Shown piece by piece: positions 1-37,687 of a stretch of DNA of 37,687 bases. The stretch covers positions 1 to 37,687 of the forward strand of contig DASXOL010000046.1 of the NCBI GenBank assembly GCA_036494295.1, in the 5' to 3' direction. Position 1 is the first letter of the stretch. The number at the start of each line of letters is the position of its first letter. The position numbers were made by a program, and so were the translations under genes. This stretch comes from Pseudonocardiaceae bacterium (lineage in GTDB: Bacteria > Actinomycetota > Actinomycetes > Mycobacteriales > Pseudonocardiaceae). The notes beneath the pieces were generated by a model. The model saw only the letters and a program-made list of their open reading frames with translations. It searched no databases and was not told the DNA's origin.

Positions 1-720
1 CTCTGGCCGGACCGGCACCGCGGCACGCTCGGCTCCGAGGCCATCGACAGCGCCGTGCTCGAGGACGCCCGCGGCCTGCTGGTGAACGGGCGCACCGAGA
101 CGCTGCACTACGGGCCGGAAGGTCAGCGCCGCGGCGAGGGCATGAACATCTTCGTGAACTCCTTCGAGCCGCCGCCGCGCATGCTGGTGTTCGGCGCGAT
201 CGACTTCGCCTCGGCGATGGCCCGGCTCGGCGTCTTCCTCGGCTACTACGTGACGGTGTGCGACGCGCGGCCGGTGTTCGCCACCAAGAGCCGCTTCCCC
301 GACGCGCACGAGGTCGTGGTGAACTGGCCGCACCGCTATCTGAAGGAAGAGTACGAGGCCGGGCGGATCGACCCGAGGACGGTGGTCACGGTCCTCACCC
401 ACGACCCGAAGTTCGACGTGCCGGTGCTGCTCGAAGCGCTGCGGATGGACCTGGCCTACGTCGGGGCGATGGGCTCGCGCAACACCCACGAGGACCGCGA
501 GCAGCGGCTGCGCGAAGCCGGCGTCACCGACGAGGAGCTGGCGAAACTGGCCTCGCCGATCGGCCTGGACCTCGGTGCCCGCACGCCGGAGGAGACCGCG
601 GTGTCCATCGCGGCCGAGATCATCTCGCTGCGCTGGGGCGGTGAGGGCGCTCGGCTCAGCGACACCGATGGCGACATCCACGCCGCCAACCCCATCGCCT
701 CGCCGGTACCCGTCTCCTGA
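1..720 (+). CDS. XdhC/CoxF-family accessory protein, C-terminal part (5' end outside window)
   Basis: Frame 1 is open from base 1. Rossmann-like XdhC_C signature 'MLVFGAIDFASAMARLGVFLGYYVTVCDARP' is followed by 'YVGAMGSRNTHEDR'. Confidence 0.8.
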   Translation, partial: LWPDRHRGTLGSEAIDSAVLEDARGLLVNGRTETLHYGPEGQRRGEGMNIFVNSFEPPPRMLVFGAIDFASAMARLGVFLGYYVTVCDARPVFATKSRFPDAHEVVVNWPHRYLKEEYEAGRIDPRTVVTVLTHDPKFDVPVLLEALRMDLAYVGAMGSRNTHEDREQRLREAGVTDEELAKLASPIGLDLGARTPEETAVSIAAEIISLRWGGEGARLSDTDGDIHAANPIASPVPVS

Positions 721-852
721 GCGACCGGGCGCGCACCGTCGCCCGCTGCGCGGTGATCACCTCAAAACAAGGGTCTGCCGCCTGCGTCCGTGGCGCGTAG
801 CCTGACCCCACGGTGACGTGCTGAGTTTCACCGGTGCGGATGGAGGAGGCTC

Positions 853-2151
853 GTGATCGGCAGCGGCGACGATGCTGCTCCGGGTTCTGCGGTGGTGCTG
901 TCGCGCACGAAGCGGGCGGCGGGCGCTGCCGCGGCGCGCCCCTCGTCGGTGGTGCCCGACGACGAGGTGATCCGGGTTCCGGTGCCAGCCGACGAGGCGC
1001 ATCGGCGGCTGGCCAAGTTCCACGCGCCGGAGATCGTCTTCGGGCTGGGCGCTCGGTTCGAGGCGGCACACGCCGCGGCCCGTCTCGGTGCCCGGCGGCC
1101 GTTCCTGGTCACCGATGCCGGGCTCACCGAGGCCGGCTGGGCGGATCAGCTCCAGGAGCACCTGATCGACTACGGGCTGCGACCCGCGGTGTGGACCGAC
1201 GTCACGCCGAACCCCAAGGACCACGAGGTGGAGGCGGGACACGGCAAGTACGCCGCCTCCGGGTGCGACGTGATCGTCGCGCTCGGCGGCGGATCGGTGA
1301 TCGACGCGGCGAAGGGCATCGCGGTGCTGGCCGCGAACGGCGGCGAGATCCTGGACTACGAGGGCATCGACCGGATCGGCAGGCCCATCCCGCCGGTGGT
1401 GATGCTGCCGTCCACCGCGGGCACCGGTGCCGACGTCTCGCAGTTCTGCATCATCACCGACACCACCCGCAGCATCAAGATCACCATCATGGGCCGCGCA
1501 CTGGTTCCCGACGTGTCCGTTGTGGACCCCGAGCTGCTCACCACGATGCCCGAATGGCTGGCCGCCGCGACCGGTCTCGACGCGCTCACCCACGGCATCG
1601 AGGCGTTCCTGTCGCGGGCGCACAACCCGCTGACCGACCGGCACGCCCTGCAGTCCATCTCGCTGGTCAGCGACCACCTGGTGCACACCATCGACCACCC
1701 GGCCGATCTCGACGCCAGGGTGTTCATGGCGCAGGCGTCGCTGGAGGCGGGACTGGCCTTCACCAACGCCATCCTCGGCGCGACGCACGCAATGAGCCAC
1801 CAGGTCGGCGGCCTGCTGGACCTGCCGCACGGCGTGATCAACGGTGTCCTGCTGCCGCATGTGGTGCGGTTCAACGCCGTGACCGCGCCGCACCGCTACG
1901 TGCCCGTCGCCCGCGCGCTGGGCCTGGAGATCGACCCGCGTTCCCCCGAGGAGGCCGCGATGTCGGTCGCGGAGCGGATCCGCACGCTCGCGGACGAGGT
2001 CGGCGTCCCGCGTGGGCTGGCCGAACTCGGTGTCGCCGAGGCCGATCTGCCCCAGCTGGCCCGGTCCACGCTCGCCGACGCGTGCATGTCCACCAACCCG
2101 CGGACCGCGACCGTAGGTGAGGTGGAGGACCTATTTCGGACAGCGCTGTGA
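853..2151 (+). CDS. Iron-containing (type III) alcohol dehydrogenase
   Basis: Fe-ADH motifs 'VIVALGGGSVIDAAKG', 'PSTAGTGADVS', 'DALTHGIEAF' and 'HAMSHQVGG'. GGAGGAGG lies just upstream of GTG 853. The start is uncertain because in-frame GTGs near 967 would give a more typical N-terminus. Confidence 0.85.
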   Translation: MIGSGDDAAPGSAVVLSRTKRAAGAAAARPSSVVPDDEVIRVPVPADEAHRRLAKFHAPEIVFGLGARFEAAHAAARLGARRPFLVTDAGLTEAGWADQLQEHLIDYGLRPAVWTDVTPNPKDHEVEAGHGKYAASGCDVIVALGGGSVIDAAKGIAVLAANGGEILDYEGIDRIGRPIPPVVMLPSTAGTGADVSQFCIITDTTRSIKITIMGRALVPDVSVVDPELLTTMPEWLAAATGLDALTHGIEAFLSRAHNPLTDRHALQSISLVSDHLVHTIDHPADLDARVFMAQASLEAGLAFTNAILGATHAMSHQVGGLLDLPHGVINGVLLPHVVRFNAVTAPHRYVPVARALGLEIDPRSPEEAAMSVAERIRTLADEVGVPRGLAELGVAEADLPQLARSTLADACMSTNPRTATVGEVEDLFRTAL

Positions 2152-3581
2152 ACGGCTACCGCGCGGCTGCGCATTCGCCCGAGCCGGGTCCCGCGGCGGA
2201 CGCGGATCTGGAGACCCTCACCGGCATCCGCACCGGCAAGGGGTCCTTCTATCCCGAGTACCGCAGTTCGGCGGAGCGGCTCGAGCGGGTCATCCAGGCA
2301 CTGGACCGCATCTCCCGCGCGCTGGTGCGCACCAGGGAAGGTCCGGAGACCTTGATCCGCGCGGTCGTGCAGGCCGCCGCCGAGCACCTCAGCGCGGAGT
2401 ACGTGCTGTTCGCGCTGGCCGACGGGTCGCTGCCGGACACCGCACTGCGCCACCTCGCGGTGGACTCCGACGGCGCCGAGATCAGGGACCTGAGCACGCT
2501 GCCGGAGGCGGTGCTGCGCCATCTCGCCCTGGTGCGCGCGGGCACGCTGCAGCCACACCCGCCCGGCTCGTCGCCGCTGCGGCACAGCCACGTGCCGGTG
2601 GCCCTCGACGGCGTCGTGGTCGGCGCCTTCGTGGCCTGGGCGGGCCGGCTGCGCGACATCGACGCCACCGACTCGTCGGTGCTGCGCATCCTGGCCGGCC
2701 AGACCGCGGCCGCGTTGCAGAACTCCTCGCTCTACCAGCGCAGCGAACAGCTGCTCGCGCAGACCGAGCAGCTGTACGACCGGGCCAGCCGGGACGCCGA
2801 GGATCTCGCGGCGCGCAACGCGGAACTGCAGCGCACCCAGGAGCAGCTGCTGGTCGCGCGCCAGCGCACGGTGCTGGACTCCGAGCGGCGGCGCATCGCC
2901 CGCGAACTGCACGACAGCGTGACCCAGTTCGCGCTGTCCGCGGGGATGCAGATCGAGATCTGCCGTGCCGAGGTGAGCGACCCCGGTCTGGCCGAGCGCC
3001 TGGACACCGCCAAGGCCCTCACCCGCAGGGCCGTCGAACAGCTCCGCTCGGCGATCTACACGCTGAACCACACCGAGACCGGGGAGACGCCGAGCCTCCC
3101 GGCGATGCTGAAGGAACTGGCCACCGTGCACGTGCCCGACGAGCTGCGGGTGGAGGTCCGCGTGGAGGGCGCGCCGGTGCCGCTGCCCGGACACGCGGAG
3201 CACTCGCTGCTGCGGGTGGCGGGCGAGGCGCTGTTCAACACCGCGGTGCACGCCCAGGCCCGGCGCGCCGTGGTGCGGCTGGCCTACCGCGCCGACCGGC
3301 TGCTGCTGTCCGTCGCCGACGACGGCCGGGGCGACCCGGAGACCGTCCGCAGGACACTGCGCGTCGCCGCGGCGGGCGATCTCGACGGCAGGCATCGCGG
3401 GCTGGCGAACATGCAGGCCCGCGCCCGGCAACTGGGCGGAACGCTGTCGGTGCGCAAGGCCACGCTGGGCGGGCTGCGCGTGCTGCTCAGCGTTCCCCTG
3501 CCGTTGCCGGACCAGGCCCAGCCGGACCGCGAGACAGCGACGCAGAACGCCAGCGCCCCACCAGGAGGTTCCGATGCCTGA
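2148..3581 (+). CDS. GAF-domain sensor histidine kinase, NarX/HisKA_3 type (MnoS-like)
   Basis: GTGA overlap with the ADH stop codon. H-box 'ERRRIARELHDSVTQ', a coiled-coil linker and a C-terminal HATPase region 'GRHRGLANMQARARQLGG'. Confidence 0.85.
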   Translation: MNGYRAAAHSPEPGPAADADLETLTGIRTGKGSFYPEYRSSAERLERVIQALDRISRALVRTREGPETLIRAVVQAAAEHLSAEYVLFALADGSLPDTALRHLAVDSDGAEIRDLSTLPEAVLRHLALVRAGTLQPHPPGSSPLRHSHVPVALDGVVVGAFVAWAGRLRDIDATDSSVLRILAGQTAAALQNSSLYQRSEQLLAQTEQLYDRASRDAEDLAARNAELQRTQEQLLVARQRTVLDSERRRIARELHDSVTQFALSAGMQIEICRAEVSDPGLAERLDTAKALTRRAVEQLRSAIYTLNHTETGETPSLPAMLKELATVHVPDELRVEVRVEGAPVPLPGHAEHSLLRVAGEALFNTAVHAQARRAVVRLAYRADRLLLSVADDGRGDPETVRRTLRVAAAGDLDGRHRGLANMQARARQLGGTLSVRKATLGGLRVLLSVPLPLPDQAQPDRETATQNASAPPGGSDA

Positions 3582-4263
3582 CACCGCCAGCCGCGTCCCG
3601 GCGCCCCGGCCGCACCATCCGGTGGGACAGCAGGTTCGCATCGTCCTGGTCGACGACCACGCGATCCTTCGCCAGGGTCTTCGCTCCGTGCTGGAACGCG
3701 AGCGGGACCTGCAGGTGGTGGGGGAGGCGTCCAGCGCGGAGGAGGCGCTGGCCGTGGTCGCGCGGGTCCGGCCCACCATCGTGCTGCTGGACCTGAAGCT
3801 CTCCGCAGGCGCCGACTCCGAGGGCCTGCAGGTCTGCCGCCGACTGGCCAACGCCCATCCGGGCATCGGCGTGCTGGTGCTCACCACCTTCCTGGACGAC
3901 CGGCTCGTGGTGGAGGCGGTGCACGCGGGTGCCCGCGGCTACGTGATCAAGGACGTCGACACCACCGAGCTCACCCGCGCGATCCGCGCGGTCTCCCGCG
4001 GGGAGAGCGCGTTCGACTCGCGCAGCGCCTCCGCGGTCATCCGCTCGCTCAACGGCGAGCAGCCCGGCGGCGGCCGGCTCACCGAACGCGAGCTGGAGGT
4101 GCTGCGGCTCCTGGCGCGCGGACAGTCCAACCGGGCCATCGGCAAGGAGCTGTTCATCTCCGAGACCACGGTGAAGTTCCACGTCGGCAAGATCATGCGC
4201 AAGCTGGAGGTCTCCCGCCGCGCCGAGGCCGTCTTCGCCGCCAGCAAGGCGGGCCTGATCTGA
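3574..4263 (+). CDS. NarL/LuxR-family response regulator (MnoR-like)
   Basis: Overlaps the kinase gene by 8 nt. Receiver motifs 'IVLVDDH' and 'LLDLKL'. C-terminal LuxR HTH 'LTERELEVLRLLARGQSNRAIGKELFISETTVKFHV'. Confidence 0.9.
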   Translation: MPDTASRVPAPRPHHPVGQQVRIVLVDDHAILRQGLRSVLERERDLQVVGEASSAEEALAVVARVRPTIVLLDLKLSAGADSEGLQVCRRLANAHPGIGVLVLTTFLDDRLVVEAVHAGARGYVIKDVDTTELTRAIRAVSRGESAFDSRSASAVIRSLNGEQPGGGRLTERELEVLRLLARGQSNRAIGKELFISETTVKFHVGKIMRKLEVSRRAEAVFAASKAGLI

Positions 4264-4285
4264 GCCCGCTGCGTGGAGCCGACCG

Positions 4286-4777
4286 ATGAGCGAGGCGAAT
4301 GGCTGGATGGCGCCGTCGGCCGGGCAGCTGCAGGCGGTCCTGCGGCGGACCCGGACGGTGGCGGTGCTCGGCGCCTCCCCGAATCCCGCGCGGCCCAGCA
4401 ACGTCGCCGCCGCCTACCTGCTGGCGCACACGGACTGGGACGTCTACTTCGTCAACCCGAACGCGACGGAGATCCTCGGCAGGCCGGTGTACCGCTCGCC
4501 GGCCGAACTGCCCGTGGTGCCCGATCTCGTGGACGTGTTCCGCAGGCCCGCGGAGCTGCCCCACGTGCTGACCGAGACGATCAAGGCCGGCGCGTCCACG
4601 CTGTGGCTGCAGTTCGGGCTCTACGACGCGGCGATCGCCGAACAGGCCGAGGCCGCCGGCCTGACGGTCGTCATGGACCGCTGCCTGAAGATCGGCCACA
4701 CCCGATTCGCGATGGCCGATACTCCGCGGACCGCTGACTCGCCGGGCGGCATTCCAAGATCACTTGGCCGACGCTAG
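4286..4777 (+). CDS. CoA-binding domain protein (YccU/CoA_binding_2 family)
   Basis: 'RTVAVLGASPNPARPSN', 'DLVDVFRR' and 'LWLQFGLYD...VVMDRCLKIGH' are typical of this family. Confidence 0.8.
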   Translation: MSEANGWMAPSAGQLQAVLRRTRTVAVLGASPNPARPSNVAAAYLLAHTDWDVYFVNPNATEILGRPVYRSPAELPVVPDLVDVFRRPAELPHVLTETIKAGASTLWLQFGLYDAAIAEQAEAAGLTVVMDRCLKIGHTRFAMADTPRTADSPGGIPRSLGRR

Positions 4778-4871
4778 GACCGTGCCCTGTGCTGGAGTGA
4801 CCACCGGGTGACAATCGGTGAGTGCCCGACGCAGCCGGTAGCATCGGGCGAGGTGCCAGGGAGGTGGTCCC

Positions 4872-6080
4872 GTGCCGGACCAGCCGCAAGGCGGTATCGG
4901 CGGGCAGGCGGCCCAGCTGCGCAAGCTCAACGGGCTCACGCAGGCTCAGCTCGCGCAGCGTGCCCACGTGTCGTCGTCTCTGGTGCGCAAGGTGGAGCAG
5001 GGCAGCGCGCCCGCCTCGCCCGCGTTCGTGTCGGCGACGGCCCGTGCTCTCGGCGTGGGCGTGGCCGAGCTGCTGGGTCAGCCGATACGCCCGGCTGACG
5101 CCGCTGAGCATCAAGTGTTCGCGGTGATCCCGCCGTTGCGTCGGGAGCTGGCCGCCTACCGGCTGCCCCCCGATGACGGGAGCACCGCGCGGAGCCTGGC
5201 CGAGCTGCAAGCCGAAGTGGATCGCGCCTCCCGGATGCGGCACTTGGTCGATCTGACGGCATTGGGCGCGGCACTGCCGGGGTTGCTCGCCGAACTGCGT
5301 GCTGCGGTGCACACGCTGACGGGCGCCGAGCAGGAGTGGGCGTTCGGCCTGCTCGCCGAGATGTACTACGCAGCAGGGCAGTTGGCGTCGAAGCTCGGTT
5401 ATGTCGATCTTGCCTCGTTGAGCGTGGACCGCTACGAGTGGGCTGCCGCACGGTCCGGTGACGAACTGGCCGTGCTGGTCGGCGACTACCGACGCGCGGG
5501 CGAACTGATCAGCCTGGCGGACTGGGCAGCTGCGCAACGACTTCTGGAGAGGTCGAGAGCACGGTTGGAGCCCGGGCTGGGCCGTGCCGACGCGCCGACC
5601 CTCTCGACCTGGGGCAACCTGCACCTCAAGTCAGCTTTGGCAGCAGCCCGTGCCGGTGATCAGTCCACCTCGGATGCGCACCTGGCCGAGGCTCGGGAGA
5701 CGGCCGCGCGTATCGGTGCTGACCGTGACGACTATCGGCTGTGTTTCGGACCGACCAACGTGGCCATCTGGGCGGTCGGCCTGGCGGTGGAGGCGGGCGA
5801 CAGCACGGAGGCGGTGAAGCGCGCCGAAGGCTTCGTCCCGCCCCCGACTGCGCCCCGTGAGCGGGTCGGGCACCACTGGATCGACTTGGCACGCGGATAC
5901 CTGCTCCACGGCGACCGGCACAACGCCCTGTCCAGCCTGATGACCGCACGGCGCACGGCGCCACAACAGACCCGGTACCACCCCATGGTCGCGGAAACGG
6001 TGCGGACCCTTGCTCGCGGCGATCGGCGTAGATCCGACAGTCTCAGCGGGTTTGCGGCATGGATGGGCGTCACCGCGTGA
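4872..6080 (+). CDS. XRE-family HTH transcriptional regulator with long helical (TPR-like) C-terminal domain
   Basis: GGGAGG RBS before GTG 4872. HTH 'LRKLNGLTQAQLAQRAHVSSSLVRKVEQG'. About 330 aa of Ala/Leu-rich helical region follow. Confidence 0.8.
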   Translation: MPDQPQGGIGGQAAQLRKLNGLTQAQLAQRAHVSSSLVRKVEQGSAPASPAFVSATARALGVGVAELLGQPIRPADAAEHQVFAVIPPLRRELAAYRLPPDDGSTARSLAELQAEVDRASRMRHLVDLTALGAALPGLLAELRAAVHTLTGAEQEWAFGLLAEMYYAAGQLASKLGYVDLASLSVDRYEWAAARSGDELAVLVGDYRRAGELISLADWAAAQRLLERSRARLEPGLGRADAPTLSTWGNLHLKSALAAARAGDQSTSDAHLAEARETAARIGADRDDYRLCFGPTNVAIWAVGLAVEAGDSTEAVKRAEGFVPPPTAPRERVGHHWIDLARGYLLHGDRHNALSSLMTARRTAPQQTRYHPMVAETVRTLARGDRRRSDSLSGFAAWMGVTA

Positions 6081-6104
6081 CTGAATAACGCGCGGGCGGC
6101 GGAG

Positions 6105-7340
6105 TCATCCGGCCCATTGGCGTAAGGGGTCGGGGAGTGGGGTGTGGGTGGGGTCGAGAATGTGGGGTGGGGTGAATTCGGGGTGGCCGCGGGTGTTGAT
6201 GCGTATTCGCCAGTTCTGGCGGTGGACGGTGGTGTGGTGGTAGTCGCACAACAGGCACATGTTTTCGAGGGCGGTGGTGCCGCCGTCGAGCCAGTGGCGG
6301 ATGTGGTGTGCCTGGCAGTGTGGGGGGCGGCGTGGGCAGCCGGGGAAGGCGCAGCCGTGGTCGCGGTGGGCGAGGGCGGCGCGGAGGGCGGGGCTGGCGA
6401 GGCGGTGTGCGCGTCCGACGTCGAGGGGGACGGAGTCGGTGCCCAGCACCATGGGGATGAGCCGGGTGTCGCAGGCCAGTCGGCGGGCGTGGGCGGCGGT
6501 GATCTTTCCGCCGGTGTCGAGCAGGGCGGTGCCCAGGCCTTCGGTGAGCTCGCGTAGTCCGATGGTGATGGTCAGGTGGGGGCGTTGGCCGCCGGTGGCG
6601 GGTAGGTCGCCGTCGTCGAGGACGCGGTTCATGGCGTCGATGAGGGCGTCGGCGTTGCGGCGGGGTTGGCTGCGCTGGTCGGGTTGGCCGTCGGTGTCGG
6701 GGTGGCGGGTGTTGAGGGCGTCGAGGACTGCCAGCACTCGGGCGCCGCCGTCGGGGTCGAGGCGCCCGGTGAGGTTCACGGTGCCGTCGCGGCTGGTGCG
6801 CACGTACAGTTCGCGGCTGCGTTCGGGTTCGTCGGTGGGGGCGGTGCCGTCGGGGTCGAGGTGGGCGAGTAGGCGTTCGGCGATCCGGGCGAGGGCGGCG
6901 GGGTCGAAGCGGCGGGCGGCGTCGGCCAGGGTCTGCTCGGCCAGCGCGAGATCGTCCGGAGGTGTCGCCGAGGGGACCCGGGCCATCGTGGCGGTGATGA
7001 TCCGCACCTGGGCGGTGCCGATGGCGCCCTCGGCCAGCGCGGCCGCCGTGGCGGGCAACCGCGGGGGCAGCACGGTGCCGGTCAGGGACCGGCGTTCGAC
7101 GAGGTGCGCCGCGTGCTCGACCCGGGTCCGGGCCTCGCCCCGGGACAGCTGAAGCACCCCGGCCAGCAGCCGGGCGGTGGTGCCGAACCCGGTGACGGCA
7201 CCGGCTTTCTCGTTCTCGAGTTCGGCCACCACCTCGATCATCCGCGCATAGGACCGCCGCATCTCGGATTCGGCCGCGCGCAGCTTGTCGAGCAGCCCGT
7301 CGATACGGGCTGTCTGCGCACGATCCTCAACCGCCATCAC
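6105..7340 (-). CDS. DUF222 / HNH endonuclease domain protein (13E12-repeat-like family)
   Basis: DUF222-type N-terminus 'RRSYARMIEVVAELE...GFGTTARLLAGVL'. C-terminal HNH box 'CAFPGCPRRPPHCQAHHIRHWLDGGTTALENMCLLCDYHH'. The start is GTG 7340 or ATG 7337. Confidence 0.85.
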   Translation of the reverse strand: MMAVEDRAQTARIDGLLDKLRAAESEMRRSYARMIEVVAELENEKAGAVTGFGTTARLLAGVLQLSRGEARTRVEHAAHLVERRSLTGTVLPPRLPATAAALAEGAIGTAQVRIITATMARVPSATPPDDLALAEQTLADAARRFDPAALARIAERLLAHLDPDGTAPTDEPERSRELYVRTSRDGTVNLTGRLDPDGGARVLAVLDALNTRHPDTDGQPDQRSQPRRNADALIDAMNRVLDDGDLPATGGQRPHLTITIGLRELTEGLGTALLDTGGKITAAHARRLACDTRLIPMVLGTDSVPLDVGRAHRLASPALRAALAHRDHGCAFPGCPRRPPHCQAHHIRHWLDGGTTALENMCLLCDYHHTTVHRQNWRIRINTRGHPEFTPPHILDPTHTPLPDPLRQWAG

Positions 7341-7520
7341 GGGCCAATTATCGCGCCCGACCCCGACAATTTCGGAAATGTGTCACATCGGCAGCCGAGA
7401 AAGATCAGGGATTGGGCCGCGTTCAAAGCCGGGATTCATCGAGGGCTGTGTCGCAACCGGTTCGATTCGCCGCCGACGATCGCTATTCGCTAGGCTGACT
7501 GTGACTGAAGCGACCGGGGG

Positions 7521-8429
7521 CTACGGCCCCGCGTCGATCACGAGCCAGCCGCCGTGGTGTTCGGTCACCTCGTACGGCAGGCCGGTCTCGGCGCCGAGGC
7601 CGTCCAGGTCGGCCAGGTCGAAGGTGCGGACGTGCCCGTAGACCGCGGTCGGCTCCGCTTCGAACGGCACGGCGATCACCACCCGGCACCGGGCCACCCG
7701 CAGCGCCTCCGCGAGCGCCATCGCGCCGTGTGCCGGGTCCAGGTGCTCGAGCAGGTGGATCATCGTGACGGTGTCCACGCTGCGGTCGGCCAACGGTACC
7801 CGCGCCGCGTCGCAGACCACAGTGGACAGCGATCTGCCCAGCCTCCGCGCGACCGTGGCCAGCAGCTGCACGGTTCCGGGGCACAGGTCCGAGGCGATCA
7901 CCTGGTGCCCGCTGTCGGCCAGGCGCAGCGCGAGGAAACCGAAGCAACTACCCAGGTCCAGCACCCGCCTTCCGGTCACGAGCTCCTTCGCCCGCGCCGC
8001 GACCGGAGCGAACGCCGCGACGCTGCCCCCGGTCCGGGTGGCCCCGGGATGGGCGAGCGCGGCGAGGGTGTTGGCGTAGAACACCGACCACGCGGTCACC
8101 GGTTCGCTGATCGTGGAGCGCACCACCCCGGTGAACACCCGGCGGAAGTCCTCCGGGCCGTCCAGCAGACCGGACGAGCCCAGCTCCGCGGAGACGATGC
8201 CGGCCAGGTCGTCGTCGAGCTCGTCGGGGAACAACCGGTGCAGCACCACGAGTCCCTGCGCGGTCCGGTGGATCCGGAAGTGCTCGGTGACCGCGTCCGG
8301 CGCGCGGCCGCCGAGCAACCGCACCGGCACCGCTTCGCGGCGGTCGTGGCAGACCGTGACCCGGCCGTCGCTCCACCGCCCCGGATGCCCCGGAGCCAGT
8401 GCGTCCATCGTGGTGGTCGGGGTCATCAC
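7521..8429 (-). CDS. mftM: Class I SAM-dependent methyltransferase, MftM-like (mycofactocin oligosaccharide methyltransferase candidate)
   Basis: SAM motif I 'RVLDLGSCFGFLALRLA' and acidic loop 'VIASDL'. The extended N-terminal domain is typical of MftM. It is the last gene of the mno operon and overlaps the vwa stop codon (GTGATG). An alternative start is ATG 8426. Confidence 0.7.
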   Translation of the reverse strand: MMTPTTTMDALAPGHPGRWSDGRVTVCHDRREAVPVRLLGGRAPDAVTEHFRIHRTAQGLVVLHRLFPDELDDDLAGIVSAELGSSGLLDGPEDFRRVFTGVVRSTISEPVTAWSVFYANTLAALAHPGATRTGGSVAAFAPVAARAKELVTGRRVLDLGSCFGFLALRLADSGHQVIASDLCPGTVQLLATVARRLGRSLSTVVCDAARVPLADRSVDTVTMIHLLEHLDPAHGAMALAEALRVARCRVVIAVPFEAEPTAVYGHVRTFDLADLDGLGAETGLPYEVTEHHGGWLVIDAGP

Positions 8430-9961
8430 CGCCCGATCACCTCGGTGGCCATCGCGTTCGCCGTGGTCTCCAGCCCGGACAGGTCGCGGACCACCCTGAC
8501 CCGGTTGCAGAACTCCGCGTAGGCGGGCAGGTCGCAGGCGCCCAGGCCCCAGGAGTAGCGCGGCTCCGAGGTCAGCCAGATCACCTCGCGGGCCCGGCGG
8601 GCGATCTCCTCGAAGGCCTCCAGGTTGGGGTCGTTGCCGTTGCCCCGCCCGTCGCCGAGCACCAGCACCGTGGTGCGCCGGGTGACCGCGGTGCCGAACT
8701 CGGCGAGGAACTCGCCGAAGGCGTGGCCGTAGTCGGAGTTGGCGTCGGTGTCCAGCACGTCGCCGCCGAAGATCAGGCCCAGCGCGTGCTCGACGGGATG
8801 CTCCGAGAACAGGTCGGTGACCTCGGCCAGCTCCGAGACGAAGGCGAAGCTGCGCACCTGGTGCACCATGTCCTGCAGCCCGTGCACCAGGTGCAGGGTG
8901 AACCGGGCGGTGGTCCGCACCGACAGGCTCACGTCGGCCAGCACCACCAGCCGCGGCTTGTCCTCCGCGCGCGCCACCGTCACCGGACGGAACGGCACCC
9001 CGTCGAAGCGCATGTTGCGGCGCATGGTGCGGCCCGAGTCCACCCGCCCCCGCGCGGCGGTGCGACGGCGGTGGGTGAGCGCCCCGTGCAGGCTGTGCAG
9101 CAGCCGCCGCAGCGACTCCTCCAGCTGTGCGCGTTCCCGCTCGTCGACCCGGTCCACCGCGGCGACCCGGGCGTCGCGGGACTCCACCACCCGCTGCTCC
9201 AGCGCGAGCAGCGCCTCGACGTGCTGCTTGAGCGCCTCGGGCAGGTTGGCGAGCACCCCGGCGAGCCTGCGCCGCAACGCCGCCGCGTCGGACTCGTCCC
9301 CGGCGTCGGCAGTGTCGTCCTCGCCCTCCACCGCGTTCAGCCAGCCGAGCAGCGCCTCCTGCTCGGCGATGGTGAGGTCGGTGTCCACCCTGGTGCCGGT
9401 GGCGCGGGACAGCTCGCCGGGCATCCCGGCGCCGTGCAGCCGGTCGGTCTCCATCTGCACCCGGGCGCCCTCGCTGCCCGGGGTGTCCGCGTCGGGGGAG
9501 AACACCAGCTCGTCGGTGAGCGCGGCCAGGTCGACCTTGTTGGCCTCCTGGTGCAGGTTGTACTGCTCGGCGAGGTCCTCCGGATCGAAGTAGTCCCGGA
9601 TGTCGACCGGCTTGCCGTGCGAGTGCCCCTGCTGTGGATTCTCCGCAGGCTCCTCGGACATGGTGAACGAGTCGAGCTCGCCGGTGTCGGACAGCTCCTC
9701 GTGGCCGTGCCCGTGGCCGTGCCCCTGCTCCGGCGCCCCCACCTTGACCAGCGCGAAGAAGGCGTCGAAGACCTCGTCGTACACCGGCTCGTCGCGACGG
9801 TCCTTCACCAGCGCGACGCGCAGCGCGGCGCGCAACGTCTCCCGGTCCGCCAGCACTCCCGGCTGGGCCGCGGAGCGCATCGCGTCCAGCGACTCCGACA
9901 CCGAGATCCGCAGCCCGGCCAGCCGCAGCAACCGGACGAATCGATGCAGGCTGGCTTGCAT
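8426..9961 (-). CDS. VWA domain protein, CoxE-like partner of a MoxR ATPase
   Basis: C-terminal VWA with MIDAS 'VVLADVSLSV' and 'VLVLGDGRGNGNDP'. An internal 'GHGHGHGHE' tract is present. The start lies 2 nt after the moxR stop codon. Confidence 0.8.
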   Translation of the reverse strand: MQASLHRFVRLLRLAGLRISVSESLDAMRSAAQPGVLADRETLRAALRVALVKDRRDEPVYDEVFDAFFALVKVGAPEQGHGHGHGHEELSDTGELDSFTMSEEPAENPQQGHSHGKPVDIRDYFDPEDLAEQYNLHQEANKVDLAALTDELVFSPDADTPGSEGARVQMETDRLHGAGMPGELSRATGTRVDTDLTIAEQEALLGWLNAVEGEDDTADAGDESDAAALRRRLAGVLANLPEALKQHVEALLALEQRVVESRDARVAAVDRVDERERAQLEESLRRLLHSLHGALTHRRRTAARGRVDSGRTMRRNMRFDGVPFRPVTVARAEDKPRLVVLADVSLSVRTTARFTLHLVHGLQDMVHQVRSFAFVSELAEVTDLFSEHPVEHALGLIFGGDVLDTDANSDYGHAFGEFLAEFGTAVTRRTTVLVLGDGRGNGNDPNLEAFEEIARRAREVIWLTSEPRYSWGLGACDLPAYAEFCNRVRVVRDLSGLETTANAMATEVIGR

Positions 9962-9963
9962 CG

Positions 9964-11184
9964 CTACCGGTCCCGGCGCCTCGGCCGGTTGCCCAGGAAC
10001 GACCGGCTGCCCTGGCTGCTGGTCACCGCGCGCCGCGCCGCGGGTGTGGTGTCCCGGTCGCCCTCGGCGGTCGGCGGGTTGCCGTAGACGCCCGCACCGT
10101 GGCGTCCCGGCTCGTCCCGGCCGGCCCGCACCTGGCGCCCGTCGGGTCCTTCCTCGTCCTCGTCCGGCGCCGCGGCGGTGCCGTTCCCGTGCGCAGGTCC
10201 GTGCTCATGAGCGTGGCCGTGCCCATGAGCGTGGCCGTGCCCATGGCCGTGCCCATGACCGTCGGGCACCTGCGCGTTCGGGTCGACCAGCCGGGGCAGC
10301 GCCTCCAGTGCGCGGGAGACGTCCTTGTCGTACTTCGCCACGACCGAGACGGTGTCGGACAGCACGCCCGCGGACAGTTCGGAGACGCCCAGCACGGCCA
10401 GGGTGCGCGCCCAGTCGATGGTCTCGGAGATGCTCGGCGGCTTGCGCAGTTCGAGCTCACGCAGCCCGCGCACCACGTCGACCAGCTGCACGGCCACCGC
10501 GTCGGCCAGCCCGGTGTCCTTGGAGTGCAGGATCTCCAGCTCACGCTGCGCGGACGGGTAGTCCAGGAACAGGTGCAGGCAGCGGCGCTTGAGCGCGGCG
10601 GACAGATCGCGGGTGTTGTTCGAGGTGAGCACCACGTACGGCGGCTGGGTGGCGGTGTAGGTGCCCAGCTCGGGCACCGAGACCTGGTTCTCCGCCAGCA
10701 TCTCCAGCAGCACGGCTTCCAGTGCCTCGTCGGCGCGGTCCACCTCGTCGATGAGCAGCACGACCGGCTCGGGCGAGCGCACCGCCTCCAGCAGCGGCCG
10801 GGGCGCCAGGAACCGCTCCGAGAAGAACGCGCTGTCCTGCGACCCGATCTTCTCCACCGCGGCGGCCAGGTCCGGCGCGTCGGCCACCACCTCGCCGATC
10901 TTGTCGCGCAGCATCTGGGTGTAGAGCAGCTGCTTGCCGTAGTCCCACTCGTACAGCGCCTTGGTGTCGTCCTGGCCCTCGTAGCACTGCAGGCGCAGCA
11001 GCCGCCGCCCGCTGGCCTTGGCGACCGCCTTCGCCAGTTCGGTCTTGCCCACCCCGGCCGGACCTTCCAGCAGCACCGGCTTGTCGAGCCGGGACTGCAG
11101 GAACACGGTGGTGGCGATCCGCCGGTCGGTCAGGTATCCGACCGCGGCAAGCCGCTCGGCGACCTCGTCAACCGAGGTGAACAT
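9964..11184 (-). CDS. MoxR-family AAA+ ATPase with His/Gly-rich C-terminal extension
   Basis: Walker A 'LLEGPAGVGKTELAKA' and Walker B 'VLLIDEVDRA'. The roughly 100-aa tail contains 'GHGHGHGHGHAHGHGHAHEHGPAHG'. Confidence 0.85.
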   Translation of the reverse strand: MFTSVDEVAERLAAVGYLTDRRIATTVFLQSRLDKPVLLEGPAGVGKTELAKAVAKASGRRLLRLQCYEGQDDTKALYEWDYGKQLLYTQMLRDKIGEVVADAPDLAAAVEKIGSQDSAFFSERFLAPRPLLEAVRSPEPVVLLIDEVDRADEALEAVLLEMLAENQVSVPELGTYTATQPPYVVLTSNNTRDLSAALKRRCLHLFLDYPSAQRELEILHSKDTGLADAVAVQLVDVVRGLRELELRKPPSISETIDWARTLAVLGVSELSAGVLSDTVSVVAKYDKDVSRALEALPRLVDPNAQVPDGHGHGHGHGHAHGHGHAHEHGPAHGNGTAAAPDEDEEGPDGRQVRAGRDEPGRHGAGVYGNPPTAEGDRDTTPAARRAVTSSQGSRSFLGNRPRRRDR

Positions 11185-11218
11185 GGGCCTCCTTCGTCGG
11201 CCGTCTCGGCAGGGGGTG

Positions 11219-11267
11219 CCGGAGCGGTGGCGGTGCGGGCCGCGACACCCGTACCGCCACCCTCCGG
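11219..11267 (-). terminator. Strong intercistronic hairpin between mno and moxR (attenuator/partial terminator candidate)
   Basis: CCGGAG(c)GGTGGCGGT...ACCGCCACCCTCCGG gives about 15 bp of stem with one bulge. There is no U-tract, which is common in actinobacteria. Confidence 0.4.
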
Positions 11268-11273
11268 GGAACC

Positions 11274-12566
11274 TCAGCCCAGCAGGTCGTCCAGGTCACC
11301 GGTCATGCAGTGCTCGACCACCGGGCGGACCGTGTCGAACGTGCACTCCTTCGGGTTGCCGGGCGTGCAGGCGTCGCCGAGCACGTGGTTGGTGATGCGG
11401 CCCACGTCCTTGTCGTCACCACTGATCTTCTTGGTCTTCTCGTAGAACTTCGTGGGCCCCTGGCCCAGCCGGTTCTTCGAGTATGAGTCCTGGGTGACGT
11501 CGACGAACCGCTCCGGGATGCCCACGTCGCGCAGCAGCCTGATGGCGGCGGCCAGCGCGGCCTCGGCGGCCTGCACGTCGGTCTTGCCGTGGGTGTCGAT
11601 GCCCATGGCCTCGGCCATGTCGGCGAAGCGCCGGTAGGCCACCGGCATGTTGAACGCCCACACCCTGGGCAGCGCGACGGCGTTGTTGAGCCCGTGGTGG
11701 GTGTCGTAGAAGGCGCTCACCGCGTGCGAGATGGAGTGGATGATGCCCAGCCCGCCCGAGTTGAACGCCTGCGCGGCGATGTACTGCGCGTACATCATGC
11801 CCTCACGCCCAGGCAGGTCCTGGCCGTTCCACACCGCCTGGCGCAGGTTGCTCGCGGTCAGCTTGATCGCGTGCAGCGCGTTGCCCAGCGACGGCTGGAA
11901 GTTCAACCGCGACACGTACGGCTCGGAGGCGTGCGCGAGCACGTCGAACCCGCACTGCGCGGTGTAGTCGATCGGGCACTCGTAGTAGAGCACCGGGTCG
12001 TCGATGGCCAGCGACGTCACCGAGGCGTCGTCGAACGCGACGTACTTGTGCGGGTTGTCCGGGTCGGTGGTGGTGTCGGTGATGACGTAGGCCCACGACG
12101 TCTCCGAACCGGTACCGGCCGTGGTGGACACCGCGATGTGCGGCGGGTTCTTCGGGTTCTCCGACTTGTTGAAGCCCTCGAACTCGTTGACGTTGCGCCC
12201 GTCGTGCGCCACCGAGACCCGCGCGCCCTTGCACGCGTCGTGTGACGAGCCGCCACCGATGGACACGAAGCTGTCGCAGGAGTTCTCCTGGTACATCGAC
12301 ACCGCGTCCATGACGTTGTAGTCCTTGGGGTTGGACTCCACCTTGTCGTAGACCACCACGTCGACCCCGTGGTACTTCATCGACTCGGCGATGTTGTGCA
12401 CGATGTCGGTGCCGCGCAGCCCGGACGTCATGATCAAGGTCTTGGTGAAGCCGAGCTTCTTCGCCTCGGGGCCGATCAGCTCGTGGGCGCCGGGACCGAG
12501 CAGGGCCCGGGGAAACGGATGGAACTCCTTGATCGGAAATGGCTTGAGCAGTTCGTCGACCTGCAT
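11274..12566 (-). CDS. mno: NDMA-dependent methanol/alcohol dehydrogenase (nicotinoprotein type III ADH; Mno/Mdo/ThcE family)
   Basis: 'PIKEFHPFPRALLGPGAHE', 'YDKVESNPKDYNVM', 'GGGSSHDACKGARV', 'STTAGTGSETSWAYVITD' and 'GIIHSISHAVSAFYDTHHGLNNA'. I moved the start to ATG 12566, which has a GAGAGGA RBS. The 55-aa Arg-rich N-terminal extension in the track was discarded. Confidence 0.9.
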   Translation of the reverse strand: MQVDELLKPFPIKEFHPFPRALLGPGAHELIGPEAKKLGFTKTLIMTSGLRGTDIVHNIAESMKYHGVDVVVYDKVESNPKDYNVMDAVSMYQENSCDSFVSIGGGSSHDACKGARVSVAHDGRNVNEFEGFNKSENPKNPPHIAVSTTAGTGSETSWAYVITDTTTDPDNPHKYVAFDDASVTSLAIDDPVLYYECPIDYTAQCGFDVLAHASEPYVSRLNFQPSLGNALHAIKLTASNLRQAVWNGQDLPGREGMMYAQYIAAQAFNSGGLGIIHSISHAVSAFYDTHHGLNNAVALPRVWAFNMPVAYRRFADMAEAMGIDTHGKTDVQAAEAALAAAIRLLRDVGIPERFVDVTQDSYSKNRLGQGPTKFYEKTKKISGDDKDVGRITNHVLGDACTPGNPKECTFDTVRPVVEHCMTGDLDDLLG

Positions 12567-12634
12567 GCCTTGATCCTCTCCGACGCAACCCTCTTCGAAG
12601 ACGCGCCGCCGTTGTCGTCTCGAGCTTCGAATCC

Positions 12635-12681
12635 GTCTTGAGATTGAGCGTCTGTCTTGAGATTGGCCTGTCTTGCGATTC
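12635..12681. promoter_or_regulatory. Three direct repeats GTCTTGAGATTG / GTCTTGAGATTG / GTCTTGCGATTC upstream of mno (candidate response-regulator operator)
   Basis: Copies lie at 12635-12646, 12654-12665 and 12670-12681, which is 70-115 nt upstream of the mno start codon. I did not see this 12-mer elsewhere in the window. Confidence 0.45.
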
Positions 12682-13036
12682 GCGTTGACCGCGCCGATAC
12701 CGGCCGACGGCGGCCGGATGAAATAGCGCACCGGCGTGGTGAGGCCGAAGTTAAGTCCGCGCCGATTCGGGCGGAACCCTTCGCGGGCCGAACCGCGCGC
12801 ACGGACACCGCAGACTGCACGACCGGGCCCCCACGCCCCGTCCGGACAGACAGCCCCCCGGCGGCGAACCTGCCTGTTGCGGGCGTGGCTGCCTGCTCAG
12901 GGGTGCCCGGTCGCGCCGGTCGGCCCCCTCCGAACGGGCCGTTGTCCGGTGGCCGCCGGGTGCCATAGCGTCGATGTGAGCCCGGTCGCAGAAGTCGGCC
13001 CGCCTGAAATTCATCCAGTCCGCAGGAGGCGATCCC

Positions 13037-13144
13037 ATGGCACAGATCGACAATCCGCAGGCCGACGGCGAGAGCCCGGACGACGAGCTGGTGGAAACAC
13101 TGGTCGAAGAGGTCTCCATCGACGGCATGTGCGGGGTCTACTGA
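13037..13144 (+). CDS. mftA: Mycofactocin precursor peptide MftA (35 aa)
   Basis: Translation by hand gives MAQIDNPQADGESPDDELVETLVEEVSIDGMCGVY*. The C-terminal IDGMCGVY is the MftA hallmark. AGGAGG at 13025-13030. The ORF sits directly upstream of mftB and mftC and is not in the supplied track because it is too short. Confidence 0.93.
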   Translation: MAQIDNPQADGESPDDELVETLVEEVSIDGMCGVY

Positions 13145-13151
13145 TCACGCC

Positions 13152-13469
13152 GTGGAGGCATTCGATCCCGCCCGGCCGTACCGCAAGTCCGCTCAGGTGG
13201 CATTGCGCCCGGAGTCGTTCGGCGCGTTGGCCTACCACTTCGGTACCCGGCGGTTGTCGTTTCTGAAGACCCCGACCCTGGTCGAGGTGGTGACCGGACT
13301 GGAGCGCCACGACGACGTGCACGCCACCCTGGCCGCGGCGGGCGTGCCGGACCGGCAGCGGCGCGCCTACCTGGCCGCGCTGGCCGAACTGGCGGGCACC
13401 GGCACCATCGAGCGCCGCCCCGGCGAAGTCCCCAGTGACGAAGTCCCCAGTGAAGCGAGGCACGCGTGA
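13152..13469 (+). CDS. mftB: Mycofactocin biosynthesis chaperone MftB (PqqD-like RRE)
   Basis: 'ALRPESFGALAYHFGTRRLSFLK' PqqD-like fold signature. It starts 7 nt after mftA and has a GTGA overlap with mftC. Confidence 0.85.
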   Translation: MEAFDPARPYRKSAQVALRPESFGALAYHFGTRRLSFLKTPTLVEVVTGLERHDDVHATLAAAGVPDRQRRAYLAALAELAGTGTIERRPGEVPSDEVPSEARHA

Positions 13470-14647
13470 AGCTCACCGAGCACTTCCAGCACGGCCTGGC
13501 CGCCCCGATCTGTCTGACCTGGGAGCTGACCTACGCCTGCAACCTGGCCTGCGTGCACTGCTTGTCCTCCTCCGGGCGGCGGGACCCGCGGGAGCTCTCG
13601 ACCGACGAGTGCAAGGCCGTGATCGACGAGCTGGAACGGATGCAGGTGTTCTACGTGAACATCGGCGGCGGGGAGCCGACCGTCCGCTCGGACTTCTGGG
13701 AGCTGGTGGAGTACGCGGTCGCCCACCACGTCGGGGTCAAGTTCTCCACCAACGGCGTGCGGATCACCCCGGAGCGGGCCCGCCGGCTGGCCGGCAGCGA
13801 CTACGTCGACGTCCAGATCTCGCTCGACGGCGCCACCGCCGAGGTCAACGACGCGGTGCGCGGCGAGGGTTCCTTCGACACCGCGCTGCGCGCGATGGCC
13901 AACCTGCACGACGCCGGGTTCGGCGAGTTCAAGATCAGCGTGGTGATGACCCGGCACAACATCGGCCAGCTCGACGAGTTCAAGGCGATCGCGGACCGGT
14001 TCGGCGCCCAGCTGCGGATCACCAGGCTGCGCCCCTCCGGGCGCGGCGCGGACACCTGGGACGAGCTGCATCCCACCGCGGCGCAGCAGGTGGAGCTCTA
14101 CGACTGGCTGGTCGTCCGCGGCGAGTCGGTGCTCACCGGCGACTCGTTCTTCCACCTCTCCGCGCTGGGTGATCCGCTGCCCGGGCTGAACCTGTGCGGC
14201 GCGGGCCGGGTGGTGTGCCTGATCGACCCGGTGGGCGACGTCTACGCCTGCCCGTTCGCCATCCACGAGGAGTTCCTCGCGGGCAACGTCCGCTCCCCCG
14301 GCGGCTTCCAGCAGGTGTGGCGGCACTCCGAGCTGTTCGCGGACCTGCGCACCCCGCAGACCGGCGGTGCGTGCACCTCCTGCCGGCACTACGACTCCTG
14401 CCAGGGCGGCTGCATGGCGGCCAAGTTCTTCACCGGCCTGCCGCTGGACGGGCCGGACCCGGAATGCGTGCAGGGCTACGGCGAGGCCGCGCTGGCCTCG
14501 GTGGCGGCAGGCACCGCGCCGCGCTCCACCGTGGACCACTCCAGGAGCGCGCCGAGAAAGAACAGCGGCCCGGTTCCGGTGCAGATCGGGTTCGGCAGGC
14601 CGGACCGCGCATGCGACGAGAACCCGCTGGCCGGCCTGCGGATCTGA
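13466..14647 (+). CDS. mftC: Mycofactocin radical SAM/SPASM maturase MftC
   Basis: 'ELTYACNLACVHC' (CxxxCxxC). C-terminal SPASM cysteines 'CGAGRVVCLIDPVGDVYACPF' and 'CTSCRHYDSCQGGC'. Confidence 0.92.
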   Translation: MKLTEHFQHGLAAPICLTWELTYACNLACVHCLSSSGRRDPRELSTDECKAVIDELERMQVFYVNIGGGEPTVRSDFWELVEYAVAHHVGVKFSTNGVRITPERARRLAGSDYVDVQISLDGATAEVNDAVRGEGSFDTALRAMANLHDAGFGEFKISVVMTRHNIGQLDEFKAIADRFGAQLRITRLRPSGRGADTWDELHPTAAQQVELYDWLVVRGESVLTGDSFFHLSALGDPLPGLNLCGAGRVVCLIDPVGDVYACPFAIHEEFLAGNVRSPGGFQQVWRHSELFADLRTPQTGGACTSCRHYDSCQGGCMAAKFFTGLPLDGPDPECVQGYGEAALASVAAGTAPRSTVDHSRSAPRKNSGPVPVQIGFGRPDRACDENPLAGLRI

Positions 14648-14657
14648 CGGGCGCGCC

Positions 14658-16619
14658 ATGACATCGCTGGTCGAACCGTTCGAGCTGCGCGGCAGGCAGG
14701 CACCGAGCCGCGTGCTGTTCGGCCCGCACGAGACGAACCTGGCCCGGCGCAGGGAGATCTCCGATCGGCACGTGGCGTACTACGCGCAGCGCGCCGAGGG
14801 CGGCGCCGGGGTGATCGTCACCGAGACCGCCAGCGTGCATGACTCGGACTGGCCCTACGAGCGGGCTCCGCGAGCCGCCGACGCGGCCGAGGGCTGGCAG
14901 GCCACGGTCGCGGCCTGCCGCCCGCACCGGACGCTGGTGCTGGCCGGCCTCGGGCACAGCGGCTCACAGGGTTCTTCGGCGTTCCACCAGCGGGCGTTGT
15001 GGGCGCCGTCGCGGGTGCCGGACGTGGCCAGCCGCGAGGTGCCGATGGAGCTGGAGGACGCCGACATCGCGGAGCTGCTCGACGGGTTCGCCGCGGCGGC
15101 GCGGCTGGCCGGGCGGGCGGGCACCGACGGTGTCGAGATCAACGCGGGCCAGCACAGCCTGCTGCGCCAGTTCCTCTCCGGGCTCACCAACCAGCGCGGC
15201 GACGGATACGGCGAGGACCGGGCCCGGTTGCTGCGCGAGGTCCTCACCGCGGTCCGCGCGGCGCTCGGCGACGAGCGGGTGCTCGGGCTGCGGCTGTCCT
15301 GCGACGAGCAGGCCCCGTGGGCGGGCATCACCCCCGAGCAGGCCGCCGAGCACGTCGACGTGCTGGCCGAACTGGTCGACTACCTGGTCGTGGTGCGCGG
15401 CTCCGCGATGGCCGTGTCGGCCACCCGGCCCGACCTGCACACCGAGCCCGGGTTCAACATCGAGCTCTGCAAGCAGCTGCGTGACGCGGCGCAGGGTGGA
15501 ACCGCGGTGGTGCTGCAGGGCAGCGTCGTCGATCCCGCGATGGCGCAGCAGGCGCTGGACGACGGCGTCGCCGACCTGGTGGAGATGACCAGGGCGCAGC
15601 TCGCCGCTCCCGATCTCGTCGCGCTGGTGTGCGCGGGGCACCCGGAGCGGATCCGCCCCGCCACCCTGTCCAACCAGCACAGCCAGGTGCGGGACAACCG
15701 CAACCCGATCATCTCCGACGAGGGCGAGCCGGGCGCCGGGCACGAGACGGAAGAACCGCCGGTGCAGGGGCGCGACCCGGTGGCCCGCGAGGTGCTCGTC
15801 GTGGGCGGCGGACCGGCCGGGCTGGAGGCCGCCAGGGTGCTCGCGCTGCGCGGGCACCGGGTGCGCCTGGCCGAACGCTCCGGCCGGCTCGGCGGGGCGC
15901 TGCGGCTCGCGGCGCAGGTCGGCGGCCGGGCCCGGATGGGGCTGCTCGCCGACTGGCTGGAAGCCGAGGTGCGCCGTCTCGGCGTCGAGATCGAACTGGA
16001 GCGCGAGATCGGTCCCGGCGACCTGGCCGGGTCCTCGGAGGATCGGGCGGTCGTGATCGCCACCGGAGCGGTCGGCGCCCCGGCGCCCTTCGCGGTCCGG
16101 GACGGCGCCTGCGTGCGCACCGCGGCCGAACTGATGGCCGCCGTGGCGCGGACCGGCTCCACCGAGGCGGCGCTGGCCGAGCTGCCCGACGGGCCGGTGG
16201 TGGTCCGCGACCCGGTCGGCGACTGGGTGGGTGTGGGGGTCGCGGAGCAGGTCGCCGCCGCGGGCCGGCCCTGCGCGCTGAGCACCCCGGACCAGATCGC
16301 GGGCACCCAGCTCTCGCTCACCGGTGACCTGGCCGCGGCGAACGCCCGGCTGGCGCAGGCCGGGGTGGTCCGTGAGCTGCGCACCGTGGTGCGCGCGGCC
16401 GGTGACGGGCATGCGCTGCTGCACGACCCGCTGACCGGCGAGGACCGCAAGGTCGACTGCGCCGTCCTGGTCGACTGCGGGCACCGGCTGCCCGACGAGA
16501 CGCTGGACGGCCCGTACCGGGTGGGTGACTGCGTGGCGCCCAGGACGGTCTACCAGGCCGTCCTGGAAGGACGTCGCACCGCGCTGGCAGTCGGCGCCGG
16601 GCAGGGGAGTCCGCGATGA
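14658..16619 (+). CDS. FadH/OYE-family flavin oxidoreductase, paralogue 1 (Fe-S ligands lost)
   Basis: OYE-like FMN barrel 'LFGPHETNL...YYAQRAEGGAGVIVTE' and C-terminal 'VLVVGGGPAGLEAARVLALRGHRVRLAER'. The true start is ATG 14658. The track ORF 14367 start is an out-of-context extension across mftC. Confidence 0.85.
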   Translation: MTSLVEPFELRGRQAPSRVLFGPHETNLARRREISDRHVAYYAQRAEGGAGVIVTETASVHDSDWPYERAPRAADAAEGWQATVAACRPHRTLVLAGLGHSGSQGSSAFHQRALWAPSRVPDVASREVPMELEDADIAELLDGFAAAARLAGRAGTDGVEINAGQHSLLRQFLSGLTNQRGDGYGEDRARLLREVLTAVRAALGDERVLGLRLSCDEQAPWAGITPEQAAEHVDVLAELVDYLVVVRGSAMAVSATRPDLHTEPGFNIELCKQLRDAAQGGTAVVLQGSVVDPAMAQQALDDGVADLVEMTRAQLAAPDLVALVCAGHPERIRPATLSNQHSQVRDNRNPIISDEGEPGAGHETEEPPVQGRDPVAREVLVVGGGPAGLEAARVLALRGHRVRLAERSGRLGGALRLAAQVGGRARMGLLADWLEAEVRRLGVEIELEREIGPGDLAGSSEDRAVVIATGAVGAPAPFAVRDGACVRTAAELMAAVARTGSTEAALAELPDGPVVVRDPVGDWVGVGVAEQVAAAGRPCALSTPDQIAGTQLSLTGDLAAANARLAQAGVVRELRTVVRAAGDGHALLHDPLTGEDRKVDCAVLVDCGHRLPDETLDGPYRVGDCVAPRTVYQAVLEGRRTALAVGAGQGSPR

Positions 16620-18571
16620 GTTACCAGTACCTGTTCCGTCCGCTGCGGCTCGGCCCGCTGGTGCTGCGCAACCGCATCGTGTTCGCCGCGCACCTGACGA
16701 ACTACGCGCAGGACGGCCTGCCCTCGGCGCAGCACGCGGCCTACTACGCGGCGCGGGCGGCGGGCGGCGTCGGGCTGATCATCACCGAGGAGCACTCCAC
16801 CCACCCCACCGACTGGCCCTACGAGAAGCTCATCCACGGCTTCCACCACAACGTGATCCCCGGCTACCGGCGGATCACCGAGGCGGTGCACGCCCACGAC
16901 GTGCCGATCCTGGCCCAGCTCAACCACAACGGCGGCCAGGCCTCCAGCATGTACTCGCGGCTGCCGGTGTGGGCACCGAGCGCGGTGCCCGATCGGATGT
17001 TCCGCGAGGTGCCCAAGGCCATCACGGTGGACGAGATCGCCGAGGTCGTCGCCGGGTACGGACTGGTCGCCGAGCACTGCGTCGAGGGCGGCTTCGACGG
17101 CGTGGAGCTGCAGTGCTCGCACTCCTCGATCGTGCGCGGATTCCTCTCCCCGGCCACGAACGTCCGCACCGACCGCTACGGCGGAGCGCTGGCGAACCGG
17201 GCGCGGATCCTGCTGGAGATCGTGGCCGCGGTGCGCGAGGCCATCGGGCCGGACCGGGTGCTGGGGGTGCGGATCTGCGGTGACGAGCTGATCGAGGGCG
17301 GCACCACTCTCGACGACGCGGTCGACGTGGCGAAGCTGGTCGAGGCGCACGGCAAGGTCGACTACGTCAACACCTCGATCGGGGTGGCCACCGCGACGCT
17401 GTACATGATCGAGGCGTCGATGCACATCCCGCCCGGGTACGCCATGTTCATCCCGGCCGCGCTGCGCAAGGCGGTCGACCTGCCGGTGATCGGGGTGGGC
17501 CGGTTCAAGGACCCGGTGCAGGCCGACCGGGCGCTGGCCGAGGGGCACGCCGACCTGATCGGCGTGGTGCGCGGCCAGATCGCCGACGCCGACTTCGCGG
17601 CGAAGGCCAGGGCCGGGCATGCCACCGAGATCCGCACCTGCCTGTCGTGCAACCAGGAATGCGTCGGGCGGATGGGCCTGAACCGCTGGCTGGGCTGCAT
17701 CGAGAACCCGCGCACCGGCAAGGAGAGCGTGCCGATCCCGGCGCCGACCGTGCGCGGACGCCGCGTGCTGGTGGTCGGCGGCGGGCCCGGCGGGCTGCAG
17801 GCCGCGGCCACCGCCGCCCGCCAGGGACACCACGTCACGCTGCTCGAACGCGCCCGCGACACCGGTGGCCAGGCCGCGGTCGCGGCCAGCGTGCCGAGCC
17901 GCGCCGAGTTCCTCGACGTGGTGCGCAACCTGCTCGCCGAGTGCCTGCGCCTCGGCGTCGACATCCACACCGGCACCGCGGCCACGGTCGAGACGGTCCG
18001 CGCGGCGGCGCCCGACGTGGTGGTGCTCGCCACCGGGGCCCGCCCGCAGCCGACCTGGTGGGCGGGCGGCCTCGACCGCGTCGTCGACGTCCGTGACGTC
18101 CTGGAGGGCCGCGCCGCCCCGGAGGGCGACGTGCTGGTCGTCGACGAGCTGGGCTTCCACCAGGCCACCTCCACGGCCGAGGTGCTCGCCGACCGGGGCT
18201 GCGCCGTCGAGGTGTCCACCCCGGGGATGGTCGTCGGCCAGGACCTCGGGGTGACCCTGGACATGGAGACCTGGACCATGCGGGCGCACGCCAAGGGCAT
18301 CGTGCAGCGCACCGACGAGGTGGTGCTGGGCGCGGCCGCGGCCGACGACGGGACCGGGCTGGTACTGCAGGTGCTGCGCCACATGACCGGGGAGACCGTC
18401 GAACGCCGCTACGACTGGGTGGTCTGCGCGGTGCCGCAGGCACCGGAGGACGAGTTGTGGCACGGGCTGAAGGGCTCCGGCCTGCCGGTGCACCGGGTCG
18501 GTGACTGCCTGGCCCCCCGCCGGGCGCACGCCGCGGTCGTCGAGGGCCACCGGGTGGGGGTGGCCCTGTGA
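16616..18571 (+). CDS. FadH/OYE-family flavin oxidoreductase, paralogue 2 (with 4Fe-4S motif)
   Basis: ATGA overlap with paralogue 1. FMN barrel region, 'CLSCNQECVGRMGLNRWLGC' (Cx2Cx3Cx11C as in 2,4-dienoyl-CoA reductase and trimethylamine dehydrogenase) and 'VLVVGGGPGGLQAA'. Confidence 0.88.
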   Translation: MSYQYLFRPLRLGPLVLRNRIVFAAHLTNYAQDGLPSAQHAAYYAARAAGGVGLIITEEHSTHPTDWPYEKLIHGFHHNVIPGYRRITEAVHAHDVPILAQLNHNGGQASSMYSRLPVWAPSAVPDRMFREVPKAITVDEIAEVVAGYGLVAEHCVEGGFDGVELQCSHSSIVRGFLSPATNVRTDRYGGALANRARILLEIVAAVREAIGPDRVLGVRICGDELIEGGTTLDDAVDVAKLVEAHGKVDYVNTSIGVATATLYMIEASMHIPPGYAMFIPAALRKAVDLPVIGVGRFKDPVQADRALAEGHADLIGVVRGQIADADFAAKARAGHATEIRTCLSCNQECVGRMGLNRWLGCIENPRTGKESVPIPAPTVRGRRVLVVGGGPGGLQAAATAARQGHHVTLLERARDTGGQAAVAASVPSRAEFLDVVRNLLAECLRLGVDIHTGTAATVETVRAAAPDVVVLATGARPQPTWWAGGLDRVVDVRDVLEGRAAPEGDVLVVDELGFHQATSTAEVLADRGCAVEVSTPGMVVGQDLGVTLDMETWTMRAHAKGIVQRTDEVVLGAAAADDGTGLVLQVLRHMTGETVERRYDWVVCAVPQAPEDELWHGLKGSGLPVHRVGDCLAPRRAHAAVVEGHRVGVAL

Positions 18572-19605
18572 CCGGCAATGCTGTGACCGACCTGCCTGCC
18601 GGCCCGCTGGCGGTGGTGGTCATCCGCGACGGCGTCCCGCCGCTCGGCGGTGACGAGGCCGTCGCCGAGGCGGGCGGCGCCGCGCTGCTGGTCGGATCCG
18701 GCACCAGGGACGCGGTGACCGAGCTGCCCGCGCTGCGCACCGCGTGGTGCGCCGAGTGGGGCCACTACCTGCCGGGTACCTGGGCCGCGCGGTTGGCCGC
18801 ACTGGTGGGGCAGTGCTCGCCGGTGCTCCTCCCGGCCTCCCCGGACGGCCGCGACCTCGCGCCCCGGCTCGCCGCCGAGCTGGACCGGCCCCTGCTGGGC
18901 GGCGCGGGCACGGTCCGCGACGACGGTGCCGACCTGCTGCGCTGGGGCGGGCGGGTCACCGTGCCGTGCTGCCCCGACGGCCCGTTCGTCGCCACCCTGC
19001 TGCCCGGGGTGCGGGGCGCCGAGGCGGCCGACGGCGAACCCCAGGTGCACGAGGTCTCCGCCGAAGCGGCGCCGGACAAGATCGCCGACGCGCGCGTCCT
19101 CGAGGTGCTGCCCGCCGATCCGGCCACCGTCGATCTCGCCGAGGCGCCACGGATCCTCGGTGCCGGAGCGGGCTTGTGCCGGGGCGCCGAGGGCGGGGTG
19201 GAGGCGGTGGCGCTGCTCGGGCGGGTCGCCGCGGCGCTCAGCGCCTCGGTGGGCGCCACCAGGGTGGTGACCGACGCGGGCTGGGCCGACTACGAGCGGC
19301 AGATCGGCACCACCGGCGTCGTGGTGGACCCCGACCTCTACGTGGCGTTCGGTGTCTCCGGCGCGGCACAGCACGTCGGCGGGCTCGGCGCGCCCCGTCA
19401 CGTCGTCTCGGTGAACCGTGACGCGCACTGCCCGATGACCGCCATGGCCGGTCTCGGCATCGTCACCGACGCCGCCGAACTGCTCCGCGAGCTCGCCGAC
19501 CGGCTGCTCGCAGCGCCGGGGTCGTCTGCGTCCCCTGAGTCGGGGAAGTCGGGGAAATCGGGGGAGTCGCAGCACTCTGGAGACGAGGTGAACGCCGGTG
19601 GCTGA
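18568..19605 (+). CDS. Electron transfer flavoprotein alpha subunit (FixB-like)
   Basis: GTGA overlap with OYE-2. C-terminal FAD-domain signature 'LYVAFGVSGAAQHVGG' and 'VVSVNRDAHCPM'. Low-complexity tail 'SGKSGKSGES'. Confidence 0.8.
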   Translation: MTGNAVTDLPAGPLAVVVIRDGVPPLGGDEAVAEAGGAALLVGSGTRDAVTELPALRTAWCAEWGHYLPGTWAARLAALVGQCSPVLLPASPDGRDLAPRLAAELDRPLLGGAGTVRDDGADLLRWGGRVTVPCCPDGPFVATLLPGVRGAEAADGEPQVHEVSAEAAPDKIADARVLEVLPADPATVDLAEAPRILGAGAGLCRGAEGGVEAVALLGRVAAALSASVGATRVVTDAGWADYERQIGTTGVVVDPDLYVAFGVSGAAQHVGGLGAPRHVVSVNRDAHCPMTAMAGLGIVTDAAELLRELADRLLAAPGSSASPESGKSGKSGESQHSGDEVNAGG

Positions 19606-20968
19606 GCACGCAGGTCCCGGGTCCCGCTCGGTCACCGCACCGCGGTCCGACCCGCGGCAGGTGCTGGACGCGGTGGTGGTCGGCGCGGGCCCGGCGGGCT
19701 CGGCCGCGGCGATCGAGCTGGCCAGGGCCGGCCACTCGGTCGCGCTCGTGGAGCGGGGTCCGTTCGCGGGTTCGAAGAACGTCTACGGCGGCGTGGTCTA
19801 CGGGCGGATCCTCGACGAGCTGGTGCCGCAGTGGTGGGAGGAGGCTCCCGTCCAGCGGTGGGTCACCCGCCGCGCCACGATGATCCTCACCGCGGAGCAG
19901 TCGCTCACCGTCGACTTCCGCACCACGGCCTGGGGTGCGCCGCCCTACAACGGGGCCACCGCGCACCGCCCGGACTTCGACGCCTGGCTGGCGGGCAAGG
20001 CGGAGCAGGCCGGCGCCGTGCTCGTGCCCTCCACGGTGGCCACCAGCCTGCTGCGCGACCAGGACGGCCGGGTCGCCGGGGTGCGCACCGACCGCGAGGA
20101 CGGCGACCTGGCCGCCCGCGTGGTGATCGCCTGCGACGGGGTGAACTCGTTCCTGGCCAAGGAAGCCGGCCTGTTCAGCGCCTCGGACGTCGCCGAGCAG
20201 GCCGAGCACACCACGCTCGGGGTCAAGGAGACGCTCGCGCTGGACCGCGGGCTGCTGGAGGAGCGCTTCGGCCTGTCCGGCTGCGAGGGGCTGGACATCG
20301 AGATGCTGGGCTGCACCAGGGGCATCCCCGGCGGCGGGTTCCTCTACACCAACCTCGACTCGATCTCGCTGGGCATGGTGCTCAGCCTGCCCGGCCTGGG
20401 CGCGGCGGGGGTGCGGCCCGAGGAGCTGATCGCCGACCTCAAGGAGCACCCGACCATCGCGCCGTGGGTGCGGGGCACCGAGCTGGTGGAGTACTCCGCG
20501 CACCTGATCCCCGAGGGCGGCTACGACACCATGCCCGAACTGGTCGGCGACGGGATGCTGGTCTGCGGCGACGCGGCCGCGATGTGCCTCGCGGCCGGGA
20601 TCTGGCTGGAGGGCGTCAACTTCGCGATCGGGTCGGGCATGTACGCCGGACGCGCCGCCGCCGACGCCCTGCGCGCCGGCGACACCTCCAAGGCGGGCCT
20701 CGCGGGATACCGGAAGCGGCTGGAGAACTCCTTCGTGCTCGCCGACCACCGCAAGCTGCGCAACGCACCCGGGCTGATCCTGTCGGAGCGGATGCAGCAG
20801 CGCTATCCAGGGCTGGTCTGCGACCTGGTGGAAGGCATGTTCCGGGTGGACAACCCGCATCCCAAGCCCGGGTTGCGGACCCTGTTGCGCCGCACCGCGA
20901 AACAGCACGGCGTGCGCCTGCGCGACCTGGCCCGCGACGGCCTGAGCGCCCTGCGGAGCTTCGGATGA
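19598..20968 (+). CDS. fixC: FixC-like FAD-dependent ETF:quinone oxidoreductase
   Basis: 8-nt overlap with ETF-alpha. 'DAVVVGAGPAGSAAAIELARAGHSVALVERG', 'VIACDGVNSFLAKE' and 'LVCGDAA'. Confidence 0.85.
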   Translation: MAEHAGPGSRSVTAPRSDPRQVLDAVVVGAGPAGSAAAIELARAGHSVALVERGPFAGSKNVYGGVVYGRILDELVPQWWEEAPVQRWVTRRATMILTAEQSLTVDFRTTAWGAPPYNGATAHRPDFDAWLAGKAEQAGAVLVPSTVATSLLRDQDGRVAGVRTDREDGDLAARVVIACDGVNSFLAKEAGLFSASDVAEQAEHTTLGVKETLALDRGLLEERFGLSGCEGLDIEMLGCTRGIPGGGFLYTNLDSISLGMVLSLPGLGAAGVRPEELIADLKEHPTIAPWVRGTELVEYSAHLIPEGGYDTMPELVGDGMLVCGDAAAMCLAAGIWLEGVNFAIGSGMYAGRAAADALRAGDTSKAGLAGYRKRLENSFVLADHRKLRNAPGLILSERMQQRYPGLVCDLVEGMFRVDNPHPKPGLRTLLRRTAKQHGVRLRDLARDGLSALRSFG

Positions 20969-20991
20969 GGGCTCTTCAAGAACCACAAACC

Positions 20992-21048
20992 CCCCTCCGC
21001 GGTGTCCGTAACTGCTACCCACCGGGGGACCACCCACCAGCGGAGGGG
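20992..21048 (+). promoter_or_regulatory. Hairpin pairing an anti-SD-like CCCCTCCGC with the fixX Shine-Dalgarno GCGGAGGGG
   Basis: 9-nt perfect complementary arms at 20992-21000 and 21040-21048. The right arm contains the GGAGG located 6 nt before ATG 21054. This is the largest intergenic gap (85 nt) in the mftA-mftE gene string. Confidence 0.35.
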
Positions 21049-21053
21049 CAGCC

Positions 21054-21359
21054 ATGAGCGTGCCGGACCGGCGCTACCGGGACATCGCCTTCGACGACCG
21101 GATGTCCACCGTGGACTTCCGGGTGGCCGAACGGGCACACATCACCGTGGACACCGACGTCTGCCGATCGTGCACGACCAAGGCGTGCGTGCACGCCTGC
21201 CCGGCGAACCTGTTCGTCCCCACCGCGGAAGGCGGCATCCTGTTCAACTACGAGCAGTGCTTCGAATGCGGCACCTGCTACCTGGTCTGCAACGGCGAGG
21301 GCGCGATCAGCTGGACCTATCCCGACGGCGGCCAGGGCGTCGTCTTCCGCAAGGGGTGA
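21054..21359 (+). CDS. fixX: FixX-like ferredoxin
   Basis: 'CRSCTTKACVHACP' and 'CFECGTCYLVC'. About 100 aa, the typical FixX size. Confidence 0.85.
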   Translation: MSVPDRRYRDIAFDDRMSTVDFRVAERAHITVDTDVCRSCTTKACVHACPANLFVPTAEGGILFNYEQCFECGTCYLVCNGEGAISWTYPDGGQGVVFRKG

Positions 21360-21363
21360 GCCG

Positions 21364-22308
21364 TTGACCACCGCCGAGCCGCCGACAGACCAGCCGCCGA
21401 CAAGCCAGCCGCCGACAGACCAGCCGCCGACAGGCCAGCCGACGAAGACGGTCCTGGCGGCGCTGCGCTTCGTCGACCAACGCGCCACAGTGGACCCGCT
21501 GACCGGCGCCGTCCGCACCGACGAACGCACCAGCGGCCCGAGCGAGGCCGACCGCTGCGCCCTGGAACACGCCCTGCGGCTGGCCGCGCGGCTCGGCGGC
21601 CGCTGCGTGGCGGTCACCGTCGGCCCGCCCGCCGCCGACGCGATGCTGCGCGACGCCCTCGCCGCCGGTGCCGACGCGGTGCTGCGGATCCAGGCCGGCG
21701 ACCCGGACGCCGACCACGACCACCTCGACGAGGCAGCCACCGCGGACGCCCTGATCGACGGGTTCCAGCAGCGGTACGGCCTGCCGGATCTGGTCATCTG
21801 CGGAGACCACTCGGCCGATCGCGGCGCCGGATCCACACCCGCCTACCTGGCCCATCGGCTGGGCGCCGCGCAGGCACTCGGGCTGCTCGAGCTCGCCCAG
21901 CAGGACGGGGAACTGCGGGCGCTGCGCAGAATCGACGGTGGCCGCCGCGAGCGTCTCGCCGTGGGGCTGCCCGCGGTGTGCTCGGTGGAGCCGACCACGG
22001 TCCGGTTGCGCCGGGCCGCGCTGCCCGCGGTGCTGGCTGCCCGCACCGCGACGGTTCCGGTCGTCACCACCCGGCAACGTCCGCCCCGCGCACCCCACAC
22101 CGGGCCGGCCCGCCCGTACCGGCCCCGCCCCCGGGTGCTGCCCGCCCCGGTCGGCGACGACCCCCGCACCAGGGTGCTGGCGCTGACCGGAGCTCTGGTG
22201 GAGCGCGAGCCGCCCAGGGTGGTCACCCCGGCGAGCGCCGCCGAGGCCGCCGACGAACTGCTCGGCTTCCTCCGCCAGCACGGCTACCTCGACGACGAGG
22301 CGCGGTGA
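21364..22308 (+). CDS. Electron transfer flavoprotein beta subunit (FixA-like) with N-terminal (PPTxQ)4 repeat
   Basis: 'RTSGPSEADRCALEHALRLA', 'AVTVGPPAADAMLRDALAAGAD' and 'VICGDHSADRGAGSTPAYLA'. The TTG start at 21364 is the only start codon upstream of the conserved core, so start confidence is moderate. Confidence 0.75.
   Translation: MTTAEPPTDQPPTSQPPTDQPPTGQPTKTVLAALRFVDQRATVDPLTGAVRTDERTSGPSEADRCALEHALRLAARLGGRCVAVTVGPPAADAMLRDALAAGADAVLRIQAGDPDADHDHLDEAATADALIDGFQQRYGLPDLVICGDHSADRGAGSTPAYLAHRLGAAQALGLLELAQQDGELRALRRIDGGRRERLAVGLPAVCSVEPTTVRLRRAALPAVLAARTATVPVVTTRQRPPRAPHTGPARPYRPRPRVLPAPVGDDPRTRVLALTGALVEREPPRVVTPASAAEAADELLGFLRQHGYLDDEAR
21376..21444 (+). repeat. 15-nt in-frame tandem repeat (CAGCCGCCGACANNC x4 plus a partial copy)
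   Basis: Read directly. It encodes PPTDQ PPTSQ PPTDQ PPTGQ at the ETF-beta N-terminus. Confidence 0.9.
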
Positions 22309-23009
22309 GCCTGGCCGGGTCCCGCTGGCCCGAGCTCGACCGCGGCGAGGACCTCACCGTGCTCGTGCCGGTGGGCTCGGTGGAGCAGCACGGGCCGCAT
22401 CTGCCGCTGGACACCGACACCCGGATCGCCGAGGCGGTGGCCCGACAGGTCTCCTGGCCCGGCGTCCTGGTGGCGCCGCCGATCAGCTACGGCGCCGCAG
22501 GCGAGCACGAGAGCTTCCCCGGCACGATCTCGATCGGGCACGACGCGATGCAGGCGGTGCTCGTCGAGTTCGGCCGCTCGGCCTGCCGCTGGGCGGCCCG
22601 CCTGGTCTTCGTCAACGGTCACGGCGGCAACGTGGCCGCACTCGGCGCGGCGGTGCGGCGGCTGCGCGCGGAGGGCCGCGACGTGGCCTGGCACGCCTGT
22701 GTCGCGCCGGGCGCGGACCTGCACGCCGGCCGCACGGAGACGTCGCTGCTGCTCGCGATCGCCCCCGCGGACGTCCGGATGAGCCAGGCGCGGCCGGGCA
22801 ACACCGGCGGCCTCGCCGAGTTGCTGCCCGCCATGCGCGCGGGCTCGGTGCGGGCGGTGAGCCCGTGCGGAGTCCTGGGTGACCCCACCGGCGCCACGGC
22901 GCAGGAGGGCAGCTCGCTGCTGGCCACGCTGGGCGCCGCACTGCGCGGCGCGCTGGCGCGCTGGCAGCCGGGCGAGTCCGGTCTGTTGACCACGCCGGAA
23001 GATTTGTAA
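22305..23009 (+). CDS. mftE: Mycofactocin biosynthesis peptidyl-dipeptidase MftE (creatininase family)
   Basis: GTGA overlap with ETF-beta. Creatininase-fold motifs '[18 protein letters not shown]', 'GHDAM', 'NGHGGN' and 'HAGRTETS'. The track's 21978 start is a shadow extension. Confidence 0.85.
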
Positions 23010-23104
23010 CACTGTTACCTGCGACGACGATCGGGATGACGGTGGGCTGCGCCGGTCGCGGTGCCGGCGACGGGGAGTCCCCACAGCGAAGGGACGGGCG
23101 CACG

Positions 23105-23608
23105 ATGGACACCGTGGGCGACCAGGCACCGCGCGACGAGATGCGGGCCTCCGACCGGGACCGCGAACAGGTCGCGGAGCGGCTGCGGTCCGCGCACGCC
23201 GAGGGCCGCCTCGACCTCGCCGAGTTCGACGAGCGGGTGCGGCAGGCATGGGCGGCGCGCACGTACGGCGAGCTCCAGCCGCTCACCGCCGATCTCCCCG
23301 CGACGACGCCCGCGGCCCGCCCGGCCCCGCCGGAGCAGGCCTGGCCGCCGCACCGAGGGCCGCACCAAGGCCCGCACCAAGGCCCGCACCAAGGCCCGCA
23401 CCAAGCGCCGCACCGGGGCCACGGCCATCGCGCCGCGGTCGGCGCCTGGCTCAGCGTCAGCCTGATCAACCTGGTGATCTGGGCCGTCGTCTCGGTGGGC
23501 AGCATGCACCTCGTCTACCCTTGGTGGGTCTGGGTGGCGGGACCCTGGGGTGCGCTGCTGCTGGCGCGCTGGATCTCCGGTCTGGCCGCGCGCACCGACG
23601 AGGCATAA
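23105..23608 (+). CDS. DUF1707 (SHOCT-like) membrane protein with His/Pro/Gln repeat linker
   Basis: '[33 protein letters not shown]' DUF1707 signature. (GPHQ)n linker. Two C-terminal hydrophobic helices. The start is ATG 23105 or the Met 12 codons downstream. Confidence 0.7.
23347..23418 (+). repeat. 12-nt in-frame tandem repeat (SCCGCACCRRGS, about 6 copies)
   Basis: Read directly. The central copies CCCGCACCAAGG are identical. Confidence 0.9.
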
Positions 23609-23621
23609 CGGCGAGGCGTAA

Positions 23622-23652
23622 CCCGGCCGCGCCGGGGAGCCGGGGCCGGTTT
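23622..23652 (+). terminator. GC-rich hairpin plus TTT after the DUF1707 gene
   Basis: CCGGCCGCGCCGGGGAGCCGGGGCCGG followed by TTT. Confidence 0.4.
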
Positions 23653-23680
23653 GGATCTGCACATCGCCGCGACGTAGACT
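23651..23680 (+). promoter_or_regulatory. Candidate housekeeping promoter for infA (-35 TTGGAT, 18-nt spacer, -10 TAGACT)
   Basis: Hexamers lie at 23651-23656 and 23675-23680. This implies a leader of about 220 nt before infA. Confidence 0.45.
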
Positions 23681-23904
23681 GTGCTGTCGGCGCGAGGACC
23701 GCGCCGGTTCCAGCGTGTCTGCAGGTATCTGCGCAGGATTCCCTGCTCAGCGGTGCGTCACCCGCACTTCTCCGATGCCTCCCGCACGTCTCGGAGCTGG
23801 TGTGTGCCTTCGTCGCGGCAAGGCCGCAGCCCGGCAGCCCACGGACCACGTTCCGCGGGACGGTCCGGGCGGTGGCACGGCGAACCAGCAGGAACGCGGA
23901 GGAC

Positions 23905-24126
23905 ATGGGCAAGAAGGACGGGGCCATCGAGGTCGAGGGCCGGGTGGTCGAGCCACTCCCCAATGCGATGTTTCGCGTCGAGTTGGAGAACGGCCACCGT
24001 GTTCTCGCGCACATCAGCGGCAAGATGCGTCAGCACTACATCCGCATCCTGCCCGAGGACCGGGTCGTCGTGGAGCTGTCGCCCTACGACCTGTCCCGTG
24101 GCCGCATCGTCTACCGCTACAAGTAG
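23905..24126 (+). CDS. infA: Translation initiation factor IF-1
   Basis: [73 protein letters not shown] (73 aa). Confidence 0.97.
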
Positions 24127-24249
24127 GCGCCTGTTGTTCTCCGATCGGTACCTCCAGACTTCGCGGGAGTACCGGACAGGCACGACACAGCACATCCGAC
24201 AACTAACGGCCCGGCACCGCAGCAGGGTTCCGGGACCAGGAGAAATGAC

Positions 24250-24363
24250 GTGAAGGTCAAGCCGAGCGTCAAGAAGATCTGCGACAAGTGCAAAGTGATC
24301 CGCCGCCACGGTGTGGTCATGGTGATCTGCGAGAACCTGCGTCACAAGCAGCGTCAGGGCTGA
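24250..24363 (+). CDS. rpmJ: 50S ribosomal protein L36
   Basis: GTG start. [37 protein letters not shown] (37 aa). Not in the ORF track. Confidence 0.95.
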
Positions 24364-24556
24364 GCACCGCACGTCGCCGGTACTCCACGGCGCGAGAAGA
24401 CCTCCCCGAACCAGCCGGTCCAGCACGAGACGACGGCAGCAGCCGTAGGACCGGTGGCACCCCCGGACTTCAGGCCGGGGCCCGCGGACCACAGGTCCGG
24501 AGGACGGGACGGACGGGGAGCAGACCTGGAGACGACGAGACAGGAGACACTGCCGG

Positions 24557-24937
24557 ATGGCACGACTCACCGGCGTAGACCTCCCCCGCGAGAAGCGGAT
24601 GGAGGTGGCGCTGACCTACATCTTCGGTATCGGTCGCACCCGCTCACACGAGATCCTGGCCGCCACCGGGGTGGATCCCGACCTGCGTTCCAAGGACCTC
24701 ACCGACGAGGACCTGGTCCGGCTGCGGGACTACATCGAGAACAACTACAAGGTCGAAGGTGACCTCCGCCGCGAGGTCCAGGCCGACATCCGCCGGAAGA
24801 TCGAGATCGGCTGCTACGAGGGTCTGCGGTGGCGCCGCGGGCTGCCCGTGCGCGGTCAGCGGACGAAGACCAACGCCCGCACCCGCAAGGGCCCGAAGAA
24901 GACAGTCGCCGGCAAGAAGAAGGCCGGGAAGAAGTAG
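24557..24937 (+). CDS. rpsM: 30S ribosomal protein S13
   Basis: '[26 protein letters not shown]'. Confidence 0.97.
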
Positions 24938-25005
24938 CGGTCCGGGGACAGCCCCCGTGGACGGACACAGACCGACACCGAGACTCTTGTAGGAGCGCAC
25001 ACCGC

Positions 25006-25413
25006 ATGCCACCCAGAGCAAGGACCGGCGCAGGCACCAAGAAGGTGCGGCGCAAGGAAAAGAAGAACGTCGCGCACGGCCACGCGCACATCAAGTCGAC
25101 GTTCAACAACACGATCGTCTCGATCACCGACCCCACCGGCGCGGTGATCAGCTGGGCCTCCGCGGGCCACGTCGGGTTCAAGGGCTCCCGTAAGTCCACC
25201 CCGTTCGCCGCGCAGATGGCCGCCGAGAACGCGGCCCGCAAGGCCGCCGAGCACGGCATGAAGAAGGTCGACGTGTTCGTGAAGGGCCCAGGCTCGGGCC
25301 GCGAGACGGCGATCCGTTCGCTGCAGGCCGCAGGCCTGGAGGTCGGCACGATCCAGGACGTGACCCCGCAGCCGCACAACGGCTGCCGCCCGCCGAAGCG
25401 GCGCAGGGTCTGA
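25006..25413 (+). CDS. rpsK: 30S ribosomal protein S11
   Basis: '[22 protein letters not shown]...[22 protein letters not shown]'. The start is reset to ATG 25006, which has an AGGAG RBS. Confidence 0.95.
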
Positions 25414-25435
25414 GGGCGCGGGAGGAGTAGGAGAA

Positions 25436-26041
25436 ATGGCTCGGTACACCGGACCCGCGACCCGCAAGTCCCGTCGGCTCAAGACCGACCTGATCGGCGG
25501 CGACCAGGCGTTCGAGCGTCGCCCCTACCCGCCCGGTCAGCACGGCCGCGCGCGGATCAAGGAGAGCGAGTACCTCCTGCAGATGCAGGAGAAGCAGAAG
25601 GCCCGCTTCACCTACGGCGTCATGGAGAAGCAGTTCCACCGGTACTACGAGGAGGCCAACCGCCGCCCCGGCAAGACCGGTGACAACCTGCTGCAGATCC
25701 TGGAGTCCCGGCTGGACAACGTGGTCTACCGGGCAGGCCTGGCCCGGACCCGCCGGCAGTCCCGTCAGCTGGTGACCCACGGGCACTTCCTGGTCAACGG
25801 CGAGCGGGTGAACATCCCCAGCTTCCGGGTTTCCAAGTTCGACATCATCGACGTGCGGCCCAAGTCCATCCCGACGCTGCCGTTCGTGGTCGCCAAGGAG
25901 AGCCTGGGCGACCGCCCGGTGCCGGCGTGGCTGCAGGTCGTCTCGGCGACACTGCGCGTGCTCGTGCACAAGCTGCCGGAACGCGCGCAGATCGACGTGC
26001 CGCTGCAGGAGCAGCTCATCGTCGAGCTCTACTCGAAGTAA
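25436..26041 (+). CDS. rpsD: 30S ribosomal protein S4
   Basis: '[15 protein letters not shown]...YGVMEKQF...[11 protein letters not shown]'. Confidence 0.97.
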
Positions 26042-26048
26042 GCACCAG

Positions 26049-26071
26049 CCCCGCCCCCGCCGGGGGCGGGG
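26049..26071 (+). terminator. Perfect 10-bp GC hairpin between rpsD and rpoA
   Basis: CCCCGCCCCC-gcc-GGGGGCGGGG. Confidence 0.5.
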
Positions 26072-26132
26072 TACAACCGAATACAGGTCCACGACGGCGT
26101 CAAATAGCGGGCGCCAGAGGAGGAACGACACC

Positions 26133-27203
26133 GTGCTCATCACCCAGCGACCCACCCTCAGCGAGGAACCACAGGTCGACACCCGTTCCCGGTTCGTCAT
26201 CGAGCCGCTGGAGCCGGGCTTCGGCTACACCCTGGGCAACTCGCTGCGCCGCACCCTGCTCTCGTCCATCCCGGGAGCCGCGGTCACCAGCATCCGCATC
26301 GACGGCGTGCTGCACGAGTTCACCACCGTGCCGGGCGTCAAGGAGGACGTCACCGACATCATCCTCAACCTCAAGGAGCTGGTGGTCAGCTCCGAGGAGG
26401 ACGAGCCGGTGACGATGTACCTGCGCAAGCAGGGTCCCGGCGACGTGACCGCGGGCGACATCGTGCCGCCCGCCGGGGTCACGGTGCACAACCCCGACCT
26501 GCACATCGCCACGCTCAACGGCAAGGGCAAGCTGGAGATCGAGCTGGTGGTCGAGCGCGGCCGCGGCTACGTGCCCGCTGCCCAGAACAAGGCGTCGGGC
26601 GCGGAGATCGGCCGGATCCCGGTGGACTCGATCTACTCGCCGGTCATGAAGGTGACCTACAAGGTCGAGGCCACCCGTGTCGAGCAGCGGACCGACTTCG
26701 ACAAGCTGATCCTCGACGTCGAGACCAAGCCGTCGCTCACCCCGCGGGACGCGCTCGCCTCGGCGGGCCGCACGCTGGTGGAGCTGTTCGGGTTGGCCCG
26801 TGAGCTCAACGTCGACGCGGAAGGCATCGAGATCGGCCCCTCGCCCGCCGAGGCGGACACGATCGCCGCGTTCGCGATGCCCATCGAGGACCTGGACCTG
26901 ACCGTGCGGTCCTACAACTGCCTCAAGCGCGAGGGCATCCACACCGTCGGCGAGCTGGTCAGCCGCAGCGAGGCGGACCTGCTGGACATCCGCAACTTCG
27001 GGGCCAAGTCGATCGACGAGGTCAAGCTGAAGCTGGCCGGCCTCGGTCTTCAGCTCAAGGACAGCCCGCCCGGATTCGACCCGTCGGTCGCGGCGACCGA
27101 CTACTCGATCGAGGGCTGGGGCGAGGTCAACAACGGCTCGGAGAACGGCGCCGACTACGGCACCGACGACGGGCAGGACTACGCAGAAACGGAGCAGCTG
27201 TAG
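26133..27203 (+). CDS. rpoA: DNA-directed RNA polymerase alpha subunit
   Basis: '[30 protein letters not shown]' and the C-terminal domain '[24 protein letters not shown]'. Confidence 0.97.
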
Positions 27204-27854
27204 ATGCCTACGCCGACCAAGGGCGCCCGGCTCGGTGGATCCCCGGCCCATGAGCGGCTGATGCTGGCCAACCTGGCCACGTCGCTGTTCGAGCACGGCC
27301 GGATCACCACCACCGAGGCCAAGGCCAAGCGGCTGCGCCCGTTCGCGGAGCGACTGATCACCAAGGCGCGCAAGCCCGACCTGCACAACCGTCGCGAGAT
27401 CATGCGGGTGATCCGGGACAAGGACGTCGTGCACAAGCTGGTCGCCGAGATCGGTCCGCACTTCGCCGACCGGCCGGGTGGCTACACCCGGATCACCAAG
27501 GCGATGCCGCGCAAGGGCGACAACGCGCCGATGGCGGTCATCGAGCTGGTGGCCGAGCAGACCGCCACCGCGGAGGCCGAGCGGGCGCGTCGCACCCGGT
27601 TCGCCAAGGACCAGCCGAAGGCCGCACCCGCCGCGGAGGCGGCACCGGCCGCGGAGGCGGCACCGGCCGCGCCTGCCGAGCAGGTCGAGTCGGCCGACAG
27701 CGCGGAGACCACCGACGCCACGCCGGCCCCCGACGTGCCGGCTGACACCGTGCAGGCCGACGACGTGCAGGCTGACGACGTGCAGGCTGACGACGTGCAG
27801 GCTACGGACGCCGGAGCGGAGCAGGAGGGCACCGCGGACGAGGGCAAGTCCTGA
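27204..27854 (+). CDS. rplQ: 50S ribosomal protein L17 with repetitive acidic C-terminal extension
   Basis: '[37 protein letters not shown]'. The tail carries (AAPAAE)n and (DDVQA)n repeats. Confidence 0.93.
27741..27810 (+). repeat. 15-nt in-frame tandem repeat (GCTGACGACGTGCAG, about 4 copies); an 18-nt repeat x2 lies at 27631-27666
   Basis: Read directly from the rplQ 3' region. Confidence 0.9.
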
Positions 27855-27870
27855 CGAGCGGTCCATCGCG

Positions 27871-27905
27871 GAAGCCCGCCGACCCCTTGGGGGACGGCGG
27901 GCTTC
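27871..27905 (+). terminator. Long hairpin after rplQ that overlaps the predicted truA start
   Basis: GAAGCCCGCCG-accccttggggga-CGGCGGGCTTC. The loop itself can pair (CCCC/GGGG). Confidence 0.5.
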
Positions 27906-28696
27906 TGCGCTATCGGCTCGACATCCGGTACGACGGTGCCGGTTTCTCCGGGTGGGCCGCTCAGCCGGGCCGGCGCACCGTGCAGGGCGTCCTGGAGGAG
28001 GCGCTGTCCACGCTGCTGCGCGGGCCCGCGAGCCTCACCGTCGCCGGGCGCACCGACGCGGGCGTGCATGCCACCGGGCAGGTCGCCCACCTCGATGTGC
28101 CGTCCGGCGCGCCGGAACCCGGCGAGCTGGCCCGCAGGCTCGCCCGCTTCCTGCCCGCCGACGTCCGGGTGCCCGCGATCCGGATCGCGCCGCCCAGCTT
28201 CGACGCCCGGTTCTCCGCGCTGCGCAGGCACTACGAGTACCGGGTCAGCGACCAGTCCTGGGGTGTCGACCCCTTGCGCCGCCACGACACCCTCGCCCAC
28301 CACCGCCCGCTCGACGAGGCGGCGATGAACGAGGCGGGCGCCGGGCTGCTCGGCGAGCACGACTTCGCCGCGTTCTGCCGCCGCCGCGAAGGCGCGACCA
28401 CGGTGCGCGCGCTCCAGCAGCTCGACTGGACCCGCACCGAGCCCCACCTGCTGATCGCGCACGTCGCCGCCGACGCGTTCTGCCATTCCATGGTGCGAAG
28501 CCTGGTCGGCGCCCTGCTGGCGGTGGGCGAGGGGCGGCGCCCGCCGGACTGGCCCGCGAGCCTGCTGCGCCGCGACAACCGTGCGAGCGAGATCACCGTC
28601 GCTCCCGCACACGCGCTGGCCCTGGTCGCCGTCGACTACCCGGACGACGCCCACCTCGCCGCCCGCGCCGCCCAAACCCGCGCCCTGCGCGCCTGA
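27887..28696 (+). CDS. truA: tRNA pseudouridine(38-40) synthase TruA
   Basis: '[19 protein letters not shown]', the catalytic '[16 protein letters not shown]', and '[11 protein letters not shown]'. The TTG start is the only start codon available upstream of the conserved N-terminus. Confidence 0.9.
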
Positions 28697-28739
28697 CCCG
28701 TACCACACCTGACCCGTATCGCACCTGACCCGTATCGCG
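28692..28739. repeat. 16-nt tandem repeat x3 (CCTGACCCGTAYCRCR) beginning at the truA stop codon
   Basis: Copies lie at 28692-28707, 28708-28723 and 28724-28739. Confidence 0.9.
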
Positions 28740-28799
28740 TTCTGGATGCAGACTGCTGTTTCCGGACCCGCAGTAACCGCGTTCTGCATCCAGAACGCG
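28736..28799. repeat. Perfect 17-bp inverted repeat CGCGTTCTGGATGCAGA / TCTGCATCCAGAACGCG with 30-nt spacer
   Basis: Arms lie at 28736-28752 and 28783-28799. The core CGCGTTCTG/CAGAACGCG recurs at 28779 and 28815. It sits between the convergent truA and ESX genes. Confidence 0.85.
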
Positions 28800-28843
28800 A
28801 ATTATGGGGACAGACAGAACGCGGTTTGGGGCAGGCCGGGGGT

Positions 28844-29569
28844 TCAGTCGCCGCGGCGGACAGGGCCGAGGATCTCCCGCTCCTTCGGTGTGGTCACCAG
28901 GCGCAGCGGCAGCCAGAGGTTGGGGCCGAGGGCCACCACCTCCTCGTCGGCCAGCGAGACCAGCTGGTCGACCATCGGCGGCGGTAGCCGCCAGACCCGC
29001 GCGGCCAGCTGGGCCTGGCCGACCGGCAGGCGCTGGAGCAGCACGAGATCGGCGCTGTTCGCGGTGTCCGAGGCCTGCGGGTGCAGGTACGGCAGCACGT
29101 ACAGGGTGGTCTGCCAGGGCGAACGCGGCGGGAACAGTTCCTGTGGCACCGCGCCGCCGTCGTGCACGACGAGCAGCGGTGCGTCCTCCGAGCCGCGGGG
29201 CAGCTCGACCGGGGCGAGCTTGCGCACCTGCGCCAGCGGCGCGGGCCTGCCGTCCGGACCCTCCCCGGCCGCACGGGTGAGCACCTGCCAGGCGGCCGGC
29301 CGCCCGGTCGCCACCACCACCCAGGCGCCGGTGGCCATCGCGCGCAACGCGACCTGGCGGGCCAGGTAGAGCCCGCCGACCAGCACCAGCCGGGTCGGCT
29401 CGTTGCGCAGCACCGAGACGCTCAGCGGCTCGTTCTGCGGACCCGAGCCCAGCACCATCCCGCCGCGGTCGCCCGCCGGGCTCACCGAGTCGAGCAGATC
29501 GGGGGTGACCAGGAACTCCGGTGCGATGGCCCGTCCGCCGCCGGTGCCACCGGCCGGTCGGCGTCTCAC
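28844..29569 (-). CDS. Hypothetical protein, translationally coupled to eccE (ESX-associated, function unknown)
   Basis: GTG 29569 overlaps the eccE TGA (GTGA). G/C third-position bias continues to the stop codon. I recognise no named motif. Confidence 0.5.
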   Translation of the reverse strand: MRRRPAGGTGGGRAIAPEFLVTPDLLDSVSPAGDRGGMVLGSGPQNEPLSVSVLRNEPTRLVLVGGLYLARQVALRAMATGAWVVVATGRPAAWQVLTRAAGEGPDGRPAPLAQVRKLAPVELPRGSEDAPLLVVHDGGAVPQELFPPRSPWQTTLYVLPYLHPQASDTANSADLVLLQRLPVGQAQLAARVWRLPPPMVDQLVSLADEEVVALGPNLWLPLRLVTTPKEREILGPVRRGD

Positions 29570-30942
29570 GCCGACGCCCCGAGCGGCATGGTGGCGGCCA
29601 GCCCGGCGGACTGCTGGCCGCGCAGCGGCGTGAGCGTCAGACCGATCCGCCCGGAGACCGCCTGCAGCATGCCGTCGGCGGCGTCCAGCTCGGCGGGGTT
29701 GCGGGCGCTCACCCGGACCAGGCCACGCAGGCCGACCTCGGCGCCGTCGCCCGCGGGCGAGACCGACAGCGACACCGTGGTGGACAGCGCCCGCACCCCG
29801 GTCAGTGCGTTGAGGTTCTGGGTGCCGATGTTCTCCGGCCAGCCGGTGATCGCGTAGCTCGAATGACCTATCCCGGCCGCGGTCACCCCGGTCCACCGCT
29901 CGCGCAGCGCCACCTGGCGCCCGGTGCCCGCCACCGAGGTGAGCTCGGCGGCCGAGATGCCGGCGCGCAACAGCTGATCGGGGTCCAGCGGCTGGGTGGA
30001 GACGCCCCGGCCGTCCAGCGCGCTGCGGACCCGGGACAGCGCGCCGATCAGCGCCCGGTGTGAGCCGATCACCCCGCCGCCGCGCTCCTGCACCGCACCG
30101 AGGCAGCGCTGCGGGTCGAAGCGGACCGCGATCCAGGTGGTGCGCCGGGCAGCGGCCGGCAGCGGCCCGAGGACCTCGAGGTAGGAGTTCAGCGCGGGCG
30201 ACGCCGAGGGCAGCGCGGCGCTGCCCGGGTAGCAGTGCCAGATGACCTGGATCGCGTCGAGCACGACCCCGCGATCCTCCAGGCAGGGCGCCAGCGCACC
30301 GAGCGGGAGGCTCGGCGTGCCACCGACCGGGGAGACCAGCGACGCGTCGGCGTCCACCTGCAGCACCGCGGTCCAGCTGCCCTGATGCCAGGCCAACCCG
30401 ACCGGCCGGCGCTCGTGGTCGGTGCCGTGCGCCACCACCAGGTCAGGAAGGACGAGGCGCAGCAGCGAGACCCGCGCGTCCTCCGGCCCGACGACCGGCG
30501 CCTGCGCACCGAGCGCGGCGTCGGCCTCGGCGGGCAGCGGGCTGGTGACCTTCCGGTCGTGCGAGCGCACCAGGTAGCGCGCCGTGAGGAGCACCCAGCG
30601 CAGCACCCACCGGCCGCGCCAGCGCAGCAGGGCCAGCGCCGCCGCTCCGAGGAACACGGCGAGCGCTGCCCACCACAGCGCGGCGTTCACCGCCAGCAGC
30701 ACCAGCGCCAGGCCCAGCCCGATCTCCACCACCACGACGTTGCCGAGCGGGATCGGCCCGAGCCGGGAGCCGCCGGGGCGCCGTCGCACCCTGGCGGCGC
30801 CACCCGCCACGCGTGGGCCTGCTGCGGGAGGGCGCGGGGGTTGACCACCCGGATCGGGCGGAACCTGCGACGGATGCGACGGCGGCGATGTCACAACCCA
30901 GCCTCCGCGATCACTGTCCCCGTATCCGTGCCGTGCTGACAC
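29566..30942 (-). CDS. eccE: Type VII secretion protein EccE
   Basis: Arg-rich N-terminus followed by two adjacent TM helices ('VVVVEIGLGLALVLLAVNAALWWAALAVFLGAAALALL') and 'RWRGRWVLRWV', then a large soluble domain. It is divergent from eccB. The start could be an internal GTG because only 55 nt separate it from eccB. Confidence 0.75.
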   Translation of the reverse strand: MSARHGYGDSDRGGWVVTSPPSHPSQVPPDPGGQPPRPPAAGPRVAGGAARVRRRPGGSRLGPIPLGNVVVVEIGLGLALVLLAVNAALWWAALAVFLGAAALALLRWRGRWVLRWVLLTARYLVRSHDRKVTSPLPAEADAALGAQAPVVGPEDARVSLLRLVLPDLVVAHGTDHERRPVGLAWHQGSWTAVLQVDADASLVSPVGGTPSLPLGALAPCLEDRGVVLDAIQVIWHCYPGSAALPSASPALNSYLEVLGPLPAAARRTTWIAVRFDPQRCLGAVQERGGGVIGSHRALIGALSRVRSALDGRGVSTQPLDPDQLLRAGISAAELTSVAGTGRQVALRERWTGVTAAGIGHSSYAITGWPENIGTQNLNALTGVRALSTTVSLSVSPAGDGAEVGLRGLVRVSARNPAELDAADGMLQAVSGRIGLTLTPLRGQQSAGLAATMPLGASA

Positions 30943-30997
30943 TTCGTACCGTTACTGTGGCGCACAGTACCGCCTAGGGGAGAGCGCGCGGGTCCGA

Positions 30998-32458
30998 ATG
31001 CCGACCGATCCGACGACCAGATCGCAGGTCGAGGCCTACCGTTTCATGCTGCGGCGGATGGAGTCCGCGCTGGTCCGCAAGGACCCGGTGATGCAGCACG
31101 AGCCGATGCGCAACCACCTGACCGCGACCATGGTCGGGGTCGTCGCGGCGGTCCTCGGCCTGGCGGCGTTCTTCGTGGTCGGCATGTTCAGCCCCACCAC
31201 GCAGGTGCGCCCCGGTGACATCCTCGTGGTCAAGTCCTCCGGCGCGGTCTTCGTCGTGCAGGACGACCGGCAACTGGTGCCGGTGCTCAACGTGACGTCG
31301 GCCCGGCTGCTGGTGGCCGCGCTCAACCACAGCAGCTCCGGACCGCCGGATACCAAGAACGTGGACGAGTCCGCGCTGGCCGGTTTCTCCCGGAAGCGGA
31401 CCACCGGGCTGATCGGGGCGCCCACGCTGCCCTCGCCGGAGAACCTGGTCAGCGGCGCCTGGTCGGTGTGCGAGACCGCAGGCAGCGACGGCGATCCGGC
31501 CGGGCCCGCACCGGCGAGCACCACGGTGCTCATCGGCGGGGGCCAGACCGGGCGCAGCCTCGGCCAGGACGAGGCGTTGCTGGTGCGCGCACCGGGCGAC
31601 GCGACGACGTACCTGGTGCACGACGGGCACCGCAGCGCGATCGAGCCGTCCGGAGGGGTGGCGAGCGCGTACAACCTCGGCGGCGCGGTGCCCCGCCAGA
31701 TCGGCTTCGGGCTGCTCAACGCGATCCCGGCGACCCGCCCGCTCACCCCGCCCGACCCCCCGGACGTCGGCCTGCCCACACCGTTCCCGCAGCTGACCGG
31801 CGTCCAGGTGGGCAACGTGGTGCGGGTGGAAGTGAGCGACGAACAGTTCTTCCTGCTGCTCAAGGACGGCAAGCAGCAGGTGCCCCAGGCCGTGGCCAAC
31901 GTGATCAGATACCAGCGCGGCAAGGCCAAGTTCGACACGGTCGCACCGCAGGACATCGCCGCGGTGCCGGACGCGCCGCAGTCGAGCAGGCTGGACTTCG
32001 GCGACTTCCCGGCGACCGTGCCCCGCCTGCTGCCCGACTCCGAGGCCCGCAACGCCTGCCTGTTCTGGCCGGGACCGGGCCAGGAGCCGGTGGTGTCCAC
32101 CAGTGCCGACCCGCAACTGCCGCTGGGCCAGACCAGCAGCGCGGTCGACGTGCCGGGCGGGGGCAACGGCCAGGTTGCGGACCGGGTCGCCCTGCCGCCG
32201 GGCAAGGGCGCCCTGGTTCGCAGCGTGGTGCCGGGACAGGACCCCGACAAGGGACCCATCTGGCTGGTCAGCGAGCAGGGCCTGCGCTACCGGGTGCCGT
32301 CCGTCGACGTGGCTCGCGCCCTCGGGCTCGGTGACCGCACCTCGCCCGCGCCGCAGACCATCCTCGGGTTGCTGCCGATCGGGCCGGAGCTGGATCCCCG
32401 GCGCGCGCTGGAGCTGTTCGACCCCGCGCTGGCCCGCCAGCAGCAGGGTGAGCACTGA
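30998..32458 (+). CDS. eccB: Type VII secretion protein EccB
   Basis: 'TRSQVEAYRFMLRRMESALVRKD' followed by a single TM 'LTATMVGVVAAVLGLAAFFVVG' and a repeat-domain ectodomain. Confidence 0.88.
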   Translation: MPTDPTTRSQVEAYRFMLRRMESALVRKDPVMQHEPMRNHLTATMVGVVAAVLGLAAFFVVGMFSPTTQVRPGDILVVKSSGAVFVVQDDRQLVPVLNVTSARLLVAALNHSSSGPPDTKNVDESALAGFSRKRTTGLIGAPTLPSPENLVSGAWSVCETAGSDGDPAGPAPASTTVLIGGGQTGRSLGQDEALLVRAPGDATTYLVHDGHRSAIEPSGGVASAYNLGGAVPRQIGFGLLNAIPATRPLTPPDPPDVGLPTPFPQLTGVQVGNVVRVEVSDEQFFLLLKDGKQQVPQAVANVIRYQRGKAKFDTVAPQDIAAVPDAPQSSRLDFGDFPATVPRLLPDSEARNACLFWPGPGQEPVVSTSADPQLPLGQTSSAVDVPGGGNGQVADRVALPPGKGALVRSVVPGQDPDKGPIWLVSEQGLRYRVPSVDVARALGLGDRTSPAPQTILGLLPIGPELDPRRALELFDPALARQQQGEH

Positions 32459-32464
32459 GGGCGG

Positions 32465-33892
32465 CTACTGGGTGTTGTGCCGCCGGTACCAGTTGACCGT
32501 GTAGACCACCAGCAGCGTCAGGCCCAGCAGCCCGATCGCGGCGGCGGAGCCGGCCAGCGCGATGGTCTTCGGCAGCGGGTCGTCGGGCGGCGGCAGGTGG
32601 AAGTCCCGCAGCCGGTCCGGCCTGCCGGTGGCCACGCGAGCCGGCTGTTCGTCGGGGAGCACCGCGGTGAGCGCGGCGACCGGGTCGACCATGCCGTAGC
32701 CGAGGTCCTCGCTGCGCCCGCCGGGTCCGCCTGCGTTCTGCGCGGTCTGCTCGATCCTGCGCATCACCTGTGTCGCGTCGAGCTGCGGGAAGCGTTCCCT
32801 GACCAGCGCGGCGAGCCCGGCGACGTAGGGCGCGGCGAAGCTGGTCCCGTCGATGGTGCGCTGCTGCCCGTTCGCGTCGACCAGCACCGTGGTCAGCGCC
32901 GAGCCGGAGGCGGCGAGCGACACCGCTCCGGTGCCCGGTGCGGCGACGTCCACCCACGGCCCCCGGATGGAGAAGTCCGCGGCGTCGTCGTTCTCGTCGG
33001 TGGCCGCGACGGTGAGCACGTCGTCGTCGAACCAGCCGGGTGAGGAGATCGTGCGGACCACTCCGGGCGGGTTCTGCTCGCAGTCGCCCTTGTTGGCCGC
33101 GGCCACCACCACGACCACGTTCCTCGTCCGGGCGTCGTGCACCGCGGCCTGCAGGTCCGGGGCGTTGACCTGGTTCGGCGTGGCGGGGAAGCAGGCCGCC
33201 TCCGAGATGTTGATCACCGTGGCGCCCAGCCGGACGGCCCGGTTCACCGCACGGGCCATGCTCGTGGTGTCGCCCGCGGAGTTGGAGCTCGTCTCCTGGC
33301 CGGTGGCGAGCTGGCGCGTGGGCACCGAGTAGAAGGTGCTGCCCTGGCGGATGGACACGATCTCCGCGCCGGGCGCGACGCCCACGAACCCGGTGGCCGG
33401 ATCACGCGCGGCGGCGATGATGCCCGCCACCGCGGTGCCGTGGCCGTCGCAGTCGAACAGCCCGCTGCGGTTCTCGATGTAGTCGCCGCCGTCGCTGAGC
33501 CTGCCGAACAGCCGCGGGTGCGGGTACACGCCGCTGTCGATCACGGCGATCCGCTGGCCGCGGCCGGTGGCGAACTGCTGAGCTTCCCGGATCCGCAGCC
33601 GCCGCTGGGCGAGCGGCTCGGCCTCGACCTGCAGCGCGGTTCCCGGCGGCTGGTGCGCGCACGGTGCCACCTGCTGGACCGGGGCGGTCTGCTCGGTCAC
33701 CGGGTTGTGCACGGTGTAGGGGAAGGTGTCCGCCTCCGTGGCGGTGGGCAGCGCGGCCATGTCCACCGGCGGCGGCACGCCGGGCGGCCGGACGCCGCCC
33801 TGCGCGGTGGCGGGCCAGGCCGGAGCCGCCAGGCAGAGCAGCGCTGCCGCGAGGATCAGCCGGACGGGGCGTCGTCGGCCCAGTGCGCTCAC
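32465..33892 (-). CDS. mycP: Mycosin (S8 subtilisin-like T7SS protease MycP)
   Basis: Signal peptide present. Catalytic triad contexts 'IAVIDSGV', 'DCDGHGTAVAGIIAA' and 'DGTSFAAPYVAGLAAL'. C-terminal TM anchor 'AAIGLLGLTLLVVYTV'. Confidence 0.9.
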   Translation of the reverse strand: MSALGRRRPVRLILAAALLCLAAPAWPATAQGGVRPPGVPPPVDMAALPTATEADTFPYTVHNPVTEQTAPVQQVAPCAHQPPGTALQVEAEPLAQRRLRIREAQQFATGRGQRIAVIDSGVYPHPRLFGRLSDGGDYIENRSGLFDCDGHGTAVAGIIAAARDPATGFVGVAPGAEIVSIRQGSTFYSVPTRQLATGQETSSNSAGDTTSMARAVNRAVRLGATVINISEAACFPATPNQVNAPDLQAAVHDARTRNVVVVVAAANKGDCEQNPPGVVRTISSPGWFDDDVLTVAATDENDDAADFSIRGPWVDVAAPGTGAVSLAASGSALTTVLVDANGQQRTIDGTSFAAPYVAGLAALVRERFPQLDATQVMRRIEQTAQNAGGPGGRSEDLGYGMVDPVAALTAVLPDEQPARVATGRPDRLRDFHLPPPDDPLPKTIALAGSAAAIGLLGLTLLVVYTVNWYRRHNTQ

Positions 33893-33899
33893 GTCTCCC

Positions 33900-35624
33900 T
33901 CATAACGCCCGGAAGGTGGTGTAGAGATCCATCACGCCGAGCGCGAGCGGGAGGACCGACGCGATGAGGATCGCCTCCGCCACGTCCACCGAGCGGCGCA
34001 GCACGGGGGAGAACCGGCGGCGCGGGAACACTACGCCGAGCACCAGCGCGAGCACGGCGAGGACGAACAGCCCACCGAAGACCAGCAGTGTGGTGCCGTA
34101 GGGCGTCGCGGTCGTCATGAGGCTCGCCACCAGGCCCGCCGCGGCGAGCATGCCGCTGACGAGCAGGGCGATCGCCTGGCTGCCGTTGGCATAGGACCGG
34201 GCGCGCAGCAGCAACACCGCCGACACCACCGCGGCCAGCGCGACGCCGAAGGCGCCGCCGGTCGCGGCCACCACGGCAGCCACGGCCGCGACCGCGCCGG
34301 ACCCGATGATCATTCCCGTCATGTACTCGTGAGCCAGCCCGGCCCGGCGCTCGATGGCCGCGTAGTCCGGCAGGCCGCCGTCCTCCTGCAGGTCCTGTGC
34401 GCTGCCCGGCACCGGGGGCAGTGGCAGGCGCGCCAGCAGGATGGTGAGCCGGGGCAGCAACGAGATGGCGCCGAGTGCGACCGCGGCGAGCCCGGCCGCG
34501 ATGCTCTGCGCGGGCTGGTACACCAGGATGCCGCCGAGCAGCGTCCCGGTGAGCGCGCCGACCGCGCCCAGCGCGGCCGCCGTGGCCGCGGCCACGAACG
34601 GGGTGATCCCGGTGCCCAGCAGCATCACCGCCGCCGTTGCGAACAGCATCATCACCGAGCAGGCCAGCAGCAGGTTCGGCGGCCCGAGGTCGCTCGGCAC
34701 CAGGTAGAGCCCGCCCACGAAACCCAGCGGGAGACCTGCGGCGACCACCACCACGCCCGCCGTGTTCTCCCGGTAGACCCGCGCGATCACGGTGCCCGCG
34801 GCGAGCGTCGCGGTGGCGGCGCCCGCGCCGAGCACCCCGGCGCCGATGCCCGGCCCCGCGAAGAACAGCACGACCGCGCAGGCGAGCAGGGCGAGCCCGG
34901 CGGCGACCATCCCCAGCGTCCTGGCGGTGTTCTCGGTCCACGGGCGGTAGCTGTCCGGCGCGGCGGCCGCCACGGCTTCCACCACGTCGTCGAACAGCGG
35001 CGGAGGCGGATTCTCCGAGCGGCGCCGCAACTGCAGCAGATCGCCGTCCACCACCCCGAGCGAGCCGAGCGTGTAGTCCGGCGCGATCGCCGCTTCGCCG
35101 AGCCGGGCCAGGCACCATCCACCGTGCCCGCTGCCGCCGTCCGGAGCGGACTCCCCGGCCATCTTGAGCACCATCGGCAGCAGGTCCGCCACCGCCACGT
35201 CGGACGGCAGCGCCACGTCGATCCGGGTCCGCGGCGCGACCACCGTCACCCGGCTGAACACAGTGGACGGTCGCACGGCCTGGCCGGTCGCGGCGGGCCG
35301 CAGCGGTGCGGGCGGACCGGGGGGTCGCGGTGCGCCGGGCGACCGGAACGCGGGCACCGGCGCGGCCGGACCGGCCGGACGCGGCCGCGCCGGTGCCGGC
35401 GGCGGCGCGGGTGGCCTGCCCACCGGCAGCGGAACCGACGGCGCGGACGGCCGCGCGCCGGACGACTTGCCGGGCCGGACGGTCGGTTCCTCGGAGGGGG
35501 GCACCGAGTCGTCCGCGGGCGGGCGCGGGAACCGGCCTTTCGCGGGCCGGACCGTCGGCTCTTCCGAAGGGGGGACGTCCGCATCCGGGGGCAGGCCCGC
35601 GGAGTCCGCTCCGGAGGGTCGCAT
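33900..35624 (-). CDS. eccD: Type VII secretion integral membrane protein EccD with Pro-rich N-terminal extension
   Basis: Ubiquitin-like start 'RVTVVAPRTRIDVALPSDVAVADLLPMVLKMAG' followed by about 11 hydrophobic helices. I prefer ATG 35624, which has GGAGG 7 nt upstream, to the track's 35837. Internal GTGs near 35270 are also possible. Confidence 0.8.
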   Translation of the reverse strand: MRPSGADSAGLPPDADVPPSEEPTVRPAKGRFPRPPADDSVPPSEEPTVRPGKSSGARPSAPSVPLPVGRPPAPPPAPARPRPAGPAAPVPAFRSPGAPRPPGPPAPLRPAATGQAVRPSTVFSRVTVVAPRTRIDVALPSDVAVADLLPMVLKMAGESAPDGGSGHGGWCLARLGEAAIAPDYTLGSLGVVDGDLLQLRRRSENPPPPLFDDVVEAVAAAAPDSYRPWTENTARTLGMVAAGLALLACAVVLFFAGPGIGAGVLGAGAATATLAAGTVIARVYRENTAGVVVVAAGLPLGFVGGLYLVPSDLGPPNLLLACSVMMLFATAAVMLLGTGITPFVAAATAAALGAVGALTGTLLGGILVYQPAQSIAAGLAAVALGAISLLPRLTILLARLPLPPVPGSAQDLQEDGGLPDYAAIERRAGLAHEYMTGMIIGSGAVAAVAAVVAATGGAFGVALAAVVSAVLLLRARSYANGSQAIALLVSGMLAAAGLVASLMTTATPYGTTLLVFGGLFVLAVLALVLGVVFPRRRFSPVLRRSVDVAEAILIASVLPLALGVMDLYTTFRAL

Positions 35625-35762
35625 CGCCGGACCTCCGTTGGCGCCGTCTGCCACCGTCGCACCCCCTCGCCTAAGGCCTGCCGGCCGTCCTGTCGGTGAC
35701 GGCCCCACTCCGTGACCCCGGCGTCGGTGGAGCGAGCTGTCCTGACGCAGTCTGTTGTTCCC

Positions 35763-35792
35763 TGTCACCGCGGCGCGGACGGCGCCTAGTAT
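35763..35792 (+). promoter_or_regulatory. Candidate eccC promoter (-35 TGTCAC, 18 nt, -10 TAGTAT)
   Basis: Hexamers were read in the eccD-eccC divergent region. This is weak evidence. Confidence 0.3.
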
Positions 35793-35958
35793 GGCCCGAC
35801 GCGTCACGGCGGTGTCGGTGAGTGCCGATGCTGCCACAGCAGGTGACGGCTATGGGGCGGTGCTGACTTCGAGCCAGTGCTGACAACGAGGCGGTGCCGG
35901 CTTCCAGCCGTGCCGGCGTCACCGGGACCGGCAGCAGGTTCGCGGAGGGGGATCTGTC

Positions 35959-37687
35959 TTGGGCACCCTGCAGTTCCGGCGGTCGTCGCGGCTGAGGGCG
36001 CCGAAGATGCCCGGCGGCGAGATCCATCTGGAGCCGCCACCCGAGGTGCCCAGGGTCATCCCGGGCAACATCCTGCAGAAGATCATGCCGATCGTGATGG
36101 TGGTGGCCGTCCTCGGCATGGTGGCCTTCTTCTTCACCTCGAACAACCGGGCCAACCCGCTGTTCCTGCTGTTCCCGGTCATGATGCTGATCTCGACCGT
36201 CGGCATGTTCGCCGGCGGCGGCGGTCGCGGCACCGGCCAGCGCAAGGCCGAGATGAACGAGGACCGCAAGGACTACCTGCGCTACCTCGCGCAGATGCGG
36301 GAGCGGGCCAGGCAGACCGCCCAGGAACAGCGCGCGGCGCTGGAGTGGAGCCACCCCGATCCGGCGGCGCTGTGGTCGATCGCCAGCAGCAGACGCATGT
36401 GGGAGCGCAGAGCGGGGGACCCGGACTTCTGCCACGTACGGATCTGCCGGGGCGCGCAGCGGCTGGCGACCCGGCTGGTGCCGCCGCAGACCGGCCCGGT
36501 CGACGAGCTGGAACCGATGACGACGCTGGCGCTGCGGCAGTTCGTCCGCGCCCATTCGATCGTCCCCGACCTGCCGATCTCGCTGTCCATCCGCAGCTTC
36601 GCGGCGGTCGGCGTCACCGGCGAGCCGGCCGCCGCGCGCGGGCTGGCCCGCGCCATGGTCGCCCAGCTCGCCACCTTCCACTCCCCGGACGACCTGCTGC
36701 TCGCGGTGGTCAGCGCAGGCCGGGCGAGGCGCGAGTGGGAGTGGGCCAAGTGGCTGCCCCATGTGCAGCACCCCAGCCTGTACGACGGCGCGGGCTCGCT
36801 GCGGATGATGGCGGGCTCGCTGCCCGAGGTGGTGGACCTGCTCGGCGAGCACCTGCGGGACCGTCCCCGGTTCGCGCGCAGCGCGCAGCACACCGACGCG
36901 CCGCACATCGTGATCGTGCTCGACGAGGGCGAGGTGACCGGCGAGGAGCAGATCGTCCTCGACGAGGGCGCCGCGGGCGTCACGCTGCTCGACCTGTCCG
37001 CCGCACTGGGATCGCTCACCTCCCGCAAGGGGCTCACGCTGTCCATCGAGGGGGACACGATCGGCGCGCACGGCGCGTCCGGGGTGGAGTACTTCGGCTC
37101 GCCGGACTCGCTGGGGGTGGCCGAGGCGGAAGCGGTGGCCAGGGCGCTGGCCCCCTACCGGATCGGCACGCAGGAGGCCGAGGAGGAGGACGAGCCGCTG
37201 CTCGGCAACGCCGGGCTGCTCGAACTGCTCGGTCTCCCCGAGGACCCGCGTGCCTTCGACGTGGCCCAGGCCTGGCGGCCGCGGCCGTTGCGGGACCGCC
37301 TGCGGGTGCCGATCGGGGTCGGCGAGTTCGGCCAGCCGGTCGAGCTGGACATCAAAGAGGCCGCCCTGGAGGGGATGGGCCCGCACGGGCTGTGCGTGGG
37401 CGCCACCGGTTCGGGCAAGTCGGAGTTCCTGCGGACGCTGGTGCTGGGCCTGATCGCCACGCACTCGTCGTCGGTGCTGAACCTGGTGCTGGTCGACTTC
37501 AAGGGCGGCGCGACCTTCCTGGGCATGGAGGAGGCCCCGCACGTCGCCGCGGTCATCACCAACCTCGCCGACGACCTGACCCAGGTCACCCGCATGCAGG
37601 ACGCGCTGGCCGGGGAGATGAACCGCCGCCAGGAGCTGCTGCGCAGCGCGGGCAACTTCGCCAACGTCAAGGACTACGAGCGGGCCA
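35959..37687 (+). CDS. eccC: Type VII secretion FtsK/SpoIIIE-family ATPase EccC (3' end outside window)
   Basis: Not in the ORF track. An in-frame stop lies at 35881, and the first start codon after it is TTG 35959, preceded by GGAGGGGGA. The translation runs 'LGTLQFRRSSRLRAPKMPGGEIHLEPPPEVP', two TM helices, 'MNEDRKDYLRYL', then Walker A 'GLCVGATGSGKSEFLRTLVLGL'. Confidence 0.9.
   Translation, partial: MGTLQFRRSSRLRAPKMPGGEIHLEPPPEVPRVIPGNILQKIMPIVMVVAVLGMVAFFFTSNNRANPLFLLFPVMMLISTVGMFAGGGGRGTGQRKAEMNEDRKDYLRYLAQMRERARQTAQEQRAALEWSHPDPAALWSIASSRRMWERRAGDPDFCHVRICRGAQRLATRLVPPQTGPVDELEPMTTLALRQFVRAHSIVPDLPISLSIRSFAAVGVTGEPAAARGLARAMVAQLATFHSPDDLLLAVVSAGRARREWEWAKWLPHVQHPSLYDGAGSLRMMAGSLPEVVDLLGEHLRDRPRFARSAQHTDAPHIVIVLDEGEVTGEEQIVLDEGAAGVTLLDLSAALGSLTSRKGLTLSIEGDTIGAHGASGVEYFGSPDSLGVAEAEAVARALAPYRIGTQEAEEEDEPLLGNAGLLELLGLPEDPRAFDVAQAWRPRPLRDRLRVPIGVGEFGQPVELDIKEAALEGMGPHGLCVGATGSGKSEFLRTLVLGLIATHSSSVLNLVLVDFKGGATFLGMEEAPHVAAVITNLADDLTQVTRMQDALAGEMNRRQELLRSAGNFANVKDYERA

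Follow-up and report, generated by a model that had tools for sequence, protein, structure and literature searches.

Organisation of the mycofactocin locus

The window, that is the whole 37,687-nt stretch of DNA analysed here, carries on one strand between positions 13037 and 23009 a mycofactocin cluster with the order mftA-mftB-mftC-OYE1-OYE2-etfA-fixC-fixX-etfB-mftE. Gene identities were assigned by comparing NCBIfam HMM scores with curated cut-offs, and the cluster was set against about 110 related mycofactocin loci. The features considered are as follows.

2148..4263, + strand: madS/madR two-component system (NF047786, 606 bits, cut-off 500; NF047785, 354 bits, cut-off 300)
7521..8429, - strand: mftM, mycofactocin oligosaccharide methyltransferase (NF041255, 356 bits, cut-off 200)
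8426-9961, - strand: madC VWA protein (MadC, 286 bits, under cut-off)
9964-11184, - strand: madB AAA ATPase (MadB, 386 bits, under cut-off)
11274-12731, - strand: mdo, NDMA-type methanol/alcohol dehydrogenase (TIGR04266, 677 bits, cut-off 625)
13037..13144, + strand: mftA, mycofactocin precursor peptide, 35 aa, C-terminus IDGMCGVY (TIGR03969, 47.6 bits, cut-off 25)
13152..13469, + strand: mftB, precursor-binding chaperone (TIGR03967, 107 bits, cut-off 33)
13466..14647, + strand: mftC, radical SAM/SPASM maturase (TIGR03962, 662 bits, cut-off 265)
14658..16619, + strand: OYE1, mycofactocin-system FadH/OYE oxidoreductase 1 (TIGR03996, 813 bits, cut-off 628)
16616..18571, + strand: OYE2, mycofactocin-system FadH/OYE oxidoreductase 2 (TIGR03997, 987 bits, cut-off 793)
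18568..19605, + strand: etfA, mycofactocin-associated ETF alpha subunit (NF038209, 439 bits, cut-off 240; PDB ETF alpha subunits match)
19598..20968, + strand: fixC-like ETF:quinone oxidoreductase, FAD (7KOE_C, E=6.9e-75; 2GMH ETF-QO, E=1.5e-20)
21054..21359, + strand: fixX-like ferredoxin (PRK15449, 53.9 bits, under cut-off 166; Fer4_9)
21364..22308, + strand: etfB, mycofactocin-associated ETF beta subunit (TIGR04503, 361 bits, cut-off 200)
22305..23009, + strand: mftE, AHDP-releasing peptidyl-dipeptidase (TIGR03964, 325 bits, cut-off 172)

FixC models scored the window fixC at 311-331 bits, below their cut-offs. FixX carries two cysteine motifs (CxxCxxxxCxxxCP and CxxCxxCxxxC), and the N-terminus of EtfB contains PPTxQ repeats.

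Read from the sequence, mftB and mftC meet at GTGA (13466), OYE1 starts with ATG at 14658 after a 10-nt gap, and the OYE1/OYE2 and OYE2/etfA junctions are ATGA at 16616 and GTGA at 18568, respectively. The GTG start of fixC (19598) lies within etfA, whose stop codon occupies 19603-19605, giving an 8-nt overlap. A further 85 nt separate fixC from fixX and 4 nt separate fixX from etfB, for which TTG at 21364 is the sole start 5' of the conserved EtfB domain, and etfB joins mftE at GTGA (22305). The gene order and junctions described in an earlier, sequence-only reading of this DNA were all borne out, as was its view of the module as real and tightly coupled. These overlaps and the absence of terminator-like sites are consistent with a single operon; the infA ribosomal-protein operon lies directly downstream. 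The six inserted genes are not, however, the single indivisible unit first supposed, since OYE pairs occur without ETF/FixCX in P. saturnea, L026, L034 and L036.

Distribution of the cluster variant

The locus, which comes from a Pseudonocardia-like actinobacterium, belongs to an already catalogued variant: dedicated NCBIfam models (TIGR03996, TIGR03997, NF038209 and TIGR04503) are passed by four of its six module genes, and the database families named in the sequence-only reading do exist. Gene order is identical in L106, L108 and L110; Pseudonocardia bannensis, Pseudonocardia sp. H11422 and a Streptomyces plasmid have it or are annotated with it, and Amycolatopsis and Saccharopolyspora show slightly changed versions. 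The rarity hinted at by the term 'non-canonical' is therefore misplaced, since cultured Pseudonocardia and Streptomyces plasmids are annotated with this order and the other two genera with a near-identical one. The 4-nt OYE2/etfA overlap is kept in L103, L104, L110 and L111. The OYE genes, each with a dedicated equivalog HMM, are always paired and always lie between mftC and mftE, with OYE1 directly after mftC except in L050, and no substrate-specific gene was conserved beside them in the compared loci.

Missing mft genes and neighbouring genes

HMM scans detected no mftD, mftF, mftG or mftR among the plausible genes of the window, tblastn (E<=1e-8) found no match to them in it, and a relaxed six-frame tblastn of the window with 22 reference sequences returned a best match of only E=0.01, which upholds their reported absence from the window. 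Absence of mftF and mftR is nevertheless not a trait of this cluster type, as mftF is nearby in 12 of the 14 long OYE loci. Because the window encodes mftM and the mftF of its relatives sits just downstream of mftE, a local rearrangement or window-edge effect probably accounts for the missing gene; mftM implies a glycosylated cofactor, and mftF is hence expected elsewhere in the genome.

Both mftM and the mdo/madB/madC/madS/madR set went unmentioned in the sequence-only reading. The mdo-madB-madC genes are divergent from mftA, an arrangement repeated in L102, L106 and L108. The product of mdo is likely a mycofactocin-reducing client enzyme with MadB and MadC as accessory proteins, and it is possible that madS/madR act as a regulator replacing the absent TetR-type mftR.

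Cofactor motifs of OYE1 and OYE2

OYE2 has a complete set of motifs (FMN barrel, C342-x2-C345-x3-C349-x11-C361 and GGGPGG), and its third domain reads 'DELGFHQ', without GxGxxG. No NAD(P)H-binding motif was found in OYE1 or OYE2. The PDB matches of OYE2 are NCR, FadH, histamine dehydrogenase (HADH) and trimethylamine dehydrogenase (TMADH), of which NCR and FadH score highest overall (261-267 bits). OYE2 carries Ser at the position of FadH Tyr166 and a His aligned with the TMADH/HADH His, and in the TMADH:ETF complex (1O94) the TMADH chain is homologous to OYE2 and the ETF chains to EtfA/EtfB. A FadH-type NADPH-dependent ene-reductase was considered for OYE2 and ruled out by the lack of an NADPH-binding GxGxxG and the Ser at the Tyr166 position.

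In the window OYE1, all four 4Fe-4S cysteines are substituted (A, S, S, D; about nt 15654-15725), and Ser stands where aligned solved homologs and OYE2 have an invariant Arg. These cysteines number 0/4 in the window, 1/4 in the named Pseudonocardia and 4/4 in 66 of the 120 closest homologs. The earlier description 'FMN barrel plus 4Fe-4S' thus fits OYE2 but not OYE1, and the proposed likeness to TMADH and histamine dehydrogenase is sustained by the FMN barrel, the OYE2 4Fe-4S motif, a Rossmann fold of ADP/FAD type and the absence of GxGxxG from the third domain. Loss of ETF is accompanied by divergence of OYE2, not OYE1: the Trp of DWPYE is invariant in 15 ETF-bearing OYE2s and is Arg in four of five ETF-less ones. 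OYE2 is probably the catalytic, ETF-facing subunit and OYE1 probably a non-exit or structural partner.

Relationship of the module to mftD and mftG

When only loci with 9 kb or more of downstream sequence are counted, a local MftD was present in all 13 without the OYE pair and in one of 14 with it (Fisher p=7.5e-7, uncorrected for phylogeny, the MftC tree being unresolved). The OYE pair fills the mftD slot, which in L052 holds MftD within the same mftM/mdo/mftABC context as in the window. Six Streptomyces MftC plasmids had no MftD-grade match anywhere on the replicon; the canonical cluster of Streptomyces sp. NBC_00080 (L109) has mftD and mftG. Similarly, 17 Saccharopolyspora clusters contain TIGR03997 and lack mftD, and S. 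erythraea produces MMFT-2, MMFT-2H2 and MMFT-3. MftD has previously been reported not to be universal among mycofactocin species (Haft 2011). OYE pairs without either ETF or a local mftD were found in L102, L026, L034 and L036.

L050, with a Rhodococcus-like gene order, encodes an MftD homolog (78% identity, by tblastn only) beside the OYE pair, and by HMM has OYE1 (1190 bits), OYE2 (1006 bits) and MftG (635 bits) with no ETF. Its OYE2 has Gln in place of the conserved His and, as in L062, a mycofactocin-dependent SDR is inserted between OYE1 and OYE2. The presence of MftD, MftG and the OYE pair together indicates that replacement of MftD and MftG is not obligatory, and, with the caveat of that Gln in OYE2, that the role of the pair is not simply that of either.

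ETF/FixCX was confined to loci with the OYE pair (10/14, versus 0/13 of those without). In a genome-wide table (eLife), Streptomyces sp. SAT1, S. yangpuensis and A. acidiphila are MftG-negative, as are 5/5 Saccharopolyspora and 9/10 Amycolatopsis, and the module is present in SAT1 (MftC WP_168720396 = L019), S. yangpuensis and A. acidiphila. Rhodococcus, an ETF-less OYE lineage, is MftG-positive in the same table. Pseudonocardia, grouped with it as an ETF-less OYE lineage, is also MftG-positive, at genus level only, the clusters of the five tabulated strains lying outside the comparison. Approximately 25% of MftC genomes lack MftG; for many of these (for example Nocardioides, Rubrobacter and Thermomicrobium) no module is known, so that a missing MftG is no specific mark of it.

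Proposed function of the module

Our preferred reading, put forward tentatively, is that a TMADH-like dehydrogenase takes the place of MftG, and probably of MftD, by passing electrons via ETF and FixCX to menaquinone. OYE1 and OYE2 would form one TMADH/histamine-dehydrogenase-like flavoprotein, with the active FMN site and, in this lineage, the sole 4Fe-4S cluster both on OYE2. Substrate would be oxidised at the OYE2 FMN, most likely at carbon 3 of the mycofactocin pyrrolidinone core, and electrons would move through the Fe-S cluster to the dedicated EtfA/EtfB, then through FixX with its two Fe-S clusters and the ETF:quinone oxidoreductase homolog FixC to menaquinone. This direction of flow, from dehydrogenase to ETF to quinone, is likely. 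Re-oxidising mycofactocinol (-255 mV) to mycofactocinone, the chain would deliver electrons to respiration, the job of MftG; in addition, the OYE pair would probably deaminate AHDP oxidatively and independently of O2 to premycofactocin, the job of MftD. Substitution for MftG appears to be an even prospect and substitution for MftD is equally finely balanced, while a module standing in for both is somewhat doubtful. The sequence-only reading had raised the two roles as separate hypotheses: the first gains from ETF/FixCX-bearing species being MftG-negative genome-wide and the second from the occupied mftD slot and local anti-correlation, although L050 shows that neither replacement is obligatory. 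The proposed chain does not explain the electron acceptor in the ETF-less OYE loci (P. saturnea, L026, L034 and L036), and six genes of respiratory electron transfer look like more than a biosynthetic step would need by itself. If true, the module would both complete mycofactocin and recycle the cofactor into respiration.

A respiratory link only, in which the OYE pair oxidises mycofactocinol for ETF/FixCX and menaquinone and AHDP is deaminated by MftD elsewhere or by an unrelated enzyme, would suit the MftG-negative genomes of ETF-bearing species, the ETF-QO homology of FixC, the favourable step from -255 mV to -74 mV and the catabolic flux for which a dedicated ETF/ETF-QO is fitted. It is unlikely, as it gives no account of the missing mftD in 13/14 long OYE loci versus its presence in 13/13 without OYE, the six MftD-less Streptomyces mft plasmids, or the ETF-less OYE pairs (L102, L026, L034, L036) that also lack a local mftD.

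TMADH and HADH belong to a family that performs oxidative C-N cleavage, with electrons leaving via Fe-S and ETF. The homology of OYE2 to this family, the occupied mftD slot with its local anti-correlation, and the local replacement of mftD even by OYE pairs without ETF would all suit a biosynthetic function only, in which the pair is an O2-independent AHDP deaminase, ETF/FixCX its private electron sink, and mycofactocinol is recycled otherwise. This account likens ETF/FixCX to the ferredoxin and reductase carried by biosynthetic clusters. We regard it as unlikely, because the complementarity of ETF and MftG is left unexplained, MftD is retained beside the OYE pair in L050 and the overall score of OYE2 is nearer to NCR and FadH than to amine dehydrogenases.

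It is quite improbable that the OYE pair acts on another metabolite (enoyl-CoA, steroid-like or amine), served by ETF/FixCX and with mycofactocin as partner or merely co-regulated. The combination of MftD, MftG and the pair in L050, the SDR inserted there and in L062, and the CoA thioesters, bile acids and bilirubin used by the nearest characterised homologs point that way, but the fixed mftC-mftE position, the constant pairing with dedicated equivalog HMMs, the lack of a conserved substrate-specific neighbour and the unaccounted mftD anti-correlation argue against it. FixABCX-style bifurcation (mycofactocinol to quinone plus low-potential ferredoxin) or reverse flow reducing mycofactocin is very improbable: FixC matches the bifurcating EtfABCX of T. 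maritima (7KOE) best, EtfA/EtfB score as highly against bifurcating (5OL2, 4KPU, 7KOE) as against non-bifurcating ETFs, and by our arithmetic the energetics allow it (2 x -255 mV roughly equals -74 mV plus about -436 mV), but no ferredoxin/flavodoxin partner or NADH site was found, and nothing specific speaks in favour.

Comparison with known systems

The closest known system is the catalogued FadH/OYE plus ETF variant (P. bannensis, Pseudonocardia sp. H11422, Amycolatopsis acidiphila, Saccharopolyspora antimicrobica and Streptomyces plasmids), with which the window shares passing scores for all four HMMs and overlapping junctions, including the 8-nt etfA/fixC overlap. It differs in lacking an adjacent mftF, SDR or TetR gene, in its position directly upstream of the infA operon and in an OYE1 with 0/4 Fe-S cysteines. 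Compared with the canonical mftR/mftABCDEF(G) cluster (Mycobacterium, Tsukamurella L020, Streptomyces sp. NBC_00080 L109), mftA/B/C/E are orthologous and mdo and mftM are likewise present, whereas mftD (LldD-like FMN enzyme) and mftG (GMC flavoprotein) are absent and the six-gene module occupies the mftD position.

With TMADH (1O94) and histamine dehydrogenase (3K30, 6DE6) the module enzyme shares a three-domain layout of FMN TIM barrel, CxxCxxxC...C 4Fe-4S motif, GxGxxG ADP/FAD-type domain and third domain without a dinucleotide motif, as well as the OYE2 His aligned with the active-site His and a co-encoded ETF as likely acceptor. In contrast to these, it has no cysteine for a covalent 6-S-cysteinyl FMN; it would combine two paralogs as a heterodimer instead of forming a homodimer, and its overall sequence is nearer to NCR and FadH. 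OYE2 has the same Fe-S motif spacing as FadH (1PS9) and NCR (6QKG), but lacks an NADPH-binding GxGxxG in its third domain and has Ser in place of the proton donor Tyr166 of FadH. FixABCX/EtfABCX systems (Thermotoga maritima 7KOE; nitrogen-fixation Fix) have ETF alpha/beta, FixC and a two-cluster FixX in common with the module, in which the order is instead etfA-fixC-fixX-etfB, FixC and FixX score under curated HMM cut-offs, and electrons would come from a co-encoded Fe-S flavoprotein instead of NADH.

Gene content of the mycofactocin locus

The window (72% GC) was mapped almost without gaps by combining frame-specific GC3 analysis with NCBIfam and Pfam scans. Ten plus-strand genes occupy 13037-23009: mftA, mftB, mftC, OYE1, OYE2, etfA, a FixC-like flavoprotein, a FixX-like ferredoxin, etfB and mftE, and eight of them passed dedicated mycofactocin equivalog models above the curated cut-offs. 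The gene order and every junction quoted in the sequence-only reading proved correct when read from the bases. MftA (35 aa) has the conserved C-terminus IDGMCGVY, and its gene is adjoined by those for the MftB chaperone and the MftC radical SAM/SPASM maturase, both well over their curated cut-offs. Directly 3' of mftC lies OYE1 (813 bits against TIGR03996, cut-off 628), followed by OYE2 (987 bits against TIGR03997, cut-off 793). EtfA (NF038209, 439 bits) and EtfB (TIGR04503, 361 bits) were likewise above cut-off, and between their genes lie those for FixC and FixX, whose HMM scores were below the equivalog cut-offs. EtfB starts with TTG and has a low-complexity N-terminal extension of PPTDQ/PPTSQ/PPTGQ repeats (21364-21450) that falls outside the family model.

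There were no terminator-like sites inside the ten-gene block, and promoter and terminator scans, Rfam and a tRNA search of the window returned nothing informative, consensus scans being weak in DNA of this GC content. By HMM scans and tblastn, MftD (TIGR03966) was not found beside mftC in the window, nor were the MftF glycosyltransferase, the MftG GMC oxidoreductase or the MftR TetR regulator found within it. A relaxed six-frame tblastn of the window with 22 reference MftD, MftF, MftG, MftR, TetR and SDR sequences gave a best E of 0.01, bearing out the earlier observation that mftD, mftF, mftG and mftR are missing from this stretch.

Relatives of the cluster

The locus is a further example of a known, database-defined cluster variant, and little in the window is new beyond an OYE1 without the Fe-S motif. 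A JGI metagenome contig matches the window, and among named organisms Pseudonocardia species come closest (68-70% identity for OYE1, 70-71% for EtfA). In P. bannensis (complete chromosome, L106) and Pseudonocardia sp. H11422 (L108), the order mftA-B-C-OYE1-OYE2-etfA-fixC-fixX-etfB-mftE is identical to that of the window, the upstream madC/madB/mdo genes are shared, and mftE is followed by a phosphodiesterase gene, mftF and an aldehyde-oxidoreductase operon. The same module, with a TetR gene upstream and SDR-mftF-mftE downstream, occurs in Amycolatopsis acidiphila (L103) and Saccharopolyspora antimicrobica (L104), with genes assigned by Pfam, and on the RefSeq-annotated Streptomyces plasmids L017, L019 and L111. 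Plasmid L110 has exactly the order of the window, and 8 of its 10 genes carry mycofactocin-specific RefSeq names. FixC and FixX are also encoded between mycofactocin-specific EtfA and EtfB in L017, L103, L104, L106, L108, L110 and L111. In five module-bearing MAG loci (L005, L006, L007, L010 and L014), etfB is followed directly by mftF, and an MftE homolog was not detected within ~15 kb. A 2024 genome-mining paper reported 17 Saccharopolyspora clusters without mftD but with TIGR03997. The literature search found no function assigned to the module genes.

Neighbouring genes and the location of mftF

A block that the sequence-only reading had not mentioned, mftM-madC-madB-mdo, runs divergently from mftA, and further genes lie to its left.

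Genes to the left of the mycofactocin cluster
1-720, left edge of the window: XdhC-type aldehyde-oxidoreductase maturation factor (scans)
853-4263, plus strand: MadS/MadR two-component system and an ErcA-like Fe-ADH (scans)
Within 4872-7340, between madR and mftM: HTH-XRE gene
6105-7340, between madR and mftM: DUF222/HNH endonuclease gene, in a region of raised GC skew
7521-12731 block, minus strand: mftM methyltransferase (356 bits, cut-off 200)
7521-12731 block, minus strand: madB- and madC-like genes (MadB and MadC scores below curated cut-offs)
7521-12731 block, minus strand: mdo, NDMA-type alcohol dehydrogenase (677 bits)

The mdo product, the Mad accessory proteins and MadS/MadR are likely a mycofactocin-reducing alcohol dehydrogenase with its accessories and regulator; mycofactocin is known to support alcohol metabolism in actinobacteria, mycobacteria included.

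MftM methylates the oligosaccharide built by MftF (PMC9679996); MftC, MftF and MftA were reported always to co-occur, MftF in perfect co-occurrence with MftC (Haft 2011). Because mftM is present, because of this co-occurrence and because the relatives carry mftF downstream, mftF is expected elsewhere in the source genome. The Pseudonocardia relatives carry the aldehyde-oxidoreductase operon after mftF, both of them 3' of mftE; as the window begins with the maturation factor of such an operon and carries the DUF222/HNH gene, the arrangement suggests that the source genome has been rearranged here, and mftF may be situated a short way past the left edge of the window.

On the other side, a small unannotated gene (23105-23608) between mftE and infA encodes a DUF1707 (SHOCT-like) domain (86 bits), a (PHQG)n stretch specified by six 12-nt tandem repeats (23336-23431) and a hydrophobic C-terminus. 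The stretch 23900-37686 holds a conserved infA-rpmJ-rpsM-rpsK-rpsD-rpoA-rplQ-truA block, which the cluster adjoins, and after it a type VII secretion locus resembling ESX-4 (eccE, eccB, mycP, eccD, eccC).

Cofactor motifs of the OYE pair, ETF and FixCX

OYE2 combines an FMN barrel, a FadH/NCR-type cysteine motif (C342-x2-C345-x3-C349-x11-C361) and a GGGPGG Rossmann motif. Its third domain reads 'DELGFHQ' at the position of the NADPH-binding GxGxxG of FadH, as in histamine dehydrogenase; serine stands at the position of the FadH Tyr166 proton donor, and a histidine aligns with the active-site His of TMADH and HADH. By these motifs OYE2 is not an NAD(P)H-dependent ene-reductase, and it resembles a dehydrogenase with electron exit via the Fe-S cluster. 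The cysteine for covalent 6-S-cysteinyl FMN (Cys30 in TMADH) is replaced by Leu in OYE2 and by Glu in OYE1.

OYE1 (14658-16619) is the more divergent paralog. All four of its 4Fe-4S cysteines are replaced, by A, S, S and D (motif at ~15654-15725), so that the description of the pair as an FMN barrel plus 4Fe-4S holds for OYE2 and fails for OYE1, where 0 of 4 cysteines are left. The A-S-S-D pattern is common to L034 and to the homologs P0001 and P0002, in every named Pseudonocardia OYE1 homolog listed the four positions read C-S-S-D, inside a conserved motif, and those of Amycolatopsis have mostly C-S-C-C; across the closest OYE1 homologs, 66 of 120 keep all four cysteines. The loss is thus lineage-wide in Pseudonocardia-type OYE1, and sequencing error or pseudogenisation was rejected as its cause, as an identical or similar pattern recurs in L034, P0001, P0002 and, within a conserved motif, in all named Pseudonocardia homologs listed. 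This clade of 'oxidoreductase 1' proteins probably does not consist of Fe-S proteins. OYE1 also has Ser in place of an Arg that is invariant across OYE2 and the aligned solved homologs (NCR, FadH, 6L6J and both histamine dehydrogenases).

Conservation of the pair differs with the presence of ETF. In ETF-bearing loci, conservation of OYE2 exceeds that of OYE1 by 10-16 identity points; this advantage is gone in the Pseudonocardia-type ETF-less loci, whose branch is long in the OYE2 tree though not in that of OYE1. The Trp of the DWPYE motif (OYE2 residues 66-70, window ~16811-16825) is present in 15 of 15 OYE2s from ETF-bearing loci, whereas 4 of 5 from ETF-less loci have Arg there, making it a candidate ETF-docking or specificity residue. 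Use of NAD(P)H by the ETF-less OYE enzymes was rejected, since all of them have the same third-domain motif. For an amine-oxidising, ETF-reducing role, the observations are co-encoding with ETF and a conserved 4-nt OYE2/etfA overlap.

The best solved match of FixC was the ETF:quinone oxidoreductase of the T. maritima EtfABCX complex (7KOE_C, E=7e-75), followed by mammalian ETF-QO, and FixX has 8 Cys in two four-cysteine motifs. By PDB similarity, EtfA and EtfB scored alike against bifurcating and non-bifurcating ETFs.

Distribution of MftD, the OYE pair and ETF/FixCX

Fifteen genome loci retrieved via EtfA, 80 metagenome loci centred on MftC, plasmid loci and complete-genome loci were classified by tblastn with reference proteins.

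Types of mycofactocin locus
Type A, canonical (L018, L020, L109 and many metagenome loci): MftD present; OYE pair absent; ETF/FixCX absent; MftG often present
Type B (L050): MftD present (tblastn, 78%); OYE pair present (HMM); ETF/FixCX absent; MftG present (HMM)
Type C (P. saturnea L102, L026, L034, L036): MftD not found locally; OYE pair present; ETF/FixCX absent
Type D (the window and ~20 others): MftD not found locally; OYE pair present; ETF/FixCX present

When the comparison was restricted to loci extending 9 kb or more 3' of mftC, MftD was present in 13 of 13 without OYE versus 1 of 14 with OYE (Fisher p=7.5e-7, without correction for phylogeny), and in the same set ETF/FixCX accompanied 10 of 14 OYE loci versus 0 of 13 others. 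L052 shares the mftM/mdo/mftABC context of the window and has MftD in the slot; the best 120 matches to this highly conserved MftD were nearly all metagenome proteins. Among Streptomyces plasmids, that of NBC_00080 follows the canonical pattern in full, mftD and mftG included, and six others had no MftD-grade match across the replicon. In an MftC neighbour-joining tree (unsupported, deep nodes unresolved), OYE loci were interleaved with MftD loci and did not obviously form one clade.

The type B locus L050 encodes mftB-C-D-OYE1-SDR-OYE2-mftE-mftF-mftG in one block (9600-21170), with OYE1, OYE2 and MftG confirmed by HMM, and this order equals the gi-number order listed by Haft for Rhodococcus jostii RHA1. 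A S. erythraea gene order inferred from sequential accession numbers was dropped as unreliable. The L050 OYE2 has Gln at the otherwise invariant His of 'CSHSS', unique among the loci compared (n=1). Two further arrangements were seen. In L086 (6592-7217), the OYE1 N-terminus is fused to the OYE2 C-terminus, with the look of a deletion remnant, and mftD is also missing locally. In L027 and L049, neither MftD nor the OYE pair was found within 5-8 kb 3' of mftC, and a tandem set of two or three SDR genes comes after mftC.

Relationship to MftG and a possible role for the module

About 25% of mycofactocin genomes are without MftG, and what replaces it has been posed as an open question (eLife 2025). 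In the supplement to that study, which scored MftG genome-wide, three species with a verified module are MftG-negative: Streptomyces sp. SAT1, whose MftC accession matches the L019 protein, S. yangpuensis (L111) and A. acidiphila (L103). Also MftG-negative are 5 of 5 Saccharopolyspora, 9 of 10 Amycolatopsis and Prauserella marina. MftG is scored as present in every Rhodococcus species of the table, a genus placed as a whole in type B, and likewise in the five Pseudonocardia strains tabulated. P. saturnea is the only ETF-less Pseudonocardia example among the loci collected here; at genus level, we infer that ETF-less Pseudonocardia are MftG-positive. S. erythraea makes MMFT-2, MMFT-2H2 and MMFT-3 (PMC9679996), and a module-bearing genus therefore has at least one member that forms normal oxidised and reduced cofactor.

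The sequence-only reading had proposed the module as a respiratory link replacing MftG, or the OYE pair as a substitute for MftD, and its interpretation is supported in part. The MftG-negative status of ETF-bearing species favours the first proposal and the anti-correlation of OYE with MftD favours the second, but L050 has MftG and MftD together with the OYE pair, and type B loci therefore indicate that neither replacement is obligatory. The type C loci (P. saturnea L102, L026, L034 and L036) have the OYE pair without ETF/FixCX.

Set beside the observed gene identities, gene order, cofactor motifs and distribution across loci, the reading that we tentatively favour is a TMADH-like dehydrogenase delivering electrons through ETF and FixCX to menaquinone, acting on mycofactocinol and probably on AHDP, the amine precursor. 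OYE1 and OYE2 would together form the dehydrogenase, with the OYE2 FMN handing electrons to the OYE2 4Fe-4S cluster, and ETF and FixX/FixC relaying them to menaquinone. The simplest explanation of the two complementarities, that of the OYE pair with MftD and that of ETF/FixCX with MftG, would be an enzyme that acts on carbon 3 of the mycofactocin core, oxidising mycofactocinol and probably AHDP as well. The MftD reaction is O2-dependent. It is rather more doubtful that a single OYE1/OYE2 enzyme does two jobs, oxidising AHDP (the amine form) in an O2-free biosynthesis and mycofactocinol in recycling, and so replaces both mftD and mftG. Reported E0' values are -255 mV for PMFT and -74 mV for menaquinone (eLife 2025).

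The OYE pair is thus a candidate for the role of MftD, and ETF/FixCX for that of MftG. This locus type is a candidate for both gaps, the MftG-less genomes and the mftD-less Saccharopolyspora clusters of a mycofactocin-making genus. If the reading is true, a private ETF-FixCX wire to menaquinone would explain the respiratory link in MftG-less actinomycetes.

Comparison with known systems

FadH differs from OYE2 in that its third domain binds NADPH and its proton donor is a Tyr. With enzymes of the TMADH/histamine dehydrogenase type, OYE2 shares the FMN barrel, the 4Fe-4S motif, the ADP-type domain and the lack of an NAD(P)H motif in the third domain, although the covalent-FMN Cys is found in neither OYE1 nor OYE2. 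With FixABCX/EtfABCX systems, the window shares a FixC ETF:quinone oxidoreductase and a FixX ferredoxin encoded together with ETF.
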